This document shows positions 1 to 64,000 of a stretch of 64,000 nt of DNA, one piece after another. Both the position numbers and the translations under genes were made by a program. A model generated the notes under the pieces. It searched no databases. It was given only the letters and a program-made list of their open reading frames with translations, and had not been told where the DNA came from. Numbering within the stretch: the first letter of the stretch is position 1; each line of letters starts with the position of its first letter. The stretch comes from Methanomassiliicoccales archaeon (GTDB lineage Archaea; Thermoplasmatota; Thermoplasmata; RBG-16-68-12; SOIM01), in the NCBI GenBank assembly GCA_030593885.1, contig JAUVGH010000005.1, forward strand, positions 4,387 through 68,386, in the 5' to 3' direction.

Positions 1-115
1 CACGCAGTTGATCGCCAATCCTGCGCTCACACAGGAGGCATACTTTCTTCTCTTCCATTTGCCACACCTACTCAGTGTTTCCTACAATGTTCTGTCCCGC
101 TCACTTGGAAGCCCC

Positions 116-625
116 TCAGAAGAGCAACACCGTCGCAACCTCTCTCGTCTTCTCCAGACCTTGGTCCCTGTATATCGCCCCGAACATGGCCTCAAAGGCT
201 GCTGACATAATCTTCACATTGTTCTGGATCTCACTCTTGTCCGTGTTCTGGTAGGTCTTACCGAGACGCATCAGCTCAATTAAGCCGATCTCTTTCGCAA
301 CCTTCGCAAAATTGCGATTCTCGTCTATCCCCTGTCTCTTGGTGTCAAGGACCGCTCTATGAACATCCGGATGTTGCTCGAAGATGTGTTCAGCTATTAT
401 GATTCCCAGCACACGATCACCGAGAAAAGCGAGCCTTTGATTGTTTGGTATGCTGACACTGCTGTGAGTCAGAGCCTCTTCGTATATGCCAATATTGTCT
501 GACTTAATTGACATGTTGATCTCCAGGATTCCTCTGATTTGATTTGTCCAGTCCTCGTCTAGCATCGTTAACATTGGAGGCCTCCAAGACTCAAGTTGGG
601 TCCTTTTCCGTCCTGTTTCTTGCAT
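116..625 (-). CDS. Ribonuclease III-domain protein (catalytic domain only, no obvious dsRNA-binding domain)
   Basis: The translation carries the RNase III signature QRLAFLGDRVLG and the second conserved block AAFEAMFGAIY. The protein ends soon after the catalytic domain. The start is uncertain because there are several in-frame Met. Confidence 0.7.
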   Translation of the reverse strand: MQETGRKRTQLESWRPPMLTMLDEDWTNQIRGILEINMSIKSDNIGIYEEALTHSSVSIPNNQRLAFLGDRVLGIIIAEHIFEQHPDVHRAVLDTKRQGIDENRNFAKVAKEIGLIELMRLGKTYQNTDKSEIQNNVKIMSAAFEAMFGAIYRDQGLEKTREVATVLLF

Positions 626-732
626 GGAGCAGTAGCATATGCATTTTTGCCTAGAGGGCTTGCGATCGGCTCGGACATGTTCGGCGCAAGAAGAAGCCTA
701 GAAAATCCTCGCAAACAACCTCCCAGTGATAC

Positions 733-1875
733 TCAACGCAACCGTCTCTTGTGCCTGAACACGAGAATGGACGCGATCCCCATGGTCACTACAATTATGA
801 CAAAGAGAGTGGCAACATAGATCTCACCTTCACCTATCGTCTCTACGTAACCCAGGTTGCCGACTACCACTTCCGCCCATAAGAAACCCCATAACGCTCC
901 TAAGACCAAGAAAGAGGGAAGGCCTATGTCGAGTCTATTCAGCCAGTGATCCTTTCTGTCCACTATTCTGACAAACCTTCGCAAGAAGAACCAAAAGAAG
1001 CCAGTACACAGGACCAAGAAGATGTTGAACCATACTGTTCCATACATGTCCTTCCTGGCGGTCTCATTTCCCTCCCACCCACCATGGGGCAGGGAGACGA
1101 AGGTCGTGAGGACGTCAAAGGATATCAGCATCCAAAGAACTACCAGAATGTCTCCATACCAACTTCCCCGGAAAGTATGCCATTCTTCCTTGATTTCCTC
1201 CCAGAGAGCCGATAGTCCAAGGTCCTTCCATGTAGAGTTCAATGAGATATAGATAGCAATCAAGAACACCAAGAGTCCCGTGGTGAGCATAAGGAAACCA
1301 AACACGTCATCGTGAAGGTCCTCGGCAGCGCTCAATTCCTCGCCATAGACAAGTATTGAAGAGTGTCCAGTGAAGTTCACTTCCGAGCCAGGTAGTTGGT
1401 CAACGACTCTCAGGACATATTCGCCAGGGCGATAGAACCTAATATGCCTGTCGAAGACCATCGATTTGTTTCCAAAATCATTGTCAGCTCCGTACTTGAC
1501 CAGCACCCTGTCAGAGACATGTCCATTGGAGGTGTTCAGGAAGTAGAAGGAGAAGTGCCGCTCGACGTACTCGTCATTTCCAAAGAGAGTGATCCGATAG
1601 CTCAGGATCCACCTTACATCTTTACCTGCCACAATGTCCCTGCCGATCCTGTGCAGCCAGTTGTAGTCAATATCCACCTCGCCCTCCCTCAAGTTGTCAA
1701 TGTTATAGGTCAGAAGATCGGGTGGCCCTTTCCAAAACTTCTCTCCTTGAACACTGCTCAAGCCACCGAGGACCAAGATGCCACGCCCTGCAAGGTAGAT
1801 GGTAAGGAGAATCACCAGGAAGAGAATCGCTCTGTGTTTCCCGATCCTTTCTCTGTTTTCTTGGGAGCCCTCCAT
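733..1875 (-). CDS. Multi-pass membrane protein of unknown function
   Basis: Long ORF of 380 aa. It has an N-terminal hydrophobic helix (AILFLVILLTIYLAG), a soluble middle part, and several C-terminal hydrophobic helices (LLVFLIAIYISL, ILVVLWMLISF, WFNIFLVLCTGFFWFFL, LVLGALWGFLWAEVVV, LFVIIVVTMGIASILVF). I recognised no family. Confidence 0.5.
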   Translation of the reverse strand: MEGSQENRERIGKHRAILFLVILLTIYLAGRGILVLGGLSSVQGEKFWKGPPDLLTYNIDNLREGEVDIDYNWLHRIGRDIVAGKDVRWILSYRITLFGNDEYVERHFSFYFLNTSNGHVSDRVLVKYGADNDFGNKSMVFDRHIRFYRPGEYVLRVVDQLPGSEVNFTGHSSILVYGEELSAAEDLHDDVFGFLMLTTGLLVFLIAIYISLNSTWKDLGLSALWEEIKEEWHTFRGSWYGDILVVLWMLISFDVLTTFVSLPHGGWEGNETARKDMYGTVWFNIFLVLCTGFFWFFLRRFVRIVDRKDHWLNRLDIGLPSFLVLGALWGFLWAEVVVGNLGYVETIGEGEIYVATLFVIIVVTMGIASILVFRHKRRLR

Positions 1876-2024
1876 TCTATCTGACAGTCTCTTCCCGAGT
1901 ATAGATGTCTATCGCGAGACGTTATCACGAAATCTATTTATTCAGCGCGTCTCATTCAGACAAAGTTACAATCAGTAGCCATGTGTCCCAGCAGCTACAC
2001 AATCCCACTTTGGGGGGAGTGAAG

Positions 2025-2990
2025 ATGTCCAGCAGAACGGGGAGGGTACTCGTCACCGGTGGAGCCGGATTCATTGGTTCAAGCCTAACAGAGGAACTGG
2101 TCAAGAGAGGAAACAAAGTAATTGCCATTGACATCGGCAAGGACCCAGCAAATCTATCACGTGTTCTTGGAAAGGTGAACTACATCAATGGTGATGTGAG
2201 GGACAGACAACTGATGAAGATGGTGATGAGTGAGCATGAGTTCGACGGTGTTGTGCATCTAGCCGCTGTCTCGCGAGTCATTTGGGGAGAACAAGACCCC
2301 GACAGATGTGTTGATGTGAATGTCAAAGGAACTGCCACGGTCCTAGAGGTAGCCAGTGAGATGAAATGCCCTCCATGGATCGTATTTGGGAGTAGCAGAG
2401 AAGTCTACGGGGAGCCCTCTATACTACCCGTCAGAGAGGACCATCCGAAGAACGCAATGAACGTATATGGCAGGGCGAAGGTCGAGGGTGAACAATTGGT
2501 ACGGAAGTACGTGAGGAATTGCCAATCCAATGGCATGAATCTGCGTTTCTCAAATACATATGGGAATGAACGTGACATATTGGATCGGGTCATACCCAAT
2601 TTCATCCTCTCTGCACTGAGAGGACAGCCCTTGAATATCCATGGAGGGGGCCAGGTGTTTGACTTCACACACATAGATGACGTAGTGGGTGGCATTTTGA
2701 ATGCCACGGACTACTTGAGGCAGAAACGTGAGAGGGCTGAGTGCATATCGGAGGACGTCCATTTATCCACGGGAAAAGGAACAAGCCTGGAGGAATTGGT
2801 GCGGATAATATCAGACTCTTTAGGGAACATGCCCGAAGTGGTATACTCTGGGGGGCGCAAGTACGATGTGGAAAATTTTGTCGGCGATCCTACGAAAGCG
2901 AGAGAAGTAATCGGATTCTCGGCCAAGCTATTGCCCCATCATGGCGTTCCTCGCACAATCAAGAGGTTCAAGGAGGCCTTCGGGCTATGA
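2025..2990 (+). CDS. NAD-dependent nucleotide-sugar epimerase/dehydratase (SDR family)
   Basis: Rossmann motif VLVTGGAGFIGSS follows directly after the Met at 2025, which is preceded by GGGGGGAGTGAAG (SD-like). YGRAK matches the SDR YxxxK catalytic motif. The ORF-track start at 1905 is probably too far upstream. Confidence 0.85.
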   Translation: MSSRTGRVLVTGGAGFIGSSLTEELVKRGNKVIAIDIGKDPANLSRVLGKVNYINGDVRDRQLMKMVMSEHEFDGVVHLAAVSRVIWGEQDPDRCVDVNVKGTATVLEVASEMKCPPWIVFGSSREVYGEPSILPVREDHPKNAMNVYGRAKVEGEQLVRKYVRNCQSNGMNLRFSNTYGNERDILDRVIPNFILSALRGQPLNIHGGGQVFDFTHIDDVVGGILNATDYLRQKRERAECISEDVHLSTGKGTSLEELVRIISDSLGNMPEVVYSGGRKYDVENFVGDPTKAREVIGFSAKLLPHHGVPRTIKRFKEAFGL

Positions 2991-4549
2991 AGAGCGTTGG
3001 CGTCATCGGCCTGGGCTCTGTGGGTTGGTCTGTAATCCATGGTTTGAGTCGGCATTACAGATGCTATGGCTACGATATCGTGGGTGACCATAGGTGGAAT
3101 GATATTCTCAGGACGAATATTGTCTTTGTCTGTGTCTCAACACCACTCGGCGCTGATGGCCGATTGGATTGTGGCAACATCGACACCGCCCTGAAGAGGC
3201 TGGCTGAAGAAGAGTATGAAGGCATTGTGGCGATAAAGAGTACTATCTCAATCGGTTACATGGAGAAAGCCACTGACGAGTTCCCAAATCTGCGTTTGGT
3301 ATACATGCCGGAGTTCTTGCGCGAAAGGAACTCGTATACTTGGTTCCTGAAACCAGATAGGATTGTGATAAGCGGCGAGGACGGTGATATGGAAGAAGCC
3401 CTGTCCTACTTTTCGTGGACAAAGGACGCCGAGATTCTGAAAATGAACCATCGAAGTGCGGAAATAGGCAAACTGGCCCACAATGCATACATTGGGACGA
3501 AGGTCAGCTTCACGAATGAGATTGAAAGGATCTGCTCAGAGAATTCTGGAGACCCCCATGACGTCATGAGCGTAATATGGGCGGACAGGAGAGTGAAAAC
3601 CAAAGACCACCTCACTCCTGGTCTGGGACCCTATGGCGGGAAATGCGTGCCCAAGGACACACATGATTTGATGGAATCGGTAAATCATGCCGTTTTGTTA
3701 CGCGCTGTGGAGGAAGTCAAGAAATCAGCACATATTCTTGAGAGAGGAGAAGAAATGCCGAATGCTGTGGTGATTGTCCCGACAAAGAACCGCCCTCAAA
3801 ATCTGGATAAGGCGCTGGGATCCGTAAGGGAACAGACAGTGAAACCCAGAGAAATCATCGTTGTGAGTGATTGCGATACGGACAACTGGGTAAGGACTGA
3901 GGATATTGTGAAGAAGTATGCTGGGGACCTCGACATAAAACTCATAAGAAACAGCAGGGCAACAAATGTCTCAGGCGCGATAAACACGGGTATCGACTCC
4001 TTGGCGAGTGCTGGCCGAAATCAAGACAATGAATATCTTGCCATTCTTGACGATGATGACTGGTGGGACAGACGATATCTCGAGAACGTGCTGAAGTTTG
4101 CCAGTGAAACAGAATCGCAATGGATTATCTCAGGATTGATAAGGCATGACGAGAACCACCCAGAAGGATTCCCGCAGGACATACCGGAGAACATCTGCAT
4201 AGACCACTTCCTCGTGGGAAATCCCAATATTCAAGGTTCGAATCTTTTTGTCAGGGTTGACCGATTGAAGGAAATCGGAGGATTCGATGAGGACCTGCCA
4301 AGCACGACCGACAGAGATGTGTGCATAAGACTCCTAGATACTGGGAACATTTCATATGCTGTGCTCAGGAATCACATGGTTCACCACATTGCTTTTCCAA
4401 GAAGTGATAGACTCTCCAACCCTGGTTCTGAGGCCAAAGAAAGGGGACTTTCGGAATTCTATCGTAAGTACAAACCGAGAATGACGTCCGAGCAGAGGCA
4501 AGCATTCAAATCTAGGGCATGGGACTTGTTCACAACAAAGGTTGAGTGA
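2987..4549 (+). CDS. Fusion of a UDP-glucose/GDP-mannose dehydrogenase-family domain and a family-2 glycosyltransferase
   Basis: The start MKSVGVIGLGSVGW (GxGxxG) overlaps the upstream stop as ATGA. PEFLRERN and GGKCVPKDT match nucleotide-sugar dehydrogenase motifs, including the catalytic Cys. The C-terminal half has the GT2 pattern VVIVPTKNRP...IIVVSDCD...AILDDDDWW. Confidence 0.75.
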   Translation: MKSVGVIGLGSVGWSVIHGLSRHYRCYGYDIVGDHRWNDILRTNIVFVCVSTPLGADGRLDCGNIDTALKRLAEEEYEGIVAIKSTISIGYMEKATDEFPNLRLVYMPEFLRERNSYTWFLKPDRIVISGEDGDMEEALSYFSWTKDAEILKMNHRSAEIGKLAHNAYIGTKVSFTNEIERICSENSGDPHDVMSVIWADRRVKTKDHLTPGLGPYGGKCVPKDTHDLMESVNHAVLLRAVEEVKKSAHILERGEEMPNAVVIVPTKNRPQNLDKALGSVREQTVKPREIIVVSDCDTDNWVRTEDIVKKYAGDLDIKLIRNSRATNVSGAINTGIDSLASAGRNQDNEYLAILDDDDWWDRRYLENVLKFASETESQWIISGLIRHDENHPEGFPQDIPENICIDHFLVGNPNIQGSNLFVRVDRLKEIGGFDEDLPSTTDRDVCIRLLDTGNISYAVLRNHMVHHIAFPRSDRLSNPGSEAKERGLSEFYRKYKPRMTSEQRQAFKSRAWDLFTTKVE

Positions 4550-4553
4550 CACA

Positions 4554-5543
4554 ATGGACACAACATTCTGTCCGCATCTGTGGAGGGCCTTTGCAATACG
4601 ACCCAATGGCGATGTCTTTAACTGTTGTCTGAGCAAGCCTGCTCAGATCGGCAACATCTATAGAGATGATTTGAGAACGCTTTCGAAGTCACAGACCGTC
4701 GTTGATGCCCGCAAACGTTCTTTGGCAGGTACGTTGGAATGTTACAATGTCTGTAACTTCGTGAAAAAGGACATCCCTCCAGAGAAAATCCCCACACATC
4801 TAGATGTCAAGTACAATGATCTGAAACGTCTTGATCTAATGTTTGGAGAGGCGTGTAACATCGCATGCATCATGTGCAAACAGGCCGCCAAGGTTGACAA
4901 AAGCCAGGATGTTCTGGATACTTCAGTTCTTATTGAACACATCGATATTGGGCCTTTACAAGATATTGCATTACAGGGAGGTGAGCCGTTGTTCATTCCC
5001 GAGTGTATTCAATACATGGATTACCTTGAGGACATGGATAAAGGCTACACCATATTGACAAACGGTCTGCTAATCGATGAAGCGATGACGGAAAGGCTAG
5101 TTCATCGTGCCAATCGAGTCATCGTATCCATCAATGCAGCCACCAAAGCCACTCACGACTATGTCAATGCGGGTTCAAGATTCGAGCGTGTCTTAGGCAA
5201 CCTCAGGCGATTGCAGAGTGAAAGAGAAAGGGCTGGCACCAATCTGACAATAATCGGACGAATGACAATCACCACGGCCTCTCTTCATGAGATCCCCCTG
5301 TTTATTAGGAAGTTTCCGGAGTTCGGAATTGATTACATCAACTTTGGCTACGACAAGGCAACTGTTCCGCAGTATCTTGGTAAAGACCCTGGTCTTTTCG
5401 GCGACTTAAGAAAACAGACAATTCAGGCACTCAAAGAGTCAAACCTTGAGCTGATTGACACATTGAGACTGATATATCTAGGGCTGGTCCCCTCTGAAAT
5501 GTTTGATTCGGAATTCTTCGGAGCATTCCATGAAGATATCTAA
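4554..5543 (+). CDS. Radical SAM enzyme with an N-terminal Cys-rich auxiliary motif
   Basis: CxxxCxxC motif in GEACNIACIMCKQ. A GGEPL block follows. The N-terminal Cys pattern is FCPHLW...GDVFNCC...LECYNVCNF. The start is either ATG 4554 or TTG 4542. Confidence 0.8.
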   Translation: MDTTFCPHLWRAFAIRPNGDVFNCCLSKPAQIGNIYRDDLRTLSKSQTVVDARKRSLAGTLECYNVCNFVKKDIPPEKIPTHLDVKYNDLKRLDLMFGEACNIACIMCKQAAKVDKSQDVLDTSVLIEHIDIGPLQDIALQGGEPLFIPECIQYMDYLEDMDKGYTILTNGLLIDEAMTERLVHRANRVIVSINAATKATHDYVNAGSRFERVLGNLRRLQSERERAGTNLTIIGRMTITTASLHEIPLFIRKFPEFGIDYINFGYDKATVPQYLGKDPGLFGDLRKQTIQALKESNLELIDTLRLIYLGLVPSEMFDSEFFGAFHEDI

Positions 5544-5545
5544 CA

Positions 5546-6565
5546 ATGACAATTGACATAACAATGGATGTGCAGGAAATGGAAATCACGTACTGCCCCG
5601 ATCTATGGGAAATGTTTACGCTGGATAATAGAGGCGACATATTCCATTGTTGCCATATTAAGCCCGCTTTCGTCGGGAATATATACGAGAGGGCACTGAA
5701 TGGCTTGATCAACACACCAACGTCTTTGAGATATAGGAACCAGTCACTGATTGGCGGACTGGAATGTTATGAGGAATGCAACTGGGTTGACAAAGACATC
5801 CCTAGAAATGCATGGCACAGAAACACTGAGATAGACTACTCATCATTGAAAAGACTTCATCTCCATTTCGGTGAACTGTGCAACATATCGTGCATTATGT
5901 GCAAACAGAGGAAACGCAATCCGCCGGATAGGGTGACGTTGGACTGTAAGAGAATCATCGAGAATATCGATATCAGTCCATTTGAGGATGTAATCCTATC
6001 AGGCGGAGAACCCTTGGCAATCACATCATGTAGGGACTACATGGATTACCTCAGTTCTGTTGGCAAGAAGTATGTACTACTCACAAATGGACTTCTCATC
6101 GATGATGCATTGGCCGAACACCTCAGCCGTCATGCCAAGAGAGTAATCATTTCCATCAACGCGGCCACAGCTCAAACCCACTCCAAAGTAAACGTCGGAT
6201 CGAATTTCGATCTCGTGCTAGATAATATAGAATCCCTGAGAGAATACAGATCGAAGTGTCATTCTGGAGTTGAGATAATTGGACGAATGACCATAACAGT
6301 ACCTGCCCTCGCTGAGGTTCCACTTCTGATTCGGAATCACAGGGATTTGGGATTCGACAGCATCAATTTTGGATATGATAAGACCACTGTTCCGGATTAT
6401 CTTCGAGCCAATCCTGATTTCCGTTCCAAACTCATGAAAGAGGTGGACAGTGCATTGAGAGATTCATGCATTGGAGCGATTGAATCAAAGCGCCTGGAAC
6501 AGCTGGGCCTTGTGGGTGAGACAGAACTGCATGATATCAAGAAATCGAAGGAGAGGTCTCCATGA
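5546..6565 (+). CDS. Radical SAM enzyme, tandem paralog of the upstream gene
   Basis: GELCNISCIMCKQ (CxxxCxxC) and SGGEPL are present. It has the same N-terminal Cys pattern (YCPDLW...GDIFHCC...LECYEECNW) and is collinear with 4554..5543 along its whole length. Confidence 0.8.
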   Translation: MTIDITMDVQEMEITYCPDLWEMFTLDNRGDIFHCCHIKPAFVGNIYERALNGLINTPTSLRYRNQSLIGGLECYEECNWVDKDIPRNAWHRNTEIDYSSLKRLHLHFGELCNISCIMCKQRKRNPPDRVTLDCKRIIENIDISPFEDVILSGGEPLAITSCRDYMDYLSSVGKKYVLLTNGLLIDDALAEHLSRHAKRVIISINAATAQTHSKVNVGSNFDLVLDNIESLREYRSKCHSGVEIIGRMTITVPALAEVPLLIRNHRDLGFDSINFGYDKTTVPDYLRANPDFRSKLMKEVDSALRDSCIGAIESKRLEQLGLVGETELHDIKKSKERSP

Positions 6566-7482
6566 GTAGTAAGAAGCCGCTTGTCCTAATGACGCAGAAA
6601 TGCTTCATGCTTGAAGACCAGGCAGAGAGATTGAACAGTCTTGGCAGGGTGTCCTCAATTTCAATGAAACGCACAAATCCTGAGATTCTCTTCAAACAGC
6701 TCAATGACGCGCAGGTAATAATCGCTAAGAAGAAGTTCCTGGACTACGACAGACTGTATGAGCTAAGTGACCTCATAATCATCATACCATTTGGCAGGCT
6801 TGACTTTTGGGACAGGATTAATCATGAGGGATTGAAGCGCAATAATGTAGTCGTGAAACACATTCCACGTCAGAATCAGGAATCAGTATCCGAGTGGGTC
6901 GTCTTCATGATGCTTGCTCTATCAAGAAACTTACATGAGCTGGTTCGGACGAAAGAATCGGACAACAACATAACCCTGAAGCTGGGTTGTTCTCTCCATG
7001 GAAAGAGGGTGGCAATCTTGGGAAAAGGCAGGATAGGGTCGCACCTTGGACCAGTATGTGAGTCTTTTGGTATGGATGTCGCATATTATATTCGCGGCGA
7101 GGGTCTGCTAGATGTAAACGAAAAAGCTGACTTCGTGGTCAATTGCCTAGGTTTCAGACCTGATCGACCAGAAGCCCTAACCTCAGAGTTTTTCAGGGGA
7201 TTGAAAAAAGGCTGCTACTTCATCAATGTAGCATCACCATCGACCTATAGTCAAACAGCTCTGCTTCAAGCTTTGGAGGATAATATTCTGGCTGGTGCAG
7301 CAGACGATGTTGCCGGAGCGCATATAGGAAATGCTAATGACCCGATGTACCGAAAAATGCTGTCTCATCCGAAGATGCTAGTTACGCCTCATATCGCGTG
7401 GAGAACGGACCGTGAGGCTAGGGTTTCCTTTGATATGATGATAGACGCAGTTGAGGAATACTTGAATGAAAAAGGCAGGTAA
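6562..7482 (+). CDS. D-isomer-specific 2-hydroxyacid dehydrogenase-family protein
   Basis: NAD-binding motif GKRVAILGKGRIGSHLG and C-terminal TPHIAWRT are typical of the family. ATGA overlap with the upstream gene. Confidence 0.75.
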   Translation: MSSKKPLVLMTQKCFMLEDQAERLNSLGRVSSISMKRTNPEILFKQLNDAQVIIAKKKFLDYDRLYELSDLIIIIPFGRLDFWDRINHEGLKRNNVVVKHIPRQNQESVSEWVVFMMLALSRNLHELVRTKESDNNITLKLGCSLHGKRVAILGKGRIGSHLGPVCESFGMDVAYYIRGEGLLDVNEKADFVVNCLGFRPDRPEALTSEFFRGLKKGCYFINVASPSTYSQTALLQALEDNILAGAADDVAGAHIGNANDPMYRKMLSHPKMLVTPHIAWRTDREARVSFDMMIDAVEEYLNEKGR

Positions 7483-7487
7483 TGTAA

Positions 7488-8375
7488 TTGGATTTATCTG
7501 TGGTGATAAGATGCGGTGACGATGACCGCGTTTTCAGATGCATTGACTCCATCGATGAGGAAGTTGACGTAGTGGTATCAATCAGTGAGAATAAGTCTCT
7601 TCAAAGGAGGCTGGAGCACAGGGGAGTTCGGTTTTGTCTCTCTCCAAGAGGGAACCTATCGATAACGTCCAACATTGGTTTCGAGATAGCAAAGCACGAC
7701 AAGGTCTTGATCACGGACTCCGACACATGGTTCGAGAGCAATTGCATTAGGAGAATCTACGATGCTCTGAGGGACTTCAAGATCGCTAGAGCTCGGTTGA
7801 TGTTCAAACACAGCCCAAGGGTTCCACTGTCGAGGCTAGTATCGGAAGCAAGAGATTTCGTCAACTCCCTTCCTGTCGTCTATACGCCGGGGATTGGTGT
7901 TCGTGCGGATCTGGTCCCTGATATAGGCGGTTTTCTGTTCAATGATCCGGTTCCTTACGCCGTCGATGCCGATCTGAATTACAGAATCCAGAGAGCAGGC
8001 GTTCCTGTCAAATTCGTCAAGGATGCTATCGTCTCCCATGACGTTGTGGACGTTTGGCAGGACCTCAGAGCTGCTGCACGAATAGGGATGGGGTGCATGG
8101 CGAGTGCGAGATGGCTCTCCAATCACCGTGCCTCTGGGGACTCGGTTAGTTCGATTGTGAGAGAACTCAAAGGCGTCAAGCCTGGCAATCTGACAGATGT
8201 AGCGAAGTCAAAGGGCATTCGTGTATTACTGTACCAATTGATGTGGGACATGCACTTCTACGCTGGTAGAAACTTCCAATGGCTGTTTCACAGGCCCAAG
8301 CAGGGGGTTAGAGAGCCTGCGGATAGCGAATACAGTAGGCTTGAAGCCAGTAGAGGTAGGGGCAAACATGAATGA
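7488..8375 (+). CDS. GT-A fold glycosyltransferase-like protein
   Basis: N-terminal LSVVIRCGDD and an ITDSDTW (DxD-like) motif fit a GT2-like arrangement. It uses a non-ATG start at 7488. The family call is weak. Confidence 0.55.
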   Translation: MDLSVVIRCGDDDRVFRCIDSIDEEVDVVVSISENKSLQRRLEHRGVRFCLSPRGNLSITSNIGFEIAKHDKVLITDSDTWFESNCIRRIYDALRDFKIARARLMFKHSPRVPLSRLVSEARDFVNSLPVVYTPGIGVRADLVPDIGGFLFNDPVPYAVDADLNYRIQRAGVPVKFVKDAIVSHDVVDVWQDLRAAARIGMGCMASARWLSNHRASGDSVSSIVRELKGVKPGNLTDVAKSKGIRVLLYQLMWDMHFYAGRNFQWLFHRPKQGVREPADSEYSRLEASRGRGKHE

Positions 8376-11300
8376 CTCACATAGGACGAACAAGGCACTA
8401 TCCCTGCTCCAAAAGGCCTATCCGGACAAGGACTTCGAGTTGATAGGCTCTGGCTTTGAATCTGTCCTGTTCACAGATCGAAATCACATTTTCAAGGTCA
8501 TCGACAAGACTGACATCAACTACAGCCTCCTATTCGGGCAGTTGTTGGGCAGATTCAAGGGTTGCAGGAGGTTGATAGACCTCCAGAACCTCGAGGAGAT
8601 AGATGGGCTTCAGATCCTGTCGTACAGGTACGAGCCATCGGAACCCTACAGTGGGGGCAGGGAGGAGGAAGTCATTGAGTTCCTCGTGGAGTGCTGGGAG
8701 AGAGGAATAGTACATTGGGACGTGAAGCCTATGAACTTCCGAATCTTCGAAGATGGACTCAAGCTTATTGACTACGGTTGGGACATTAAGACTTTCAACT
8801 ACAAGGACTTCCTATTCATGGTCCAGCGCGCTTTCTTGATGACTGGGTTCTCCGATAGGGAGGATTTCCGAGGTCTCATGAGGAAAGCCCTGGTGCAATG
8901 GGACCTCCAGGAATTGGACGGATTCCCAGATTTCTTCAACAGGGTCTACGCCCGCGTTCTGGAACGCCAGAAGTCCAAGCCTCCCTCAAGCCCGATACTC
9001 CTATTCGACAGAGGTTGTCTAGGCGAGATGTTGAAAAAGAAACTAACCCGACTCCACGGTGATGGGAGAGTCCTCTTGGCATGTCCTCGACTGGAGGAGT
9101 TCCTAACAGGACCCCTTGGCGGATTGAGAACAGTACGTGCTCGAGGGACGAAGGAGGTCCCTGGAAAGGGGCCATTCTCCGCGGCTGTCGTAGACTTCAC
9201 CGGAAGACAGATAGATCAGGTCGATTTGAAATCTGAATTAGGCGCAGTCAGAAGTGAAATGAACACCGACGGTATCGTTTTCATAGCCCTAGATAACCCT
9301 TTCTTCAGGGACAAGGTAGGTCGGTATCCGCTTTCGACGCTTCGTCGGGCAGTTGTAAGGGCAGGATTCCGAATCGAGACAGTGGAGGACACCAAGTGGC
9401 TTGCTGATGTCTCAGGGTCGTTCTTTTCACAGTATCTCGTAATCACCGCAACTGCTCATGCTAACGAGGGTAGTGATGTGAGTCTGGTCATCAAAGCATG
9501 CTACCAGGACGGCCCCTTCCTTGAACGTATGATACGTCACATCGTACACCAGCTTGAGGGACCGGGTGCGTTCCTCGAAAGGATAGTTGTCCTCGATCCC
9601 AAAGAGGATGGGTTCATCCGACAATTCGGATTACCCGAGAAGGAACTCACCTACGAGGTTCTGGAGAAGTTGCGTTCTGAGGGGCTAATAGACGATTTCC
9701 TAACGGCTCCAAACGACCCCACCACAATCAAAGAAGTCAATCATAGATGGTTCGGTGTCCGAACGGACACGACCCATAGCATGACAGGTGTGCCAGTCTA
9801 CCCGCAATTGTTTGCCTTGGAGCAGGCCAAAGGTAACTTCATACTGCAGGTTGACTCAGATGCAATCATTGTGAGAAGGGACCCAAGCCACAGCTATCTG
9901 GCGGACATGAAGGGGGCCCTTGACGGGAATCGCAACGCCCTTTCGGTATCATTCAATATCGCCCACCAGATGGACAGTGGCTTCAACGAATATTCCTCCC
10001 CGGGAAACGGAGAGTTCGTTCCAGAGGTTCGGTTCTGTCTCATTCATCGCACGAGATTCTTTGATCAAAGACCATACCCCAATGAACTGACTAATGGTCA
10101 TCTGAAGCTCACTTGGTACCGTTCAGTCGAAAAGGCCCAGGCCGAAAGGGGACTCATCTCACTCAGGGGTGGTGATCCTCGCACTTTCTATATCCATCCA
10201 CCAAATGATAGGAAGAAGGATGCCGACCAATGGTTCTCAGTGATTGATCGAGCTGAATCAGGCTACGTCCCCGACGTCCAGTTCGAAAGAGTTGATCTCT
10301 CTGGTGGTTCCGATGATTGGAGCATCCCCAAGAGGAGCGAGCCTTTTGTCTTCGTGATATGTGGCAGGGACATCTCACCGTCGAGATTCCTCAGGTGTTG
10401 GCAATCGGTCTTGGGACAGACTAGGAGTGATTGGGGCGCCGTCATAGTCGATGATGCATCGGCTGATTGCCTGCCAGAGTTCATTGACTTCCTAGCTGGT
10501 AGGCACAAGGACAGGGTAACCTACCTACGCAACAATCAGAGAAAGGGAGTGCTCACGAACATTAACAGGGCTATCAGGGAATTCTGCGTCAACCCATACT
10601 CAGTGATAGTAGTCTTGGACGCTGACGATATGCTCTTATCAAATCACCTTCTGTTGAACTTGCATCAGCGGTATTTGAAGGGAGTTGACATGACCGTTGG
10701 GTCAATGCTCCGTGCTGGCAAGGGGCTAATACCTTTCATCCCGGATTTCGAGAACCCCAGAACGAAAAGAGGAGGCGATGTCTGGATGCACCTTAGAACA
10801 TTCCGGAAGTACTTGTTCGACAACGTTCGCGTTGAACATATGAAGGCTGGGGGACAATGGATTGACAAGTTCACAGAACTCACATATATGGTACCCATCG
10901 CAGAGATGGCAAGAAATCCCATGCATCTAGAATGGCCAGTGTATCTCTACGAGCCAAGCCAGGTACGCGATGCAGACCACTATCGAAGAAACAAGGCAAT
11001 CATCCAGCATATAATGGAGGCGGATTCTTACGAGAGACCAATTGAAATGCCTACAGCGGCGATTAAACCTCCAGGCGAACTGCTGTCTGACCTAGAAGAG
11101 GACAGTAATGTCATCTTCATAAGACACGCTGAGAACGAACCTAGCGACAACTCAGATACTTCAGAACTCACCGCATTTGGAGCGACTGACTGCCGAGCCT
11201 GGGGAGGTTGCCTTCCGATCAAACTGGACCTCATGCTAGCCAGCAATGCGACAAGAACGCTCCAGACGTGCGAACATATCAAAGCGGTGAGCAACCCTGA

Positions 11301-11649
11301 CTGCATGGTCGAGCAATGGGCGACTCTGAGACGTCCACCGCGTATTCGTATCAATGAGGCCGCTGAACCTGGAACCGAATATGGTTGGAAATCTGCGGCT
11401 GGGAGAGTATTGCAGGGAGATTTTTCCAGAAATGCAATCGCACAGTACGAGGAGGATGTGAGGAGAATCGTGAAGGAGATCAGAGAGGAAATCGTCGCCC
11501 ATGACTCAAAGAACACACTCGTTGTCAGCCATGATCACATGATTAGCTTGATTGCCCATCATTTCTATGGTAGCATTGAATTGAAAGTTCGATACTTGCA
11601 TGGTTTTGTCGTCGGCGTGGACACCCTGGAAAGGAGCGTGCAACCTTAG
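8368..11649 (+). CDS. Large multidomain protein: protein-kinase-like domain, methyltransferase-like region (weak), GT-A domain, GT2 domain and a C-terminal histidine phosphatase (PGAM-like) domain
   Basis: - Kinase-like: GSGFESVLF...FKV...IVHWDVKPMNFRI...LIDYGWD.
- GT-A: DVSLVIKACYQDG...ILQVDSDAII.
- GT2: FVFVICGRD...AVIVDDASAD...VVLDADDML.
- Histidine phosphatase: VIFIRHAENE...LVVSHDHMI.
- ATG 8368 overlaps the upstream stop. Confidence 0.7.
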   Translation: MNDSHRTNKALSLLQKAYPDKDFELIGSGFESVLFTDRNHIFKVIDKTDINYSLLFGQLLGRFKGCRRLIDLQNLEEIDGLQILSYRYEPSEPYSGGREEEVIEFLVECWERGIVHWDVKPMNFRIFEDGLKLIDYGWDIKTFNYKDFLFMVQRAFLMTGFSDREDFRGLMRKALVQWDLQELDGFPDFFNRVYARVLERQKSKPPSSPILLFDRGCLGEMLKKKLTRLHGDGRVLLACPRLEEFLTGPLGGLRTVRARGTKEVPGKGPFSAAVVDFTGRQIDQVDLKSELGAVRSEMNTDGIVFIALDNPFFRDKVGRYPLSTLRRAVVRAGFRIETVEDTKWLADVSGSFFSQYLVITATAHANEGSDVSLVIKACYQDGPFLERMIRHIVHQLEGPGAFLERIVVLDPKEDGFIRQFGLPEKELTYEVLEKLRSEGLIDDFLTAPNDPTTIKEVNHRWFGVRTDTTHSMTGVPVYPQLFALEQAKGNFILQVDSDAIIVRRDPSHSYLADMKGALDGNRNALSVSFNIAHQMDSGFNEYSSPGNGEFVPEVRFCLIHRTRFFDQRPYPNELTNGHLKLTWYRSVEKAQAERGLISLRGGDPRTFYIHPPNDRKKDADQWFSVIDRAESGYVPDVQFERVDLSGGSDDWSIPKRSEPFVFVICGRDISPSRFLRCWQSVLGQTRSDWGAVIVDDASADCLPEFIDFLAGRHKDRVTYLRNNQRKGVLTNINRAIREFCVNPYSVIVVLDADDMLLSNHLLLNLHQRYLKGVDMTVGSMLRAGKGLIPFIPDFENPRTKRGGDVWMHLRTFRKYLFDNVRVEHMKAGGQWIDKFTELTYMVPIAEMARNPMHLEWPVYLYEPSQVRDADHYRRNKAIIQHIMEADSYERPIEMPTAAIKPPGELLSDLEEDSNVIFIRHAENEPSDNSDTSELTAFGATDCRAWGGCLPIKLDLMLASNATRTLQTCEHIKAVSNPDCMVEQWATLRRPPRIRINEAAEPGTEYGWKSAAGRVLQGDFSRNAIAQYEEDVRRIVKEIREEIVAHDSKNTLVVSHDHMISLIAHHFYGSIELKVRYLHGFVVGVDTLERSVQP

Positions 11650-12465
11650 ATGCCCACCATTGGAGGTTTCCGGAGCGGGGTTGGAGTGTCAAGGACTCAG
11701 ACAGTTGTTCTCGAACCACAGTTCAAGACCTCGTTGAATCTTATTGAGATCGATATTACGTACAGATGCAACCTCAGGTGCTACAATTGCGATAGGTCCT
11801 GCACTCAAGCACCAGATACTGTTGATATGGCATTGGGGCAATTGGAGCGCTTCGTCGATGAAACGAGAAACAGGAGGAAGAAGTGGAAGAGGATTCGAAT
11901 AATGGGTGGAGAACCGCTGCTTCACCCAGGTGTGAGAGACATCCTACCGATATTTGCAGATTTCAGAAGAGAGAACCCAGATACACTAATCGAGGTCGTA
12001 ACCAACGGATATGGAGAGAAGGTGCGTAAGGCGATCGGAAAAATCCCTCGTGAGATAACTCTAAAGAACACGAACAAACCCAGACGATTTCAGAAGAAGT
12101 TCGTGGCATTCAATCTCGCGCCCATCGACAAACGAAAGCACATACAAACGGATATCTCGAATGGATGTTGGATAACAGAAGAATGTGGGATAGGGTTGAA
12201 TGCTTATGGATACTACCCGTGTGGCGTTGGAGGCTCTATCGATAGAGTATTCGGCTTCGACATCGGACTCAAGAAGCTACCATCTAGAAACGGTTCGCTG
12301 AGAGAGCAGAAGAGGCGCCTGTGTCCATTATGCGGTCACTATAATAACCGTAAATTCATCCCCATACCAGATCGTGAGCCAGTGGTGGGAGAGCCGAAAT
12401 CAAAATCGTGGATCAAGGGCTACGAGCTTTATAGGAAAGCGCCCCCAGTATTGACGAAGTACTAG
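11650..12465 (+). CDS. Radical SAM enzyme with a C-terminal Cys-rich (SPASM/twitch-like) region
   Basis: ITYRCNLRCYNCDRSC (CxxxCxxC) and MGGEPLLHP are present. C-terminal cysteines are GCWITEECGIGLNAYGYYPCG and LCPLCGH. The ATG directly abuts the upstream TAG. Confidence 0.8.
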   Translation: MPTIGGFRSGVGVSRTQTVVLEPQFKTSLNLIEIDITYRCNLRCYNCDRSCTQAPDTVDMALGQLERFVDETRNRRKKWKRIRIMGGEPLLHPGVRDILPIFADFRRENPDTLIEVVTNGYGEKVRKAIGKIPREITLKNTNKPRRFQKKFVAFNLAPIDKRKHIQTDISNGCWITEECGIGLNAYGYYPCGVGGSIDRVFGFDIGLKKLPSRNGSLREQKRRLCPLCGHYNNRKFIPIPDREPVVGEPKSKSWIKGYELYRKAPPVLTKY

Positions 12466-12965
12466 GTGGGACGTAGACAGAACCCTTGCGATGGAGCAAA
12501 GGCAACGTTCGCCCAAAATCCTTAAGTTGTCAGTCCTGGGCATCGCCGTCGATATCTTCAGGTCTTCCGTCAACATCCAGAGGTCGAATCCAACACATTT
12601 GGAGCGATTGAGGGGAAGGTCGCACTGCATAGGGACCAAGACATATTCACTGAGCCACATCCTCGTTCGTCTTATTGAGAGTTTCACTGGACAGTCTAGT
12701 TTGAGACCCGAGGACAACTTCTCTCTTGCGCTCTTCTTTGTCCATGATGTTTATAGGGACATACTCATTGTGTTCTGAAAGTCAATTGTGTTCATCTTCT
12801 TCGGAAGCGAGTCTTTTCTCAAGTTCTTGTGTTGACATTTTTCCGGGATGAGCCATATCACGGGAGAACCACTTCAATCTTGAAGCAATAGTCAAGTGAA
12901 ACTGTGGGCAGTGGCAACAGTAGTCGAGTTCTCAGGAGAATAGAGAATCAATGTTGGAGAGCTTC

Positions 12966-13199
12966 CTATACCGTTCCACCATATTTCTCATATAACCGAT
13001 TCACGTCTTCTTTGAAGTTCTCAAAGAGCTTCGTCCAGGCCTCAAGCTGCTCTTGCTCAGGGCTACCAGGTTTGGCGACAATGGTGAAGCTTTGAGCAAA
13101 CACTACTCCACCAACTGCTACGCTCTGAGCGATGTTGTAGAGCGTATCCCTCAGTTCTTCTCCCTTTGCTCCGTCTTTCATAGAAAGATATATGTGCAT
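12966..13199 (-). CDS. Hypothetical small protein
   Basis: 77-aa ORF with a protein-like composition and no recognisable motif. It competes with overlapping plus-strand ORFs. Confidence 0.3.
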   Translation of the reverse strand: MHIYLSMKDGAKGEELRDTLYNIAQSVAVGGVVFAQSFTIVAKPGSPEQEQLEAWTKLFENFKEDVNRLYEKYGGTV

Positions 13200-13280
13200 C
13201 GATTAATGAGGTTTCCGTCTAATGGAAGTCGGCGAGTCCAATACTTCAAGCTTTTTGGCTTGGCACTACTGGACCGAGAA

Positions 13281-13433
13281 ATGGCTGAGAGTATGGGAGC
13301 CGGAATTCAACCAGTCAAAGAGTGGAGGAAGAAATGGACGAGAGAAGGCGATCTTGTGACATGTAAGAACTGTGGTCAAGAGTTCAATGCGGTATGCAAG
13401 ACCACTTGCCCGAAGTGCAGGACGTTTCTCTAA
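13281..13433 (+). CDS. Small zinc-ribbon protein
   Basis: An internal Met (MAESMGAG...) leads to CKNCGQEF...CPKCRTFL, two CxxC pairs. The upstream part of the 13053 ORF looks non-coding. Confidence 0.35.
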   Translation: MAESMGAGIQPVKEWRKKWTREGDLVTCKNCGQEFNAVCKTTCPKCRTFL

Positions 13434-13665
13434 ATCGGGAGCTCTGAAGATCTTCTCAGTACTTGTTCATTTCCTACGGCTCACTGTATCAGAACCCTAT
13501 GCTGGTCAAATGCAACCTTCACGTCAAGCAGCTCTTCACCATTATCTTAACGGCGATCGCATAGTCAGGGGAGTACTTTCACTCATCCCCAAATCCAGCC
13601 TTATATACTGAGATTGTGGTATCCTACCCAAGAAGAACGCGGGTGATGAGTAGAACGACGCTGAA

Positions 13666-14631
13666 ATGATAGGAAGAACTGCGACCCAAATGCGTTTGCG
13701 AACTGAGAGGTGCCCTCTCAACCGAGTGTGCAAGAGTTGCACCTTCAATGCGAGTTTTGAGTGCCATTGCATGAATCATCTATGCACATACAAATCTTGT
13801 ATGAAGCAGAAATGTGACAATCACAAAGGAACGGTGTGTTCGGACAAATCCTGCCCGATGTTCAAAACGTACCAATCAAATTACACATTTGAGGATTTCT
13901 ACTCACTGTCATCCTATTCTCACCTTGATATTCCTGAGTTCAGCCCAATGTCCAGGGAAATCAGGATGGTTTATCCTTTCTCCCAAAGACTGTCAGATAT
14001 ACTCCGGAATCCTGGTGAGCTACGGTGCATTGTGCTACCCATGTCAACGAAAAGTATGATGGAAAGAATGAGAAAGAAGGGGGCTATCAGAGAAATTGCA
14101 GACAAGTTTGATTTCACTTCCAATGACATTCAAATAGGCGTCAGTTGTGTGGGACCTGACAGTTTTCTTGACTCAATCACGAGCGACCAATACAATCAGT
14201 GGGTACTTTCTATCAAACCTGACTTTGCATTCTCTTACGATGCGTATGCCTATCCAGACTTCTCCAAATGCTCGCAGTGGAGCAGATTGGCCACATCGAT
14301 AACTGCAGCTCATGACCTTGCGAAAGAGGTGATAGCGCATGATTCACAGACGAGAGTCATCCCCTTCTTGACGGCAAATGACTGTCACCAATTCGGTGTT
14401 GGCGTGAAGATGCTAAGGGATATTGGCTTTCAGCACGTATCCCACTACTTCAAAGGATTCTATGACCATGACATTTACCCAAAGGGGTCTGTAAGAGAGA
14501 GAATCCAGAGATGGGTACGTATCTTCAGAAGTAGTCACCCAAGAGGTAAACTCGTCGCCTACAGGGCAAATAGAGATGACGCCCTCGCAACGGAATGTGA
14601 CCACTTCGTCAGATTCAGCAGAGATGTTTGA
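13666..14631 (+). CDS. Hypothetical protein with a Cys/His-rich N-terminus
   Basis: 321-aa ORF. About 12 Cys and several His lie in the first 65 residues or so (CPLNRVCKSCTFNASFECHCMNHLCTYKSCMKQKCDNHKGTVCSDKSCPMF). A probable alpha/beta domain of unknown family follows. Confidence 0.6.
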   Translation: MIGRTATQMRLRTERCPLNRVCKSCTFNASFECHCMNHLCTYKSCMKQKCDNHKGTVCSDKSCPMFKTYQSNYTFEDFYSLSSYSHLDIPEFSPMSREIRMVYPFSQRLSDILRNPGELRCIVLPMSTKSMMERMRKKGAIREIADKFDFTSNDIQIGVSCVGPDSFLDSITSDQYNQWVLSIKPDFAFSYDAYAYPDFSKCSQWSRLATSITAAHDLAKEVIAHDSQTRVIPFLTANDCHQFGVGVKMLRDIGFQHVSHYFKGFYDHDIYPKGSVRERIQRWVRIFRSSHPRGKLVAYRANRDDALATECDHFVRFSRDV

Positions 14632-14657
14632 GGAGTCAAGAGTCAAATCATTGGGTG

Positions 14658-15173
14658 ATGGAAGTGCCGAAACCACGGTCAGGAAGAAATGAACATTCAA
14701 GCAAAGGAGGAGGCCGTGGAGGGGGCGGAGAAGGCCCGAGTGAGGAAACTCCTTCCGAAGACCTCTTAGAGTATGCTGTGAAGACTGCTGCAAAGGATGC
14801 GCTCATCGAGTCTACTGCATTAGTGAACCCGGCCTTACCCACAACCATCAAACTGGCTAGCCACGCATATGATATGTATAAGCTGGGCAAGCGTTTGGAC
14901 AACATCTCAGAATCAAGCGATAGTGACAGGGAGAAGATGAAGATGATGGCAAGCGAAATCCTTGAGTTTGGCGGAAACAAGATAGTCGATTCTGCAATTG
15001 ATCACGCAGCTAGCCAGATGATGAGAACTCCAGGAATGTCGAGCACTGCGGCTATAATCTCGAAACAGACAGCGGTCGGGCAAATACACGTGGAGACCTT
15101 TCTGAAAGGTTCCATGAAGACTGGGCTCAAGGTTTACAGGAAGAAGGTTCAGAAATTGGGAGCGGTGAGATGA
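14658..15173 (+). CDS. Hypothetical protein (Gly-rich N-terminus)
   Basis: The ORF overlaps the upstream stop. GGGRGGGGEG tract, then a helical region. No family recognised. The start is either TTG 14628 or ATG 14658. Confidence 0.5.
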   Translation: MEVPKPRSGRNEHSSKGGGRGGGGEGPSEETPSEDLLEYAVKTAAKDALIESTALVNPALPTTIKLASHAYDMYKLGKRLDNISESSDSDREKMKMMASEILEFGGNKIVDSAIDHAASQMMRTPGMSSTAAIISKQTAVGQIHVETFLKGSMKTGLKVYRKKVQKLGAVR

Positions 15174-15676
15174 AGGTTGGAATTGTTGTGCCAATGAAAG
15201 AACTCTTCAAGGCCCTAGATGTCTCTTATGAGATCATGGCATATACGGAGACCCTGGCAACAGGCAAATCCGTTCTTTTTTCATTGGCCACTTCGTTCTT
15301 TCATCTGGATGATGAGACTCCCGTCTCGGATTACATTGACTTCCTGGACGCAAACATCCTTCTGCCGGAACATTCGAAGATTCAAAGAGGAGAGTATGGG
15401 ATCTACATCTCCTGTGCAGTATGGCCCTTTGTGGGCCGGAACCTCAAACGTCACTTGGAACTTCAAGGGATTCCCTTCAAGTTCAAACGCGAGCATGATA
15501 TCCTGGGTTTGAATCAATGGAAGGAATCGATCCGAAGAGTATGGGACCTACGTAGGATTTTCAGTGTCGCTGGAACGAGTTGGATTGCAGAAGATCTTGA
15601 ATCGAAGAAAGTTCTCGACGTTTTCAAGAGTTTCAAGGAGAGATTGAACGAAATTGAAGATCGAGAAACTGGATAG
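15170..15676 (+). CDS. Hypothetical protein
   Basis: ATGA overlap with the upstream gene, preceded by GGTGAG. 168 aa. No family recognised. Confidence 0.55.
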   Translation: MKVGIVVPMKELFKALDVSYEIMAYTETLATGKSVLFSLATSFFHLDDETPVSDYIDFLDANILLPEHSKIQRGEYGIYISCAVWPFVGRNLKRHLELQGIPFKFKREHDILGLNQWKESIRRVWDLRRIFSVAGTSWIAEDLESKKVLDVFKSFKERLNEIEDRETG

Positions 15677-15769
15677 TTCAGACAAGTTGCAGTCGTGGGC
15701 TCAGCATCAGCAAGTCCCATTCTGCTCTTCCATTAGATGCATATATTGTGCCGTTTCGACCAAGGACCA

Positions 15770-16051
15770 CTACCACCTCTGCAACTCTGGATGGCTTTTA
15801 ACCCATGCAAGCATCGTACCGTCCAACTCTTGGCTTACGTCCTTCTCCGTGTCCTCTTCTATTACTCTCTTCTTTCCACAGTTCACGCACCTTTGAAGAA
15901 CGACAGTCTTATCATAGATCTTGATGTCCTCGAAAACGTCTTCGATATCATTCTCATGAAGTATACCTGCAATTGCCCAATCGTGCTCACCATCCTCGCA
16001 GTGTTCTGAGTTTCCCTTTCCGCTCGTAACATCATCTCCCAGTCTTGGCAT
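15770..16051 (-). CDS. Small acidic zinc-ribbon-like protein
   Basis: 93-aa ORF with HCEDGEH and CVNCGKK motifs. It competes with an overlapping plus-strand ORF. Confidence 0.4.
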   Translation of the reverse strand: MPRLGDDVTSGKGNSEHCEDGEHDWAIAGILHENDIEDVFEDIKIYDKTVVLQRCVNCGKKRVIEEDTEKDVSQELDGTMLAWVKSHPELQRW

Positions 16052-16166
16052 AACCTACGTGTCCTCAACCAACCTCTTGATCGTAGAGAACGTCCCTCGC
16101 TTCACATAACTCAAATCAGAAACTGAGTTACACACTCATAAATGTTACCTCGTCGTAACTCGTTTG

Positions 16167-16316
16167 ATGCCAAGGACAAAACGCAACTTCAACGTTTCCT
16201 TGTCGAAAGAGCTGTGCGACTGGATTGAGAAGAAGATTGAAGAGAAAGTGTTCTACAACCGTTCCCATGCAATAGAAGTTGCCGTGGACAAGTTGAAGAA
16301 AAAAGCTGGGGACTAG
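16167..16316 (+). CDS. Small ribbon-helix-helix (CopG/Arc-like) protein, below the ORF-track length cutoff
   Basis: My own translation is MPRTKRNFNVSLSKELCDWIEKKIEEKVFYNRSHAIEVAVDKLKKKAGD (49 aa). It shows the classic RHH pattern: a basic N-terminal beta-strand (FNVSLSKEL), then two helices including the RSxAIE-like block NRSHAIEVAV. Confidence 0.5.
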   Translation: MPRTKRNFNVSLSKELCDWIEKKIEEKVFYNRSHAIEVAVDKLKKKAGD

Positions 16317-16743
16317 TTGGACTCGCAGCTGTTCCCAGTTGCTAGCTCGTCTAGTAGATAATGAGGTCCATATGTTTTTCGCAAGTGATTGAAAAGAATC
16401 CATTCCACATTCGATTCCCAGCCCCTCTATTCCAGGTCGAATCGTTTCAATATGGATTTCCTCCCAATACAAGATATCTCAGAAGTTATTTGCCATTTGC
16501 TAAGAACCTTCTCTGTTGATTCGATTCTGTCCAATTAGTCATCTTTGCCCAGTTTGCTGGTCAAAGTCCGTTAGATAATCTCTGGCAGACAAATAGAAGA
16601 CAAAAAGCTTTAAATTGTGATAGTCGGATGAGGATACTGTGCTGTGGGTGAAGGAGGGATTTTGTTGCCAATTCCAACATTGACTTCCCCCATTACCAAT
16701 AGGACTTACGATGTGTTCAGGGAACTTGATGGGAGGGGATAGA

Positions 16744-17295
16744 ATGACAACGGAAAGAATTGAAATGTTCTGCAAAACCTGTGGAGAGATCTCCTCGGAA
16801 GCAAAATGGAAATGCCCTAAGTGTGGCAACAGTATGTATTTCTACAATGAAGACAGAGACTGGGAGAAGCTCCTTCTCGCTCGGAAGGGGGAAGTGACGC
16901 CGGAGATGCGGCAGAAGGAGAAGAAAGAAGAAATGGCAGGGGCCTCCAAGGTCCTCATTATCATTGTGGCAGTCATAGTCGCCGCAATAGTCATTGCATT
17001 TCTGATTTCTCCTCCGTCAGGCTCTCTTCAAAAACTGTCCATAAATGTTGAGAATGAGACAAATGCCGAGATTAGAATAAGCCTCTATGTGGACGACGAG
17101 TATAAGGGCTTTGACTATCTTCCTTCAGGAGAGGGTGAGTTCTACCGATTCAGTGGCGTCTATTACTCGGATCCCCACAGTATCAAGATAAGCTCTCCGT
17201 CCCTTTGGATTGACTACGTTGTGAATGTCCCGAAGGACAATCATGTGACAATTACTGTTCACCAGGATGGAACGGCAACGTATTACCTCTGGTAG
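16744..17295 (+). CDS. Zinc-ribbon membrane protein
   Basis: The Met at 16744 is preceded by GGGAGGGGA. CKTCG...CPKCG zinc ribbon, one TM helix (VLIIIVAVIVAAIVIAFLI), and a beta-rich C-terminal ectodomain. Confidence 0.6.
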   Translation: MTTERIEMFCKTCGEISSEAKWKCPKCGNSMYFYNEDRDWEKLLLARKGEVTPEMRQKEKKEEMAGASKVLIIIVAVIVAAIVIAFLISPPSGSLQKLSINVENETNAEIRISLYVDDEYKGFDYLPSGEGEFYRFSGVYYSDPHSIKISSPSLWIDYVVNVPKDNHVTITVHQDGTATYYLW

Positions 17296-17564
17296 CGTCT
17301 TCCAGATTTCGTTTTATTTCCTCGCCGTTTTGTCCTCCAGCAACGAAAGTCAATATATCAATACTCAGAATAATCTGTCCGCTGTTTCAAAGCTTCGCGA
17401 ATATTCGAAGGGCAAATCTCAGAATCAAAATGTCGTCCTCCCCCATGAAGTCGGACACTTCTCGTCTATCTATGCTCATCTCTGCCCGTACGACGCTCCT
17501 CCACTCATCGTTGGCACCCTAAGGTTTCTAATAATCAGATTACCATCTGATGATGAGGAGCAAC

Positions 17565-18059
17565 ATGGATGAACACGAAGAGAATGCTCGAAATGTCATT
17601 CTAAAGAAACACCACGAAACTCTAAAGCTTGAGGCAGAAGCGAGGAGAAGATGTGCGGTGGCCCAGGAGAAATTCGCTGGATACATGATTGAGTATATTG
17701 AGTTGGAAAGAAAGCGGCAAAAACTAGAATCCGAGAAGCAGAGACAGCGGAAAGAACTCGGAGCGATCTTTGGTTTGACCCAAAGGATTTCGGACTCGCG
17801 TCAAAGTGTGATGCTCGCTATGACACAGGCTATATCAAATTCTGAGTCAGTCCCGATTGACAGATTGGTTGATGCCTACGGCAGATTGAGAAGCAAGCTC
17901 CTTGGTGTCTTTGGAGAAGAAGATGAGGATGTTGAGAATATTCCAATAGTGAATGTCGAGGGTAGCGACAGTGTCGTCAAGAAATTGAATGAACTGAATG
18001 TCGCATTGGGGGAGATGTATGGTTACGCTCTTGGCAAGTTTTGGGAAATATTGCCATAA
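17565..18059 (+). CDS. Hypothetical coiled-coil protein
   Basis: ORF rich in E/K/R/L heptad-like sequence (LKLEAEARRRCAVAQEKF...ELERKRQKLESEKQRQRKEL). The ATG at 17565 is preceded by GATGAGGAG. Confidence 0.5.
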   Translation: MDEHEENARNVILKKHHETLKLEAEARRRCAVAQEKFAGYMIEYIELERKRQKLESEKQRQRKELGAIFGLTQRISDSRQSVMLAMTQAISNSESVPIDRLVDAYGRLRSKLLGVFGEEDEDVENIPIVNVEGSDSVVKKLNELNVALGEMYGYALGKFWEILP

Positions 18060-18432
18060 GAATCAGCGATTGGATTGGGAAATATCTAGCTTATTTTCGA
18101 ATCTCGACAGACCTACTGAAGCAAGTGAAATATCAGTCTTCTGATTCTTTCGCCAGCGATTGGTGGTATTTGCGGGATCACTCACTGTAACTGGGTCGGA
18201 CGGTCTTCGCAATCGAAGTGATGGCTATACTGTTTGATGTGTACTGTTAGATCAGTGTTGGCAGTAGGGATATGGAAGCGGGTAGGAGGGTTGAGTTCCA
18301 CTACGATCGGCATAATGAATAGATCTTCGGGTTCAAGTTATGGCGTCCTGTGTTCGTTGAGTTGGAGGCGTAGATTAGGTGGATGATGACGAATGAAATC
18401 TACTAATTGACTAGTCTTGAGGTCTCATTCCC

Positions 18433-18440
18433 TTTAAATA
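18433..18440 (+). promoter_or_regulatory. TATA-box-like element (TTTAAATA)
   Basis: TTTAAATA lies about 20 nt upstream of GTG 18460 and about 44 nt upstream of ATG 18484, the two candidate starts of the downstream ORF. This spacing fits archaeal promoters. Confidence 0.35.
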
Positions 18441-18483
18441 TCCTGAAAGCGGTTTCGTTGTGAAGAGAGGAAGCTGTGATTCA

Positions 18484-19032
18484 ATGAAGACTGAGGATTG
18501 GTTGAAAAAGCATAGTCAATTCGTCACAAAGATGAAGTCCGAGCTAAAGGGAATGGAAGGGAGAATGGAAAGTCGGAAGAAGGAAGTTTGGGAGATATCA
18601 AAGGGCATAGGTGCAGGCATATTCAAGTCCAAATCAACGAGTGAGGAGTTTCGGAAAAGGAAGTTCCTGGATTTTCTGGATAGACTTAGCAGAGTGCACG
18701 CGGACATTCGAGAGTCTTTTGAGAGACTCGTTGGATCGCTCAAAGAGTCCAAGTCTTTGTGGGAAGCCGACCCTAAAGAGTTCGACAGGGACTTAAGACT
18801 CGATGAGTTTGCCAAATGGTTCCGAGAAAGGTCAGAATTGGACAACCTTTCCATCGATGTTGGGCTTCCGCTTTTCGAGTTGGTGGGATATATCGGCGGT
18901 ATTCAAGATTTGATAAGAGGCTGGATTAGTGAAGAGCGTGAATTCACGGAACTGAGAGACGAATTTTTGAAGGATGCGGAAAAGAAGTTCGAGAAAATGG
19001 AAAAAGGCCCAACAGGGATAGAGGTTGCCTGA
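18484..19032 (+). CDS. Hypothetical helical/coiled-coil protein
   Basis: 190-aa ORF (183 aa from ATG 18484) with charged helical sequence and no family recognised. GTG 18460 would give a leaderless transcript. Confidence 0.5.
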   Translation: MKTEDWLKKHSQFVTKMKSELKGMEGRMESRKKEVWEISKGIGAGIFKSKSTSEEFRKRKFLDFLDRLSRVHADIRESFERLVGSLKESKSLWEADPKEFDRDLRLDEFAKWFRERSELDNLSIDVGLPLFELVGYIGGIQDLIRGWISEEREFTELRDEFLKDAEKKFEKMEKGPTGIEVA

Positions 19033-19246
19033 GATTCCATCCTTGTGGCTGCAAAAGGAATGAAATTGAAGGAGTCTACTCCGCTAGAACGAAAATGCCC
19101 TTCTCCATTATCAACTACGGCAGGAGAATGTGCGTCCTGCATTCAGAAGGAGAAATATATGAACTAAGCTCGAAGGCTCTCTAAATGCGTCATTTCGGCT
19201 TCTCCACTAAGAGACAGACGAAGATTCGTTGGAGAGTACGAAGGTA

Positions 19247-19678
19247 TCATGATTGTCCTAATCTAATGCTTTCATACTTTGTTTGGAGCAGTGCTAGAAA
19301 TGCTTCGGTGCTATCAAGGTTGACAAGCTCCGAAGTCAGCACATCAATCACAACGATATTCGATCGAGACAAAGCATGATGCTGAATCTCTTCAGCGAAC
19401 CTCCTTTTACCTTGGCCTGTTAGGCCATTTCGGGACACTACAATGCCAGTTTGTATTCCCGTAAGCGTTAGTTTCGCAAGAAAGGCACCGAGCTCGGGCG
19501 AACGAATTCGATCTTGGCGGTCTTTGCACTCGATCAGGGCGAATTCTCCCAACCAAGGCAGAGGCAGTCCACTGGGACTGAGGTTTCTCACAACGACGTC
19601 AACTTCTCCTCCCCTCCCCCTTCGACGCCAAAGCACTTGGATACCTGATATGGTTTTGAACAGGTAGGATGTGAGCAT
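19247..19678 (-). CDS. Stand-alone Mrr-cat-like restriction-endonuclease-fold protein
   Basis: GGEVDVVV...FALIECKDRQDRIRSPELGAFLAKL...TGIVVSRNGLT matches the D...(D/E)xK core and the downstream 'specificity' strand order of Mrr-type PD-(D/E)xK nucleases. Only 143 aa. Confidence 0.6.
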   Translation of the reverse strand: MLTSYLFKTISGIQVLWRRRGRGGEVDVVVRNLSPSGLPLPWLGEFALIECKDRQDRIRSPELGAFLAKLTLTGIQTGIVVSRNGLTGQGKRRFAEEIQHHALSRSNIVVIDVLTSELVNLDSTEAFLALLQTKYESIRLGQS

Positions 19679-19761
19679 CTCGAGTGATATACCCGTTCCG
19701 CCCTGCGAAGAGAGAACGCGTGTTGCCCAAGCTTTGACAAGATATGGATTGAAGGGAAGTC

Positions 19762-20397
19762 TTATGCTTGCGAGCGTGTGAAATCCCCCAGTTCATGTCC
19801 CAATTGGTACCTGATTAGTATCTCCTCGGGGAACCATGGGAAGTTCTCCAAGAACTTGCCTGCAAAGAGTTCTAGACCCTTCAGTTCCGCTACGGAAACA
19901 TCTAGTCGATTGGTAAGGTGGGCATACGCCGGTGCAGCTTTGGGTGTAGGGTGGTGGTCTTTGACGTCCTCGATGAAGGCCAGAATCATATGAGCCCTGG
20001 CCCCTTCCAAGTCGCCTACACCTTCATAACGAAGGGAGATCCAGAAGTGGGGTGCCCCCTTCTTGATTCGTTGGTTCCACACCTCCTGCTGTTCGTAACA
20101 GATCCCTAGATACTCCAGAGCGAAGTCGAGAGCGAGTGGATGAAGGTTCATTTGCGCTAACACTGTAGAAACGATTACCCAGGCGACGCCATCAGCACGG
20201 ATGAAGGGGTCGATTTCGTTATCCTTACCGGACCTATCACGCAAGAACTCCTTTGCTGTTTGGATTCCTGCCAGTTCGAGCGAAGTTGCGATTTCTGTCC
20301 TTATCTGGTCTCGTGATACGGGTCTTAGTCGCACCTCCTTGAACATGAAATCGAGCGCCTCGTTGGCAATTTCGACCTGCAAGGTGTTCTCGGGCAT
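19762..20397 (-). CDS. Hypothetical all-helical protein upstream of the Mrr-like nuclease
   Basis: 211-aa ORF on the same strand, 83 nt upstream of the nuclease gene. Helical repeat-like sequence. No family recognised. Confidence 0.5.
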   Translation of the reverse strand: MPENTLQVEIANEALDFMFKEVRLRPVSRDQIRTEIATSLELAGIQTAKEFLRDRSGKDNEIDPFIRADGVAWVIVSTVLAQMNLHPLALDFALEYLGICYEQQEVWNQRIKKGAPHFWISLRYEGVGDLEGARAHMILAFIEDVKDHHPTPKAAPAYAHLTNRLDVSVAELKGLELFAGKFLENFPWFPEEILIRYQLGHELGDFTRSQA

Positions 20398-20976
20398 CCG
20401 AAGTCTAGATTTGGGCTGAAGTAATTAACTCTATCGACTTGAGGTTATTGCATTAATGGCCCGTTGGAAGGCTCCTTTTAAACAAAACTCTCCAAAATGT
20501 CGTTGTCGATGCTTCGAAGTCTTCTTCCTACATACTTCTGAGTAGTCATCAAGCAAAGGCCGTTTGGTTTCGTCGTGGATGATAATGAACTGCGACACTC
20601 TCGAACTGGGGAAAGACGAGAGCCAGAACAGTCTTGTATTACCCCAATTCGATATTGTGACTAGCCAACCGTTGTTAGATACCAATCCTGCATATGTAGT
20701 TGCCGCTGAGAGGCCCCTGAGTGATATCTCTATCGGAAACCGTTAATGACAAGTCAGACTGAGACTTGATCAGACTAGTAGAAGAGTTCAAGTGGTAGAC
20801 TGCAGGTCCTTATGTTTGCCTGGATGGCTTGGCAAGATATCTGAAGAACTGCTTTCGAGAAGATCGCAAGACGAGGGCAACAACATACACGAGTGTCGAG
20901 GGAAGAGGGAGCCTGACGAACCGAGAATCGAATTGATATATGAAGGCAAAGACTAATATTGAGACCGACCATTCCG

Positions 20977-21975
20977 ATGTGGAGGGTACATCTGCCGAGA
21001 ATCAAGGTCTTCGTAAGTTCGAGAATGTATGAGCTTGAGCCCGAAAGGGAAATTGCCCCGGAGATAGTGAGAGAACTGGGTTTCGAACCAATTCTCTTTG
21101 AGGATATGCCTGCTACTCCAAGAACACCTCAACAGGCTTTTCTTGATGGTGTCACGAGGTGTGATATTTTCGTCATGATTCTCTGGACAGGGTATTCCAA
21201 GGCTGTTCGACGCGAATATGAGTGCGCAGATAGTCTTGGCAAACCTATCCTCATCTTCATTAAGGACCTAAGAGGAAAGAAGGAAACTCGAGAGAAAAGG
21301 TTAGAGAACTTCATGAAAAAGATTCACTTTTACAAGAGATTCAGGAAACTGGCAGACCTACGGTCCCAACTAAGAGAAGGCCTTATCGAGGAGGTCTCCC
21401 GGCGATATCGAGAGAGGCCAAAGCGTTTTGATAACATAAAGGATGTCTACGAAGAGGCGACTCGTGTAGCAAAGGAGGCCCAAAAACGCCTTTGCATCAT
21501 TCAATGGACGCCCTCCCTGATACTAGGGGCCCATCCCTATGAACGTTCCGAAAAGGTCCACTATGAGGGGGGATTCGAGGAGATAATTGAGAATTGGGCG
21601 CGAAGAGTCAAAAACAACAGGCGACGGACCTTCATCTATGCATACTATGCCCCTTTCACTCGAGAGGACATCAGCGAGTATGGTTTGGAAGAAAGAGCAA
21701 GGAACAACTTGAAGAAGTACAAAGAGCTGGAGATCTTGTCTGGAGGGAGGTTCAAACTGCTCTCGATCACCGGTCCGTACCCACCACCCATCATAGAAGT
21801 TGGAGATGATAACTATGGCATCTGGTTTAGGTCAACCGAGCGATCTAATGTTGCTAGCATGGTTCAAAAAGACAAGTATGTAGCAGAGATTCTTGTGAAC
21901 CTCGTTCTCCAGCTGTCAGAAAGGGACAAGACCGAGGATGAACTCCTGCAAGAACTAGGCATCGACAAGTGTTAG
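20977..21975 (+). CDS. DUF4062-like (TIR/nucleoside 2-deoxyribosyltransferase-like) N-terminal domain protein
   Basis: The N-terminus KVFVSSRMYELEPEREIAPEIVRELGFEPILFE...CDIFVMILWTGYS matches the DUF4062 pattern (VFISS...L..ER..v...i...g..pv.fE...D.fv.il). The C-terminal 200 aa or so are unassigned. Confidence 0.55.
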   Translation: MWRVHLPRIKVFVSSRMYELEPEREIAPEIVRELGFEPILFEDMPATPRTPQQAFLDGVTRCDIFVMILWTGYSKAVRREYECADSLGKPILIFIKDLRGKKETREKRLENFMKKIHFYKRFRKLADLRSQLREGLIEEVSRRYRERPKRFDNIKDVYEEATRVAKEAQKRLCIIQWTPSLILGAHPYERSEKVHYEGGFEEIIENWARRVKNNRRRTFIYAYYAPFTREDISEYGLEERARNNLKKYKELEILSGGRFKLLSITGPYPPPIIEVGDDNYGIWFRSTERSNVASMVQKDKYVAEILVNLVLQLSERDKTEDELLQELGIDKC

Positions 21976-22077
21976 TTGCGAGTCAATAGTGTATGAGGCT
22001 TTCGCTCACAACTGGTGAAAACTCGCCAATACTGCCAACGTTAGGACCTACTAGTAGTGCTGAGTTCCTACGGTTTC

Positions 22078-23184
22078 TCACACTTCGGTCCCCCGTAGAA
22101 CCCCGAATCTAGCCACAGAGAGTAGGTCGTTTGTGGTTTCTTGATCCAGATTCTTGGTCGGGAGGGATTCCAGAGCTTTTCCCAAATAGTCCAGTGCCAT
22201 TTCCGTTGCGTACTTTCTAGACCCTGCCTCATCCAAGATTGAAAGGGCTTCATCAATCTCTTTGGTTCTCAGGCTCCGTTTCTTGTACAATGCTCCCAGG
22301 CGTTCTCCAAGATCTGGTTGAGAAAGAGCATGAATTACTGGAAGTGTCTTTTTCCTTTTCAGGATGTCCGAGGGACCCTCCTTACCAAGATTTGACGGCT
22401 CCCAGATACCCAGAATGTCGTCAGCAATCTGAAATCCCATTCCAAGATTCCGTCCAAAATCTGAGAACGAATTGACGCAGTATTCACTATCAGATGCGAC
22501 AATAGCCCCTAGGCGGGTAGAACATTCTATTAGAGATGCCGTTTTCTTTTCTATCATCTCAAGATACTCTTCGACATCCACATCGGTTCTGCTCTCAAAA
22601 TCGAGGTCTTGGTGTTGTCCCTCAACCATTGTGATTATCGTCTCATTCAGTATTCGGACAATTTCGATAGTCTTGTCCAGCTCTATGCCCTTTCCCAGGA
22701 GCCTAAGAATCGTAAGGTTGGCCAATACGAGCATTCCATCTCCTGTGTTTATCGCTTGAGGAATTCCCCACAATCTCCACAATGTAGGTCTATCCCTTCT
22801 TCTGACATCACTGTCTTCAATATCGTCGTGTATGAGAGAGAAGTTATGCACAACTTCTATCGCACTGGCAACAGGTACTGCATTCGAGAAATCCATAGAT
22901 ATCGCCTTTGAGGTCAGCAAACACAACCCAGGTCGTAGCTTCTTCCCACCTCTATCTGGTACCGATCTGAAATCTTGGCTAACCCACCCTAGATGGTATC
23001 TCATCATGTCGTACAGGAATCCAACATCTTTCCTGCTATTCATGACGGATTTCATGTCCTTATCGACAAATCCTGAGTATTGAGTGAGAATCGCTTTTGC
23101 TCTTTCCTCCAGTGCTCCAAGCTTGGCTCTCATGTCCCTCAACAAGAAATGGGAATCCATGCTTATGATTCTTTTCCTGGTCAA
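22078..23184 (-). CDS. idsA: Geranylgeranyl diphosphate synthase (trans-polyprenyl synthetase family)
   Basis: First Asp-rich motif LIHDDIEDSDVRRR and second Asp-rich motif FQIADDILG. Length is typical. The start may instead be the internal Met (MDSHFLL). Confidence 0.85.
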   Translation of the reverse strand: MTRKRIISMDSHFLLRDMRAKLGALEERAKAILTQYSGFVDKDMKSVMNSRKDVGFLYDMMRYHLGWVSQDFRSVPDRGGKKLRPGLCLLTSKAISMDFSNAVPVASAIEVVHNFSLIHDDIEDSDVRRRDRPTLWRLWGIPQAINTGDGMLVLANLTILRLLGKGIELDKTIEIVRILNETIITMVEGQHQDLDFESRTDVDVEEYLEMIEKKTASLIECSTRLGAIVASDSEYCVNSFSDFGRNLGMGFQIADDILGIWEPSNLGKEGPSDILKRKKTLPVIHALSQPDLGERLGALYKKRSLRTKEIDEALSILDEAGSRKYATEMALDYLGKALESLPTKNLDQETTNDLLSVARFGVLRGTEV

Positions 23185-23338
23185 TTTGCAGATTATCGGG
23201 GGTTATATAGGACTTACCTGAATATTGGAACGCCACATGGTCTGCGGCAAATACTATTCTGTTTCAAATCGAAAAGAACAAAGAAATATGTTAGTGTTTT
23301 GAGTTTATGATGACAAGTGGCAGAACGAGATGCTTATA

Positions 23339-24865
23339 TTAGTCACTTAGTCTTTCGGCTTTGTTGCATTTAGGACATCTCAAGTCTATCATTGCTTGAT
23401 GAAATCTATCCTCATCAAATCTCCACATGTATTCCTCCAAATCCCTGTTCTTCTTGTTAAGGAGGTCCTCTTCATGTCGCTCGCATGTCATTTTCACACT
23501 CCTCGTTTTACTGTCTCCCTCTTTGTAGTAGAGGTACTCATATCTCTCCCTAGTGTGACCGTTGTCCTCCACAACAATCTTCAGAGTGAGGTGATCATCA
23601 AGAAGGCCAAAATACCTCAAGACCTTGTCTGCAAAGAAGTATCTTGGCTCACGTCTTTGTGAGGATATGTTGAACAGGTATCTTATTGAGATATTATCTT
23701 CAGCCAGGGATTCGATGTAGACTCTGCATTGTCTTGATATCATTTGTGCACCACCACTTCTTGTAGGTCTATGCCATTCTGTCAAATCGTCACACAACAT
23801 AACCCAAAGATAGATCAAACCTCTCTCGCCCTTCCTAATCACAACTTCTTTTCCAGAGTGATAAGCAATAGGTTTCAATATATATTGACTCACCATAAAG
23901 TCCCTGTCAACCCAAAAGTCACCTCCATCCCGCTCCGATATTTTATACTCGATACAATCATCTCTGCTGAATCTTCTTAGTTTGCTAACCAAAAGTAAAC
24001 AACTGATAACTCCGTGATCAAGCTTACTTAATAACGTAGAGAAGTAAGCCATTACGTTTGGTCGTGGGCAAATCCTATCCTCAGTCCTCACATATTCGCG
24101 GTCATTGATCTGCTTTATTACAAACTCGTTGCTGACGGGTTCTCGTTTTGGTTTTACGCTCAAGCTCAGTCTGTGCAACAGATAATCAAAAGCGTGCTTG
24201 TATGCAATAGGAAAATCTACCTGAAACGGTTGAAAACGTATGCCTTTGTATTCCTCCAGCATCTCCTCAAGAGATTTGTTTATGTTCTTAATTCTCTCAA
24301 TAGGATAGCCCAAGTCATGACACAGAGCCACAATGCAAAATTGTGCCTCCTTGTCTTTCGAGTACCACTCTCTGTCTATGTAATCCAGAAGCTTATGCTT
24401 TCTAAACATGTATTCCCCAACAAAGAAGAACCATAGAAGATGCCATGTATGGTCACGATACCATTCACCACTGCCGTAGAGCAATGTCTCGAAATTTCTA
24501 AACTTATTGAGATAGGAAGCGAGCTCGTTAACACCAGTAATATCCTCCTCAATTCTGCCACCCTTAGTGTGGAATGAATCATCAAGTCTTTTCAGAGCAT
24601 CGCGTAGTAATGATTTCCATAGAGTTAGTGTATCCTTGGAAAGATCGATATTTGCTTTGGTCATCTTTTCTAGCCCTTCCATATCTTCTTCTTTCTCATC
24701 CAGAACCGGGGTAATCTCCTCAAGTTTTGCTGATTCTCTCAAGAATCTTTTACATTTATTCCTTGTCTCTTCACTCAGAAAATCGATATTCTCTATTCCA
24801 TCTTCCTCTGCGAAGTATTCAGATAAGTTCTTACAGGAGAGTTCATCACCCGACAGAGCCATCAT
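23339..24865 (-). CDS. HD-domain-like protein with a C-terminal zinc ribbon, unknown family
   Basis: RDHTWH...ALCHDLGYPIE...LDHGVIS...IAYHSG follows the H..HD..H..(D/H) order of HD metal-dependent phosphohydrolases. The C-terminus is CERHEED...CPKCNK. The DNA is AT-rich. Confidence 0.55.
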   Translation of the reverse strand: MMALSGDELSCKNLSEYFAEEDGIENIDFLSEETRNKCKRFLRESAKLEEITPVLDEKEEDMEGLEKMTKANIDLSKDTLTLWKSLLRDALKRLDDSFHTKGGRIEEDITGVNELASYLNKFRNFETLLYGSGEWYRDHTWHLLWFFFVGEYMFRKHKLLDYIDREWYSKDKEAQFCIVALCHDLGYPIERIKNINKSLEEMLEEYKGIRFQPFQVDFPIAYKHAFDYLLHRLSLSVKPKREPVSNEFVIKQINDREYVRTEDRICPRPNVMAYFSTLLSKLDHGVISCLLLVSKLRRFSRDDCIEYKISERDGGDFWVDRDFMVSQYILKPIAYHSGKEVVIRKGERGLIYLWVMLCDDLTEWHRPTRSGGAQMISRQCRVYIESLAEDNISIRYLFNISSQRREPRYFFADKVLRYFGLLDDHLTLKIVVEDNGHTRERYEYLYYKEGDSKTRSVKMTCERHEEDLLNKKNRDLEEYMWRFDEDRFHQAMIDLRCPKCNKAERLSD

Positions 24866-25047
24866 AATTGCCCCAATGTCTACATCGAATATGAATGTTT
24901 CAAATAATATCCTTTAGGCTGTAGATTTGCGTCATACTCCACAGAGAAGTAAGTCATTCCCACATTCTGGAGTTACTTGTGATTCCCCATCCGTTGAGCG
25001 AATTCAAGGTAGTGGATCACAGAGTCTCTAAGTAAAAGGCTGTTTTC

Positions 25048-25905
25048 TCAGTCTGCCTCACAGTAGGATTTGAACCCACAACTCATGCATATCTCTTCGT
25101 TCTCACATTTCACAAAGTCATCTTTTCCAGACTTGGAATCCAAGTACTCGAATAGGACTATTGATTTCTCAGCCATTTCACTCATAAGGGAATCTATTTC
25201 TTCTTGCGTTGTCTGATACTCTTTGCTTTCCCCGATATCAAGAAAAACTACTTCAGTTCTCAGATGATTCAAATCCGAAAGCCCTTCTTGAAGTGCCCAC
25301 AGAATATATAGCTTCATTTGCCATTCATCTATTGCATCCGAATACGAGCTATCCGTTTTCCAATCTGTGATATATACCCTTCCGTCTCTAGATTTTGTTA
25401 TCAAATCTGGAACTAGCCAAAAAGAGTGCCCATCAATCACAATCTTACAATAGTCTTCATGCTTGATAATCTCCAGACCCTTGTAGAAGTCAAAGAATTC
25501 AGTAAAGAATATACTTACTTGCCTTTCAGCTTCTTCACCTATGCTAGACATGTCCTCCTGTGAAATCTCCTTGCCATTCAAAGCTTCTATTATGAATCTT
25601 CTAGGTTCGTCTTGAATTTCAGTTACAAGTCTTGAAACATATTGGAGTGCAGTATCAGGTCCAGAAACATCTCTTCCTCGGGACAGTTGATCAAATTGCC
25701 GTTTGATTGCAGAATGAACAATGTTACCTAACAAGAACTTGATGTTATGCATATGGTCTAGCATTCTCTTTGTTGTCTTCAAAATATGACCGTACTCTAC
25801 GTCATAGAACTTCACATATCGGTAATAGAAAGCACGTGGACATTCATCAAGGAGCGACTGCCGACTCCGTGACCAACTATGCCATTTCTTCCATTTTCCT
25901 TCCAT
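25048..25905 (-). CDS. Cas4/AddB-like PD-(D/E)xK nuclease with a four-Cys cluster
   Basis: N-terminal Cys in LLDECPRAFYYRY. The nuclease core is VPDLITKSRDGRVYITDWKTD (D...DxK), followed by the QxxxY motif QMKLYILWAL and the C-terminal CENEEICMSCGFKSYC. This is the Cas4-type Fe-S cysteine arrangement. Confidence 0.7.
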   Translation of the reverse strand: MEGKWKKWHSWSRSRQSLLDECPRAFYYRYVKFYDVEYGHILKTTKRMLDHMHNIKFLLGNIVHSAIKRQFDQLSRGRDVSGPDTALQYVSRLVTEIQDEPRRFIIEALNGKEISQEDMSSIGEEAERQVSIFFTEFFDFYKGLEIIKHEDYCKIVIDGHSFWLVPDLITKSRDGRVYITDWKTDSSYSDAIDEWQMKLYILWALQEGLSDLNHLRTEVVFLDIGESKEYQTTQEEIDSLMSEMAEKSIVLFEYLDSKSGKDDFVKCENEEICMSCGFKSYCEAD

Positions 25906-25907
25906 AT

Positions 25908-26423
25908 CTACAACTCTCTGAGTTTTTCAAATAGACTGAGCAACAACTCTTTTCCTTCTTCAATCTCTTCTGGAGTGTATTTCTTGGTGTATTGAAGTAA
26001 GGCCTGAACATAAGGATAGTCATAGCCTTCATTCAAAAGAAACCTGATAGATGCTAATTTCTCTAACTCCTGACTGCCATAGCTATTGAGTGTCTGGACG
26101 ATACCTGCAAAACGACTGTATGTTTCATCCTCTGAAGGTAATGATCCCTCCAAGAAATCACTGCCCTTTTTCGTAATCTCATACACATATTCCATTCCAA
26201 CAGAGTCTTCTGAAAGAAGTCCCATCTCACATAGAGAATCGATTTCGGATGCAAGTTCCCTAGAGAAAGGACCGAATATATTCCACTCGAATATTTCGCG
26301 AATAGGCATACCCACTTCTTTCGACAAGTAAAAAATCTTCTGGAACTTCTTTCTCCCATGAATTTCCTTGCACTTCTCTGCCGTGAAGCAAATTGGGACG
26401 TACTCTTCAAACATCAATATCAC
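25908..26423 (-). CDS. YwgA / SocA-Panacea (DUF4065)-like protein
   Basis: KKFQKIFYLSKEVGMPIREIFEWNIFGPFSRELASEIDSL resembles the K(L/F)QKLLY...W..GP(V/F) core of DUF4065/YwgA-type proteins. Its stop lies 2 nt before the nuclease start. Confidence 0.5.
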   Translation of the reverse strand: MILMFEEYVPICFTAEKCKEIHGRKKFQKIFYLSKEVGMPIREIFEWNIFGPFSRELASEIDSLCEMGLLSEDSVGMEYVYEITKKGSDFLEGSLPSEDETYSRFAGIVQTLNSYGSQELEKLASIRFLLNEGYDYPYVQALLQYTKKYTPEEIEEGKELLLSLFEKLREL

Positions 26424-26498
26424 TTTCCGTATTCACTATTAGTAAATATACCCTCAAGTAGGCATAGGGTAGAGGGTTAAGTGAAAGTGAAAGTGACT

Positions 26499-27734
26499 TC
26501 ATAGCAAAACTCCCTTTATGTCTTCCCGGCAGTCCTCTGGCACAAACAGCAATACTTCGTCGGGTGTGGCTAAAGCACCCAACGATTCTATTTCCTGTGA
26601 AATTTCCTTCGTACAATCCGAATTGATGAAAATAGCTTCTTCTCGGTCTTTTGGATGTGGCGTGTAAGGCTTATAAGCCCTCTTTGATGATAAATCTACA
26701 TAGGAACAATAATAGTCAATCTCGTATCCTTTCTTCTCAATAATTGATTCTATCTTCTCCTTCGATTCATAGAATTTCATGGCATCTTTCTTTTCTATGG
26801 TAATGGATTTTGATAGCTGCCTTCTGAAGAATCTATTTGAAAGATCCAGAAGAGTGGTATCTCCGGAATGTCTAACCTCTCTAATCAGAGAAAGTACGTC
26901 GAAGTCTGCAACACCAATGTATTCCGATAGACTTGTATCATCCTTCAGTATAGGAACAAAACTTTCGTCTAGAGTCAAATCCCCTTTCTCAAAAACACTT
27001 TTTGTCCGAGCTATCGTCTTCCTAACCAGTTCTTCGGCTGCTAGAGTCGAATGATGATAATACACTTGTTTGTGCATTTGGTATCTGCAAGTCAGATAAT
27101 GCTCTACAGCATACAATCCCCCCTTAGATACGTATATTTCATCGTTTTCAGTCAATCTGATTGTGTGGATAATCCGTTCAATATCAAATCTACCATGAGG
27201 ATTTCCAGTCAATAGAGAATCCCTCAACAAATAATCGAATCTGTCAACATCCATCTGACTTGAGATCAGTTTATGCAAGTATTCTGGTATGGTGCCAGAT
27301 GTAAGGATCTTTGAGACTTCCTTAGGTTCGAATCCATAATCCTTCAGCAAAGAGGATATGTTATGTTCTCCGCTTTCGATTATTTCTTTGGAGATTTGCA
27401 CGTGTGTCTTGCCAGGCATGATTTTGCTCTCTAGTGCATGGGAAAAAGGACCATGGCCAATATCGTGCAAAAGGGCTGCAATCGACAACTTCTCTTCATC
27501 ATCTTCAGTCATCTCCAAAACTTCGGCTAGTCTCTTCGAAAACCAGTATGTTCCTAAAGAATGACTAAACCTAGAATGTAGCGCATTTGGATAGGTAAAA
27601 TAGGATAGGCCTAGTTGGCGAATATACTTTAGCCTTTGAAATTCAACGGTATCAATAATCTTGTTTACTAATCCGTTCTTCTCAAACGAAACAAAGGAAT
27701 GTATCGGATCCGCGACTATCCTGTCCTCTACCAT
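26499..27734 (-). CDS. SAMHD1/YwfO-like HD-domain (d)NTP triphosphohydrolase-family protein
   Basis: RFSHSLGTYWFSKRLA...AALLHDIGHGPFSH...DVDRFDYLLRDS are the characteristic blocks of the COG1078/SAMHD1-type HD family. Confidence 0.75.
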   Translation of the reverse strand: MVEDRIVADPIHSFVSFEKNGLVNKIIDTVEFQRLKYIRQLGLSYFTYPNALHSRFSHSLGTYWFSKRLAEVLEMTEDDEEKLSIAALLHDIGHGPFSHALESKIMPGKTHVQISKEIIESGEHNISSLLKDYGFEPKEVSKILTSGTIPEYLHKLISSQMDVDRFDYLLRDSLLTGNPHGRFDIERIIHTIRLTENDEIYVSKGGLYAVEHYLTCRYQMHKQVYYHHSTLAAEELVRKTIARTKSVFEKGDLTLDESFVPILKDDTSLSEYIGVADFDVLSLIREVRHSGDTTLLDLSNRFFRRQLSKSITIEKKDAMKFYESKEKIESIIEKKGYEIDYYCSYVDLSSKRAYKPYTPHPKDREEAIFINSDCTKEISQEIESLGALATPDEVLLFVPEDCREDIKGVLL

Positions 27735-27756
27735 CGAAATACCATGCCACTCTTTC

Positions 27757-27764
27757 TATAAATA
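27757..27764 (-). promoter_or_regulatory. TATA-box-like element upstream of the HD hydrolase gene
   Basis: The minus strand reads AATATTTATAGAAAG, with the TTTATA core about 23 nt upstream of the ATG at 27734. Confidence 0.35.
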
Positions 27765-28194
27765 TTCCTCTCAATTCTGTCATACGTCACAAATACTCGA
27801 GTTCTGAGGTAGCGGTTCTACCCACCTTGTTCAGCACAGACTAGCCTCAGCCATGGAGGAGTCATCAACTGTTCGACCCAGTAGTCGGCATTAGTCCGAA
27901 ATCCTTGTCCCACGCCTCCTCTCAACAAGGAACTTGCGCAATCACAATGCGGCACAATCGTTACATGAACAAGGATGTTCCCCACTTTTTGCTATTCTGT
28001 CCATAATGCTTCCCATTCAGCTCTGAATCTCAGACCCAAAGGCTGAACAGAATGTCGCATTTCAATGAGAACGAAGACATTGCTTCTAATAGAAATGTGG
28101 TAACTCAACGCACACGAGAACTCTTCTGACAGAGTCGAATAGGCGCGATAGAGCTATAGTCTTTCAGTGTTTCTCCATATTCCAAAACCCTCAG

Positions 28195-29025
28195 CTATTC
28201 GGGCGACTCATCACCCTTACTTTGAGAGCTGTGCGTTTGTTCTGTCGGAAGCAACCTGATATCGTGCTCCCCTTCATAATCCAACATGTGCGGTGGTGTT
28301 TTGTCGCCAAACGTGATCTCTGTCTGCAGTCTGAACGTGATTTTTGCGGGCAACTTCTCTGATATCTCGCCTACGTTTACTACGCCATCCTTCAGGTCGT
28401 TGTACAAACCAATAAGGATGGCCAACTGCAGGTCACGTAGAGCCGAGGCATTGCACACGCTGACATAGAAGTCGTCAATGAAGGGATAATAGACTCCCTC
28501 CTTGTCAAGCCCCTTTCTCTCTTCGGTGTAGCGTCTGTTCTCTTCTTGAGACTGCGCTCCTTCTATGGATAACGCAAACCACAAGGCGGAGGGAAACATT
28601 CTCATGAATGTCAGAAGTCTCTTCAAATCCTCATCGTCATAGTGTGTGCCAAGCCTTTCTTGGACATGACGCATCAGTTCCATGTTGATCATGTTTGATG
28701 CGTAGGTCGACCTCATGAAGATTCTTCTGTCTGCTTTCGTTTTGAGATAGACTCTCGCTACATTTATGAACGAGTCGACATCCTCCACCAGACGATACCA
28801 CTCAGTCCTATGTTTCTGTCTGGGGGGCTTTATCTTCTTGAACTCCAGAATGCCTGCCAAAGTCAATTTCTCACAGATTTTGCCAGCCCAGTTTCGACTT
28901 ATGCCCTTCTTCAGATCCTTCTCGATCTTCGCTGGATATGCCAGCTGATTCTCATTCCGCAGGAAATACTCCAGCACTGTTCTCTCTTTGGCAGTGAGTT
29001 CGAGTTGGGAGAGATTATTCTGCAT
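28195..29025 (-). CDS. Winged-helix DNA-binding protein, unknown family
   Basis: The N-terminal LTAKERTVLEYFLRNENQLAYPAKIEKDLKKGISRNWAGKICEKLTLAGILEF is MarR/wHTH-like. The C-terminal 190 aa or so are unassigned. Confidence 0.55.
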   Translation of the reverse strand: MQNNLSQLELTAKERTVLEYFLRNENQLAYPAKIEKDLKKGISRNWAGKICEKLTLAGILEFKKIKPPRQKHRTEWYRLVEDVDSFINVARVYLKTKADRRIFMRSTYASNMINMELMRHVQERLGTHYDDEDLKRLLTFMRMFPSALWFALSIEGAQSQEENRRYTEERKGLDKEGVYYPFIDDFYVSVCNASALRDLQLAILIGLYNDLKDGVVNVGEISEKLPAKITFRLQTEITFGDKTPPHMLDYEGEHDIRLLPTEQTHSSQSKGDESPE

Positions 29026-29189
29026 GGCGTAACCTCAGACTTATATGCCGTTGGATGCTTAAGCGTTGTGTTGACTTCATCAGTGAATAACTGTTAACAA
29101 GATTTCGATTTCCTTCACTAGTGCAGTTGTTGTTCACATTGTTTGCACTTTCAGACCTTAGATATTGAGAAAAGAACATAATGTAGGAT

Positions 29190-30980
29190 GTGAAGGAAAA
29201 CGCATCAACATGTCACCGAGATACGTCTGTAAACGCAAGGAGGAATGTAAAGGAAAGGGAGAACGGACCAAGGCTTCCCAGGCTTGGTTCGAGCCTTGGC
29301 TGGCTCCGAGGGATTCTTCACCGAGGCTCGGGGCTTGGTATCTTGGTGGAGGTTCTCCTCTCTCTTCTCGGGATATCTCAGGTAGGAAATGCTGCCCACT
29401 CGGACGAGAAGGGAGCTTCGAACCGAAGCGACATTGCAGGCTTGCCCGGTCAGAAGTGGATTCTCCGCCGAAGGGACCGTACAGGCAAGCTGATATTTCT
29501 TGGCACCTTTGACCACGCTCCGAGCCCTCAAGAATTGGCTGAATACGGTCCGGGGCGCTTCAGCATTCTGACCGTGAAGCCGAGTCTGAAAGGCTGGGAT
29601 TCTGTTGTCATCCCTGCCAAGAAGAATGGGACTTCCAAGAGAACGTCTCCTTCTTCGCCGACAACGACTGGCGCGGCCGCAGTCAGGCCCAAAAACGGAA
29701 TCGGGCCGAAGATGGTTGGAAGTCGTAAGGTGCCGGAGGGGGGGTTAGAGAAGCCCATAAGGATGCATCCTAAGGAAGAGCGAACAAGCAAGCATGTCAG
29801 TACAAAACCAGTGGATGTGGTGACCTCAGATGTGAACAGTGTGGTTTCGAAAGAACCCTCTTCGTTGCCAATGACAGGAACCAACGTTCCAAGCACAGTA
29901 CCCCAAGATGACATCAATCATCAGAAGCCCGAATCGAAGAGTTTGCCGATCAGGAGGACAGAGGATCTCAACAGGAAACGGGTGTCGAGGGTCGACCAGC
30001 AGATCGTGCATGGAGAACCCAGATCCGTGATTTCAAACAATGTCGCCTATCACCCTCCAGAGCAGTCAAATATACAGACAGCCAGTCGTGTGAACTCCAA
30101 AGAAGACGACCGGCAACCAACGGAAAGATGTCCACGATGCCGGAAACCCTCATCTTCTCTTGTCACCTGTGACTTCTGTGGAGAGATTCTGTGCGCCGAC
30201 CGGTTCAAGAGCTGTCTCAAGACACACAATTGTCCCCAGTCCGTGTCGTGCTTCAATTGCGGAAGGAGAATTCCCAACGAACGAGCAGAGATTGCCCATT
30301 GGTGCAACCAGTTCCTCTGCGGCAGAAAGTGCCTGAAGAAATGCTGGATGGAGAATAGAGAAGAAGAGGAATGCAAACCTTGTGGAGCGATGGCCAACGG
30401 CGACGGTCCTGAAGGGGAAGAGGGAGACGAAGGAGGTGTCGAAATCAGAAATGAGAATTTGCCCGAACAAGAAGGGCCAGGAATAGCAGAAGAGGAGTGC
30501 CAAGAGTACGAATGTGAGGGTTGTGGAACCGACGTTGCGGCCGATGCTGTGGAATGCCCGCGTTGCGGATTGCTCTATGAGGAGGAAAACACGGAATCTG
30601 AAAATGAGGCCTCAGTGGAGGAGGAAAAACCTCAGCAGATGTGTAACGGGCAGTCAAAAGAAAAAGCATGCAGGAAATGTCAAGAAGAGAATTGCCAGGG
30701 AAGACACTGTGATGGCTACTGCAACCTATGTAATTTCCACGACTGTGAAGATAGATGCGAAAATGATGGACTCTGCAAGACTTGCGAGGATTACGCTGAT
30801 TGCGAGATAAGATGCAGGGAAGCCCCAGAACGTTGTGACAAGAGACACTGCCAAGGATTCGAGTGTAGTGACCGTACTTTGTCGCCTCCAGACTGTGATT
30901 TCGATTGCGAAAACTGTAATGACACGGGATGCTACTTCTTCGATCATCCGGCAGATGAAGAAGAAGGAGATGAGAGTTGA
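29190..30980 (+). CDS. Large Cys-rich, highly acidic multi-zinc-ribbon protein
   Basis: 596-aa ORF. The C-terminal 300 aa or so carry dozens of Cys in CxxC/CxxxxC arrangements (CPRCRK...CDFCGE...CFNCGR...CEGCGT...CPRCG...CRKCQEENC...CNLCNFHDCEDRC...CKTCEDYADCEIRC) and end in DEEEGDES. The start is uncertain. Confidence 0.6.
   Translation: MKENASTCHRDTSVNARRNVKERENGPRLPRLGSSLGWLRGILHRGSGLGILVEVLLSLLGISQVGNAAHSDEKGASNRSDIAGLPGQKWILRRRDRTGKLIFLGTFDHAPSPQELAEYGPGRFSILTVKPSLKGWDSVVIPAKKNGTSKRTSPSSPTTTGAAAVRPKNGIGPKMVGSRKVPEGGLEKPIRMHPKEERTSKHVSTKPVDVVTSDVNSVVSKEPSSLPMTGTNVPSTVPQDDINHQKPESKSLPIRRTEDLNRKRVSRVDQQIVHGEPRSVISNNVAYHPPEQSNIQTASRVNSKEDDRQPTERCPRCRKPSSSLVTCDFCGEILCADRFKSCLKTHNCPQSVSCFNCGRRIPNERAEIAHWCNQFLCGRKCLKKCWMENREEEECKPCGAMANGDGPEGEEGDEGGVEIRNENLPEQEGPGIAEEECQEYECEGCGTDVAADAVECPRCGLLYEEENTESENEASVEEEKPQQMCNGQSKEKACRKCQEENCQGRHCDGYCNLCNFHDCEDRCENDGLCKTCEDYADCEIRCREAPERCDKRHCQGFECSDRTLSPPDCDFDCENCNDTGCYFFDHPADEEEGDES
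29686..29814 (+). repeat. Repeat copy A1 (inside the Cys-rich gene), homologous to 34963..35091
   Basis: Direct by-eye alignment: GGCCCAAA..ATCGGGCCGAAGATGGTTGGAAGTCGTAAGGTGCC...ATGCATCC...CCAGTGG is shared, with roughly four fifths of positions identical. Confidence 0.85.
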
Positions 30981-31156
30981 GCGGTGGTAGGACCTGGGAG
31001 GGATAGAATATCGAGTTCAAGGAGCTGAGGTTGGTGATGAGAAGGTTCCAGTCGTCGACAAGAGAACATGGACCAATGAGGGGGCAAGAGTGTTTGAATC
31101 GTCCTTATGTGCGAAGCACTACAATAGGAGAGACTGAGAAGTCGTGAGGATAAGCA

Positions 31157-31543
31157 ATGTCGAAGAGAGATAACTCTGAGAACGGTTCCGAGCGGAAGGA
31201 TAAGCGAGGAAGGCCTTCGGTATTGGAATCATTGGGTGACCCTCATCTCCCCGTGAAAGCCGCAGCAATGCGTTCTGCGGGGTATTCTTGGTCCGAAATA
31301 GCATCTTACCTGAGTGTGGGAAGAACCACCGCCAAACGGCTCGCTACGATGTACCAAAAAGAAAATGAGAGCCAGATCGACAAGGCGTCCAATAACAAGA
31401 TGCCAAAAAAGGATGATACAAAGCATGAGGTTGAGAATACCCAGTGGCCTGAACTCTCAACGGAGGAGGGAATTTTGGACTGTTTGCCCAAAACATTCAA
31501 GATCTTCATTTCTCTCGTAAAACGAGCAAGGGAGGCTCAATAG
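31157..31543 (+). CDS. Small helix-turn-helix protein (resolvase/IS-type HTH-like)
   Basis: AAMRSAGYSWSEIASYLSVGRTTAKRLATMY is a classic HTH. The N-terminus is basic and the tail is acidic. Confidence 0.55.
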   Translation: MSKRDNSENGSERKDKRGRPSVLESLGDPHLPVKAAAMRSAGYSWSEIASYLSVGRTTAKRLATMYQKENESQIDKASNNKMPKKDDTKHEVENTQWPELSTEEGILDCLPKTFKIFISLVKRAREAQ

Positions 31544-31603
31544 ATTTGGACAAATCGGCATGGGTATTCTACCCTAGAGGTCGTTGAACGACGGGTCCAT
31601 CCT
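31441..31603 (+). repeat. Repeat copy A2 (3' end of the HTH gene plus downstream spacer), homologous to 35085..35247
   Basis: By-eye alignment: CCAGTGGCCT...GGAGGAGGGAATT.TGGA...AAAACATTCA.GAT.TTC.TTTCTCTCG.AAAACGAGCA..GGA.GCTCAATAGAT.TGG...GGTATTCTACCCTAGAGGTC.TTGAACGACGGGTCCATCCT. Confidence 0.85.
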
Positions 31604-31721
31604 TAGAAGAGCAAATTCAGATGAAGGAATCACACTCTGGCTCAACGGTCATCCTGAGTAGAATGTGAAACTAGGAGCATCCCGGGCGTTTTCGTTCGAA
31701 CTGACGGACATCGAGGGGGTG

Positions 31722-34673
31722 TTATGACCTATCCGTGCTATCCTCGAGGCGACCCAGTTCCTCCTTGACCTCATCAACCTTCCCGTGCAGTTCCATCCCT
31801 ACGAATATGTTCAAGGCTCTTTTCAGGTGCTCTTCGGCCCTTTTGCCGTCACCCTTCTCTCTCCACATACGCCCGAACTCGTACAGGGTCACTGCCAGTT
31901 CTTTCTCATGCCCAATCTCCTCGAAGATCCTGATACTCTCATCGAAGCTATTGGCAGACTCCTCCCATCTCTCCTTCTCACGGTGGATCTTGCCGCAGAG
32001 TCTGCTTGACGTCCCGATGTTCTCCTTGAGGCCGATTTCCACCGCCAATTCGGATGCCTTCTTGCTGAATCCCATCGACTTCTCCAGGTTGCCCATTTTG
32101 AAATGAAGCTCCGCGATGCCGTTGAGGGCGTAGGACAAACCTGCTGGGTCGTCAATCGACTCGTGCATCTTCAGGCATTTCTCGTAGTGTTCCAAAGCTT
32201 GATGATACTCTCCCCTGAGTCCGAGTGTCACGCCCAGATTGCCGTGGGCACCCGCAATGGATTGTTGACTGCCGACCCTCTCGAAGATCTCTAGGCCCAT
32301 CTCGTTGTGGTCCAGCCCCTTGTCATAGTCTCCCATCTCAGAGTATGCGATGCCGATGTTGATGAGCTGAGCAGCAACGGCCGGTAATGCTCCCATACTC
32401 TCCGAGACCTTCATGGTCTCCGAAAACAGCTCAACTGCCTTCGCAAACTCTCCCCTAGTAGTATACACCACGCCGAGGTTGCCGGTGTAGGATGAAGCGA
32501 GGTTCCGGTCATCGGTCTTCCTCGCCGCCTCAAGAGCCTCCGTGAAGTATTCGAGAGCCTCGTCGCATCTCCCGGTATGGAAGCACAAAATGCCGATGTT
32601 GCTGAGGGATCCGGCAAAGCCCTTCATGTCACCAATCTTCCGTCCTATCCCCTTGCCCCTTTCAAAGCATTCGAGGGCTCCGTCGTAGTCCGCTCTCTCC
32701 ATAAGCACAAGTCCGATGACATTGAGTATGTTCGCCTCCTCCTCTGACTCCTCGCCCTCGACCAAGCGCAAAGCACGGTTGCAGACTTCGATGGATTCGT
32801 CATAGTCTCCACTCATCTTCAGCGCCCTGCCGAGCAACGCTCCGACTCGCGCCTTTCCCTTCGTCTCGTGTGCGAGTTCCATCGCAGCCCTGAGGCACTC
32901 AACGCTCTTGTCATGCTCACCGGTCAGCAGGTGGATTTCTCCCACATTCTCGAGGATTTCGACCTTCTTCTCCTTGTCAGACTCGAATTTGAGCGCCTTG
33001 GTATAGAATCTTATAGCTTCCTCATTCGAAAACTCCTTCTTCGCCCTCTCCGCCGCCTTCATGAGGTAGTGCAGAGCCTTGTCCTTGTCTCTGCAGCGAC
33101 TGTAGTGGAATGCCAGGTCCTCTATCACTTCTTCAGGGTCGTCCTTGTGCTGCTCCTCCATCGAGCCCGCGACTATCGAGTGGTACTCCATTCTGAGTTC
33201 TGGCGGTATCTGTTCGTACAGGACTTCCTTGATCTTGGAGTGGTCGAATCTGAACTCGCCATTCTGGGTATGAACGAGGCTGTGCCTCTGCTCCAACGTC
33301 CTCAAGTGTTCCAGCAACTGGACCCTTTCGAGTCCGGTGGCGGAAGCGAGAATGCTCGAAGTGAATTCCTCTCCAATGACGCACGCGTAGTCGAGGATTT
33401 CCTTCAACTCTCCTCCTACCCGATTGAGTCTGCGAGTGATGAGGTCGAAGATCTTGGACGGGATGTGCATCGTCTCCGGATCCTCGGATATCCATACTCC
33501 CTCGTGACTCCTGATCAGTTCTTCCTCGGCTAGTAGCTTGATCAGCTCTATCAGGAACAGCGGGTTTCCCTCTGCTTCCTCATAGACTCTCTTCATGAAC
33601 TTGTCGCTGAAGTCTGTCTCCCCGAGCATGGAGGATAGGAAGTCAGATGCGCTCTCCTGAGGCAGTCTCTCCAGCTCGATTCTCTCGCACAGGTCCTCCC
33701 GGCTCATCATCTGCATGGTCTCGATCAGAGGGTGTGTCTTGCCTTCCCTCGCCACGATGTCCTCGGGTCTGTAAGTGCCGATGAGAAGAAGACTGCACTT
33801 CCTCGTGGTTCTCGCCGTGTAGTGCATCAGTGCCAGGGAAGAGGGATCCGCCCAGTGGAGGTCCTCGATGCATAGCAGGGTTGGCGCGGTCTCCGCCTGT
33901 CGAGTAAGGCCCAAGGAGACATTCTCGAACAGGAGATTCCTTCGCGCCGCCGGGTCCTGCAGTCCGAAGTAGACTCCATCGTACTTACCCGACGCGACGA
34001 GCGGTCGGAGTGTGTCCTCGATTCCCCGCACGCTATCCTCGTCTCCGTCCCATTGACGCAGGACATCTCCGTGGTTCTTCTGCACCTTCACCAGGATGTC
34101 TCTCATGTCGTTAATGAGGAATTCGTTCTCTCGTCCTGTGAGGATTACAACGAGATTCGTGTCCTTTCCGCTCTCAACGAGAATTCTGTGGTTCTCGTAT
34201 CCCAGACTGTTCAGCATTCCTTCTCTTTCCTCTCCGCTCAACATCGACAGAGAATCCTTGACGAAATCTCCGACGGTTGTGAGCATGGAAGCGAACAGGT
34301 CTGGATCGAGTTCTGTCTCCTTCCGCAGAACTTCCTTGACCAACAAGCCTGTATTCGTCACTAGGTAGACTGCTTCCACTCTTGGTGCTTCCTCTGCGAA
34401 AAGTGATTCCATTCCTCCTGATCTCAATGCTTCCAAGAAGGGCATGTAGGGCGTGAGGGATTCGTACAGACTGTTTCCACTCAATATCTTAAAACTTTCC
34501 GATTCTGCTATGTTCTTGATCTCTTCCAACAGTCTCGTCTTTCCTATTCCTGCTTCTCCTGACATGAATAGGGTGGTTCCACGTCCCTGTGAGGCATTGC
34601 TCAGGTGCTCACGAAGCTCTTTGAGTTCATTCTCCCGACCTATCATTTCGGGCTGAAAGTCGAGCTGTGCCAT
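31722..34673 (-). CDS. AAA_16/STAND-type ATPase with a Roadblock/LC7-like insertion and C-terminal TPR repeats
   Basis: - Walker A is GEAGIGKTRL and Walker B is LLCIEDLHWADPSS.
- Between them lies a segment of about 100 aa, VEAVYLVTNTGLLVKE...LFASMLTTVGDFVKDSLSML...HRILVESGKDTNLVVILTGRE, with a Roadblock/MglB-like pattern.
- The C-terminal half has many TPR-like repeats.
- ATG 34673 is preceded by GGAGGG, so the ORF-track start at 34748 is probably spurious. Confidence 0.8.
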   Translation of the reverse strand: MAQLDFQPEMIGRENELKELREHLSNASQGRGTTLFMSGEAGIGKTRLLEEIKNIAESESFKILSGNSLYESLTPYMPFLEALRSGGMESLFAEEAPRVEAVYLVTNTGLLVKEVLRKETELDPDLFASMLTTVGDFVKDSLSMLSGEEREGMLNSLGYENHRILVESGKDTNLVVILTGRENEFLINDMRDILVKVQKNHGDVLRQWDGDEDSVRGIEDTLRPLVASGKYDGVYFGLQDPAARRNLLFENVSLGLTRQAETAPTLLCIEDLHWADPSSLALMHYTARTTRKCSLLLIGTYRPEDIVAREGKTHPLIETMQMMSREDLCERIELERLPQESASDFLSSMLGETDFSDKFMKRVYEEAEGNPLFLIELIKLLAEEELIRSHEGVWISEDPETMHIPSKIFDLITRRLNRVGGELKEILDYACVIGEEFTSSILASATGLERVQLLEHLRTLEQRHSLVHTQNGEFRFDHSKIKEVLYEQIPPELRMEYHSIVAGSMEEQHKDDPEEVIEDLAFHYSRCRDKDKALHYLMKAAERAKKEFSNEEAIRFYTKALKFESDKEKKVEILENVGEIHLLTGEHDKSVECLRAAMELAHETKGKARVGALLGRALKMSGDYDESIEVCNRALRLVEGEESEEEANILNVIGLVLMERADYDGALECFERGKGIGRKIGDMKGFAGSLSNIGILCFHTGRCDEALEYFTEALEAARKTDDRNLASSYTGNLGVVYTTRGEFAKAVELFSETMKVSESMGALPAVAAQLINIGIAYSEMGDYDKGLDHNEMGLEIFERVGSQQSIAGAHGNLGVTLGLRGEYHQALEHYEKCLKMHESIDDPAGLSYALNGIAELHFKMGNLEKSMGFSKKASELAVEIGLKENIGTSSRLCGKIHREKERWEESANSFDESIRIFEEIGHEKELAVTLYEFGRMWREKGDGKRAEEHLKRALNIFVGMELHGKVDEVKEELGRLEDSTDRS

Positions 34674-34704
34674 ACACCCTCCACAATCTCCATCATATGT
34701 CTTC

Positions 34705-34712
34705 TTATATAA
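34705..34712 (-). promoter_or_regulatory. TATA-box-like element (TTATATAA) upstream of the ATPase-TPR gene
   Basis: TTATATAA lies about 32 nt upstream of ATG 34673, with GGAGGG in between. Confidence 0.4.
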
Positions 34713-34912
34713 TTTGCTCTTTCCTGACTTTCTCCAGCTCCCTCCCAAGCTTCAGCTCCTCATAGATCTCCATGGCCTTGTCGAATTGCCCCTTCGCCTA
34801 GTCAGAATCGCCATTGGCCTTCCACATCAACCTGAACTCGGTGATAGCCCATCCGGGTGAAAGAATGACATTCAGCCCCCTTATCCTCGTGAATAGGTAG
34901 GAACGGTAAGTT
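34705..34912 (-). pseudogene. Relic of the C-terminal end of another ATPase-TPR paralog
   Basis: My minus-strand translation is ...GWAITEFRLMWKANGDSD*AKGQFDKAMEIYEELKLGRELEKVRKEQII*. It aligns with the C-termini of both intact paralogs (YEFGRMWREKGDGKRAEEHLKRALNIFVGM... and HEAGLMWKMKGDPETARNYLVKALEIFRKL...). It carries an in-frame TAG at 34798..34800, and nothing remains upstream of about 34912. Confidence 0.7.
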
Positions 34913-34962
34913 GACCCATCCGCAGTTAACATCTGGGATTCACTTCCTCCTCCAGATTGGAA

Positions 34963-35247
34963 GGCCCAAAGATGCCATCGGGCCGAAGATGGTTGGAAGT
35001 CGTAAGGTGCCAGAGGTGGAGTTAGAAAAGCCTACAAGAATGCATCCGAAGCAAGAGAGAACGAGCAAGTCTGTCGGTACAGGTCCAGTGGCCTACACTC
35101 TCAGTGGAGGAGGGAATTCTGGAATGCATGCCTAAAACATTCAGGATTTTCCTTTCTCTCGCAAAACGAGCACAGGAAGCTCAATAGATGTGGGTGGATT
35201 GGCATAGGTATTCTACCCTAGAGGTCATTGAACGACGGGTCCATCCT
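34963..35247 (+). pseudogene. Composite relic: a fragment of the Cys-rich gene fused to the 3' end of the HTH gene (copy B of repeats A1+A2)
   Basis: 34963..35091 matches 29686..29814, and 35085..35247 matches 31441..31603. The two halves join at a shared CCAGTGG. The 74-aa ORF 34911..35135 contains GPKMVGSRKVPE..LEKP.RMHP, as in the intact Cys-rich protein. Confidence 0.8.
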
Positions 35248-35318
35248 GCCCATTGTGGAATGTTGTACGTTGCCAGAATGGCTTCATTGAATCTAATGGG
35301 AAGCCAAATACAAGGGAG

Positions 35319-37727
35319 CTAGTTCTGCAGTACCCACGTCACGTCTGACGGTACCCAAATCCAATACGCCTGGAATGGTTCCATGACGGAAGAGTCTGAC
35401 ATGTGCTCAAGATGGTAAGGCTCCAGGTCAGAAATGCCTTCAACCTCATACTCCGTAATCCCTGACAAGGCATCACCCACAAGCCTGGCATACGGTGAAC
35501 AATAGCCAATGAAGTTCCATCCAGTGATCAAGTTGTAGGTAATTGAAGTGGGAACATCACCCACGGCGATGATCCTGTCATTCACAGTCATATCAATCCA
35601 GTAACCTCTGCCAAACTCCAACTCCTGGAAATCCTGATACGGCTTGTCTTTGGAGATTGATTTCCACGGGTCTAATGCATCGGTCGGATCGAAGTAATGA
35701 ATGTTGTTGAAACTTCCCCATATCTGGCTGAGATGCACTGGGTCATTGTTGATTACGGGCAGGGCCAATGATTGAACGCCCGATGCTAATCCTACGTTGA
35801 TCTTTGCCACCACCCCGCTCACCGCCCAATTCAAGTGATGGTCTGCAACATAAAGCCGGTAATAGAAATCATCAGGGTTGTTGGAGCCTGCCCCAGTATG
35901 GTCGTAACAAGATATGGGAAGGTCATCCAATGTCCATTCCTCTAACACCGAATAAGGACCTAGGTACTGATTCGAGTACTGCAAAGTATAGAGCCATACG
36001 TCTGTGGATGTTGAGTTGTCAAAGCAGATTGAGTTGTAGTCGGGTAGAGCAGATATGGATCTGAAATCCGGTGGATTAGGAGCAACGATGTCTTCATCGG
36101 ACATGTCATTGGTCAATTCCAACACCACACAGGAATCTTGATTCATGTTTCCGGCCTCATCAAAGGCGTATACACAGTACTCGTACGTGCCCACATCTGG
36201 GAAAGGCGGAGGAGGCATTTGTGGACTGTAATCCTTCACGACTTCGTCCATCTCGTCAAACGATCCATCCGAGGCATACAAGGGATAACCTGGGAAGTTA
36301 CCTCGGCCAATCGTGTAGACGGCTTCAGCAATCATTCGATCATCCGAGACATCTGCCCAGATCTGGAAGTCTATCGGTTCATCTTTGTGGAATCTGACAT
36401 GATCCAAGCCATTGATCTTCGGAAAAGATTTAGGCAACGAGGAATCGATTGTGAAATGCTCTGAAATCACACAGGTGACCATCTGAGCGGGATTCCAAGC
36501 GCAAATCTCGATTCTTGCTTCGGTCGTATTTGTGGATGGAACAGACCAATTGACAGACATTGATGTCAGTACGTCGCCCCATCCCGAGAACGGCTGGGAG
36601 ACGCCGAGGGAGGCGACAACCCAAGGACCGCTGTCATTCAAAGAATAGTTCACCAAGAACTGAAGCTGGTCATTCCTGGCGTTGTCGTCGTGCGCAAGCC
36701 ACTTCAATGTTTCTGTAGTACCTCCTGCCAAAGCCTCTCCTGCCAAAGGCCGGAGTATCGTGATTGAGGGTGGATTAAGAGAGGGTCTGGGCCAGGAAAG
36801 GTCCGTCACAAAGTCAACTAGGTTATCGTTCGTGTCGTCCGCGTATACTGGGTAAGTTCCAGTCCTGTGCATAGCAAAGCCAGATGAGGGTGCATTGGCG
36901 TCGGTCATGATTGTGTTGTCCGGTTCAAAGTAGTGGCAACCGCCGACGGTTGCGTTCCATTCTACGCGATCGACTATTATGTCGCTGCCATCGAACGCTG
37001 GCCCTGTGTTATTCCAAACCAGCTTCAGCTCGTCGCCACAACCATCAAGGTCGATATCTTTGAGACTCGCGTAGAAATAGGCCGTGGCATTGGACGTCCC
37101 CGAAAGCGTTTGGATGGGGCCGTTGAGCGAGCCGTCGTTCTTCTCCAGGTAGAACCCGGACATGTCAAAGAACGGGTCCCGGGTATAGATGAACACGTAG
37201 TCTGTAAGTCCGTCAATAGGCTCAGGAACAATCCAACTTATTTTCGGGTACAAAGGCGGCTGAACTGCAGAGAGATTGAGGTCTTCATAATAGACAATGG
37301 TGGTCATCCATAGCTGAGTCTCCACAAACACACCAGCGTCGAAGAGAGTATCACCGTCTGGATCAAGATCGATGTTCGTGAAATTGCCCAAAGCGTACAT
37401 TATGGGTTCGTCGATGTCTCCTCCTTCCTTTATCCAAGGCGTATTTGGGTTTCCAGGAGCTGTCACCCAGTTCCCTGCCGTATCCAAGTCATACCATGTC
37501 TCGCTTGCGGAATCAAATGTGTAGTTATCTCCGTATTCGACACCATCTATCCATGATGTGAGCAGTTCACCCACACCGTATCGGGTCCCGGTCTCATCAA
37601 GAGCATGCCCCCAAGAATTATGAGGAACCGGTATGGCCCCCATTACGTTCACGGTTATGGGAGCTATGCCACTGAGAACCAGCACCCCCACCAACGCACC
37701 TGCCCAAACGACTGCCCACTTCTTCAT
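35319..37727 (-). CDS. Large secreted or cell-surface protein of unknown function
   Basis: 802-aa ORF with an N-terminal signal or anchor (MKKWAVVWAGALVGVLVLSGIAP). The sequence is beta-rich and rich in Asp, Asn and Trp, typical of archaeal surface proteins. Confidence 0.7.
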   Translation of the reverse strand: MKKWAVVWAGALVGVLVLSGIAPITVNVMGAIPVPHNSWGHALDETGTRYGVGELLTSWIDGVEYGDNYTFDSASETWYDLDTAGNWVTAPGNPNTPWIKEGGDIDEPIMYALGNFTNIDLDPDGDTLFDAGVFVETQLWMTTIVYYEDLNLSAVQPPLYPKISWIVPEPIDGLTDYVFIYTRDPFFDMSGFYLEKNDGSLNGPIQTLSGTSNATAYFYASLKDIDLDGCGDELKLVWNNTGPAFDGSDIIVDRVEWNATVGGCHYFEPDNTIMTDANAPSSGFAMHRTGTYPVYADDTNDNLVDFVTDLSWPRPSLNPPSITILRPLAGEALAGGTTETLKWLAHDDNARNDQLQFLVNYSLNDSGPWVVASLGVSQPFSGWGDVLTSMSVNWSVPSTNTTEARIEICAWNPAQMVTCVISEHFTIDSSLPKSFPKINGLDHVRFHKDEPIDFQIWADVSDDRMIAEAVYTIGRGNFPGYPLYASDGSFDEMDEVVKDYSPQMPPPPFPDVGTYEYCVYAFDEAGNMNQDSCVVLELTNDMSDEDIVAPNPPDFRSISALPDYNSICFDNSTSTDVWLYTLQYSNQYLGPYSVLEEWTLDDLPISCYDHTGAGSNNPDDFYYRLYVADHHLNWAVSGVVAKINVGLASGVQSLALPVINNDPVHLSQIWGSFNNIHYFDPTDALDPWKSISKDKPYQDFQELEFGRGYWIDMTVNDRIIAVGDVPTSITYNLITGWNFIGYCSPYARLVGDALSGITEYEVEGISDLEPYHLEHMSDSSVMEPFQAYWIWVPSDVTWVLQN

Positions 37728-37873
37728 ACATTTCCTCCACGTTTTGACTTAGAGCGGTCAAGAATCCATAGCTTTTCCCCACTATAAATATCTTCTTCAG
37801 TTTAGAAGATTGGCCTTCCATCAGAGAGACTTTCTGGATACTCAACCTGGGCGTGGAAGATGTCCAGTCGAGC

Positions 37874-38104
37874 TCATGGCGCTTTCCCTTTCTCACAAAA
37901 ATACGGACTTCCGTTCACGCCTTTCAGATCATATATCCTGTACACGGGGCACTCCGGGCATCTGCATCCCTTCTTGTCCACCTTGGCTTCAGAGTTACCT
38001 CTGGCGCAGTACAGAAAAGGAAAAGGTGGGTTGGGAAGGCTCGGGCATGTTCCACAGAAGTCCATGCAATGGTTAAGGTTCTCGGGTGTGTCATCCACAG
38101 GCAA
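37874..38104 (-). CDS. Small Cys-rich protein, DUF2769-like
   Basis: CMDFCGTCPS...LYCARGNSEAKVDKKGCRCPECPVYRIYDL...YFCEKG resembles the duplicated C..C..CP / C.C..CPV pattern I associate with DUF2769. Confidence 0.5.
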   Translation of the reverse strand: MPVDDTPENLNHCMDFCGTCPSLPNPPFPFLYCARGNSEAKVDKKGCRCPECPVYRIYDLKGVNGSPYFCEKGKAP

Positions 38105-38139
38105 GGTGATCCCTCGAGCCTTCTGTATGATTCCTGCCC

Positions 38140-38652
38140 TTAAGATATTACGTTCCTGAACATCTTCCGGACCATCACCCTCTTGAGAAGGAAGTAGTCC
38201 TCGGTAGCGGCCATGATGGCGCGCATCTCCATCTTCTTTCTTTCGTCGTCCCAGTCGGTAGTGATCATCTTCGCCGTACCCATGAGCTTCATCCTCTGCT
38301 CCTTGGGCAACTTGGTCAGAACGTCCGTCCGGGCCTTGACAATCTTCACCCTGTCTTCTTCAGACAGCATTGCCAGTGAGTCGAACATGTTAGTGACGGC
38401 GTCCTTCCTCTCATCGTCAGACATCTGAACGAAGGACATGAGTCGTGCATACAGGATCTTCAGTCTGTCCTCCTCGGGCTTCGCGGCGTTCATCTGCAGA
38501 ACCTCTACCATCTGGCTCATCTGCTCTGCTTTCTTTTCGTACTCCTGGCACGAAGAACATGTCGCGAAGTGCTCATCCAAGGACCCGTCGTCCGCTTCGG
38601 CACATGCGGAGCATGCATCGGCCAGCTTCTCTATCTCGTCTTTTAAGGCCAT
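38140..38652 (-). CDS. Helical protein with an N-terminal CxxC...CxxC motif, unknown function
   Basis: 170-aa ORF with ACSACAE...CSSCQEY near the N-terminus. The rest is charged and helical. It lies 35 nt upstream of the DUF2769-like gene on the same strand. Confidence 0.5.
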   Translation of the reverse strand: MALKDEIEKLADACSACAEADDGSLDEHFATCSSCQEYEKKAEQMSQMVEVLQMNAAKPEEDRLKILYARLMSFVQMSDDERKDAVTNMFDSLAMLSEEDRVKIVKARTDVLTKLPKEQRMKLMGTAKMITTDWDDERKKMEMRAIMAATEDYFLLKRVMVRKMFRNVIS

Positions 38653-38942
38653 TTCATCACCTCAATGGTAGTTATCGTGTCTCGGATGGGTATTATACGT
38701 TTGTTTGTAGCGGTAGAGAGTAACAATTCACCTATGAGAGGTGGAAGTACCAGATATGATCCTAAATGCCAGGCAACCAAATCCAATTATCTGTCAATAG
38801 GAGAATGCTGTAACTTCGAGGATGAACAGAGCAGGAGATAACACTGTGTAAGAATGTTGTCATTATGCACCGCGTACGAATTCACTCGATGGTCAACTTA
38901 ATAAGGAAATCATACATAAGCCTGAACGAGGGGCGGATCAGT

Positions 38943-40340
38943 ATGGGGACGCTGATTTACAGAAGGAAGTTTTTTGGGTTTGGTGTAACACTGCTGTTCT
39001 TGTTCTCGGCAATGGCAACAACATCGATGGTGGCCACGAGCTGCACTACATGCCACGGGAACGGGATTCTGGATGCGATATACAATGACTGGAACAACAG
39101 CAAACACGCGCAGAACGGGGTAACATGTCAGACCTGCCACGAGGCGGATCCGAGCGATGTGGATGCGATCAGTCACAATGGATACACGATATCGGTAATC
39201 GTTTCGCCTCAGGACTGCAGCGCCTGCCACGACAAGGAGGCCCAGGAGTTCGAACAGAGCCTTCATTCGTTGGGCGCGAAGTACTACGAATATCTCTTCG
39301 GCAAGGGAGTTCTTCCCTTCCTCGAGAGCCAGATAGAGGGCGGCTACATCGTCGGAGAGAATGACGTGAACATCACACACGCTGCGACCCTAAGAGGCTG
39401 TCAATCGTGCCACGGCACCAACATGACCGGCAAGTCGACCGACGACTACTTGGTGTGGCCGAACAACGGCATAGGGAGAATAAACCCGGACGGGAGCATG
39501 GGAAGCTGCGCGGCGTGCCATACCAGACATACGTTCTCGATCGCGGAAGCGAGGCATCCTGAGACGTGCGGACAGTGTCACATGGGGCCGGATCACCCGC
39601 AGATAGAGATCTTCATGGAATCCAAGCACGGGAACATCTACTCCTCGGAAGGCGACAGCTGGAACTGGGACGTCAAGGACTGGGTCGCAGGGGTGGACTA
39701 CAGGGCACCGACGTGCGCTGGATGCCACATGTCCGGAGCACCTGGGGCTCCAGCAACTCACGACGTGAGCGCAAGGCTCAGCTGGGAGCTTGAACCGGCT
39801 GTGTCCAGACACACGGATAACATCGCGAACAGTCTTGGGATAGACTTCACCGACGGCACCACGTGGGAGGTCAAGAGGGACAGGATGAAAGCAGTGTGCA
39901 AACAATGCCATTCTTCAACCTGGGTGGACAATTACTACCTTCAAGCGGACATCGCGGTGGAGCTCTACAACGAGCAATACGCCTACGTGAAGTCAATAAT
40001 GGAGGACCTCTACGAGGACGGGCTGCTGACGCCGGATCCATTTGACGAGGTCATCGAGTTCAAGTACTACGAGTTCTGGCATCACGAGGGACGAAGAGCG
40101 AGGATGGCCGCCTTCATGCAGGCGCCCGACTACGTCCAGTGGCACGGGTTCTACGAACTCCTCCAGGACAGGGAAGAGATAGAGCACATGGCGGAGGAGA
40201 TAAGGGCGGCAAGCGAGGAGAGCGAGACCTCAGCGGACCTGGATTTCCTGCTCCTGGCACTCGGCGTCTTCCTCCTGGCGGAACTTGTGGTGATAACTAT
40301 CCTGTTTTTCAGGCGCCAGAAACCGGAGTTGCCGGAGTAA
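38943..40340 (+). CDS. Membrane-anchored octaheme cytochrome c, hydroxylamine oxidoreductase (HAO)-like family
   Basis: - Eight CxxCH motifs: CTTCH, CQTCH, CSACH, CQSCH, CAACH, CGQCH, CAGCH, CKQCH.
- The blocks CAACHTRHTF and ETCGQCHMGPDHPQIEIFMESKHG resemble HAO-family signatures.
- N-terminal signal or anchor helix and a C-terminal TM helix (LLLALGVFLLAELVVITILFF).
- The start is probably ATG 38943, preceded by GAGGGG. Confidence 0.7.
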   Translation: MGTLIYRRKFFGFGVTLLFLFSAMATTSMVATSCTTCHGNGILDAIYNDWNNSKHAQNGVTCQTCHEADPSDVDAISHNGYTISVIVSPQDCSACHDKEAQEFEQSLHSLGAKYYEYLFGKGVLPFLESQIEGGYIVGENDVNITHAATLRGCQSCHGTNMTGKSTDDYLVWPNNGIGRINPDGSMGSCAACHTRHTFSIAEARHPETCGQCHMGPDHPQIEIFMESKHGNIYSSEGDSWNWDVKDWVAGVDYRAPTCAGCHMSGAPGAPATHDVSARLSWELEPAVSRHTDNIANSLGIDFTDGTTWEVKRDRMKAVCKQCHSSTWVDNYYLQADIAVELYNEQYAYVKSIMEDLYEDGLLTPDPFDEVIEFKYYEFWHHEGRRARMAAFMQAPDYVQWHGFYELLQDREEIEHMAEEIRAASEESETSADLDFLLLALGVFLLAELVVITILFFRRQKPELPE

Positions 40341-40468
40341 TCGGCCGGTCCGACCGCTTATCGAGCGATCATTCCTCAGGAAGATGCCCGGTCAGCGACT
40401 CGGGATGACGAATAGTAGATATGTTTATCAACGAATCTAGCCCTTCCAGGCTGATGTGGTGCGGCTTC

Positions 40469-43213
40469 ATGAGGAGTAGGTTGTTACTGCCCTTGCTATG
40501 TACTGCGATCTTTGTTCTTGCCATATCGTCAGCATTCCCAACATTGACGACTGCACTTCCGGACAGCGTCGAGACCTTCGAAAACGAGATGGCCACCATG
40601 CCCGTCACTGTGTTCGCCAACGGGTCGGTCGTTTTCGTAGTTGCCAGTGACGGCCTCTCGTTTGGAGGCTTCACGATCGCCAACGTCTCGGATGAGATCT
40701 TTGGAGATTACATCTTCGTGGATCTCTATGATGACGGTACCGGCGGAGACAATCCGAATGATGGGGTCTACACCGGCAATTTCACCGTGGTCTACGATAT
40801 GGGCGTGAACGGCCAGTTCACGGACGATATCACGGACACACTGGACCTCATGGATGGAGGCGTAGCGACAGTCCTGGTGGACATAGACCTGCTGACTGAC
40901 TCTGGTTTCGCACAGATTCAAGGCGATTTCAGCCCTCCGAATGTCGCGATAAACAGCGGATCCGACACCGTTGACCTGGCATACACCCTGAACGCGACCA
41001 TAACCGATCCGAACATGGATACCGCGAACGTGTGGTACAACGTGGACGGAGGGACCGACCGAAGACTGGCCTTCATGGGCGATACTGAATACGAAACCCA
41101 GATCGACACCTCTTCTCTCCTCGACGGCCCCCACACGATAAGGGTAATCGCCTTCGACATCGTCCTGAACTCTGACAGCACCAAGACCGTGACGATAACA
41201 GTGGACCATCCCGCGCCGGATGTCAGCATCACAGTCACCCACACGCCTGATGAGCCCAAAGAGGGGGACAGAGTGACCTTCACCGTGGAGATCGAGAACA
41301 CTGGGGATGCCGATGCGGAAGATATCTCAGTTTCTCTGATAGTAGATGGGACCGAGATTGACACTCAGACCGAGACCATAGCAGCGGGAGGGACCTCGAC
41401 CGTTGAGCTGGAATGGACCGCGACCGAGGGACAGCATGACATCGAGGTTCAGTTGTCCGGGACAGGCGTGAATGTCGGTTCACCGCTGGAGGTCTTCGAC
41501 ATCCAGCCAGCTCCGGAAGATATTCTGGAGAATCCTTGGTTCTTGGCCGGATTGGTGGTCATCTTCACAATTGCCATGATCGGTGGCACGATAGTCTATG
41601 CCCGCACGGCCAGGGACCTAGCCAGAGGGACCGCACCCAAGTCCGCACCCGCTGAATATGCGACGACGGTACCCGTGGGAGCCAAGGGCCCCTGCGAAGA
41701 GATCAGATTGAAGTGGAAGGCGATCCAAGCGGAATACGAGAGGGCCAAGGCAGAGAGGGACGCCGCCAGGCAGAGAGCGGACGATCTCAAGGACAAGGCA
41801 CGAAAGGCCAGGGAAGAGGCTGAAAAGGCAAAGCAGGAAGCGGAAGCGGCGGAACAGGAAGCAGAGGAGACCAACAAGGCCTACGAAGAAGGAAAGAGAG
41901 CTCTGGAAGATGCCGACCAAGCTAAGGTCGATTTCTTTGACGACGTTCTCGAGAGGGGTATGTCGGTGGGAGACCCAGACATGGAGCAGCCCAACAACGT
42001 AGGCTTCTTCGGCGGTGAGGTGAAGATCTGGTTCTGGACGGCAGAGCAGGGCGAAAAGATCGCCGAATTCAAGAGGGAGAACAGGGAGAGATATGACGAG
42101 CTTCAGCAGGCAAATGACGACCTCAAGAAGGAACTGGAGCAATTGAAATCAGAAGCTGCCAGAGCGAACAGGGAGGCTGCGGAGGCGGAGGCAAGAGCTA
42201 AGGAGGCCGAAGCAAAGGCCCAGCAGGCGGAGAACGAAGCGGCCCAGGCGGAAGAGGAATATGAGAACCTCAAGAATGAAGCGGAGAATCTGAAGAACAA
42301 AGGGGAGGCCTTCAGGGAGAAATGGAGGATATGCAAGCTCAAGAGTCTGGAGGAGGCGACCGAGAGGGCCGAGAAGGCAGCACGGGAAGCCGCCGAAGCG
42401 GCCAGGAGGGCGAAGGACGCTCTCAACCCCGAAGACTACGAGAAGGCCAAGGAAGAGGCCGAGGACGCCAGGGACAGAGCGGGGGAAGCAGAGGAGGATG
42501 CTGAGGGCCTGAAGGATGACCTGGAAAACGAGGGAATGGACGAGGATACCAGCGATTTGGATGAAAGGATGCGGAGAGCGAGATTGGACGCGGACAATGC
42601 TGTCGATGAGGCCAAGCGCACGGGTGGAATGTTCTACCCGGACCCCAACAGCTTGGGAGGTCCGTGCAAACCCGGGGAGGAGAAGATCCTGGGCGAGAGC
42701 ACGCATCGATTCCAGTTCTTTGATCCGTCCAGGGATATCAAGATGCCCCACTTCTACGGGACCGAAGGTGGCACTGAAGCAGCGAAGGGATTCGCTGCAT
42801 ACCTGGGAGTCGTTTCGGAGATATGTGGAAAGATACAGGACGCCATAGAAGAGCTGCCGGGAGGCGGTCTGGTGGGAATGCCGCTTGAATACTGGTCGAG
42901 CATTATGGAGGCCGGAGGGGATGCGCTTGACAGTATCAGCGATCGGCCGGGACGTCTGGGCACGATCAACATGGGAGGACTCGAGATACCTACCATCACG
43001 TTCACGGTCACCTGCAGGGACAAGATTGTCTGCATTGACGGCACCTGGCAGGAGGTGTCGGAGAAGGTCTCAGAATCGGCACCAGTCAGGAGCCAGATAA
43101 CCTATCCGGACAACATAGCGGTCACGCCCAAAGAAGCAACTGAATGGGTGAGTAGAAGGTTGAAGACCCTGAAGAACCAGCAGACCAGGTACGAGGACGA
43201 TCCCTGCGGTTGA
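40469..43213 (+). CDS. Single-pass membrane protein: extracellular Ig-like/CARDB domains, long cytoplasmic coiled coil, C-terminal globular domain
   Basis: - Signal peptide: MRSRLLLPLLCTAIFVLAISSAFP.
- CARDB-like block: DRVTFTVEIENTGDADAEDISVSLIVDG...TVELEWTATEGQHDIEV.
- TM helix: WFLAGLVVIFTIAMIGGTIVYA.
- About 330 aa of A/E/K/R-rich coiled coil.
- About 230 aa of unassigned C-terminal domain. Confidence 0.7.
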   Translation: MRSRLLLPLLCTAIFVLAISSAFPTLTTALPDSVETFENEMATMPVTVFANGSVVFVVASDGLSFGGFTIANVSDEIFGDYIFVDLYDDGTGGDNPNDGVYTGNFTVVYDMGVNGQFTDDITDTLDLMDGGVATVLVDIDLLTDSGFAQIQGDFSPPNVAINSGSDTVDLAYTLNATITDPNMDTANVWYNVDGGTDRRLAFMGDTEYETQIDTSSLLDGPHTIRVIAFDIVLNSDSTKTVTITVDHPAPDVSITVTHTPDEPKEGDRVTFTVEIENTGDADAEDISVSLIVDGTEIDTQTETIAAGGTSTVELEWTATEGQHDIEVQLSGTGVNVGSPLEVFDIQPAPEDILENPWFLAGLVVIFTIAMIGGTIVYARTARDLARGTAPKSAPAEYATTVPVGAKGPCEEIRLKWKAIQAEYERAKAERDAARQRADDLKDKARKAREEAEKAKQEAEAAEQEAEETNKAYEEGKRALEDADQAKVDFFDDVLERGMSVGDPDMEQPNNVGFFGGEVKIWFWTAEQGEKIAEFKRENRERYDELQQANDDLKKELEQLKSEAARANREAAEAEARAKEAEAKAQQAENEAAQAEEEYENLKNEAENLKNKGEAFREKWRICKLKSLEEATERAEKAAREAAEAARRAKDALNPEDYEKAKEEAEDARDRAGEAEEDAEGLKDDLENEGMDEDTSDLDERMRRARLDADNAVDEAKRTGGMFYPDPNSLGGPCKPGEEKILGESTHRFQFFDPSRDIKMPHFYGTEGGTEAAKGFAAYLGVVSEICGKIQDAIEELPGGGLVGMPLEYWSSIMEAGGDALDSISDRPGRLGTINMGGLEIPTITFTVTCRDKIVCIDGTWQEVSEKVSESAPVRSQITYPDNIAVTPKEATEWVSRRLKTLKNQQTRYEDDPCG

Positions 43214-43262
43214 ACGGCAGAAACTCAAAACAATGAAATAACCGCATCATCTATTCACGATC

Positions 43263-43970
43263 GTGGACCAGTTAGAAGTTCTTCCAGGCATAACGGTTGA
43301 CAGAGACCATGCTTTGTATCTGAGCAAGAGCGGGACAATAGTCATCGCCGATCTTCATCTCGGTTACGAAGGGGCCTTGCACGAAGAAGGGGTCTCGATA
43401 CCGCGTTTCCAAAAAGACATCATGATGGACAGGATAGAGAGGATAGTCGAGAAGTATCAACCAAGCAAGATCATAATCAACGGGGACTTCAAGCACGAGT
43501 TCTCCAGGAACCTGTCGCAGGAATGGGACGACGTCAACGACGTTCTCAACATGCTGATAGATGAAGTGGACGTCGAGTTGGTCCGGGGGAACCACGATAA
43601 CTATCTTCTGACAATACTGACGAAGAAGGGATTGGACCTCAAGGATAGAACAGAATCCCAGGGCATGAGGATAACCCACGGGCACAAGGAGGTCGAATGG
43701 GACGGCACACTGATCATCGGACACGAACATCCATCGCTGCAACTGAGAGATGAGATAGGCGCTTCCATCAAAAGACCGTGCTTTCTCATAGGTGAAAGAG
43801 TGATCGTCCTTCCCGCTTTCTCTCCGTTGGCAACCGGAACCAATGCCGCATCCATGCATTTCATCTCACCGCCATTGAAGGACTTGGACGAACACACTAG
43901 GGTCATAGCCATCGACGAGAAACTGGGCCTCATGGATTTTCAAACCCTTGCGGACATCAGACGAAGTTAG
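43263..43970 (+). CDS. ICC-like metallophosphoesterase (archaeal COG1407-type)
   Basis: Calcineurin-like motifs appear in order: IADLHLGYE, INGDFKHEF, RGNHD, GHEHP. GTG start. Confidence 0.75.
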   Translation: MDQLEVLPGITVDRDHALYLSKSGTIVIADLHLGYEGALHEEGVSIPRFQKDIMMDRIERIVEKYQPSKIIINGDFKHEFSRNLSQEWDDVNDVLNMLIDEVDVELVRGNHDNYLLTILTKKGLDLKDRTESQGMRITHGHKEVEWDGTLIIGHEHPSLQLRDEIGASIKRPCFLIGERVIVLPAFSPLATGTNAASMHFISPPLKDLDEHTRVIAIDEKLGLMDFQTLADIRRS

Positions 43971-44027
43971 ATTCAAAACAATTAACTATTGAATCTCCAT
44001 TAGCCGTGTCATAGGGAGGAGGACGTA

Positions 44028-45140
44028 ATGACTAAGACGACTATGTCCGTCATAAAGGCGGACGTTGGGAGCATTGCTGGTCACACCGTGGTCCATCCGG
44101 CGTTGGAGGAGGTCGCGGTCAAGGTCCTGGATGAAGCAAAGAAGGATGGGAAGATACAGGATTTCTTCGTCACACACTGCGGGGATGACCTGGAACTCAT
44201 CATGACACACACCAAGGGAGTGGACAGCGAAGAGGTGCACGGGACAGCATGGAAAGCCTTCGAGGTTGCCACCAAAACCGCAAAGGACCTTGGGCTTTAC
44301 GGAGCGGGACAGGACATACTGAAGGATGCGTTCTCAGGCAACATCAGGGGCATGGGCCCCGGGATTGCGGAAATAGAGTTCACAGAGAGGAAGGGGGAAT
44401 GCATCGAGGTGTTCATGATGGACAAAACAGAGCCAGGCGCGTTCAATCTGCCTGTCTTCAAGATATTCGCTGATCCATTCAACACGGCCGGGTTGGTCGT
44501 TGATCCGAAAGGGCATGACGGATACATATTCGAGGTCTGGGATATTTTCGAACACAAAAGGGTGAAGATGTCCTGTCCGGAAGAGATGTACTCACTCTTA
44601 GCGTTGATAGGGGCAAAATCCAGGTACGTGATCAAACGTGTGTTTCCGAAAGAAGGACATATGCCTGTAGATGAGCCTCTCGCCGCGGTCTCAACGGAGA
44701 AGCTGGCGTTCATTGCCGGAGAGTACGTTGGCAAGGATGACCCCGCGGCCATAATCCGATCTCAATCTGGACTGCCTGCTACGGGTGAAGTGCTGGAAGC
44801 TTTCTCATTCCCTCATCTGGTGAGCGGATGGATGAGGGGTTCGCACAACGGGCCGTTGATGCCAGTTGGAATAGAGAACGCCATCTGCACCCGATTCGAC
44901 GGCCCACCACGGGTTGCCGGCCTTGGGTTCAACATCAAGGATGCAAAGCTAGTCGGTCCGGTGGACCTGTTCTGCGACCCGGCATTCGACCGGGCCAGGG
45001 AGAAGGCGCTGGAGATCGCGGATTACATGAGGAGGCACGGACCGTTCGAGCCTCATAGGCTACCGCTTTCAGATATGGAATACACCACGCTTCCCAAGGT
45101 GTTGAAGAAACTGGAAGACAGATTCGAGGACATTGGATGA
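44028..45140 (+). CDS. fbp: Fructose-1,6-bisphosphate aldolase/phosphatase (class V FBPase)
   Basis: The N-terminus SVIKADVGSIAGHTVVHP plus the length (370 aa) and overall pattern are characteristic of the bifunctional archaeal enzyme. Confidence 0.9.
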   Translation: MTKTTMSVIKADVGSIAGHTVVHPALEEVAVKVLDEAKKDGKIQDFFVTHCGDDLELIMTHTKGVDSEEVHGTAWKAFEVATKTAKDLGLYGAGQDILKDAFSGNIRGMGPGIAEIEFTERKGECIEVFMMDKTEPGAFNLPVFKIFADPFNTAGLVVDPKGHDGYIFEVWDIFEHKRVKMSCPEEMYSLLALIGAKSRYVIKRVFPKEGHMPVDEPLAAVSTEKLAFIAGEYVGKDDPAAIIRSQSGLPATGEVLEAFSFPHLVSGWMRGSHNGPLMPVGIENAICTRFDGPPRVAGLGFNIKDAKLVGPVDLFCDPAFDRAREKALEIADYMRRHGPFEPHRLPLSDMEYTTLPKVLKKLEDRFEDIG

Positions 45141-45805
45141 GGACGCCTGTCATAACACTCAATTTCAAGACCTACAGAGAGTCTTCTGGAGAGAGGGGGC
45201 TGGCACTTGCCAGGATATGCGAAGAGGTCGCTCAAGAGACGGGGAAATCGATCGTCATCGCACCGCAACAGATAGATCTGTCACTCATAGCGAAAGAGGT
45301 AGGCATCCCTGTCCTGGCTCAGCATGTTGACCCAGTTGGTGAAGGAAGTTTTACGGGGCATATTTCTCCTGCAGCGGTGAAGGAATCGGGAGCCATTGGC
45401 ACGTTAGTTAACCACTCAGAGAGACAGCTTTCCCATGAACTCATACGGCTGACGGTCGAGAAGTGCAGGGAAGTTGGCTTGGAGTCGGTCGTGTGCGCGA
45501 ACGATATCGAGATGGGCAAGGTGGCCGCATCGTTCGGTCCTGATTATGTTGCGGTCGAGCCTCCGGAGCTCATAGGCGGGGATATCTCGGTTACATCAGC
45601 AAATCCAGATGTTGTTTCAGGAACTGTGGAGAAGGTCAAGGAAGTGAATCCCAAGGTGATTGTGCTCTGTGGAGCTGGAGTGAAGAACGGAGAGGATGTG
45701 AGGAAGGCCATTGAACTGGGGACGGAAGGAGTGTTGCTGGCTTCAGGGGTCGTGAAGGCGGGAGATCCAAAGGAAGCGCTTCTTGATCTGGCACGTGGTC
45801 TATAG
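45137..45805 (+). CDS. tpiA: Triosephosphate isomerase (short archaeal type)
   Basis: 222 aa. The blocks LNFKTY, LVNHSERQL (catalytic His) and VAVEPPELIG (catalytic Glu) are present. ATGA overlap with fbp. Confidence 0.85.
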   Translation: MRTPVITLNFKTYRESSGERGLALARICEEVAQETGKSIVIAPQQIDLSLIAKEVGIPVLAQHVDPVGEGSFTGHISPAAVKESGAIGTLVNHSERQLSHELIRLTVEKCREVGLESVVCANDIEMGKVAASFGPDYVAVEPPELIGGDISVTSANPDVVSGTVEKVKEVNPKVIVLCGAGVKNGEDVRKAIELGTEGVLLASGVVKAGDPKEALLDLARGL

Positions 45806-45940
45806 CCCAAGTCCTCTCCTGACTGCGATGGTATTTTCCTGGTCATTACCACACAAATCATTTGTAGTGACTACAGATGTACAAAATCTGTACCAAAAAG
45901 AATAATATGACCCACGTGAAGATATAGAAGAGAGGATAGT

Positions 45941-48202
45941 ATGAAGAAGCTGTGGAGGAGAAGTGCGGGTTCCGTACTGGTAGCGTGTCTAATGCTGAAC
46001 CTAACAGTTGTGACCGTCCTGTATCATGTTGTCGTTTCACCAGGGCATGACGATACGAACTCGTACGAGTTGCCTGGTTTCCCGGGGACGGGTTGGCTGG
46101 AACAGCCTGATCTGCCGGCAGAACTTGTGATACCAATTCCAAAGGAGCCGGATCCCAACAGGCCGGATCTGACCTTCGAGGAAGCTAGACAGTTATGGGA
46201 TGGCTTCATCGAGAGATCGCATCTATCCGGCCCCAACATCGATCCGACAAAGGTAGATTACTATACCAACATATCAGATTCCCTCAATCCTTACCCAAAT
46301 GAATGGGATCTCATCTCAGAGAATGGGTTCGTGGTTGTAAACCAAGGTAAGTGGGACACATTCGAAGATGCGTACTATCACTACTGGGTTCGTGACCTCC
46401 CGGTCATAATAACCACCGACACGATTCTGAATACATTCCATCTGCTTTTTGACCAATTCCTGCAAGAGGCAGAGAAGGAGACCTTTCGACCCTTGCTGGC
46501 CGAGATTTCAACTGCCCTGCTCCGGAAGGCTGATGATTTTCACGGCCGTGTCAAAGACCAGACATTGAAGGCCAACATGGAGGAGATTGTCGTGTTCTTT
46601 AGCGTCGCCTCTGAGCTTCTAGAAACAGGAGAGAGAATCCCGGACTATGTCCGAAGTGAAGTGAAGACCTATGTAAATAAGATACTGGAAGCGAAGGACG
46701 TTGAACAATACCCGGGTCAGGACTACACTCAGTACAAACCAAGGGGCCATTATGCAGGCGATCCGCTTCTGGAAACCTACTTCAGGGCCATGATGTGGTA
46801 TGGGCGCAAGTCTCTGGACATGCAAGTCAATGATGATGTGCTCCAAGCCTGTTTGATCTCTCTGGTGGTCCTGGCAAGTGAAAGGGCCCAGGTGAAATGG
46901 GCCACAATCTACGACATCACCAGCTATCTTGTGGGAAAATCTGACAGCTTGAATTTCGTGGACATACTCAAGGCAATGCACGCATCACTGGGCAAATGGG
47001 ACATAGACCTGTTGAAAACACCTTCACATGTGGAGAACGTCATGGAGGAGCTCAAGAAGGACGAATACTACAGACCGCGAATCCTCTCGGACGTCGTATA
47101 CAAGAATCCCAGCGAGATGTATAACGAGATGGAGTTCCCAAAGATATTCCAGTTCATGGGCCAGAGATACGTTCCAGATTCTGAGATAATGCAGAGCGTC
47201 ATGTATGACCGAGTGCCTTTATCTGAGGGAGGCAGAAGAGGTCTGCCATGGGCACTTGACGTCATGGCGGCTTTGGGCTCACCGCAGGCAGTTCACCATC
47301 TGGAGACTGAGCTAACGAAGTATGGCTACGAGGAGCAATTGAAGGACGCCTGGGCATCCGCCGAGACAAAGAGCGAAGGATACTGGGGGCAGTCAGCCTA
47401 TTTCGGTCTATTGCGATCATACAAAGAACTGATCTCGGGGAAGGAGGACGAGAGGTATCCCAGCTTCATGAGGACCGAGGCGTGGGCGGACGAGAAGCTG
47501 AACACGGCATTGGGATCATGGACGGAGCTCAGACATGACACGATTCTGTATGCCAAACAACCCTACTCAATGGGAATAACATGCGGAACGCCAGACGGAA
47601 TCGTTGAGCCGTATCCGACGTTCTATGAGAGAATGGAAGCGCTTTCGATAATGATGAGGGACATAATCGTCCGTGGCTTCGATCTAGACAAAACATTTGT
47701 CACCAGATTCATTGAGGTCTTCGAGGACTTTGCTGATATCAACTACAACCTTGCCTCGATCGCGAAGCATGAGCTCGAAGGGGAGAGATTGACGCCGGAT
47801 GAGAGTGCATTTGTGCGAGAGATCTTCGTAGAACAAAGAGGCGGAGGTTGTGGTGGTCCGGTGACTCGTGATGGATGGCTTCCGCGATTGATTGAGAAGG
47901 CCAAGATAAGTGAGAAGACAAAAGACTCAAGAATCGTTGCCGATGTTGCCACTGATCCTGGAAGTCCATTGACTGGAGATCCTCCGAGGATCCTTCATGT
48001 GGCCACTGGTTTCGTGCGCACAGTGATAGTGGCATATGAAATGCCCAATGGGGACCACTCCTTCTTCGTCGGACCGGTGTATTCCTTCTATGAATTCCCA
48101 ATGGGTAAGTTCAGCAGACTGAACGATGACGATTGGAAGAAACTTCTTGACTCGGATGACTGTCCTCCAGATCCGTTCTGGACTTCTTCGTTCATGGCCT
48201 GA
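45941..48202 (+). CDS. Secreted or anchored DUF3160-like protein
   Basis: N-terminal signal anchor (SVLVACLMLNLTVVTVLY). The YKPRGHY motif and the size of about 750 aa fit my recollection of DUF3160. The family call is tentative. Confidence 0.6.
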   Translation: MKKLWRRSAGSVLVACLMLNLTVVTVLYHVVVSPGHDDTNSYELPGFPGTGWLEQPDLPAELVIPIPKEPDPNRPDLTFEEARQLWDGFIERSHLSGPNIDPTKVDYYTNISDSLNPYPNEWDLISENGFVVVNQGKWDTFEDAYYHYWVRDLPVIITTDTILNTFHLLFDQFLQEAEKETFRPLLAEISTALLRKADDFHGRVKDQTLKANMEEIVVFFSVASELLETGERIPDYVRSEVKTYVNKILEAKDVEQYPGQDYTQYKPRGHYAGDPLLETYFRAMMWYGRKSLDMQVNDDVLQACLISLVVLASERAQVKWATIYDITSYLVGKSDSLNFVDILKAMHASLGKWDIDLLKTPSHVENVMEELKKDEYYRPRILSDVVYKNPSEMYNEMEFPKIFQFMGQRYVPDSEIMQSVMYDRVPLSEGGRRGLPWALDVMAALGSPQAVHHLETELTKYGYEEQLKDAWASAETKSEGYWGQSAYFGLLRSYKELISGKEDERYPSFMRTEAWADEKLNTALGSWTELRHDTILYAKQPYSMGITCGTPDGIVEPYPTFYERMEALSIMMRDIIVRGFDLDKTFVTRFIEVFEDFADINYNLASIAKHELEGERLTPDESAFVREIFVEQRGGGCGGPVTRDGWLPRLIEKAKISEKTKDSRIVADVATDPGSPLTGDPPRILHVATGFVRTVIVAYEMPNGDHSFFVGPVYSFYEFPMGKFSRLNDDDWKKLLDSDDCPPDPFWTSSFMA

Positions 48203-48336
48203 AGGGATGGCCTAGAGCAGAATTCGCGCCTCAACAAGATGGTTATCCTGAACGAAGTAGGGTACAGAGAAGTGTAGACTAGTCAATGAGCAGGATCTGG
48301 AGAAGACGAACTCGCAACTCCTGGAATAAACTATTT

Positions 48337-51300
48337 ATGACCGTATTCGGTTTTAGAGATGGAGGGGAAGCCCTGAAGTTAGATTTCCAGCCCGAGATGG
48401 TCGGTCGAGAGGAGGAGCTAAGAGAGCTTCAGGACCGTCTGAATGAAGCCTCGGACGGGCAAGGAAGGACTGTTCTCATCGCTGGAGAAGCTGGTGTCGG
48501 AAAGACAAGACTTGTGAACGAGCTGAAGGACATTGCAGCGGCCAAAGGATTTGCGGTTATGTCTGGAAACAGCATGTACGAATCATTGACGCCCTACTTG
48601 CCAATCTTGGATGCGTTGAGGTCGGGCGGTATGGAAACCCTTTTCGCGGAGGAGACTCCGAGGATCGAAGGTCTGTATCTGATAACGCACCAGGGCTTGC
48701 TGGCAAAGGAGGTCCTGAGAGAAGAGACCGGTCTGGATCCGGACCTGTTTGCCTCCATGCTTTCGACCGTTGGGGATTTTGTGAGAGATTCGCTGTCCAT
48801 GATGACTGGAGAGGAGAGAGAAGGAGCGCTGAACAGTCTCGGATATGAGAACTATACAATCATCATCAGCAGCGGCATAAGTGCCAATCTTGTGGCAATA
48901 CTCTCCGGCAGAGAGAACGAATTCCTGCTCAATGATCTGAGCGGGGTTCTATCAGAAGTCCACAGAGACTTCGGAAGCGTCCTCAAGGATTGGGATGGCG
49001 ACACAGAGAAGCTAGAGGGTCTCGAGAACCCGATGAAACCGTTGATAGCATCAGGGAAGTACGATGGAGCATACTACGGAATGGACAACCCCGAAGGGAG
49101 AAGGAATCTGCTTTTCGAGAACGTCTCGTTGGGGCTGATGCGGCATGCGAAATCCACGCCAACACTCTTGTGTATTGAGGACTTGCACTGGGCGGATCCT
49201 TCCTCACTGGCTATGATGCACTACGTTGTAAGGAACACTAGAGAGTGCAGTCTGCTGATGTTAGGCACCTTTCGGCCTGAGGACATTGGAGACACAGGAG
49301 GCGAACCTCATCCTCTGGTGGAAACGATGCAGATGATGAGCAGGGAGGACCTATATGAGAAGATGGAGCTGGCCAGGTTGCCCAAGGACAACTTGAACGA
49401 GCTCCTGTCAGCCTTGCTCGGAGAAGTTGACTTCGATGATAAGTTCAAAGATCTAATCTATCATGAGACCGAGGGGAATCCCCTCTTCATGCTCGAACTG
49501 GTGAAACTGCTGGTCGACGAGGGTGCGGTTTCTCCTCAAGAAGGGACATGGACGTTGGTCAAAGATCTTGGGACTGTCGATGTTCCCTCCAAGATAAACG
49601 ACGTGATTTTGAGAAGACTCGACCGCGTGAAAAGCGAACAACGGAAGATACTGGATTACGCTTCAGTTATTGGGGAGACCTTCACATCGGTTGTGCTTTC
49701 CGAAATCCTGAAATTGGACAGGGTTGAATTGCTGGAGCAACTAAGGCCCCTTCAAAAGACACATAGACTAATTCATCCTTTCAATGGGTGCTTCAGGTTT
49801 GACCACGCCAAGGTAAAGGAAGTGCTGTACGAAGAGACCCCGGAGGAGCTCAGAACGGAATACCATGCGATGATTGCGGATGCTATTGAGAGGCAGAATG
49901 AGGAAAATCTGGATGATGTGATTGGGAATTTGGCATATCACTATTATCTATGTGGGAACAAGAAGAAGGCACTCCAATATCTCACCAAGGCAGCGGATAA
50001 GGCGAAGAAGGAATACTCGAATGAGGAGGCGACAAGATTCTATAGACAGGCCCTAGACTGCGAGGAGAATCCAGACAAGAGAATGGAGATTCTCGAGAAT
50101 CTTGGAGACATCTATGGCTTGACCGGAGAGTATGAAAGAAGCATAGAATCCTATGAGAATTCGCTGCAACTGGCCGAAGAGGCAAGAGAGATTGTGGAAA
50201 TCAAATCGAAACTGGGAGGAATCTACGCAAAGATTGGGGAGTACGACCGGTCTATGGCAGTTTCTATCAAGGCCTTGGAGCTGATAAAGGGTGAAGACTG
50301 CGTTGAAGAGGCCCATGTCCTCAATAGGATTGGCAAAGTGCATTGGTTCAAAGATGAGTATGATGAAGCACTTCGGTATTTCGAGAACAGCCTGAGGATA
50401 GAGGAGAGAATTGATGATCCCGAGGGGATTGCGAAATCACTCATCAACATAGGTACCACGCATTTCCGCAGGGGGGACTTCGATAAAGCCCTTGAACATC
50501 TGGAGAGAAGCCTCAAAATAAGCAAGAAGATTGATGCCAAGGGATGCATTGCATCCTGCCTTTTGAACATAGGTAATGTCCGCTCTATTAAGGGGAAGTA
50601 CGACGAAGCCATTGAATATTACAGCAAGAGCTTGATGATATCCCAAGGAATCGGAGACCTATTAACCGTAGCCATAGTCCTCAACAACATTGGTATCATT
50701 CACTATGATAGAGGAGAATATGCTCTGGGACTTGAGTCCTATGAGAAGAGTAGGAAGATCGCGGAGAAGATTGACGATCAACAAGGCCTGTCGCGGACCT
50801 TAGGGAACATTGGGAGCATGTACGTAGACATGGATCAGTACGAGAAAGCTCGAGACTACTGCGAAAGGAGTTTGAGAATGTGCAAAGAAATCGGCACCCA
50901 GGGAATGGACCCGGTGAATCTCACCAACATGGGTGGCTTGAGTCTCGGATTGGGAGAATACGACAAGGCCCTGGAATACTGCGAGAGAAGTCTAGAAATA
51001 TCTGAGAGAATCGGAAGCAAGCAGAGTACGGCGGTCACGTATTTCATGCTGGCGGAAACCTATCTTCTCAAGGGGGACTTGGATAGCGCATCGCACTTCT
51101 GCGAAGCAGCAACTGATTTGTCCAACGAGATCGGTCTTAAGGTAATGGTTGGATGCACAAAGAGGATTCTCGGCATGATTTACCGAGAGCAAGGGAAGTG
51201 GGGGAAGTCTATTGAGAGCTTTGACGATTGTATCAGGATTCTCAGGGAGCTTGACGTGAAAAAGGAGTTGGGCAGAGCCTACCATGAGGCCGGTTTGATG

Positions 51301-51426
51301 TGGAAAATGAAAGGCGATCCAGAAACCGCACGAAACTATCTGGTCAAGGCCCTTGAGATCTTCCGGAAGCTGAATCTAGAGATGAGAGTGGAGAAGTCAA
51401 AGGAAGTACTGGATGAGCTTGCCTGA
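48337..51426 (+). CDS. AAA_16/STAND-type ATPase with a Roadblock/LC7-like insertion and C-terminal TPR repeats (paralog of 31722..34673)
   Basis: It is collinear with the other paralog, including LDFQPEMVGREEEL, GEAGVGKTRL, the insert IEGLYLITHQGLLAKE...LFASMLSTVGDFVRDSLSMM...YTIIISSGISANLVAILSGRE, LLCIEDLHWADPSS, and then TPR repeats. The start is uncertain. ATG 48337 is the nearest in-frame ATG upstream of the conserved N-terminus. Confidence 0.8.
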   Translation: MTVFGFRDGGEALKLDFQPEMVGREEELRELQDRLNEASDGQGRTVLIAGEAGVGKTRLVNELKDIAAAKGFAVMSGNSMYESLTPYLPILDALRSGGMETLFAEETPRIEGLYLITHQGLLAKEVLREETGLDPDLFASMLSTVGDFVRDSLSMMTGEEREGALNSLGYENYTIIISSGISANLVAILSGRENEFLLNDLSGVLSEVHRDFGSVLKDWDGDTEKLEGLENPMKPLIASGKYDGAYYGMDNPEGRRNLLFENVSLGLMRHAKSTPTLLCIEDLHWADPSSLAMMHYVVRNTRECSLLMLGTFRPEDIGDTGGEPHPLVETMQMMSREDLYEKMELARLPKDNLNELLSALLGEVDFDDKFKDLIYHETEGNPLFMLELVKLLVDEGAVSPQEGTWTLVKDLGTVDVPSKINDVILRRLDRVKSEQRKILDYASVIGETFTSVVLSEILKLDRVELLEQLRPLQKTHRLIHPFNGCFRFDHAKVKEVLYEETPEELRTEYHAMIADAIERQNEENLDDVIGNLAYHYYLCGNKKKALQYLTKAADKAKKEYSNEEATRFYRQALDCEENPDKRMEILENLGDIYGLTGEYERSIESYENSLQLAEEAREIVEIKSKLGGIYAKIGEYDRSMAVSIKALELIKGEDCVEEAHVLNRIGKVHWFKDEYDEALRYFENSLRIEERIDDPEGIAKSLINIGTTHFRRGDFDKALEHLERSLKISKKIDAKGCIASCLLNIGNVRSIKGKYDEAIEYYSKSLMISQGIGDLLTVAIVLNNIGIIHYDRGEYALGLESYEKSRKIAEKIDDQQGLSRTLGNIGSMYVDMDQYEKARDYCERSLRMCKEIGTQGMDPVNLTNMGGLSLGLGEYDKALEYCERSLEISERIGSKQSTAVTYFMLAETYLLKGDLDSASHFCEAATDLSNEIGLKVMVGCTKRILGMIYREQGKWGKSIESFDDCIRILRELDVKKELGRAYHEAGLMWKMKGDPETARNYLVKALEIFRKLNLEMRVEKSKEVLDELA

Positions 51427-51577
51427 CATCCGGTCGAGCAAGCAAACCTCAGACGCGAAATGGCAGACGATTTGAGGAGAGTTCTTCTCAGTTTATTTGG
51501 AGATCTGTAAGATCTTCCTACACTTACACTATCTGTATTGATTCCCATTATATGCCCTCACTCTCCTCTATCTCCTG

Positions 51578-54217
51578 ATGACGAGGGCGTTGCTGTTCAC
51601 AGGTGTGCTGCTTTTGAGCGCATTCTCCCTCCAAGCGTTGTCTTCACAGGCCGAACTACAGAACTCGATTGTCTTGAACGAAGTAGTCTACAATCCCCAA
51701 GGGCCTGAAGTTGAAGGTGAATGGATAGAGCTCTTCAACGGCGGAGACGACGTCGACATACAGGACTGGACCATAACGGACCAAGACAACTGGATTTTCC
51801 AGTTCCCCTCCCTTGCCGTTCCCCGGGAATGCTATATTGTTCTGCACATTGGTCCAGGCATTCCGGACAGCGACTTCGATGACTGCGTCGCACACCTGTA
51901 CTCGAACAGAACGACCCCTCGTCTCAACAATGCTGGCGATGATCTTCTCCTCCAGGATGGTCTTGGCGCTGCCATCGATTTTTTCAGCTACGGCTCCGGC
52001 AGTGGCCTCGACCATCCACCCCCCGGGATAGAGTGGGACTCGGCCGCTGAGACAGTCCCTGAAGGCTATTCGGCTTCGGTCTTTCCCAACGGATATGACG
52101 TCGACACACGCGAAAGCTGGGTCCAGTCCAACCCGAGCCCGGGAGAGACCAATGGAGAGCTGTCAGCGGTGCCAACGGACGTTAAGATCGCTGAAATCTA
52201 CTACAATGCTTACCGTGATGATGAGTACGTCGCGATAGAGAACTTCTCACCTGGAGAACAGGACATTAGCGGATGGACACTTACCGACCTGGAAGGGTAC
52301 GTGGCGTTCCCTGCTGGAACCTTGATCCCACCCCAGAACACCTTATATGTCACGAGGAACTCGACTTCTTTCTTCGAGGATACGCTCTTCCAGGCCGATT
52401 TCCAGTATGAGAATGGCGACGCTGCATCGATGGTCGTCATTGGCAACATACCCCGCCTGAACAACGATGGTGATGAGGTGATCCTGTTGGATGACCACGG
52501 GAGGGTAGTGGACGTCTTCATCTATGGGCATTCCAACTATGATGGAGCCGGATGGACGGGCGACGCTGCGGAAGACCTGTGGAAGGGGAAGATAGCCAAG
52601 AGAAGCTCAGAAACGAACTCGTCCGCGGACTGGATGGGTCTGAGAGAATACGGCATCGGTCAATCGGATTACGATGCGGACCTGCTGACCTTCGATGGTT
52701 CAATCACGGTTTTCTCGTCTCCTGATACGAGCTTTGAGGTCATCACCCAAGAGATAAGGATGGCCGAAGAGAGAATTGACATCAACCTGTACGAGTTCAC
52801 CAGCCATGAGATGGCCGACACTCTTGTCTCGGCCCTCGGAAGAGGGGTGTCTGTCAGAGTCCTGGTCGAGGGGTCGCCGGTCGGAGGCATCAAGACGCCT
52901 GAACTGGAGGTTCTCAACCGACTCTCAGATTCTGGAGCGGAGATACGACTTCTACGAGCAGACGAGTCAAACGACATTTACGCCAGATACACCTTCAACC
53001 ACGGGAAATACGCCTTGATAGACGGGGATGTGGTAGTTGTCTGCTCCGAGAACTGGGGGAACTCAGGTGTTCCTGAGAACAATCGAACGGGCAACAGAGG
53101 ATGGGGGATCCTGGTGAAGGCCAGCGAGGTCCATGATTACTACAGGAAGATCTTCGAAAGCGATTGGAACCCTCTGGCAGGCGACAGTGTCGAGTTTGAG
53201 AGTGTGAAAAAGGAAGTGGAACCGTTTGAACCGAACGAGAACCTGTTCACATCCTATGAGTATGCAGGTGGCTTTCCGATTCGTTCAATTCAAGGGAGCT
53301 TCAGTGTGAGACCGGTCATTTCGCCCGACACATCCCTGGACGACTCGACCATAATCGAGATGATAAGATCGGCCGAGGACGAGATACTGCTGGAACAGTT
53401 CTACATCCGTCCCCATTGGGGAAAGGACACCGAGACCATGAACCCATATCTCGATGAGATCATCAAGGCAGCCCGGAAGGGTGTAAGAGTGCAGGTTCTC
53501 CTGGACTCAAGCTGGTACAACGTGGGCGATGACGATCCCTACAATAATGACGATGTCGTGGCCGACCTCAACGAACTCGGAGATTCGGAGGGTCTTCAGA
53601 TAGAGGCGAAACTGATCGATTCCAATTCCCACGGGTTCCTGAAGCTGCATAACAAAGGTATGATAACAGACGGGAATACAGTGCTAATATCAAGCATCAA
53701 CTGGAACAAGAACTCGATAGCGTCCAACAGGGAGATCGGGATCATAGTGTACGACGTGGAAGTGGCATCCTTCTACCGGGAACTGTTCTTCTACGACTGG
53801 CGTGATGATGTGACCAAACCGATCGCGGACGCTGGAGAGGATAGGGTCGTGGTTCAACATGAGGCGTTTCAACTCGACGCAAGCGGCTCGTTCGACGATG
53901 TGGGCATAGTGAACTACAGCTGGGACCTGAACAATGACGGAGTGTACGAGGCATTTGGCCCCAACGCATCAGTGAGTTTTGGCACAGTGGGCAACTTCAC
54001 GATGACCTTGAAGGTGGAGGATATCTGGGGCAACATCGGGACCGACTCCTGCTTGATTAGCGTCATATCAGATGATGAGGCGGCCCAGACGCCAACCCAG
54101 AACGTATGGGGAGGCATAGCCCTGATGACGGTCGTTTTCATTGGTATCTTGGTGCCGGCAACGTTCTTTCTAGCCAGATACAGGAAGCAAAAAGATATAA
54201 GAAAGCCCGATGAATAA
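51578..54217 (+). CDS. Surface-anchored protein: two lamin-tail (LTD) domains, two phospholipase D/Nuc-type HKD domains, a PKD domain and a C-terminal TM anchor
   Basis: - Signal peptide.
- LTD pattern twice: IVLNEVVYNPQG...GEWIELFNGGDDVDIQDWTITD and VKIAEIYYNA...EYVAIENFSPGEQDISGWTLTD.
- HKD motifs: FNHGKYALIDG and KLHNKGMITDG...SSINWN.
- PKD-like block: DASGSFDDVGIVNYSWDLNNDG.
- C-terminal helix: IALMTVVFIGILVPATFFL. Confidence 0.75.
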   Translation: MTRALLFTGVLLLSAFSLQALSSQAELQNSIVLNEVVYNPQGPEVEGEWIELFNGGDDVDIQDWTITDQDNWIFQFPSLAVPRECYIVLHIGPGIPDSDFDDCVAHLYSNRTTPRLNNAGDDLLLQDGLGAAIDFFSYGSGSGLDHPPPGIEWDSAAETVPEGYSASVFPNGYDVDTRESWVQSNPSPGETNGELSAVPTDVKIAEIYYNAYRDDEYVAIENFSPGEQDISGWTLTDLEGYVAFPAGTLIPPQNTLYVTRNSTSFFEDTLFQADFQYENGDAASMVVIGNIPRLNNDGDEVILLDDHGRVVDVFIYGHSNYDGAGWTGDAAEDLWKGKIAKRSSETNSSADWMGLREYGIGQSDYDADLLTFDGSITVFSSPDTSFEVITQEIRMAEERIDINLYEFTSHEMADTLVSALGRGVSVRVLVEGSPVGGIKTPELEVLNRLSDSGAEIRLLRADESNDIYARYTFNHGKYALIDGDVVVVCSENWGNSGVPENNRTGNRGWGILVKASEVHDYYRKIFESDWNPLAGDSVEFESVKKEVEPFEPNENLFTSYEYAGGFPIRSIQGSFSVRPVISPDTSLDDSTIIEMIRSAEDEILLEQFYIRPHWGKDTETMNPYLDEIIKAARKGVRVQVLLDSSWYNVGDDDPYNNDDVVADLNELGDSEGLQIEAKLIDSNSHGFLKLHNKGMITDGNTVLISSINWNKNSIASNREIGIIVYDVEVASFYRELFFYDWRDDVTKPIADAGEDRVVVQHEAFQLDASGSFDDVGIVNYSWDLNNDGVYEAFGPNASVSFGTVGNFTMTLKVEDIWGNIGTDSCLISVISDDEAAQTPTQNVWGGIALMTVVFIGILVPATFFLARYRKQKDIRKPDE

Positions 54218-54225
54218 CCACAATC

Positions 54226-55224
54226 GTGGACCCTGCAAAAGACATTTCTGCGAGCGAGATAGAGAAGTTCGCTTACTGTCCGTTGAGCTGGTGGCTGAGC
54301 GATTCTGATGATGAGCAGACACCCGAGCTGGAAGAGGGTGAGAAGAAACACAAACGCATGTCGAAGAAGATACATGACATACTCACCCACGAGGAGAAGG
54401 CAAAGGAGAATGAAACGAACGTGCTCTTCTTTGCGATCGCTGCCTCAATGGTCGCCGTTCTCGGCCTCGCGTTCCTGTACAGACCCGTACTGGACGTAAG
54501 CATGATACTGGGGGTCATCTCCCTGATATGGCTGCTTGCAGCCGTGTATTTCCTCTACAGGGCAGAAACAATCTCGACAGAATCCGAGAGGCTCCTCGCA
54601 GAGAGAATCATCCTGGTTTTCGCAATGGTAGCCACGATAGTGGCTGCGTTCATGATCATCTTCGCGCTGATCGAGGACGCCCAACTGGCAGAGATCGTCG
54701 GATCGATTGCTCTCGCGTGGCTGGTAGGTGCGACCTTCTTCCTGTACCACTCACTGAGATACATGGAACTCGCTGCAATGGCGAGGGAGAAGCATGGTAT
54801 AGGATCCAGTGACATAGTTTACATCGACGAGCTGGACGAGAAACCAAAGATGTTCATCTCCAAGAGATTCGGTCTCAGGGGAAGACCTGACTACGTTCTC
54901 CTGGCAGACGACAACCACATACCAGTGGAGGTCAAGACAGGCAGGAACCCGAGAGGACCATTGTTCTCGCACATCCTCCAGACGGCCACCTACTGCCTTC
55001 TACTGGAAGAGGAATACGGCAAACCCCCTCCGTTCGGACTTCTGAGATACGAGAGCAGCCAGCACGAGATAGACTACACCCCGGACCTGAAGAAGCTCGT
55101 TCTGAGCAAACTCATTGAAATGAGGGAGCTGATGGAGACCAAGAAGGTGCACAGGAACCACAATAGAAAGGGCAAATGCATTCACTGTTCCAGAAGGGAC
55201 AAATGCCCAGAGAAGCTGGCCTAA
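54226..55224 (+). CDS. Cas4-like PD-(D/E)xK nuclease with a four-helix transmembrane insertion
   Basis: - Cas4 hallmarks appear in order: the N-terminal Cys in EKFAYCPLSWWL, GRPDYVLLADDNHIPVEVKTG (D...ExK), QTATYCLLLEE (QxxxY), and the C-terminal GKCIHCSRRDKC.
- Between the first Cys and the core lie four hydrophobic helices: VLFFAIAASMVAVLGLAFLY, MILGVISLIWLLAAVYFLY, IILVFAMVATIVAAFMIIFALI, IVGSIALAWLVGATFFLY.
- GTG start 8 nt after the upstream stop. Confidence 0.7.
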   Translation: MDPAKDISASEIEKFAYCPLSWWLSDSDDEQTPELEEGEKKHKRMSKKIHDILTHEEKAKENETNVLFFAIAASMVAVLGLAFLYRPVLDVSMILGVISLIWLLAAVYFLYRAETISTESERLLAERIILVFAMVATIVAAFMIIFALIEDAQLAEIVGSIALAWLVGATFFLYHSLRYMELAAMAREKHGIGSSDIVYIDELDEKPKMFISKRFGLRGRPDYVLLADDNHIPVEVKTGRNPRGPLFSHILQTATYCLLLEEEYGKPPPFGLLRYESSQHEIDYTPDLKKLVLSKLIEMRELMETKKVHRNHNRKGKCIHCSRRDKCPEKLA

Positions 55225-55529
55225 TCCTTCTCTTCTTCAACCAGGTCATCGATCTTCTTCTTGATCTCCTTGACCTCTTTTCTCATCTGGAGCATCTCTT
55301 CCTCGAAAGGCGTGAAGCTCTTTACAGAAAATATCCTGTGAGAGATCAGGACCCCCATGAACGCTGCGCCGACGACCGCAAGCACGGCGATGATTACGAG
55401 AGCCAGAACGAACACGAAGAAGTAGGATATCAGGTCTGTCAGCCTGATGGCCTCGGTTATCTCGGCGACGAAGATGGAGAAGAGAACAATGACGACTATC
55501 AGCCAGAGAACGACCCATCTGAGCCTCAT
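55221..55529 (-). CDS. Small two-TM membrane protein with a charged C-terminal helix
   Basis: 102-aa ORF with two hydrophobic helices and the tail EEEMLQMRKEVKEIKKKIDDLVEEEKD. It competes with overlapping ORFs in other frames. Confidence 0.45.
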   Translation of the reverse strand: MRLRWVVLWLIVVIVLFSIFVAEITEAIRLTDLISYFFVFVLALVIIAVLAVVGAAFMGVLISHRIFSVKSFTPFEEEMLQMRKEVKEIKKKIDDLVEEEKD

Positions 55530-56035
55530 CAGGACTCGACCTCCTGGGAAATGACGTCCCTGTAAGGGAATGAATCTTCGGTTGTGATGATCGGTTCCTC
55601 CCTGTCTGGCAGGAGCACATTGATGATGGGGTCGCCATCAATATCCTCGCCGATCTCGACCTCGCAGCCGTACTCCAAGATGTCCTCCCCCACCATAATG
55701 GTGATGTTGAGCTGGAAATGTGTTGAATGGACGTCCTGTACGATGACCGTCACACCAATCGTATTGTAGCTGGTGTCGGATGAGCTCCAGTTGTTCCCGG
55801 AAATGTCCAGGACATCCATCGTAACGTACGGGTATCTGGTCGTTTCCACGGCGCCCTCAACGTAGATGCGGGTCTCCCCCTCGGCGTGATCGATCAGCAG
55901 CCTGGGAATGGCACCCAGAGAACTGCCTCTTTCGAGGAACAGAGGCGTCAACAAGACGAGTGCGAGAAGGACCAGCACCGTCCCGAACATCAGTATCCTC
56001 CTGAGCATCGAATTGCCAACAGGATGCGAGTACAT
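55529..56035 (-). CDS. Signal-anchored protein of unknown function
   Basis: 168-aa ORF with an N-terminal hydrophobic helix (ILMFGTVLVLLALVLLTPLFL). It directly abuts the downstream small membrane protein gene. Confidence 0.45.
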   Translation of the reverse strand: MYSHPVGNSMLRRILMFGTVLVLLALVLLTPLFLERGSSLGAIPRLLIDHAEGETRIYVEGAVETTRYPYVTMDVLDISGNNWSSSDTSYNTIGVTVIVQDVHSTHFQLNITIMVGEDILEYGCEVEIGEDIDGDPIINVLLPDREEPIITTEDSFPYRDVISQEVES

Positions 56036-56078
56036 AAATCTTGGTTAGATAAAGCCATACCAGCGTTATACGGTCAAC

Positions 56079-56094
56079 AAAAAGAAAAAAAAAG
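56079..56094 (-). terminator. Oligo-T tract (archaeal terminator-like) downstream of the RHH gene
   Basis: The minus strand reads TTTTTTTTTTCTTTTT about 75 nt after the stop at 56170. Confidence 0.4.
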
Positions 56095-56169
56095 GGGGGG
56101 AGGTAATCGTGACCAGGATGGACCTCTCCTAAAAGGGGGGGATCCCATCCCTTGTGAGTGCTGACAAGG

Positions 56170-56514
56170 CTACTTCTTCAGGTACTGCTTACGGATCTCT
56201 TCCAGTTGCGCTATGGACCTCTCTGCGTCCTGCATCTTCTTGAGCTTCTCGGCGACCAGGTCCACCCTGTCGTACACCAAGTTCCTCACTGCGGCCCGTA
56301 TCGCTTCAGATCGTGTAGGAAAATCGTCCATCTCAACCAGGTAATCAATCGCGTCCAAGAATCTCTTGGGAACGCGAATAGTGACCTTCCCGTAGTCCGA
56401 TTTCACTGTACCACCCGATGCCTTCTGTACGTCCTCTGTATGTCCTTTGTCTGACGGTCGTATGATATCATTAGATATAAATGTTCTTATTAAAACCGTG
56501 TGCATGAGTGTCAC
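56170..56514 (-). CDS. Ribbon-helix-helix (CopG/NikR-N-like) transcriptional regulator
   Basis: GKVTIRVPKRFLDAIDYLVEMDDFPTRSEAIRAAVRNLV is a canonical RHH, followed by a C-terminal coiled coil. The true start may be an internal GTG (VKSDYGKV...). Confidence 0.65.
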   Translation of the reverse strand: MTLMHTVLIRTFISNDIIRPSDKGHTEDVQKASGGTVKSDYGKVTIRVPKRFLDAIDYLVEMDDFPTRSEAIRAAVRNLVYDRVDLVAEKLKKMQDAERSIAQLEEIRKQYLKK

Positions 56515-56567
56515 TCACAATCCCCCAACCCGAATTCTTTAAGTGTGAGTCGTTTATCTGCCCCACC

Positions 56568-57695
56568 ATGGACCTCGAAGATAACGTCTTTATGTTGCCC
56601 GGACCAGTGAAGATCCATCCCAGGATACTCAGGGTCATGAGCAAGCCTTCAGTGGCGCATAGGTCGCCCGAGTTCACTGAGGTGATAGGAGACATAAGAG
56701 ACCTTCTCAAGTACATGTTCGACAGCGACAACGATGTTGCCCTGATCTCGGGATCCGGGACCGCTGGCATGGATATGGCGATCTCCAACCTCTTCGGAAA
56801 GGATGACAAGGTGCTGAACATCACCAACGGCAAGTTCGGTGAGAGGTTCGGTGAGCTGAGTGAAATGTATTCCAACTCCGTCGCTCTTGACTTCCCCTGG
56901 GGCAAGCCGCCCAACCTGGAGGATGTCGCCGCAGAACTGGAAAAAGGCGATTTCAAGGGCGTCACGCTGTGCCACAACGAGACGTCCACAGGACTCACGA
57001 ATCCCGCTCCGGAGATAGGCGCACTGGCCAAGAAGCACGATGCGTTGTTTGTCATGGACGGTATAACATCGATCGGAGGACTTGATGTCAAGCTGGATGA
57101 ATGGGGTGTGGACGTTGCGCTCATGGGATCCCAGAAATGCCTGGGGGCTCCAGCTGGTATCTCGGCGCTGTCGGTCTCGGAGAGGGCGATGGAAGAATCG
57201 TACGACGACGCCTCCTACTATCTCAATCTGAAGAAACACGTGACCAAGATGAGGGAGAAGAGCCAGACGCCTTGGACACCGGCCGTGCCGCTCCTGCCTG
57301 CGCTTAGGGAATCGCTCCTGATGTTGAAGGAAGAGGGGCTCCTGAACAGGATCGGACGAATAGCCAAGCTCGGCCAGGCCACTAGAGCGGCCGTTAAGGC
57401 TTTGGGGATCGATCTGTTCCCTGAAAGGGAGTACGCATCCAACACGGTGAATGCCATGCTCTACCCCGAGGGCATAGACGACTCGTTCCGAGACATACTG
57501 AAGAAGAAGCACAACGTGATTGTCGGAGGGGCACAGGCACACATCAAGGGCAAGGTCTTCAGGATAGGCACCATGGGCGTGTGCACATTCACTGACCTGA
57601 TGGCATGCTTCGGTGGGATCGAGTCCACGCTCAAGGAAATGGGTCACGAGTTCGAAGAAGGCGCTGGTACTGGCGCGATAGTGGAGTATATGTAG
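56568..57695 (+). CDS. Class V aminotransferase (serine-pyruvate / alanine-glyoxylate type)
   Basis: The N-terminal MLPGPVKIHPRIL, the SGSGTAGMD block and MGSQKCLGAPAG (PLP-Lys context) are typical of the family. ATG 56568 is preferred over 56508. Confidence 0.8.
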   Translation: MDLEDNVFMLPGPVKIHPRILRVMSKPSVAHRSPEFTEVIGDIRDLLKYMFDSDNDVALISGSGTAGMDMAISNLFGKDDKVLNITNGKFGERFGELSEMYSNSVALDFPWGKPPNLEDVAAELEKGDFKGVTLCHNETSTGLTNPAPEIGALAKKHDALFVMDGITSIGGLDVKLDEWGVDVALMGSQKCLGAPAGISALSVSERAMEESYDDASYYLNLKKHVTKMREKSQTPWTPAVPLLPALRESLLMLKEEGLLNRIGRIAKLGQATRAAVKALGIDLFPEREYASNTVNAMLYPEGIDDSFRDILKKKHNVIVGGAQAHIKGKVFRIGTMGVCTFTDLMACFGGIESTLKEMGHEFEEGAGTGAIVEYM

Positions 57696-57696
57696 A

Positions 57697-58677
57697 CTAT
57701 CTCCAGGTCACGTCCACATCATCCGTTCTGAATCTCTGGTTGATCTGAGTATCATCTATTGTCATTCTTATTCCGGACCCGTACTCCAGAAAGCCGGTCC
57801 AGGCTATCATGGCACCGTTGTCGACGCACAGCGATGGATCTGGAACGAACTTGCTAGCTCCCCTATCCTTTGCCATCCGATCCACCATTTCACCGAGCCT
57901 CTTGTTGCAGGCGACCCCCCCGCCGAGCAGGACCTCGTTCTTCTCCAGATGCGCCATGGCCCTCTCGGTCACTTCCGTCACCATTGCGAAACTTGTCTCC
58001 TGAAGGGAGGCGCAGACGTCCTCCAGGCCCTCGCCTTTCTTGTGGAGGTTCAAAGCCGCGGTCAGGATGCCCGAGAACGCCACGTCCATACCTTTCACTG
58101 AATATGGCAGTTGTAATAGCTTGTCGCCTTTTTCCGCGAGTGCCTCTATGGCCGGACCCGAGGGGAAGGAAAGACCGACCTCCCTGCCGAACTTGTCCAG
58201 CATGTTGCCTATGCCGATGTCAAGCGTTTCCCCGAGAACGCGGTATCTCTTCTCTGTGAATGCGATGACCTGTGTGTTCCCACCAGAAAGGTACAGCAGA
58301 ACCGGGTCCTCGCAGCCCGTGGTCTTCCTCCCGATCTCCAGATGTGCGATGCAGTGGTTCACTCCTATGATGGGTTTGTCGAGGGAAATGGCAAGCGCTC
58401 TGGCACCTGTGGCAACCGTCCTCAGACACGGACCAAGGCCGGGACCCTGGGAGAAGGCCACCAGATCCACGTCTTCGAACCTCTTCCCCGCTGACTTGAG
58501 CGACTTCTTGACGAGGTGGATAAGGACGTCGGCATGGTGGTTGGCCGCCTCTCTGGGATGTATCCCTCCCTCCAGAGGTTCATACATGTCCGTGAGGTTG
58601 GACAGGATGTTGCAGTTCTCGTCGACGATGCCCACACCAACGGTATGAGCCGTTCCTTCGATGCCAAGACAGAGCAC
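57697..58677 (-). CDS. kae1: tRNA N6-adenosine threonylcarbamoyltransferase Kae1
   Basis: LGIEGTAHTVGVGIV, GVNHCIAHLE (metal-binding His pair), YLSGGNTQ and GGVACNKRL are present. 326 aa, with no Bud32 fusion. Confidence 0.9.
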   Translation of the reverse strand: MLCLGIEGTAHTVGVGIVDENCNILSNLTDMYEPLEGGIHPREAANHHADVLIHLVKKSLKSAGKRFEDVDLVAFSQGPGLGPCLRTVATGARALAISLDKPIIGVNHCIAHLEIGRKTTGCEDPVLLYLSGGNTQVIAFTEKRYRVLGETLDIGIGNMLDKFGREVGLSFPSGPAIEALAEKGDKLLQLPYSVKGMDVAFSGILTAALNLHKKGEGLEDVCASLQETSFAMVTEVTERAMAHLEKNEVLLGGGVACNKRLGEMVDRMAKDRGASKFVPDPSLCVDNGAMIAWTGFLEYGSGIRMTIDDTQINQRFRTDDVDVTWR

Positions 58678-58909
58678 GCAAGAAGATTGACGACCTTCCT
58701 AAAATCCTTTCCCAATCGGTTTGTTGCTGGTTTCGGATATTGGAAGCCGTGATTAGTCAATTCAATGCTCGGATTCGTCCAAAAGTTCTCGTTTCATGAG
58801 AAATGGTTAAGTAGAAATCAGCATATCCTCGAGAACGTATCCGCGCCCTACTGTGGAGGGCGAGGGTGACAACTCTGTAGATCTATGACTTATCGGGGAG
58901 GAACGGAAA

Positions 58910-60298
58910 ATGAATGACGCTGCTGAGGAAGGCGACAAGAGCAAGAAAGCTCCTAGCGAGGAAGAAGTGGAGAAGTTGATTCACAAGGCTGAACTGCCGG
59001 CAAGGCAGGCTGCAGTCTACCATCCATTCTATGAAGGAAAGATCGAGATCATGCCCAAGGTCAGAATCAAGGATTTCAACGACTTTTCCATCTGGTACAC
59101 ACCGGGGGTCGCGGAACCGTGCAGGATAATCGAAAAGGACCCTGAAGAAGGGTTCAGGCACACGAACAGATGGAACACCATCGCGGTCGTCTCGGACGGC
59201 ACGCGGGTCCTGGGTCTGGGGGACATCGGTCCTCTCGCCGGACTACCGGTAATGGAGGGGAAGGCCTTGCTCTTCAAGTATCTGGGAGGAGTGGACGCCT
59301 ACCCGATAGTACTGGACACGAAGGACCCGGATGAAATCATAACCGCTGTGAAATGGCTGACTCCCTCATTCGGCGGGATAAACCTCGAGGATCTGTCCCA
59401 ACCGAAGTGCTTCTACATACTTGACACTTTGAGAAAAGAGGCGACCATTCCGGTCTGGCACGACGACCAACAGGGCACGGCGACCGTAGTCGTGGCGGGG
59501 GTCATCAATGCGCTCAAGGTGGTCGGGAAGAAGATGAACGAAGCGACGATCTCCATGATAGGAGCAGGTGCTTCCAACATCGCTATCGCTAGGGTCCTGA
59601 TAGCAGCTGGAGTGAACGCTGACAACATCATAATGGCTGACAGCAAAGGCATACTCGGGCTTAACAGGACCGACATCAAAGAAAAATACCCAGAGAAATG
59701 GGCGATGGCACAGATGTCCAATAAGGAGGGACGCGAGGGTGGCACTTCAGAGTGTATGAAAGGCACCGACGTCTGCATTTCTGCCACAAAGCCAGGCCCG
59801 GGAGTCCTGAAGAAAGAATGGGTATCCTCGATGGCTGACGACTCCATCATATTCCCGATAGCAAACCCGGTTCCCGAGATTTGGCCTTGGGAGGCGAAGG
59901 AGGCTGGCGCGAGGATTATCGGTACCGGTAGGTCCGATTTCCCCAATCAAGTGAACAATTCCCTGGGCTTCCCGGGGATATTCAGGGGTACTCTGGACGT
60001 CTACGCCAAGACGATCACCGACGAGATGGTCATAGCCGCCGCGGAGGAGCTTGCACAGACAGCCGAGGACAACGGGATCCACGAAGAATACATCGTTCCA
60101 ACGATGGACGAATGGGAGGTCTTCCCGAGGGAGGCCACAGCCGTAGCACTGAAAGCCATTGAACAAGGCATCGCAAGGGTGAAGAAGAGCAGGCAGGAGA
60201 TCTTCGAGAGGGCCGAGTTCCTCATAAGGACGGCGAGGGAGAAGGTTCAGTTATTCATGAAAGAAGGTTTTATCAAGGAACCGCCACACGTTGAGTGA
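58910..60298 (+). CDS. NAD(P)-dependent malic enzyme
   Basis: IAVVSDGTRVLGLGDIGPLAGLPVMEGKALLFKYLGGVDAYPI and GAGASNIAIARVL are typical of short prokaryotic malic enzymes. GGAGG lies upstream of the ATG. Confidence 0.85.
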   Translation: MNDAAEEGDKSKKAPSEEEVEKLIHKAELPARQAAVYHPFYEGKIEIMPKVRIKDFNDFSIWYTPGVAEPCRIIEKDPEEGFRHTNRWNTIAVVSDGTRVLGLGDIGPLAGLPVMEGKALLFKYLGGVDAYPIVLDTKDPDEIITAVKWLTPSFGGINLEDLSQPKCFYILDTLRKEATIPVWHDDQQGTATVVVAGVINALKVVGKKMNEATISMIGAGASNIAIARVLIAAGVNADNIIMADSKGILGLNRTDIKEKYPEKWAMAQMSNKEGREGGTSECMKGTDVCISATKPGPGVLKKEWVSSMADDSIIFPIANPVPEIWPWEAKEAGARIIGTGRSDFPNQVNNSLGFPGIFRGTLDVYAKTITDEMVIAAAEELAQTAEDNGIHEEYIVPTMDEWEVFPREATAVALKAIEQGIARVKKSRQEIFERAEFLIRTAREKVQLFMKEGFIKEPPHVE

Positions 60299-60313
60299 GG
60301 GGGAGAGAACAGC

Positions 60314-61486
60314 TCATTCCAGTTTTCCGGTAACGAACCCGGGCAACCTATCCTTGGGTAGGATCCACCAGTAGAACTTGTTGAAGAAGATCTTCTTGAA
60401 GTACGCCATTCTTGAAAAGGGCGGAGGCACGGGCGGGTGCTCATAGTCGAAGTCCAGCATTATTCCCCTCCTGAAGCCAGCGTCGCAGAAACAGGTGACC
60501 CTTCCATCATACGTCTCACCCTGTGAGGTCCCCCGGATGTCCCCGATAATGCTCCCGGAAACGACCGAGTTCTCGTAATGGGCGGCGGTACCAGATTTTG
60601 AAACCGGTAGATTTGTGGCGTCACCGATGGCATAAACATCGTCGTAGTCAAGCACCTTCAGCGTTTCCCTGTCCGTTATGATCCAACCTCCCCTGTCACA
60701 CAGTTGAGTCGCCCGAATCACCTTGGCTCCCTTGTGGGGGGGAATGAGTATCAGAAGATCATAATCGGCAGACTCTCCTTCCAATGAATGGATCAGCTTC
60801 TTCTCCGGTTCGACGCTCTCAACGTTGAAGAAGGTCTGGCTCTTGATGTTCTTCATCTCGAAGACCTTTGAGACGAGAGGGTCGATCGGCTCGATCGGGA
60901 ATATCCGGGGAAGAGGGGAAAGGAGCTCGATTGTAACCTTGTCCCTGATGCCCCTTCTGTGGAAGTAATAGTCCATGAGGCAGGCTGACTCTGCAGGAGC
61001 TGGAGGGCATTTGTACGGAACACCGCCGATACCTATGACGATCCTACCGCCGTTGAATTTGGCCAATGCCTTCCGCAGTTTCACTGAGGATTCAGTATCG
61101 TAGAAATGATGCGCGTCCTCGGACCCGGGTATATCTTCCGGATGTATTTCCGCACCCGTTGCCAGCACGAGGTAATCATATTCCAGCTTCTTGTCCTTCG
61201 ACGTTATGACCTTTCGATCATCCACATCGATCTTGACCGCCTTGTCGACCACCAGATTCACATTCCTCCTGAGCAGTTTCCTTTCATCCTTCACGATCTT
61301 GTGCGGTTTCTCATTCCCAAAGGAGATGTAGATGAAACCTGGCTGGTAAACATGCTTTCCATCCTCGTCCACGATAGTGATCTCGGCCTCTTCCTTCTTC
61401 AGGCCCTTGGCAAGTGAGTTGGCGACCATCGTTCCCCCCACTCCACCACCCAGAACTACAACTTTCTTCGTCACTTGATGCAACAC
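60314..61486 (-). CDS. FAD-dependent pyridine nucleotide-disulfide oxidoreductase, sulfide:quinone oxidoreductase-like
   Basis: N-terminal KKVVVLGGGVGGTMVANSL (FAD GxGxxG). The size of about 390 aa, YAIGDATN and the context next to TusA/DsrE-like genes also fit. Confidence 0.6.
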   Translation of the reverse strand: MLHQVTKKVVVLGGGVGGTMVANSLAKGLKKEEAEITIVDEDGKHVYQPGFIYISFGNEKPHKIVKDERKLLRRNVNLVVDKAVKIDVDDRKVITSKDKKLEYDYLVLATGAEIHPEDIPGSEDAHHFYDTESSVKLRKALAKFNGGRIVIGIGGVPYKCPPAPAESACLMDYYFHRRGIRDKVTIELLSPLPRIFPIEPIDPLVSKVFEMKNIKSQTFFNVESVEPEKKLIHSLEGESADYDLLILIPPHKGAKVIRATQLCDRGGWIITDRETLKVLDYDDVYAIGDATNLPVSKSGTAAHYENSVVSGSIIGDIRGTSQGETYDGRVTCFCDAGFRRGIMLDFDYEHPPVPPPFSRMAYFKKIFFNKFYWWILPKDRLPGFVTGKLE

Positions 61487-61520
61487 TCCATTCGAAAGCG
61501 TCCGAGAATAGCCATCACGA

Positions 61521-61763
61521 CTATTTCAATTTCTTCACGACTATCCTGTCATGATCCCCTTTGTCGAATACTCCAATGAGCTCGTGTCCGGCCTTCCCGA
61601 CCCAAAGAGGAATGTCTCTCTTTGACCCGTTATCATTGGAGAGGATGGCAATCGTCTCTCCGACCTCGCCTTCCCTTATCGCACGAATGAGTTCCATCAG
61701 AGGTCCTGGGCAGAAACTGCCCCTGGCATCTATCATAACATCAGTTTCGACATCATCGGGCAT
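61521..61763 (-). CDS. TusA/SirA-like sulfur carrier protein
   Basis: DARGSFCPGPLMELIRAI contains the conserved CPxP motif. 80 aa. Confidence 0.75.
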   Translation of the reverse strand: MPDDVETDVMIDARGSFCPGPLMELIRAIREGEVGETIAILSNDNGSKRDIPLWVGKAGHELIGVFDKGDHDRIVVKKLK

Positions 61764-61787
61764 TGAACCACCAGTAAACCCACCTGT

Positions 61788-62015
61788 TTAGATAAAGAGT
61801 GTTATCTTCGCGTCCTTGGCGCTGTCGACGAACTCACCCACACCGACGATATCGTCCACGACGTCCTCGAAGCTGTCCTTGTCCAATCCCATGAGGTCTG
61901 CGGTCATCGCGCAAGCGAGAACCCTGACATTCCCCAGCTCCTTTGCGGTCCTCAATGTGTCCAGCCATGATGGAACGTTCTTCTCCTTCATCATCTGCAT
62001 CATCATGGGGGCCAT
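61788..62015 (-). CDS. DsrE-like (COG2210-type) protein, C-terminal half only; possibly truncated
   Basis: MAPMMMQMMKEKNVPSWLDTL..AKELGNVRVLACAMTADLMGLDKDSFEDVVD.IVGVGEFV...KDAKITLFI matches the C-terminal half of DsrE-like proteins. The frame is closed by a TGA 24 codons upstream of the Met, and only about 130 nt separate it from the next gene. Confidence 0.5.
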   Translation of the reverse strand: MAPMMMQMMKEKNVPSWLDTLRTAKELGNVRVLACAMTADLMGLDKDSFEDVVDDIVGVGEFVDSAKDAKITLFI

Positions 62016-62116
62016 ATCTTCGAAGTCCTTGCTCGGTATACCCTCATCTCCTCGATGTTGATCATGGTAATTCCCCCTGTTACGGCGTCAGTACTGAAAC
62101 ACGGTCAAAAGAAAAA

Positions 62117-62128
62117 AACGTTCGCTTT
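62117..62128 (-). terminator. Oligo-T tract downstream of the GTPase gene
   Basis: The minus strand reads TTTTTTTCTTTT starting about 19 nt after the stop at 62147. Confidence 0.4.
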
Positions 62129-62146
62129 GGAGGGACTCGGCACTGG

Positions 62147-62716
62147 CTAGTTGTCCACAAGCTTCGCCCTGAGGTTCTGTCTTGCCAGAAGTCTTGCGAT
62201 GTCTTCGAATGCCGGCTCCACGTTCGAGCCTGTCTTTGCACTGGTCAGTTTATGTGTGGACTCGTAATTCTCGGACAGCTTCTCGATGTCGCTCTCGGTG
62301 ATAACGTACTCACCCTCGAGATCTGCCTTGTTGGCCAGGAGCTCGACAGGGATCTTGCCGGTGACGTTGAACGCGTTCATTATCCAGTCCTCGAGGCTCT
62401 CGAACGTCTCTCCAGCTGTCAGATCGCAAACCGCGATCAGTCCTTGAGCGCCGAAGAAATAGGCCTCCCTAAGCAGGCTCCTGAACTCCTTGGCACCCAT
62501 GATGTCGTAGATTATCATGGCGATCTCGTACTCGATCCCCAGCTCCGGGAATGGGACTATCTCGTTCTTCTTGGTGACCTTTGCTCCGAGAGTTGCCAGA
62601 TACTTGTCCTCAAAGGTGTCATAAACGAATCTTCTGACAAGACTGGTCTTCCCCACGGAGTTGTCTCCGACCATGCAGACCTTGGCCTTTATCTTCTCAC
62701 GTCTCAGGGGCGCCAC
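62147..62716 (-). CDS. Ras/Rab-like small GTPase
   Basis: G1 is GDNSVGKTS, the switch I Thr is in YLATLG, G3 is DIMG, G4 is NKAD and G5 is SAK. 189 aa. Confidence 0.8.
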   Translation of the reverse strand: MAPLRREKIKAKVCMVGDNSVGKTSLVRRFVYDTFEDKYLATLGAKVTKKNEIVPFPELGIEYEIAMIIYDIMGAKEFRSLLREAYFFGAQGLIAVCDLTAGETFESLEDWIMNAFNVTGKIPVELLANKADLEGEYVITESDIEKLSENYESTHKLTSAKTGSNVEPAFEDIARLLARQNLRAKLVDN

Positions 62717-63020
62717 GAGTGAATCCTCCAGGGCATTCCATTCGGCAGTATGGGAATAAGGGTTTCTTTTTCATTATCACATATGATAAGTGTAGGCCAG
62801 ACAGTCCGGAAATGCTCTGAAATCACCTCGAAAAGGAGAAGAACTTGGAGATCTGGGGCAGAACATCGGACAACACCAAGGTCACCGATAGGACAGAGAG
62901 CATCTACATCCTCTCATGTGGAGTACCTGGGATAGAAATGGAACAGCTGAGAAGGGCCAGCCTCCTCACGAAAGAGTACTTCGAGAAGTTCTGCAAGCGG
63001 GGCTAGGATAGAAGTTGAGT

Positions 63021-63371
63021 TCACTCGGAAATCTCTTCAAGGTACAACTTGCCCTCGTTCGTGATCCCGAGCTTCCTTATCACGCTTGTAGCGTATCCGT
63101 TGAGCACTTCGGACTCAACGCTGGTGACCATTACGAGGTCGCGATAGAGCATTGACGCGGTGTAACATCTGAGATCCGCCAGTTCGAGGTTGATCTCGTT
63201 CGATATGGCCCTCTCCGAGGCTTCCGGAACAGTCTCCAGATAGCTGAGCATCTTCCTTTCTTTCTCTTCATCCCGCAGGTCGCAAAAGTGAGTTATCCCG
63301 CTGATGTCCTCGAGCCTCTTCATCCGCTTCTTGATCTCTACCAGCTCATCATACAACTTTGCAGTGTCCAT
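63021..63371 (-). CDS. Small coiled-coil plus winged-helix protein
   Basis: N-terminal helix, then MLSYLETVPEASERAISNEINLELADLRCYTASMLYRDLV...LGITNEGKLYLEE, which is a wHTH pattern. A TATA-like ATAAATAT and GGAGG lie upstream. Confidence 0.55.
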   Translation of the reverse strand: MDTAKLYDELVEIKKRMKRLEDISGITHFCDLRDEEKERKMLSYLETVPEASERAISNEINLELADLRCYTASMLYRDLVMVTSVESEVLNGYATSVIRKLGITNEGKLYLEEISE

Positions 63372-63427
63372 ACCCTGCCTCCGCTCGAATCGTATGCATC
63401 AAAGGATATTTATTGGTTGTTGAGCAA

Positions 63428-64000
63428 TCAATCCTGGCCAATTAGCATGAAGCCGTCGAAAGCAATTGATGGACAATATGTGTCCCCCGGGTCGGAGATC
63501 ATGTAAGGTCCGCCGAACTCCAGATCGTTGCCGATGGAGATGATCTTGCCGAGGCTCTCATACAGGTTCCCGGACAACAGTGCGAACTTGACGTATTCCT
63601 TGAGTTCCCCTTTCTCGATTATGCTGGCATTCCTCACTTCCAGGCCGAAGGCGCCCATGAACGGGTTGACCTCCGGGGCGGCGAACTTCTCCACGTAGAT
63701 GCCCTTGTCCATTTCAGATATCATGTCCTCCAGGCTCTTGTTCCCGGGAGGTATTGTGAGGTTGGAGACCGAGCATCCGGCAGGGCCCAAGTAGCTCTTC
63801 TCTATGGTCCCGACCCCTCTTCTGTAACCGTTCCCAGCCTCCTGGCCAGAAATCCCGGCATTGTAATGATCGTTGATGAATCGTTTGAGAACGCCTTTCT
63901 CGATAAGCGCCCTGTCCTCGGTCGGGGTGCCCTCGTCATCCACGGGAGCGGACTGCATTGCGTTGGGAAGCAGGGGTCTATCAAGTATCGAGAGTTCCTC
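63428..64000 (-). CDS. TldD/PmbA-family metalloprotease (C-terminal part; the gene continues beyond the window end)
   Basis: VDDEGTPTEDRALIEKGVLKRFI...GNGYR...SNLTIPPGNKSLEDMISEMDKGIYV fits the TldD/PmbA C-terminal domain. The reading frame stays open through position 64000. Confidence 0.75.
   Translation of the reverse strand, partial: EELSILDRPLLPNAMQSAPVDDEGTPTEDRALIEKGVLKRFINDHYNAGISGQEAGNGYRRGVGTIEKSYLGPAGCSVSNLTIPPGNKSLEDMISEMDKGIYVEKFAAPEVNPFMGAFGLEVRNASIIEKGELKEYVKFALLSGNLYESLGKIISIGNDLEFGGPYMISDPGDTYCPSIAFDGFMLIGQD

Follow-up and report, generated by a model that had tools for sequence, protein, structure and literature searches.

A mobile three-gene operon joining a YwfO-YwgA-type gene pair to a Cas4-like nuclease in an archaeal chromosome

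The window analysed here, a 64,000-nucleotide stretch of DNA from a Methanomassiliicoccales archaeon, carries four consecutive open reading frames on the minus strand, at 26499-27734 (411 aa), 25908-26423 (171 aa from a GTG), 25048-25905 (285 aa) and 23339-24865 (508 aa). The initial annotation had placed all four correctly and had regarded them as a single cassette encoding an HD hydrolase, a YwgA-like protein, a Cas4-like nuclease and a second HD protein. The unit comprises three genes, not four. A block of 3,045 bp (25028-28072, minus strand) shows 93% identity to a block in contig L006 that lies within unrelated flanks, and the segment common to both runs from the promoter region through three genes (HD, YwgA-like, Cas4-like) to a T-run. 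The 5' non-coding part of this module (27735..28072, minus strand) is 93% identical to positions 7837-8171 of L006; the alignment contains small indels, and no ORF is conserved. The RNA structure of this part is not significant (z = -0.59) and it has zero matches in Rfam. It contains the TATA-like box that had already been pointed out, a TTTATA at 27757-27762, 22 nt upstream of the HD-gene ATG at 27734. At the other end, the T-run (CCTTTTACTTAG; 25028..25047, minus strand) directly follows the Cas4-like stop codon, and the L006 copy loses homology 20 nt past that codon, where a PLD gene comes next. The low GC content previously estimated from short samples was borne out, as the module block reaches 0.403 and the block of the 508-aa gene 0.401, against a mean of 0.505 (sd 0.03, minimum 0.447) for 527 segments of the same size elsewhere. 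Because these two values are the lowest in the window, the dip goes beyond chance. Likewise, GC3 is 0.39-0.44 in the cassette genes versus 0.47-0.74 in the other genes of the window. The module is thus foreign by composition, and the operon is a self-contained, horizontally mobile unit in a variable, conflict-gene-rich region of the chromosome, with a DUF4062 protein, two STAND-TPR NTPases and a PLD/DrmC-like protein as neighbours.

The domain calls of the initial annotation for these three genes were upheld, and the motifs on which they relied are conserved in the respective families. The first gene (26499..27734, minus strand) encodes a YwfO/EF1143/SAMHD1-type dNTP triphosphohydrolase of 411 aa that scores 54.2 bits against Pfam HD and 38.5 bits against HD_assoc_2 and, in the PDB, matches EF1143 (2o6i; E = 1e-57, residues 4-366) and SAMHD1 (E = 1e-24). 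Its blocks HSRFSHSLG, LLHDIGHGPFSH and DVDRFDYLLRD are intact and align with the corresponding EF1143 blocks, so that, judged by its sequence, the product is a full-length EF1143/SAMHD1-type dNTPase that keeps the HD-superfamily motifs. The PADLOC dGTPase model covers only residues 25-103.

The second gene (25908..26414, minus strand) probably begins at the ATG at 26414 and encodes 168 aa, since 11/11 homologues start at MFEEY; the gap to the HD gene then becomes 84 nt in place of the 75 nt reported before, while the 2-nt and 182-nt gaps further downstream stand. The protein is a YwgA homologue, a name that JGI gives to one of its relatives, with a winged-helix plus helical-bundle architecture, and KFQKIFYLSK and WNIFGPFS are kept across the family. 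Its nearest characterised relative is DarG's C-terminal domain, which neutralises DarT by sequestration (PMC7003065). This domain alone is matched in the DarG models of PADLOC (E = 5.4e-9) and NCBIfam (E = 2.7e-7, 30 bits for a cut-off of 250), it is the best Foldseek hit in the PDB (7yk3, TM 0.64) for an AlphaFold model with a pLDDT of 93.4, and the profile comparison with it improves from E = 0.002 with 11 sequences to 1e-6 with 74. Both sequence and fold are common to the two, but the archaeal module has neither a macrodomain nor a DarT ADP-ribosyltransferase, and its constant neighbour is an HD dNTPase. As for the Panacea (DUF4065, PanA/SocA) family to which the protein had been likened, the small winged-helix-type build and a KxQKxxY...GP(F/Y)S-like signature are shared; however, Pfam membership is ruled out, as the window protein does not match PF13274 even at E<=10, and Panacea partners are hyper-variable toxins whereas the YwgA-like partner is constant. 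Weak, sub-threshold SocA_Panacea matches occur in 8/74 members of the YwgA family, which also has a weak affinity to MC2. The literature searched holds no description of YwgA function.

The third gene (25048..25905, minus strand), which starts 2 nt past the YwgA-like stop, encodes a Cas4-like Fe-S PD-(D/E)xK nuclease of 285 aa. It matches Pfam PDDEXK_1 over its full length (66.2 bits), stays below the cut-off for Cas_Cas4 (16.8 bits against 22.7) and is weakly matched by the Aga_Cas4-like_Nuc and Cas4 models of PADLOC. Across 23 homologues C22, D167, W182, K183, Q196, Y200 and C273 are invariant and C267, C276 and C282 almost so, with D181 of the ITDWK block at the D/E position. The RecB-type D...(D/E)xK...QxxxY motif, the N-terminal Cys and the C-terminal CxxCx5C Fe-S signature resemble those of Cas4 and of Argonaute-associated Cas4-like nucleases, but the protein scores below the Cas_Cas4 threshold and belongs to a distinct subfamily of 22 clusters. 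A search of the whole window revealed no tandem-repeat array, and a scan of seven flanking ORFs and ten large ORFs of the window gave no match to Cas or Argonaute models.

The order HD, YwgA-like, Cas4-like is repeated in L007, L011, L018, L101, L103 and L104 (Cas4-like identity 48-71%) and in L024 and L046, which at 29% identity retain all nuclease motifs; L027 and L065, cut off at the 5' end, show the YwgA-like gene followed by the Cas4-like one. Altogether the triad is found in at least 11 distinct genomic contexts. Relatives come from MAGs labelled as Thermoplasmatota or other euryarchaea. The GC content of the triad is lower than that of the flanks in the window, L006, L013, L015, L017, L024, L046 and L101. 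The triad is rare and extremely patchy among archaea: its nuclease forms only 22 protein clusters and was found in just 5/185,579 species-representative genomes, in four of them at full length and in one as a fragment; two of the five have the triad. The recurrence next to defence genes that the initial annotation had proposed to look for was often observed, restriction-modification or other defence-type genes lying close to the triad in five contexts (a raw count). Besides those of the window named above, these neighbours include TIR, DUF4365-dynamin and PLD genes in L006, a transposase and a HinfI restriction-modification system in L007, an EcoRI-type methylase and GmrSD-HNH in L104 and an Eco57I-type methylase in L046.

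Within the triad, the conserved partner of the YwgA-like gene is the HD gene and not the nuclease. An EF1143-type HD gene adjoins 51/72 unique metagenomic YwgA-like genes, and 20/21 of those flanked on each side by 1.5 kb or more; both gene orders occur, and the two genes often overlap. A Cas4-like neighbour is found in only 8/72, and apart from it no third gene is seen repeatedly in unrelated loci. The Cas4-like gene is a recurrent, tightly coupled accessory added to the pair as a third gene. The core of the module is the ancient YwfO-YwgA gene pair, whose adjacency in Bacillus had been pointed out earlier and was checked on a Priestia megaterium record, in which an HD-domain gene is followed by a 169-aa gene. 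Over the full length, the window HD protein shares 34% identity with the YwfO-type protein of Priestia (E = 2e-64), and the YwgA-like protein shares 31% with Priestia YwgA (E = 5e-18). Both proteins, an EF1143-type dNTPase and an uncharacterised YwgA, are thus homologous, and order and tight spacing are equal, but the bacterial pair lacks the Cas4-like gene and occupies conserved core synteny between rsfA and ywhD/speEB, whereas in the archaeal case it forms part of a mobile cassette of low GC. The presence of the two-gene core in Bacillus makes it testable there.

With regard to function, we tentatively favour the idea that the triad is a gated nucleotide-depletion and nuclease conflict module built on the HD-YwgA core, and that the operon may have an antiviral role. 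According to this proposal, the YwgA-like protein would bind the dNTPase and restrain its activity, by analogy with the DarG C-terminal domain and DarT and with CloB and the CloA dNTPase in Clover, a defence system with a partner-restrained dNTPase (PMC12265719). A cue from infection or DNA damage would release the restraint, the freed dNTPase would hydrolyse the dNTP pool and starve viral or plasmid replication, and the Cas4-like nuclease would meanwhile degrade or process exposed DNA ends. The mobile 93% block, triad recurrence, low GC, rarity, defence-type neighbours, HD-YwgA linkage, homology to the DarG C-terminal domain, the Clover precedent and the intact HD motif blocks argue for this proposal. 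Antiviral dNTP depletion is a notion in common with SAMHD1. Single-gene dGTPase defence and Clover (CloA dNTPase plus CloB nucleotidyltransferase) are among the nearest known systems, and Clover likewise places an HD-family nucleotide-depleting hydrolase next to a restraining partner (PMC12265719), a restraint that is only presumed here. The window module differs in its partner, which is a winged-helix protein resembling the DarG-CTD and no nucleotidyltransferase, in its additional nuclease gene, and in its HD protein, which belongs to the EF1143/YwfO branch. No paper or PADLOC model describes the triad and no named system matched, in line with the initial annotation; the operon is without a name. 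Against the conflict module count the lack of any component that reaches a curated defence-model threshold and those contexts in which its genes look like ordinary residents of the chromosome.

These contexts, together with the lack of significant membership in defence HMMs, sustain a serious rival, less probable than the conflict module, in which HD-YwgA regulates or sanitises the dNTP pool, the Cas4-like protein is a 5'-3' nuclease in DNA repair or end processing, and the cassette is a transferable functional unit able to displace resident analogues. Besides the core synteny in Bacillaceae, YwfO has been treated as a housekeeping nucleotide hydrolase and kept in a minimal genome (PMC4993169), and a Ham1-like ITPase gene lies directly upstream of the triad in L011, L101 and L103. 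In L101 the triad (GC 0.33-0.36 versus 0.43-0.49 in the flanks) sits among core genes, with fibrillarin/RIO1/Ham1 on one side and a GTPase/RNase H cluster on the other. It abuts a resident HD paralogue that is truncated, and a further Cas4-family gene lies nearby, an arrangement which suggests that a housekeeping gene has been displaced. Several contexts are of housekeeping type, with ScpB (L013 and L017), PEP synthase or malate dehydrogenase close by, and Cas4-like orthologues at 68% identity stand solo, with no HD-YwgA, in housekeeping contexts in L008 and L012. Against this rival count the patchy archaeal distribution, the near-identical L006 copy in unrelated flanks, the GC below flanks in most of the contexts examined, L101 included, and the restriction-modification, TIR, PLD or STAND neighbours in five contexts; a role of this kind would be expected to come with a stable lineage-wide position.

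It is improbable that the cassette is a selfish, toxin-antitoxin-like addiction element with no dedicated immune role, kept by post-segregational effects, with the dNTPase as toxin, the YwgA-like protein as antitoxin and the nuclease as a passenger or second toxin. The homology of YwgA to a toxin-sequestering antitoxin domain (PMC7003065), its weak Panacea and MC2 affinities, the tight, often overlapping HD-YwgA linkage in both orders and the mobility and low GC of the cassette fit with it, but addiction modules seldom reside as stably in a core genome as the pair does in Bacillaceae, and the L011 copy, with a frameshifted HD gene and intact YwgA-like and Cas4-like genes, is compatible with addiction without being diagnostic. 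More doubtful still is the PanA-type toxin-antitoxin pair suggested at the outset, with the Cas4-like nuclease neutralised by the YwgA-like protein and the HD genes as accessories. The 2-nt YwgA-like/Cas4-like gap, seen in the window, L006, L007, L011 and L015, and the few sub-threshold SocA_Panacea matches speak for it, yet the HD neighbour is far commoner than the nuclease, PF13274 is unmatched, the nuclease is tolerated alone in L008 and L012, and it is inverted relative to the YwgA-like gene in L013 and L017. The interpretation given in the initial annotation is thus partly supported, and the underlying observation is confirmed; none of the findings it had listed as contrary (a conserved core position with host-like composition in all relatives, a 171-aa protein outside the YwgA/DUF4065 family, a 285-aa protein lacking the PD-(D/E)xK fold, restriction of the gene set to this genome) was encountered outright.

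A true four-gene system, with the 508-aa protein acting together with the triad, is highly improbable despite adjacency, common strand and common low GC, as L006, the closest triad copy, lacks this gene, which is set off in the window by a gap of 182 nt that contains an AT-rich, promoter-like region of its own. The 508-aa ORF (23339-24865) constitutes a separate single-gene mobile unit (23275..24916, minus strand), with a T-rich 3' end, that moves independently of the triad. Its nearest relative, L096 (69% aa and 78% nt identity), matches the window over 23275-24916 only, that is, the gene plus about 50 nt per side, with no Cas4-like sequence upstream, and neither HD nor YwgA nor Cas4-like genes adjoin its relatives in L001, L003 and L005 (with long flanks) and in L097. 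The protein has no match in Pfam, PADLOC, NCBIfam or PDB. Its earlier description as a second HD/zinc-ribbon protein holds for the motifs, YRDHxxH, HDLG, HG..S, H and D..R being invariant in the family, and fails for the ribbon, as CPKC is found in only 2/18 members; HD-family membership is unproven and motif-based, with an hhalign probability of 4% and no fold match. In L078, only ~0.8 kb separates a YwgA-HD pair from a distant member of this family, of which just 18 clusters are known, a proximity worth noting in so small a family.

The HD dNTPase is an evolutionarily fixed, near-obligate genomic partner of YwgA, and in some archaea this pair has been joined by a Cas4-like nuclease, the whole behaving as a mobile defence cassette would. 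In the window this three-gene cassette (hereafter the triad) occupies 25028-28072 on the minus strand and encodes an HD protein of 411 aa, a YwgA-like protein of 168 aa and a Cas4-like protein of 285 aa. A scan of metagenomes with a YwgA-like profile yielded 80 loci, annotated with purpose-built profiles and holding 72 unique YwgA-like genes. An EF1143-type HD gene lies within 300 nt of 51 of these 72 (35 lie upstream, 12 downstream, and the other 4 on the opposite strand), and 20 of the 21 YwgA-like genes flanked by 1.5 kb or more on each side have an HD neighbour, the two genes often overlapping. In Priestia megaterium the pair is part of the gene neighbourhood that is classical for the Bacillus core (pta, hemQ, rsfA, HD, a 169-aa gene, ywhD, PBP1A, speE, speB), with identities to the window proteins of 34% for HD and 31% for YwgA (E = 5e-18). 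The YwgA family itself comprises about 2,100 representative clusters, nearly all of them stand-alone proteins of 160-190 aa. The fixed character of the partnership follows from these observations taken together. Likewise, no third gene was found to recur beside the HD-YwgA pairs, which share only lineage-specific synteny.

At the protein level, the 411-aa product is a predicted dNTP triphosphohydrolase of the EF1143/SAMHD1 type, in line with the SAMHD1-like hydrolase originally proposed. It scores above the Pfam gathering cut-offs for HD (54.2 bits, cut-off 22) and HD_assoc_2 (38.5 bits, cut-off 23.1), is matched along residues 4-366 by the Enterococcus dNTPase EF1143 (PDB 2o6i, E = 1e-57) and is also matched by SAMHD1 (E = 1e-24). 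The blocks HSRFSHSLG, LLHDIGHGPFSH and DVDRFDYLLRD are intact and align to identical blocks of EF1143; in SAMHD1 such H...HD...D blocks contain the metal-binding and catalytic residues. The PADLOC dGTPase model gave no full-length match, covering residues 25-103 only (28.7 bits, E = 2e-7), and the NCBIfam dGTPase scores were below threshold (18-29 bits against cut-offs of 152-511).

The second protein had been described as YwgA/Panacea-like, a call of which the first half stands and the second does not. Besides the Priestia similarity, the homologue P0023 carries the JGI name 'YwgA', and a YwfO-type HD gene adjoins the gene in the window, as it does in 20 of 21 well-flanked metagenomic relatives. 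Pfam holds no family for the 168-aa protein, and PF13274 (Panacea/DUF4065) does not match it at E<=10. Weak PF13274 matches appear in 8 of 74 YwgA-family members (best E = 4e-4), next to other sub-threshold matches to DUF4364 (14), HTH_45 (9) and the ABC-3C component MC2 (6). Because the Panacea matches among these 74 relatives stay sub-threshold, the family is best regarded, as far as sequence profiles can tell, as a remote cousin of Panacea and not a member. A clearer likeness is to DarG: the PADLOC DarG model matches at E = 5.4e-9 over positions 179-308 of 329, that is, its C-terminal, non-macro part, and the C-terminal part of the NCBIfam model does so at E = 2.7e-7 (30 bits against a cut-off of 250). 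The AlphaFold model (pLDDT 93.4) finds its best Foldseek match among solved structures in the DarG C-terminal domain of the DarTG complex 7yk3 (TM 0.64, E = 2.6e-5), the remaining matches being generic winged-helix proteins; profile searches reach 7yk3 with E = 0.002 when built from 11 close homologues and E = 1e-6 from 74 diverse ones. This domain neutralises DarT through sequestration (PMC7003065). The YwgA-like protein thus resembles the DarT-binding domain of DarG in sequence and fold; unlike DarG, it lacks the N-terminal macrodomain (an ADP-ribosyl glycohydrolase), and unlike in DarTG no DarT ADP-ribosyltransferase gene adjoins it, its neighbours being the HD and PDDEXK_1 genes. Its best structural matches in BFVD come from Sulfolobus viruses (SSV4 A8TKI0, SEV1 and SPV2; TM 0.47-0.62); these uncharacterised proteins could be relatives with a winged helix, or mimics of the fold.

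The call of a Cas4-like PD-(D/E)xK nuclease was sustained by a full-length PDDEXK_1 match of the 285-aa protein (66.2 bits in Pfam) and by retention of the nuclease and cysteine motifs. Among its homologues C22, D167, W182, K183, Q196, Y200 and C273 are invariant and C267, C276 and C282 nearly so, with D181 of ITDWK at the D/E position. Like Cas4, it therefore combines RecB nuclease motifs with four Fe-S cysteines; unlike the CRISPR enzyme, it scores 16.8 bits with PF01930 (Cas_Cas4), under the cut-off of 22.7. A scan of seven flanking and ten large window ORFs gave no match to any Cas model, and a CRISPR link was discarded since no tandem-repeat array exists anywhere in the window. Of the 72 metagenomic YwgA-like genes, 8 have the nuclease gene as a neighbour, and this adjacency is also seen in the window and in the loci L006, L007, L011, L013, L101, L103 and L104. 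The order HD-YwgA-Cas4 is kept down to 29% Cas4-like identity, with all motifs present, in the high-GC loci L024 and L046, and the nuclease gene usually starts 2-6 nt 3' of YwgA (the contigs of L027 and L065 break off 5' of the YwgA-like gene). It is nevertheless sometimes inverted (L013, L017) or solitary (L008, L012; 68% identity), which speaks against a toxin-antitoxin pair made of YwgA and the nuclease and favours a real but looser functional link to the HD-YwgA pair. In this lineage (L013 8897-10302; L017 3-1348) the inverted nuclease gene and the YwgA-like gene remain neighbours, convergent and 5 nt apart, and ScpB-type housekeeping genes occur in the flank.

The extent of the module was defined by comparison with its closest relative. 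The four minus-strand ORFs lie exactly where the initial annotation had placed them, in what it took for a single four-gene cassette. The DNA of L006 and the window shares one 3,045-bp block at 93% identity (window 25028-28072), beginning 338 nt 5' of the HD gene and ending 20 nt past the Cas4-like stop, just beyond a T-run, and the two sequences differ everywhere outside it; in L006 the gene following the triad is not the 508-aa gene (window 23339-24865, minus strand) but a PLD gene on the other strand. L096, which carries the nearest relative of the 508-aa gene (78% nucleotide identity), has only 23275-24916 in common with the window, and other relatives sit alone by LRR/Ras-like GTPases, RelA-SpoT-TPR, a plasmid type I restriction-modification system, or DUF87/TIR/UvrD genes. 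By these boundaries and contexts the four-gene unit is rejected, and the AT-rich stretch contains two mobile units that are independent of each other: the operon of three genes and the lone 508-aa gene. In L078 a distant 508-aa family member and a YwgA-HD pair are 0.8 kb apart, a proximity read as shared island habitat and not as a functional link. The AT-rich character itself was upheld, the stretch having the lowest GC in the window: 0.403 for block 25028-28072 and 0.401 for 23275-24916, against a mean of 0.505 (sd 0.03, minimum 0.447, n=527 same-size windows) elsewhere, with GC3 of 0.39-0.44 in the genes of the stretch and 0.47-0.74 in other window genes. No terminal repeats, integrase or tRNA target mark the cassette ends, the window containing no tRNA, and the repeats present at the boundaries were dismissed as chance-level and not common to L006.

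The 508-aa protein had been taken for a second HD protein with a zinc ribbon. It finds no match in Pfam, NCBIfam, PADLOC or PDB sequence searches, and its family numbers only 18 clusters among 5.8 billion sequences. The pattern YRDHxxH / HDLG / HG..S / H / D..R is invariant, and HD membership is not statistically supported by the profile comparisons: Pfam HD or Cas3_HD match weakly (E = 0.06-0.16) in 2 of 18 members only, hhalign against SAMHD1-type HDs aligned 17 columns with 4% probability, and Foldseek against PDB gave nothing below E = 0.1. The zinc ribbon had to be abandoned, as there is one CPKC only, in 2 of 18 members, in a tail with pLDDT <50 and without two conserved CxxC pairs. The family is present in the window, L001, L003, L005, L078, L096-L100 and three IMG/VR contigs, and its gene moves singly among variable regions, with TIR, restriction-modification, DUF87, UvrD and LRR-GTPase neighbours.

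Recurrence of the triad near defence genes was confirmed, with at least 11 distinct contexts and defence-type genes nearby in five. These are TIR, DUF4365-dynamin and PLD in L006; a transposase and HinfI restriction-modification in L007; an EcoRI-type methylase and GmrSD-HNH in L104; an Eco57I-type methylase in L046; and, in the window, a DUF4062 protein (20959-21975), two STAND AAA_16-TPR NTPases of about 1,000 aa (31722-34748 and 48286-51426), an 879-aa PLD/DrmC-like protein (51578-54217) and many ORFans. In most contexts triad GC is under flank GC; the exceptions are low-GC contigs, which may represent donor lineages. The Cas4-like subfamily has 22 clusters. A search of 185,579 species-representative genomes detected it in just 5 (full-length in 4, as a fragment in 1), of which two carry the triad; each of the five is an archaeal MAG with the label Thermoplasmatota, Thermoplasmata, Halobacteriota, Methanobacteriota or 'archaeon'. 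A viral origin of the cassette was discarded, as no Cas4-like relatives were found in IMG/VR, and neither IMG/VR nor the GenBank phages yielded a YwgA-like one. Between 13 and 38 kb most window ORFs belong to no Pfam family, among them a plus-strand 596-aa ORF (29190-30980) without match in Pfam or PADLOC, whose C-terminal half is dense in cysteine motifs and acidic runs.

In animals, SAMHD1-type dNTPases act against viruses, as dGTPases do in bacteria. With homology, linkage, mobility and composition demonstrated, the best single explanation, which we put forward tentatively, would be a gated module for nucleotide depletion, extended by a nuclease and serving conflict with viruses or plasmids. 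The YwgA-like protein would bind the dNTPase, a member of the widespread EF1143/YwfO branch, and hold it back, a step suggested by its homology to a DarT-sequestering domain and by the near-obligate, often overlapping gene coupling. There is a precedent in Clover, where the CloA dNTPase is held back by CloB until infection (PMC12265719); in contrast to Clover, the window dNTPase has no nucleotidyltransferase partner, no NTase family being matched, and is accompanied by a winged-helix DarG-CTD-like protein instead of CloB. The superfamilies of all parts and partner-restrained dNTPase defence are known already. The HD-YwgA-Cas4-like arrangement is captured by none of the PADLOC v2 models, and no paper found describes it, the mechanism of the pair or a function of YwgA. 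A wider proposal is doubtful: that YwfO-YwgA, a pair present across diverse metagenomic lineages, archaea and Bacillaceae, is a so far unrecognised toxin-antitoxin-like switch in which a DarG-CTD/Panacea-related protein gates a SAMHD1-type dNTPase by physical contact, and that the triad is a new archaeal antiviral system in which a nuclease attacks the DNA of invaders while a trigger sets off depletion of dNTPs. If gating is true, it would represent protein-based control of nucleotide-depletion immunity, an archaeal defence system of three familiar parts newly arranged, and a function for YwgA, an orphan gene of Bacillus subtilis. Interest lies mainly in the generality of the HD-YwgA link, which can be tested directly in that organism.

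The main rival, a housekeeping role in dNTP-pool maintenance or repair, is less likely in our estimation; it draws on a Ham1-like ITPase gene (non-canonical purine NTP pyrophosphatase) directly 5' of the HD gene in L011 (966-1511), L101 (3428-3985) and L103 (1817-2276), and on the position of the L101 triad between fibrillarin/RIO1/Ham1 and a GTPase/RNase H cluster. In L103 the Ham1-like gene is split and equals the triad in AT-richness; in L101 its GC is host-like. A truncated resident HD paralogue on the opposite strand abuts the L101 triad (6973-7341, equal to 1720-1992 of L102/L015), retains the N-terminal ~100 residues with 39% identity to the triad HD and adjoins a second, 252-aa Cas4-family gene; a native HD gene seems to have been displaced here by the incoming cassette. 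A purely selfish addiction module ranks after housekeeping and is improbable. The conflict, housekeeping and addiction readings do not exclude one another, as the example of SAMHD1 shows. In L011 the triad HD gene (1687-2926) is frameshifted into two ORFs, either a pseudogene or an assembly error, and the YwgA-like and Cas4-like genes are intact.

Of the intergenic gaps reported initially, those of 2 nt and 182 nt are right, and the first is probably 84 nt instead of 75 nt: all homologues of the 171-aa ORF begin with MFEEY, which places the YwgA-like start probably at ATG 26414 and gives 168 aa. The 338 nt 5' of the HD gene (27735-28072) move with the cassette and are 93% identical in L006; a regulatory RNA or small ORF there was discarded, with no Rfam match, an RNA folding energy that is not unusual (z = -0.59) and ORFs disrupted by indels. 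The TATA-like box noted earlier is present as TTTATA, 22 nt 5' of the HD-gene ATG. A second TATA-like element, TATATTTA, lies at 26443-26450 inside the 84-nt gap, about 29 nt 5' of the YwgA-like ATG, and could let YwgA and the nuclease be transcribed without HD.

Follow-up and report, generated by a model that had tools for sequence, protein, structure and literature searches.

A longin/Roadblock-like domain inserted between the Walker motifs of two AAA_16-TPR STAND ATPases from Thermoplasmatota, with a possible link to Ras-like GTPases

STAND ATPases usually signal via terminal effector domains. In regulators of the AAA_16-TPR type (MalT-like, AfsR/SARP-type and adenylate-cyclase-linked), the nucleotide-binding domain (NBD) is combined with TPR_MalT-like repeats at the C-terminus. 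Small GTPases are bound and regulated by dimers of the longin/Roadblock fold, which serve as platforms in MglB, Ragulator, TRAPP, Mon1-Ccz1 and FLCN-type complexes; Mon1-Ccz1, TRAPP, FLCN-FNIP and GATOR1 are longin complexes with GEF or GAP activity. Modules of this fold usually work as free subunits; the longins described so far, either free domains or modules at the N-terminus, come from eukaryotes and Asgard archaea, and the MglB/Roadblock-LC7 proteins (MglA-MglB, LAMTOR of Ragulator, actinobacterial CvnB, Asgard Roadblocks) are stand-alone proteins of ~100-160 aa. In RuvBL1/RuvBL2 (Rvb1/Rvb2, Pontin/Reptin), partners dock on the OB-fold domain II, whose position shifts with the state of the nucleotide. 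In the literature searched, we found no description of a Roadblock or longin domain inserted in a STAND/AAA_16 protein, or of one in Thermoplasmata.

Here we analyze a 64,000-nucleotide stretch of the genome of a Methanomassiliicoccales archaeon (hereafter, the window) which encodes two paralogous ATPases with a predicted insertion of this fold. The relevant features, with the source of each assignment in parentheses, are:

31722..34673, minus strand: paralogue 1, AAA_16 (STAND) ATPase with an inserted domain and a C-terminal TPR array, 983 aa (ORF list, translation, Pfam)
34536..34559, minus strand: Walker A (P-loop) of paralogue 1, GEAGIGKT (motif search)
33969..34418, minus strand: whole insertion of paralogue 1, residues 86-235 (alignment A1 against the insert-free P0048, P0049 and P0052; AF2)
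34008..34382, minus strand: longin/Roadblock-like domain proper of paralogue 1, residues 98-222 (AF2, Foldseek, repeat-unit limits in multi-copy proteins)
33846..33878, minus strand: Walker B of paralogue 1, LLCIEDLHWAD (motif search; core strand E265-270 in the AF2 model)
48286..51426, plus strand: paralogue 2, same architecture, 1046 aa counted from the first ATG (ORF list, Pfam)
48484..48507, plus strand: Walker A of paralogue 2, GEAGVGKT (motif search)
48661..49035, plus strand: longin/Roadblock-like domain of paralogue 2, within a whole insertion at 48625..49074 (A3 profile, E 7e-58)
49165..49197, plus strand: Walker B of paralogue 2, LLCIEDLHWAD (motif search)
62147..62716, minus strand: Ras-family small GTPase, 189 aa, a possible partner (Pfam Ras, E 1.4e-30)

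Both paralogues are AAA_16/STAND NTPases in which the NBD is followed by a helical region and a long C-terminal TPR repeat sensor array. The AAA_16 matches score 75.1 and 82.8 bits in paralogues 1 and 2, respectively (cut-off 32.6), and the C-terminal repeats are recognized by TPR_12 (E 3e-56 and 5e-73) as well as TPR_MalT (E 7e-22 and 1e-22; 78.6 and 81.3 bits, both above the 45-bit cut-off). Residues G39, G42, G44 and K45 of Walker A and D271 and D276 of Walker B are invariant in alignment A1. The mechanical ORF of paralogue 1 opens at a TTG (34748), but the ATG at 34673 is the likely start because the homologues begin with MAQLDFQP or MPELDFQP; given that homologues open just before LDFQP, the true start of paralogue 2 is possibly located further downstream than the first ATG. 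Thus, the two proteins share with the AAA_16-TPR STAND regulators an above-threshold AAA_16 domain, the Walker A motif, a Walker B motif of the hhhhDD-LHWAD form and the TPR_MalT-like repeats, and their homologues bear typical partner domains, among them Guanylate_cyc, BTAD and Trans_reg_C. Unlike these regulators, however, both window proteins lack a separate effector domain at either terminus, and their NBD is broken by an insertion of approximately 150 residues.

The insertion was detected through the unusual distance between the Walker motifs, estimated in a preliminary description of this locus at about 220 aa against a usual 60-90. The distance from the Walker A lysine to the Walker B acid is indeed 225 residues in both paralogues, but the reference value requires correction. 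Among 87 AAA_16 homologues in which both motifs could be located, the 62 without the insertion have a median spacing of 111.5 (mostly 78-132), so that the usual range is about 80-130, whereas the 25 insert-bearing homologues have a median of 225; the excess in the window proteins is about 115-145 residues. The segment originally highlighted (34071..34382 on the minus strand, with the paralogous segment 48661..48975 on the plus strand) does encode part of the insert, but the conserved unit is longer and reaches residue 222. The insert interrupts the helical stretch that connects core strand 2 to the Walker B strand: in the AF2 model of paralogue 1, a core helix stops at residue 85 and the core picks up again with helix 241-262. 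The insertions of the two paralogues are 65% identical, and a scan of the window with the A3 profile detected these two copies of the domain and no others.

The long spacing could, in principle, result from mis-assignment of Walker B or from an ordinary, extended helical AAA_16 lid, with no separate domain involved, and the fact that Pfam reports a single continuous AAA_16 match over the region might be taken to favor this explanation. However, protein residues 11-298 align to positions 3-167 of the 167-position profile, so the match bridges the gap between the Walker motifs and takes 288 residues to do so. The LLCIED segment forms a core strand in a model with a pLDDT of 90; the insert consists mainly of beta-sheet and two long helices; insert-free relatives align cleanly on both sides of it; and the domain stands on its own in other proteins. 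Together, the motif spacing, the insert-free alignment, the stand-alone copies and the AF2 model refute this explanation, to which we assign a negligible probability; Walker B is correctly assigned.

The AF2 model of the N-terminal 387 aa (pLDDT 90.1, pTM 0.85, core sheet above 90) predicts that the insert forms a separate alpha/beta domain within the nucleotide-binding core, rather than a helical lid or linker, with the elements E98-106, E111-116, H124-144, E154-159, E162-168, E172-179 and H184-206 plus short helices. Modeled alone, the domain has a pLDDT of 79.7 and the elements E13-21, E26-31, H39-60, E69-74, E77-83, E87-94, H99-121, H127-130 and H133-142. The N-terminal helix is reduced to a four-residue turn (H89-92) and at least two helices follow strand 5. 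Because a real N-terminal helix is missing, the predicted pattern is bb-a-bbb-a-a and not the alpha-beta-beta-alpha-beta-beta-beta-alpha order of Roadblock proteins that had been read from the sequence. In the topology definitions that we adopted (PMC10933270), the canonical Roadblock arrangement is a-bb-a-bbb(-a), with the N-terminal helix packed on the sheet, and bb-a-bbb-a-a, with the helices on the C-terminal side, is the longin arrangement. The element order in the AF2 models is therefore that of longins. The end of the domain, after the long C-terminal helix, comprises an invariant W-x-G motif (WDGD) and short helices; we know of no such motif in Roadblock proteins.

A Foldseek search of the PDB with the domain yielded 38 matches at E <= 1e-3, all of them longin or Roadblock structures. 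The longins include zeta-COP (5mc7, 1.8e-5), AP-1 sigma (9ddt, 1.2e-4) and VAMP7 (2vx8, 2.7e-4), along with Sec22b (1ifq, TM 0.62/0.71, rmsd 3.4) and, slightly beyond this threshold, Ykt6 (3bw6, E 1.5e-3, TM 0.63/0.66). The Roadblock matches include MglC (7ct3, 2.4e-4), 3kye (3.4e-4), MglB (3t12, 4.1e-4), a Thorarchaeota Roadblock (7f8m, 5.2e-4) and LC7 (3l7h, 7.4e-4), with TM-scores of 0.33-0.56. The TM-scores of the domain are moderate overall (0.33-0.63), and longin structures match at least as well as Roadblock ones by both the best E values and the TM-scores. Hence the original assignment as a Roadblock/LC7-like domain stands insofar as solved Roadblock, MglB, MglC and LC7 structures are recovered in 3D, but not with regard to the element order or the Pfam model.

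Indeed, neither window insert matches Robl_LC7 even at E <= 10, and only 3 of 57 family members do so, weakly (best E 4.6e-4). No longin profile gives a significant match, with Sybindin (0.13) and Fuz_longin_1 (0.15) each hitting one of the 57. The A3 profile finds nothing significant among PDB sequences (Roadblock light chain, E 0.44; AP-1 sigma, E 0.8). With hhalign, A3 compared to sequences of M. xanthus MglB (95% identical to a real cluster) and human DYNLRB1 gives a probability below 4%, with only strands 1-2 in register, and a 20-sequence MglB profile, too narrow in that it covers close Myxococcota MglB only, also stays below 4%. Automatic JGI annotation of three close homologues (P0001, P0014 and P0020) as 'Roadblock/LC7/MglB family', COG2018-type, is a lead only. 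At the sequence level, homology of the insert to Roadblock or longin domains is marginal. SlmA, the top PDB-sequence match of A3 (E 0.015), was rejected, as helices alone align. Pfam and NCBIfam searches with the insert alone returned no family besides a sub-threshold match to CTD8 (E 0.008). CTD8 also weakly matches 9 of the 57 relatives.

Taken together, the structural predictions provide good support for the insert being a ~125-residue alpha/beta domain of the longin/Roadblock superfold. It resembles longins in the element order and the best structural matches, and differs from them in its Thermoplasmatota host, its location inside a STAND ATPase and the lack of a significant sequence-profile match. 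With MglB and the Roadblock-LC7 proteins it shares the bb-a-bbb sandwich core and, in many relatives, an adjoining gene for a Ras-like GTPase, as in mglA-mglB; in contrast to them, it resides within an ATPase core, has no real N-terminal helix and carries the W-x-G motif. Because the bb-a-bbb-a core is common to profilin and ligand-binding folds as well (PMC10933270), the insert might instead be a small-molecule or peptide sensor feeding the ATPase site, i.e., a ligand-binding alpha/beta sandwich like GAF, PAS or profilin-like folds. A site beside the nucleotide pocket would suit allosteric control, and the invariant W and G might form the walls of a pocket; yet GAF, PAS and profilin are absent among the 50 Foldseek matches listed, all of which are longin or Roadblock, and the protein already possesses a large TPR sensor, so we consider this option improbable.

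In RuvBL1/RuvBL2, too, a P-loop ATPase has a folded domain of comparable size set between its Walker A and Walker B motifs, and a Foldseek search with the complete N-terminal model ranks these proteins first (E 6e-8, TM 0.33-0.40, rmsd 13-16 A). Given these TM-scores and deviations, the likeness is an architectural analogy, not a relationship. The inserted folds differ, domain II of the hexameric AAA+ RuvBL being an OB-fold, as opposed to the longin/Roadblock-like insert of an AAA_16/STAND core with a TPR sensor.

The domain is not confined to the window proteins. A search retrieved 1,895 cluster representatives at E <= 1e-3, 319 of them at E <= 1e-10, mostly from Thermoplasmatota, so the segment is not a chance similarity; with clustering at 50%, the family has at least 1,895 representatives. 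Among the best 149 of the 1,895, about 80% are inserted in AAA_16, and the others are present two or three times in proteins without AAA_16, including membrane proteins with back-to-back pairs (P0193-type). The inserted domain is thus a mobile module not yet covered by Pfam or NCBIfam, and the tandem copies are suggestive of a domain that acts as a dimer.

The preliminary description proposed a small GTPase as a partner, and in general terms the gene neighborhoods of relatives support this idea. In 77 genome loci containing 95 insert-bearing genes (the locus search was started from 14 closer sequences), a Ras-family GTPase gene lies immediately beside 15 of the 95. GTPases occupy 15 of 164 adjacent flank positions compared to 8 of 523 other flank genes (binomial P 4.5e-8). 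The adjacency recurs in three separate clades with varied gene orders, and the two genes often run in the same direction and overlap or nearly abut. In the clade of the window paralogues, all 7 other lineages with readable flanks have a GTPase neighbor. At an independent metagenome locus, a Ras GTPase gene is found together with two insert-bearing genes of the AAA_16-TPR type and one for a protein with two copies of the domain, and another locus (L022) has the same layout.

These observations are to be weighed against the alternative that the insert mediates protein-protein contacts or self-association in a general way, for example by dimerizing neighboring STAND protomers or docking some other partner, with no specific role in regulating small GTPases; the GTPase neighbors would then reflect a link to another part of the system or to one sub-lineage only. 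In this vein, an adjacent GTPase is missing from 80 of the 95 insert-bearing genes, none is encoded near the P0193-type membrane protein with the tandem pair, and some longin/Roadblock domains, among them those in SNAREs and in dynein light chain LC7, are not GTPase regulators (PMC10933270). Furthermore, the GTPase family so linked, which carries a C-terminal extension, has the domain nearby at a minority of its loci: in a reciprocal search, an insert-bearing neighbor was found in 2-3 of 19 metagenome loci (L085/L086, which are identical, and perhaps L095), and five loci of 5.8-12 kb contain no insert-bearing gene. The GTPase loci without the domain show no recurrent neighbor family, and the C-terminal extension has no match among PDB sequences. 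Conversely, the strong enrichment at the immediate neighbor position extends over three clades and two domain architectures, and none of the three insert-free relatives examined has a GTPase beside it. On balance, we regard a general association module as a possible but doubtful explanation.

The GTPase in the window itself, already noted as Ras/Rab-like and confirmed as such by its Pfam Ras match, is located 11 and 27 kb from the two insert-bearing paralogues and is adjacent to neither. Its identity to the GTPases of related loci, the majority of them neighbors of insert-bearing genes, is 33-43%, and it falls in another subgroup; its G3 motif is DIMGA, without the catalytic Gln, and it lacks the C-terminal extension present in most GTPases that adjoin insert-bearing relatives. 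A six-frame scan of the whole window gave this single GTPase match, with no other GTPases or remnants beside the paralogues. No conserved neighbors are common to the window and the 77 loci, save for synteny with one strain (L002), and PADLOC defence models produced generic TPR matches only.

We propose that both window proteins are STAND-gated platforms for a Ras-like GTPase, a reading that stands at about even chances. Under this scenario, binding of a ligand by the TPR array together with ATP-dependent oligomerization of the STAND core would reposition or pair the inserted domains, and the nucleotide state might thereby be coupled to the domain surface. The repositioned or paired inserts would create or hide a platform for a Ras-like GTPase, which the platform would act upon as a GAP, GEF or scaffold, or from which it would take its signal. 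The inserted domain would accordingly be the output, or else the input, module of the switch. We suggest more tentatively that Thermoplasmatota, i.e., archaea outside Asgard, hold a large, unmodeled longin-like family, lodged chiefly inside a STAND ATPase, in which ATP and ligand would gate its action on Ras-like GTPases as a GAP, GEF or docking platform.

Even if the link to GTPases fails, there remains a well-supported domain insertion in AAA_16, comparable to domain II of RuvBL, and a domain family with at least 1,895 representatives that still awaits a Pfam or NCBIfam model. If the link holds, a GTPase-regulator fold inside a nucleotide-binding core would represent a new coupling of two molecular switches and offer a testable model for the control of a Ras-like GTPase by ATP-driven oligomerization, that is, a two-switch cascade from ATPase to GTPase; the closest relatives, with their adjoining Ras-like GTPase genes, point to such an undescribed signaling link. 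It would also give longin-based GTPase regulation a precedent among prokaryotes that are not Asgard archaea and, by extending the longin-type topology to non-Asgard archaea, would bear on the debate over the origin of eukaryotic GTPase regulators.

Pfam recognizes AAA_16 in paralogues 1 and 2 (75 and 83 bits, cut-off 32.6), together with a long TPR array in both, and the 167-position AAA_16 profile is stretched across 288 and 282 residues, respectively. Apart from the insert, both proteins lack an effector domain, and a search of the window with a profile of A3, the 57-sequence alignment of the inserted domain, detected no copies beyond these two. The start of paralogue 1 is likely to be the ATG at 34673 because its homologues start at MAQLDFQP. 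The relevant features of the window are:

31722..34748, minus strand: open reading frame of paralogue 1; 983 aa from the likely start ATG at 34673
33969..34418, minus strand: whole insertion in paralogue 1, residues 86-235, from alignment with the insert-free homologues P0048, P0049 and P0052
34008..34382, minus strand: repeating domain unit in paralogue 1, residues 98-222
34071..34382, minus strand: segment encoding the peptide of the preliminary description, paralogue 1
48286..51426, plus strand: open reading frame of paralogue 2, 1046 aa
48661..48975, plus strand: corresponding segment of paralogue 2

Just upstream of paralogue 1 (window 34987..37874), an 802-aa ORF (35319..37727, minus strand) matches nothing in Pfam, NCBIfam or PADLOC and is missing from L002 (Thermoplasmata archaeon RS_5_45), a close strain of the window organism with 92-95% DNA identity, which carries ~1.3 kb of other sequence in its place. 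Paralogue 2 and the adjoining DUF3160 gene (45941..48202), which lie within 45757..51577, are absent from L002 as well; there the flanks are contiguous except for ~130 bases, so that this stretch looks like a strain-variable island with one of the two paralogues. Directly downstream of paralogue 2, 51578..54217 encodes an 879-aa protein that combines two Lamin Tail Domains and a PKD domain with a PLD-like phosphodiesterase pair; it is probably a nuclease or phospholipase that is secreted or held at the cell surface.

The Walker A motif (GEAGIGKT in paralogue 1, GEAGVGKT in paralogue 2) is separated from Walker B (LLCIEDLHWAD in both) by 225 residues, counted from the Lys to the acid, in both proteins. 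Among the AAA_16 homologues retrieved, the median distance is likewise 225 in the insert-bearing ones (n=25) and 111.5, mostly 78-132, in the insert-free ones (n=62). Thus, the excess length that had been noticed is genuine, whereas the normal spacing of 60-90 residues assumed with it is too low. An AlphaFold2 model of the N-terminal 387 residues of paralogue 1, built from a 102-sequence alignment, is confident (mean pLDDT 90.1, pTM 0.85) and places Walker B on a core strand (E265-270), which bears out the assignment of this motif and rules out mis-assignment as the cause of the long spacing.

In this model, the P-loop core (E33-38, H45-58, E62-67, H77-85) is followed by the insert, with the elements E98-106, E111-116, H124-144, E154-159, E162-168, E172-179, H184-206 and then three short helices, after which the ATPase core picks up again with H241-262 and the Walker B strand. 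The identical set of elements was obtained when the insert was modelled alone from the 57-sequence alignment (pLDDT 79.7). All 38 PDB structures matched by the latter model at E <= 1e-3 in Foldseek are longin or Roadblock proteins, and no GAF, PAS or profilin structures are among the 50 hits listed; therefore, the Roadblock fold proposed from the sequence is correct as far as the longin/Roadblock superfold is concerned. The longin matches include zeta-COP (E 1.8e-5), AP sigma subunits, VAMP7, Sec22b (TM 0.62/0.71, rmsd 3.4) and Ykt6 (TM 0.63/0.66, E 1.5e-3), and cover more residues with higher TM-scores than the Roadblock matches, namely MglC (E 2.4e-4), Streptomyces Roadblock 3kye, MglB, the Thorarchaeota and Prometheoarchaeum Roadblocks and dynein LC7. 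Roadblock is defined by N- and C-terminal helices, whereas in longin the N-terminal helix is missing and a second C-terminal helix is present (PMC10933270). With just a four-residue turn before strand 1, the modelled order of elements, bb-a-bbb-a-a, is that of longin.

At the sequence level, neither Pfam nor NCBIfam identified a family in the two window inserts. The Robl_LC7 search suggested in the preliminary description gave no match for the inserts themselves and weak matches for 3 of the 57 A3 members (best E 4.6e-4); Sybindin and Fuz_longin_1 were each matched by one member and the uninformative CTD8 by nine. When PDB sequences were searched with the A3 profile, the E values were 0.44 for a Roadblock light chain and 0.8 for AP-1 sigma. 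Alignment of A3 with MglB and DYNLRB1 by hhalign gave probabilities below 4%, with strands 1-2 alone in register. Three close homologues are named 'predicted regulator of Ras-like GTPase activity (Roadblock/LC7/MglB family)' by the JGI pipeline, which gives true MglB proteins the identical name. Given this weak evidence, the insert is not assigned to Pfam Robl_LC7 and is treated here as a family of its own within the longin/Roadblock superfold, one for which the databases have no model. The notion that it is no real domain is refuted and virtually discounted.

The longin/Roadblock-like domain is a mobile module. In an exhaustive HMMER search, a 142-residue segment matched 1,895 cluster representatives at E <= 1e-3 (319 at E <= 1e-10). 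Of the best 149 of these 1,895, in 86 the domain lies between a Walker A and a Walker B motif by a strict pattern, another 19 are incomplete sequences consistent with a Walker-flanked insert, ~17 more match in size and position, and ~25 have architectures other than an AAA_16 insert. These include giant proteins (P0128, P0145, P0146, P0153) with two or three copies ~500 residues apart plus CARDB-like and DUF5915-like regions, and membrane proteins (P0193, P0209, P0215, P0220) with two copies back to back. The recurring unit contains an invariant W-x-G (WDGD) motif and reaches residue 222 of paralogue 1, 21 residues beyond the end originally proposed.

Three giant two-copy proteins were located at L079:6001-10746, L022:929-5674 and L080:1248-6242. 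Proteins of this type (~1,580-1,660 aa) are built of CARDB-like Ig regions, coiled coils, two domain copies and a C-terminal DUF5915-like region, DUF5915 being a C-terminal domain of the isoleucyl-tRNA synthetase type; in two loci, the giant protein is flanked by an insert-bearing AAA_16-TPR gene on one side and a Ras GTPase on the other. The membrane protein P0193 (L078:555-2237) has several predicted transmembrane segments and a C-terminal back-to-back domain pair, with no GTPase nearby within the 5-kb contig.

A scan with one genome per species yielded 77 loci with insert-bearing genes, nearly all from MAGs of Thermoplasmata or Methanomassiliicoccales, in which each genome has many paralogues. 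In single Thermoplasmata genomes, three or four insert-bearing AAA_16-TPR genes stand in tandem (L020:9671-20419, L024:3580-13058, L034:3433-12853, L070:3-8580), and this, with the many paralogues, is a pattern characteristic of a sensor family undergoing rapid diversification. The insert itself could be a ligand sensor, a reading that we regard as quite unlikely. A 1.2-kb contig labelled Planctomycetota bacterium (L003, JAGLHQ010000234.1), with an insert 92% identical to that of the window, is probably a mis-binned Thermoplasmata fragment.

The sole GTPase of the window (189 aa, 62147..62716, minus strand), which had been suggested as a partner, is separated from paralogues 1 and 2 by 27 and 11 kb, respectively, and no GTPase adjoins either gene in the window. 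In the related loci, searched with this GTPase as the query, a gene of the Ras family (Pfam Ras, E 1e-28 to 1e-36) is directly adjacent to 15 of the 95 insert-bearing genes. GTPases occupy 15 of 164 flanking positions vs 8 of 523 other genes of those flanks (binomial P 4.5e-8), counts that take in some related loci and represent at least ten distinct lineages. On a neighbour-joining tree, the adjacency turns up in three separate clades; in the clade of both window paralogues, it holds for all seven other lineages whose flanks are readable (L004, L005, L006, L010, L011, L012, L013). Arrangements vary (upstream, downstream, divergent, convergent), with ends that often overlap or nearly touch; in L012, for example, the GTPase gene (8797-9678) is paired with an AAA_16 gene at 9737-12709. 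An independent JGI metagenome contig (L079) shares the layout of L022, with two insert-bearing AAA_16-TPR genes, the two-copy giant protein and an adjoining 283-aa Ras GTPase. No GTPase was found near insert-free AAA_16 relatives at three loci, a very small control.

Most GTPases beside insert-bearing genes share a conserved ~100-residue C-terminal extension (...GALDAIIVDFC...LRQEI.RAG.DI..PTKEG...EYLAEAE.EF...) that matched nothing in Pfam or PDB sequences (among others, L012:8797-9678, L007:12543-13430, L005:12557-13471, L004:5499-6470, L072:12788-13588). Following the G3 motif DxxG, the catalytic Gln of Ras is replaced in many linked GTPases (L004-L013, L018) by Arg or Ala, mostly by Arg, and kept in those of L072, L077 and L022. 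The window GTPase, 33-43% identical to those of related loci, is without the extension and has Ala at this position. Immediately upstream of it, on the same strand, a 116-aa ORF (63021..63371) matches no family and does not match the domain profile.

Reciprocally, among 19 metagenome loci retrieved via the extension, an insert-bearing neighbour was seen only in the identical L085/L086 and perhaps in the truncated L095; five such loci of 5.8-12 kb have none, and no neighbour family in common. Since these matches are few and 80 of the 95 insert-bearing genes lack a GTPase neighbour, the association is real but partial. A role of the insert as a general association module is a rival reading that we judge less likely than not.

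In the literature searched, we found no description of a Roadblock or longin domain inside AAA_16 or another STAND ATPase, in Thermoplasmata or elsewhere. That NTPases can be regulated by Roadblock or longin modules is an old concept and some fragments of the domain have already been flagged by automatic COG annotation; therefore, we claim no new category for it.

The insert interrupts the helical segment that leads from core strand 2 to the Walker B strand, where a domain can be expected to move with nucleotide state. Domain II of RuvBL1/2, also inserted between Walker A and Walker B, moves in this way, and RuvBL1/2 are the top Foldseek matches of the whole N-terminal model, at low TM-scores (0.33-0.40). 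Longin and Roadblock platforms act as dimers, a mode of action that agrees with the back-to-back copies seen in P0193-type proteins. We propose, as a reading whose chances we judge to be evenly balanced, that the insert is a STAND-gated platform for a Ras-like GTPase. The TPR array would sense a ligand, and this together with ATP-dependent assembly of the STAND core would leave the inserts paired or exposed. An almost invariant Arg that directly follows strand 2 of the insert (R117 in paralogue 1) could conceivably contribute to catalysis by the Gln-less GTPases, which is pure speculation. The paired or exposed inserts would form a platform binding the GTPase, and might act on it as a GAP, GEF or scaffold, or receive its signal.

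Follow-up and report, generated by a model that had tools for sequence, protein, structure and literature searches.

A probable membrane-tethered solo-Cas4 of Thermoplasmatota and its clade-restricted surface PLD neighbour

Introduction

Nucleases fixed in the cytoplasmic membrane are known from DNA uptake, as in S. pneumoniae EndA and in the ComEC channel with its nuclease domain; these domains face outward and their folds are unrelated to Cas4. The protein described here, which we call Cas4TM, would share the membrane location with them, but its nuclease domain is predicted to face the cytoplasm, and no competence genes were found at its locus.

CRISPR-associated Cas4 proteins (TIGR00372 / PF01930; 8d3l, 7mi4, 4ic1 of SSO0001 and 4r5q of Pcal_0546) have the same fold and motifs as Cas4TM. 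However, neither cas1 nor cas2 was found near the Cas4TM gene, and no CRISPR array occurs anywhere in the window, that is, the whole stretch of 64,000 nucleotides analyzed (contig JAUVGH010000005.1). Furthermore, Cas4TM has ~115 aa of transmembrane (TM) hairpins plus stalks between EGxxxH and motif II. The archaeal solo-Cas4 proteins (PMC5704561, PMC12501428) resemble it in being encoded by stand-alone genes outside CRISPR loci, in having the 4Fe-4S nuclease residues, and in an apparently mostly vertical inheritance with branches at about order level. One of them, the soluble Solo-Cas4 of M. mazei, is an Fe-S nuclease acting on dsDNA, and cells overexpressing it grow more slowly (PMC12501428). 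Known Cas4 proteins, including the described solo-Cas4, are soluble, but Cas4TM is predicted to be an integral membrane protein; the survey of Hudaiberdiev et al. 2017 (PMC5704561) makes no reference to transmembrane forms. In agreement with an earlier note on this DNA, which knew of no characterised membrane-embedded Cas4, we found no description of one in the searchable literature.

The gene upstream of Cas4TM encodes a PLD protein. Like 7e0m, PLD3/PLD4, Nuc/NucT and DrmC of DISARM, it has a bilobal module of ~390 aa with two H-x-K-x4-D motifs; unlike them, it joins this module to two LTDs, a PKD domain and, at the C-terminus, an anchor. LTDs are also present in the extracellular nuclease ExeM of Shewanella (PMC6085458), and a nuclease from organisms that degrade DNA in sediments has one as well (PMC8289736). 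In ExeM, as in the PLD protein, a signal peptide and an LTD at the N-terminus are combined with a phosphoesterase module and a hydrophobic anchor at the C-terminus, but the catalytic module of ExeM is EEP plus YhcR-like instead of PLD.

Results and discussion

The product of the open reading frame at 54226..55224 (+ strand, GTG start, 332 aa) exceeded the cut-offs of TIGR00372 cas4 (70.4 bits; cut-off 65), PF01930 (34 bits; 22.7) and PF12705 (51.6 bits; 22), with all matches on aa ~201-328. The nuclease core (54841..55221, +) contains D222, E235-x-K237, Q252xxxY256 and C318xxC321x5C327, and these residues, together with C18, are invariant or almost invariant in 63 homologues. In the AF2 model (pLDDT 88.7, pTM 0.75) a beta core comes after four long helices, and the top PDB matches of the model were type I-C Cas4, MGME1, SSO0001 and Dna2. 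The Cas4 hallmarks read earlier from the sequence are thus borne out by HMMs, conservation and fold. An N-terminal Cas4 segment (54241..54351, +), consisting of the C18 helix (C18 at 54277-54279) and an EGxxxH motif (aa 37-42), matched the N-termini of Cas4 8d3l and 7mi4 in profile alignment; Y17 and C18 are invariant, and G38 and H42 at least 90% conserved, in the 63 homologues. The earlier note had placed only the first Cys ahead of the membrane insertion. That position stands, but since EGxxxH (G38, H42) also precedes the insertion, the active site, and not just the Fe-S site, would be built from both sides. By analogy with soluble Cas4 and solo-Cas4, the 332-aa protein would be a metal-dependent, Fe-S-containing DNA nuclease. 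Across the family, every catalytic residue is invariant or shows at least 90% conservation, which argues for a working nuclease. The window also encodes a further, soluble 4-Cys PD-(D/E)XK nuclease at 25048-25905.

The D..ExK/QxxxY/CxxCx5C core of the nuclease is separated from its N-terminal Cys/EGxxxH segment by four hydrophobic segments (aa ~64-84, 91-112, 126-148 and 155-176), whose Kyte-Doolittle 19-residue means reach 2.3-3.0. These coincide with AF2 helices, which upholds the four helices described before, and form two tandem TM hairpins at 54415..54753 (+), with TM1 at 54415-54477, TM2 at 54496-54561, TM3 at 54601-54669 and TM4 at 54688-54753. The insertion is built from a duplicated TM hairpin, of which Cas4TM has two tandem copies: hairpin 1 and hairpin 2 align without gaps over 51 aa (z = 9.7), and homologues carry 1, 2 or 4 copies, that is, 2, 4 or 8 helices. 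It had been argued that an even number of helices keeps all the cluster cysteines on one side of the membrane, and the family agrees with this argument, as the helix count is even in 176 of the 178 full-length members; the exceptions, with 3 and 7 helices, resemble threshold misses. In 52 four-helix members the K+R counts were 3.4 for the N side, 0.6 for loop 1, 2.3 for loop 2, 0.4 for loop 3 and 3.8 for the C side. By the positive-inside rule, the predicted topology is N-in/C-in with both nuclease halves cytoplasmic, so the halves could come together again at the cytoplasmic face as a single nuclease domain. This domain would sit on two short helical stalks.

The family comprises 993 homologous protein clusters and spans 312 GTDB species, exclusively MAGs from Thermoplasmata or Thermoplasmatota, and it is apparently inherited vertically across Thermoplasmatota; the gene-context classes coincide with clades of the Cas4 tree. 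A search of IMG/VR viral contigs found no copy. In the window the neighbours include FBPase, TIM, Kae1 and malic enzyme, and the Cas4TM gene lies in core-genome surroundings, not in a defence island.

Eight nucleotides upstream of the Cas4TM open reading frame, on the same strand, ends the 879-aa PLD protein (51578..54217, +). Pfam searches, motif and hydrophobicity scans, AF2 and Foldseek confirmed the layout first read from the sequence: a signal peptide (hydrophobic stretch at aa 4-22), two LTDs, a two-HKD PLD module, a PKD domain, and a C-terminal TM followed by the basic tail RYRKQKDIRKPDE. The LTDs (51659..52528, +; PF00932, 112 bits in two stretches) cover aa 198-317 (the second) and approximately aa 28-160 (the first). 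The bilobal PLD catalytic module (52691..53812, +; PF13091, PLDc_2, two stretches, 156 bits) contains HKD1, HGKYALID (aa 475-482, 53000-53023), and HKD2, HNKGMITD (aa 691-698, 53648-53671). The PKD domain (53813..54064, +; PF18911, PKD_4, and PF00801, PKD) is missing in GC-rich orthologues, and the TM anchor spans aa 843-867 (54101..54175, +). The protein is a type I membrane-anchored surface protein that faces outward. Its PLD module (aa 355-745) was modelled by AF2 with a pLDDT of 91.7 and matched two-HKD PLD enzymes in Foldseek with E-values of 1e-20 to 1e-23; the top folds were the bacterial PLD 7e0m, the human 5' exonucleases PLD3/PLD4 and vaccinia F13. Matches to NucT, Nuc and DrmC had equivalog scores far under the cut-offs. 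The source organism comes from cold-seep or marine sediment, and the PLD protein is plausibly an extracellular nuclease scavenging sediment DNA. It could instead be a lipid enzyme, because the modelled fold is equally near PLD3/PLD4 and lipases and does not decide between DNA and lipid. A TATA-like element, TTATATG (51548..51554, +), which sits ~24-30 nt 5' of the PLD ATG, is its putative promoter.

The two genes had been described as translationally adjacent. As a distance this is correct, but a conserved promoter-like element precedes the GTG of Cas4TM. The BRE/TATA-like sequence AAAAAGATATAAGAAAG (54188..54204, +) lies within the PLD coding end, 22-38 nt upstream of the GTG. Over 74 loci an AT-rich peak was observed at -36..-25 before the Cas4TM start, in genomes above 60% GC with an AT fraction of 0.73 against 0.19-0.38 beside it, and the element occurs in loci with and without PLD. 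This pattern points to a promoter of Cas4TM's own, in which case translational coupling with PLD would not be needed. Metatranscriptome contigs, where available, were too fragmentary to reveal a start site or read-through.

How far the pairing extends could be seen from the gene contexts. PLD and Cas4TM are adjacent in 47 of 69 informative loci, and all these 47 belong to one clade. There they are part of a syntenic block in which PLD and Cas4TM are followed by two small genes and an RHH gene in the opposite orientation, then by an aminotransferase gene in the first orientation and Kae1 again in the opposite one. In this PLD-positive clade the gap between PLD and Cas4TM is kept at -185 to +45 nt (54 loci) over deep divergence, a constancy that might be due to selection for co-expression instead of to passive synteny. 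In two other clades Cas4TM is found without PLD, among housekeeping or unrelated genes, and the same holds for the distant loci sampled (one 2-TM, two 8-TM and one 4-TM variant); a third clade likewise has no PLD but retains a small 2-TM neighbour. LTD-PLD homologues elsewhere have no Cas4 neighbour. Outside the PLD-positive clade, one 8-TM variant has an LTD protein directly upstream with a 4-nt overlap, which hints that the LTD association may be older than one clade. PLD and Cas4TM are probably not an obligate two-part machine, as an outward PLD/inward Cas4 device would imply, although a looser functional link may exist within the PLD-positive clade.

Taken together, we consider it probable that 54226..55224 encodes a membrane-tethered cytoplasmic solo-Cas4, belonging to a Thermoplasmatota-wide and apparently vertical family, with a putative promoter of its own and with PLD as a non-defining neighbour. 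We infer for it a role on DNA ends at the membrane. Tethering would confine the nuclease to the inner membrane surface, away from the nucleoid, where it would meet DNA ends arriving through or lying at the membrane, such as taken-up, transferred or injected DNA. PLD would have become its neighbour in one clade only, where the two may cooperate loosely by cutting outside and processing inside.

A closer partnership was the idea of the earlier note, namely a dedicated two-compartment device for DNA uptake and processing. The surface LTD-PLD would bind and cut extracellular DNA, and Cas4TM, possibly with the two small membrane proteins, would take over the incoming strand at the inner face and trim or degrade it, the genes being co-expressed as one unit in the PLD-positive clade. 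The tight same-strand packing across the 54 loci agrees with this, as do the outward-facing, membrane-anchored PLD with its tail beside the membrane, the LTD protein upstream of one 8-TM variant, the sediment habitat, and the occurrence of LTDs on extracellular nucleases (PMC6085458, PMC8289736); moreover, NucT, of the PLD family, has been linked to purine salvage and natural transformation (PMC5714352). Nevertheless, we regard such a device as unlikely: the adjacency is limited to one clade where the whole block is syntenic, each partner occurs without the other, Cas4TM apparently has a putative promoter of its own, the block lacks channel, ATPase and pilus genes, and the conserved residues of the TM helices are small or aromatic, not polar.

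The proposal of a membrane-proximal innate defence, in which the tethered nuclease destroys linear DNA of viruses or plasmids on entry and self is told from non-self by location, fared worse. Cas4 family members and PLD (DrmC-like) domains are found in defence systems, solo-Cas4 genes of DPANN archaea adjoin restriction-modification genes (PMC5704561), and the window has a STAND-like AAA_16-TPR gene just upstream. But the clade-wide, apparently vertical distribution and the core-metabolic neighbourhood are unlike those of defence islands, PADLOC gave only domain-level matches and no system partners, the STAND gene is missing at most relatives' loci, and the viral contigs contributed no copy; this explanation appears very improbable. 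Equally hard to credit is that function centres on the membrane region, for instance as an oligomeric membrane assembly, with the Cas4 domain serving a structural, Fe-S redox-sensing or non-DNA function and PLD being an unrelated lipid/phosphodiester hydrolase, given the conservation of every nuclease catalytic residue. In its favour, the TM helices, with a repeated W-L-x-x-A-x-x-F-L-Y motif, come close to the catalytic core in conservation (majority-residue frequency 0.49-0.56 in the helices and 0.64 in the core, compared with 0.22-0.41 in loops and stalks), and some homologues have an extracytoplasmic insert of ~110 aa in loop 1. This conservation of the TM sequence points beyond a purely passive anchor, and the tethering reading leaves it unexplained.

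Another aspect to mention is the small 2-TM protein (55221..55529, - strand; 102 aa, motif SHRIFSxxxFTPFEEEMLxMR), whose gene is convergent with Cas4TM, the stop codons overlapping by 4 nt. It adjoins Cas4TM in 66 of 85 loci, being the most persistent neighbour, and the 4-nt overlap is seen in 53 of these 66, which include a clade otherwise stripped of the block and one 8-TM variant. The protein has 1243 homologues, none from outside Thermoplasmata or Thermoplasmatota, and it is a likelier physical partner of Cas4TM than PLD. Directly upstream of its gene lies that of a 168-aa protein (55529..56035, -) in which a TM or signal sequence at the N-terminus is combined with a beta-rich domain; a Pfam search gave no match, and a weak homologue occupies the same position in locus L007, with a doubtful one in L086. 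The RHH (CopG-like) protein of the block (56170..56514, -; PF01402) is conserved in the PLD-positive clade.

Membrane-integral Cas4-family protein

The gene at 54226-55224 (plus strand, GTG start) lies 8 nt after the PLD gene, which encodes an 879-aa surface protein (51578-54217, plus strand). Its 332-aa product is predicted to be a Cas4-family protein by every feature of sequence and fold that could be tested. Matches to Cas4 models are confined to aa ~201-328, and all of them exceed the curated thresholds: TIGR00372 (70.4, cut-off 65), PF01930 (34.0, cut-off 22.7) and PF12705 (51.6, cut-off 22). Across 63 homologues, Y17, C18, G219, P221, P233, K237, H249, Q252, Y256, R310, H312, C318, C321 and C327 are invariant, and D222, E235, G38 and H42 are conserved in at least 90%. 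In this way the RecB-type motifs D..ExK and QxxxY (D222, E235, K237, Q252, Y256) are invariant or conserved at the 90% level or above, and the four cluster cysteines, C18 at the N-terminus and the CxxCx5C set (C318, C321, C327), are present and invariant. An earlier note on this DNA had described both reading frames with their 8-nt spacing, these Cas4 hallmarks and a four-helix insertion between the first Cys and the nuclease core; the searches and the structural model that it proposed as checks bore out each of these points.

A single-sequence phmmer search of the protein against the PDB returned nothing, and alignment to solved structures required the 63-sequence profile. With this profile, aa 6-52 align to the N-termini of solved Cas4 proteins, covering the Cys, which coincides with that of 8d3l and 7mi4, and the EGxxxH motif (G38, H42). 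Since this segment carries both elements, the insertion is predicted to split the Fe-S site as well as the active site. The AF2 model built on the 63-sequence alignment (pLDDT 88.7, pTM 0.75) places helices at 33-84, 91-115, 119-147 and 152-190, followed by the beta core. Foldseek ranked the type I-C Cas4 structures 8d3q/8d3l first and then 4ic1 (SSO0001), 4r5q, MGME1 and Dna2, with probability 1.00; ACE1 was also among the best PDB matches. By analogy with soluble Cas4 and with the solo-Cas4 of M. mazei, an Fe-S, metal-dependent DNA nuclease (PMC12501428), the protein would have the same kind of activity.

Four segments of the protein have Kyte-Doolittle means of 2.3-3.0. Among 178 full-length members we counted four hydrophobic helices in 146, two in 18, eight in 12, and three and seven in one each, the two lone counts looking like threshold misses. 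An ungapped alignment of 51 residues joins hairpin 1 (TM1-2) and hairpin 2 (TM3-4) of the window protein (z = 9.7 relative to shuffled sequences). The inserted unit thus appears to be a duplicated hairpin present in 1, 2 or 4 copies, and a copy number that changes by hairpins guarantees an even number of helices. The average K+R content per sequence in 52 four-helix members is 3.4 before TM1, 0.6 in loop 1, 2.3 in loop 2, 0.4 in loop 3 and 3.8 after TM4, and because of this distribution we predict an N-in/C-in topology. Both the charges and the even counts agree with the reasoning of the earlier note that the first Cys and the three C-terminal ones stay on the same side of the membrane. The TM helices are nearly as conserved as the nuclease core (majority-residue frequency 0.49-0.56 and 0.64, respectively, with 0.22-0.41 in loops and stalks), and their conserved residues are small or aromatic, not polar. 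Taken from sequence and model, these features show what would be an intact Cas4 nuclease domain mounted on integral-membrane hairpins with both ends in the cytoplasm.

Cas4 and solo-Cas4 are generally treated as soluble enzymes, and the solo-Cas4 proteins described so far are soluble. The protein presented here, with four TM helices and an insertion conserved throughout its family, stands apart from all Cas4 and solo-Cas4 proteins described in that it is predicted to be membrane-integral. The 2017 phylogenomic study of Cas4 (PMC5704561) makes no mention of such a form, and searching the literature for Cas4 proteins of the membrane gave nothing relevant. The "Cas4-like" protein of JCVI-syn3.0 was considered as a precedent and discarded, being a different, soluble fusion. 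Natural examples of a membrane insertion that divides a globular enzyme domain are rare; this would be one, with modular copy number (1, 2 or 4 hairpins) and with catalytic and Fe-S sites joined across the insertion.

Two variations of the architecture were also observed. P0198 and P0183 carry ~110 additional aa in loop 1, predicted to be extracytoplasmic, with a Cys-rich stretch in P0198. P0229, P0238, P0216, P0219 and P0248 are proteins of ~175 aa in which one N-terminal TM helix directly precedes a Cas4 core; the three C-terminal Cys are present and the N-terminal Cys/EGxxxH segment is missing; they may represent a second, independently anchored form of Cas4 or a split gene with its other half elsewhere.

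Distribution and inheritance of the family

Solo-Cas4 proteins are present in most archaea. The search with the window protein gave 993 homologous clusters (E <= 1e-3); the best 120 of them are nearly all full-length, with ~330 aa, and the exhaustive search of representatives also recovered forms that are longer, at 500-600 aa, or shorter, at 260-285 aa. The scan of one genome per GTDB species, made with an alignment of 8 sequences as query, found relatives in 312 species. Every match listed comes from a Thermoplasmata or Thermoplasmatota MAG, in some cases one that carries the label Methanomassiliicoccales or "Methanobacteriota". The nearest relative, at 96% identity, belongs to a Thermoplasmata MAG, and the sequence is present in cold-seep and marine-sediment metagenomes. 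An affiliation with Marine Group II was rejected, the relatives being Thermoplasmata of sediment, soil and groundwater. Database labels on members are "Cas4", "Dna2/Cas4 domain-containing", "PD-(D/E)XK nuclease" or "hypothetical protein".

The tandem-repeat search of the window found no CRISPR array, and the neighbours of the gene are the PLD gene, small membrane proteins, a ribbon-helix-helix (RHH) gene, an aminotransferase and Kae1, with no adjoining cas1, cas2 or array; the same holds in ~90 related loci. Therefore, the protein is a solo-Cas4. The clades of the Cas4 protein tree match the classes of gene context, and the scan of IMG/VR viral contigs found no relative. Together with the spread over 312 species, this describes a stand-alone gene in core-genome contexts, with inheritance that appears mostly vertical; around the window locus the contexts are FBPase, TIM, Kae1, malic enzyme and an SQR-like gene.

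The surface PLD protein and its pairing with Cas4

The PLD protein has the parts assigned to it in the earlier note: a signal-like N-terminus, two LTD stretches, two HKD motifs, a PKD domain and a C-terminal anchor. The HKD motifs (H-x-K-x4-D, aa 475-482 and 691-698) belong to two PLDc_2 stretches (PF13091), and the anchor is a TM helix with a basic tail after it. From its two ends, it is predicted to be a type I membrane protein with an extracellular catalytic part. The AF2 model of aa 355-745 (pLDDT 91.7, pTM 0.92) and Foldseek agree with the motifs in giving the bilobal fold of the PLD superfamily. The nearest solved folds are compact two-HKD enzymes, namely the bacterial PLD 7e0m, the human 5'-exonucleases PLD3/PLD4 and vaccinia F13, with Streptomyces lipases next, and the model is equally close to lipases and to PLD3/4 exonucleases. 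Its sequence also matches NucT, Nuc and DISARM DrmC, but far under the family cut-offs (50-66 bits for the NucT and DrmC models, with cut-offs of 133-351). The substrate may be DNA or lipid.

The PLD gene lies directly 5' of Cas4 in 47 of the 69 loci with enough flanking DNA, but these loci form one large clade of the Cas4 tree, in which the whole block is syntenic: PLD and Cas4, then the 102-aa, 168-aa and RHH genes on the opposite strand, then the aminotransferase and, again reversed, Kae1. Within this clade, PLD was lost once (L014). Two other clades have none of the block genes, and examples from them adjoin MetRS/Mtr genes or a TPD-domain protein and GlmS. A further clade retains no more of the block than the 102-aa gene and, next to it, a 152-aa gene that may correspond to the 168-aa one, amid genes for AcnX, eIF-2B and a sulfotransferase. 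PLD is also missing beside distant members with two (L009), four (L091, 28-32% identical) or eight (L090 and L092) TM helices. A possible exception to the single-clade adjacency is the 8-TM locus L007, where an LTD-containing protein ends 4 nt inside the Cas4 start and both small genes are present; the contig ends too soon to show any PLD module in that protein. LTD proteins with two HKD motifs also occur in other Thermoplasmatota genomes and in MAGs labelled Halobacteriota and Deltaproteobacteria, and related two-HKD proteins without LTD are found in Methanoplanus and Myxococcota; the Cas4 neighbour is absent at both LTD-PLD loci inspected elsewhere. Because the adjacency belongs to one clade with a syntenic block, and each protein occurs without the other, PLD and membrane Cas4 lack the independent contexts and the reciprocal association of a conserved two-gene system.

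Small membrane protein next to Cas4

The RHH (56170-56514), 168-aa signal/TM protein (55529-56035) and 102-aa (55221-55529) genes form a minus-strand run that converges on the Cas4 gene. In the 102-aa protein, two TM helices are accompanied by the conserved juxtamembrane motif SHRIFSxxxFTPFEEEMLxMR. Its gene abuts Cas4 in 66 of 85 loci, and in 53 of these 66 the stop codons of the pair overlap by 4 nt, as they do in the window (CTAA). It is kept beside Cas4 in the clade where all other block genes are different, and in L007. The 1243 homologues found all belong to the same phylum. Pfam has no family for the protein, and the JGI label "DUF106 family" is unsupported by Pfam even at E = 5. In a metagenome scan centred on the 102-aa gene, all 76 of the informative loci had Cas4 as neighbour, but they belong to the same clade, which makes the scan not an independent test. 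We infer that the 102-aa protein is a better candidate than PLD for a physical partner of Cas4.

Promoter and transcription

An AT-rich BRE/TATA-like element precedes the Cas4 start at -36..-25 in 74 of 74 loci with a placeable start, 59 of which start with GTG. The copy in the window, AAAAAGATATAAGAAAG (54188-54204), falls within the last codons of the PLD gene, and at PLD-positive loci generally the element is part of the end of the PLD coding sequence. It is retained even at 65-70% GC; in genomes of >60% GC, the AT fraction is 0.73 in the element vs 0.19-0.38 beside it. Since the element is conserved with or without PLD 5' of the gene, Cas4 probably has a promoter of its own, giving a leaderless or near-leaderless mRNA, and would be transcribed independently. 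The PLD gene has its own element, TTATATG, ~24-30 nt 5' of its ATG.

The 8-nt gap of the window seems to reflect compaction and does not prove that translation of the two genes is coupled. Read-through co-transcription is possible, and in 54 loci the PLD and Cas4 ORFs keep within -185 to +45 nt of each other. In one metatranscriptome run of uncertain type, fragmentary contigs cover PLD, the 3' end of Cas4, the aminotransferase and both small genes, and a true RNA run gave one contig of 151 nt, at the 3' end of PLD. In GC-rich relatives (L018, L021, L022, L025, L026, L029, L031, L034-L036 and others), the PLD orthologues have no PKD domain, and the apparent overlap of their ORF with that of Cas4 amounts to 119-185 nt. 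It reflects a PLD frame that runs on past the TM anchor into Arg-rich sequence, a tail that may or may not be translated.

Possible functions

Throughout a class-level lineage the solo-Cas4 is placed in the membrane, and this location hints at its function, pointing to DNA ends found there. Held on the inner face, the enzyme would act on DNA ends entering or lying there and would be kept off the nucleoid. In the clade of the window, the outward-facing LTD-PLD protein may in addition cut extracellular DNA. Such a division of labour between outside and inside is possible because LTD domains are found on extracellular nucleases (PMC6085458, PMC8289736) and NucT is a PLD-family nuclease (PMC5714352); it is compatible with the data and not required by them. 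The earlier note had gone further and joined the two proteins in one device for DNA uptake and processing or for defence; both genes are real, but with their pairing confined to one clade that proposal is only weakly supported. A defence role for the membrane Cas4 seems less likely, its distribution and neighbourhood speaking against it; PADLOC returned generic domain-level matches to Cas4 and DrmC with no system partners, and no match for the small proteins or RHH.

SSO0001 and the M. mazei solo-Cas4 form large oligomers, and on this model one may speculate about a ring of membrane Cas4 in which the TM hairpins and the small 2-TM partner form or gate a DNA conduit, a nuclease-coupled pore for import or export fed by LTD-PLD in one clade. 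We regard this as very improbable; if true, archaea would have made from unrelated components a machinery analogous in function to the EndA/ComEC one of bacteria. How archaea of sediments take up and scavenge DNA is largely unknown, and a true link of the membrane Cas4 to the surface PLD or to DNA passage would be relevant to this question. If the link is not real, what is left is still a well-defined protein family that the annotations inspected label only generically.

Other features of the window

Two paralogues of ~1000 aa, STAND-like in combining AAA_16 with TPR domains and weakly BrxC/D-like at the N-terminus, are encoded at 31722-34748 (minus strand) and 48286-51426 (plus strand). Relative to L004 and L005, the second copy, together with a DUF3160 gene (45941-48202), is inserted between TIM and the PLD gene. 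A second, soluble PD-(D/E)XK nuclease with four Cys (25048-25905, minus strand, 285 aa, full-length PF12705 match) lies near a dGTPase-like HD protein (26499-27734, minus strand). The stretch 22000-28000 has a GC content of 0.40-0.44 vs ~0.50 elsewhere, with all genes on the minus strand, and may be a defence or acquired islet. Finally, a multi-haem c-type cytochrome (PF13447; 38865-40340, plus strand) is followed by a 930-aa CARDB surface protein (40421-43213, plus strand), a pair which may point to electron transfer outside the cell in this lineage of Thermoplasmata.
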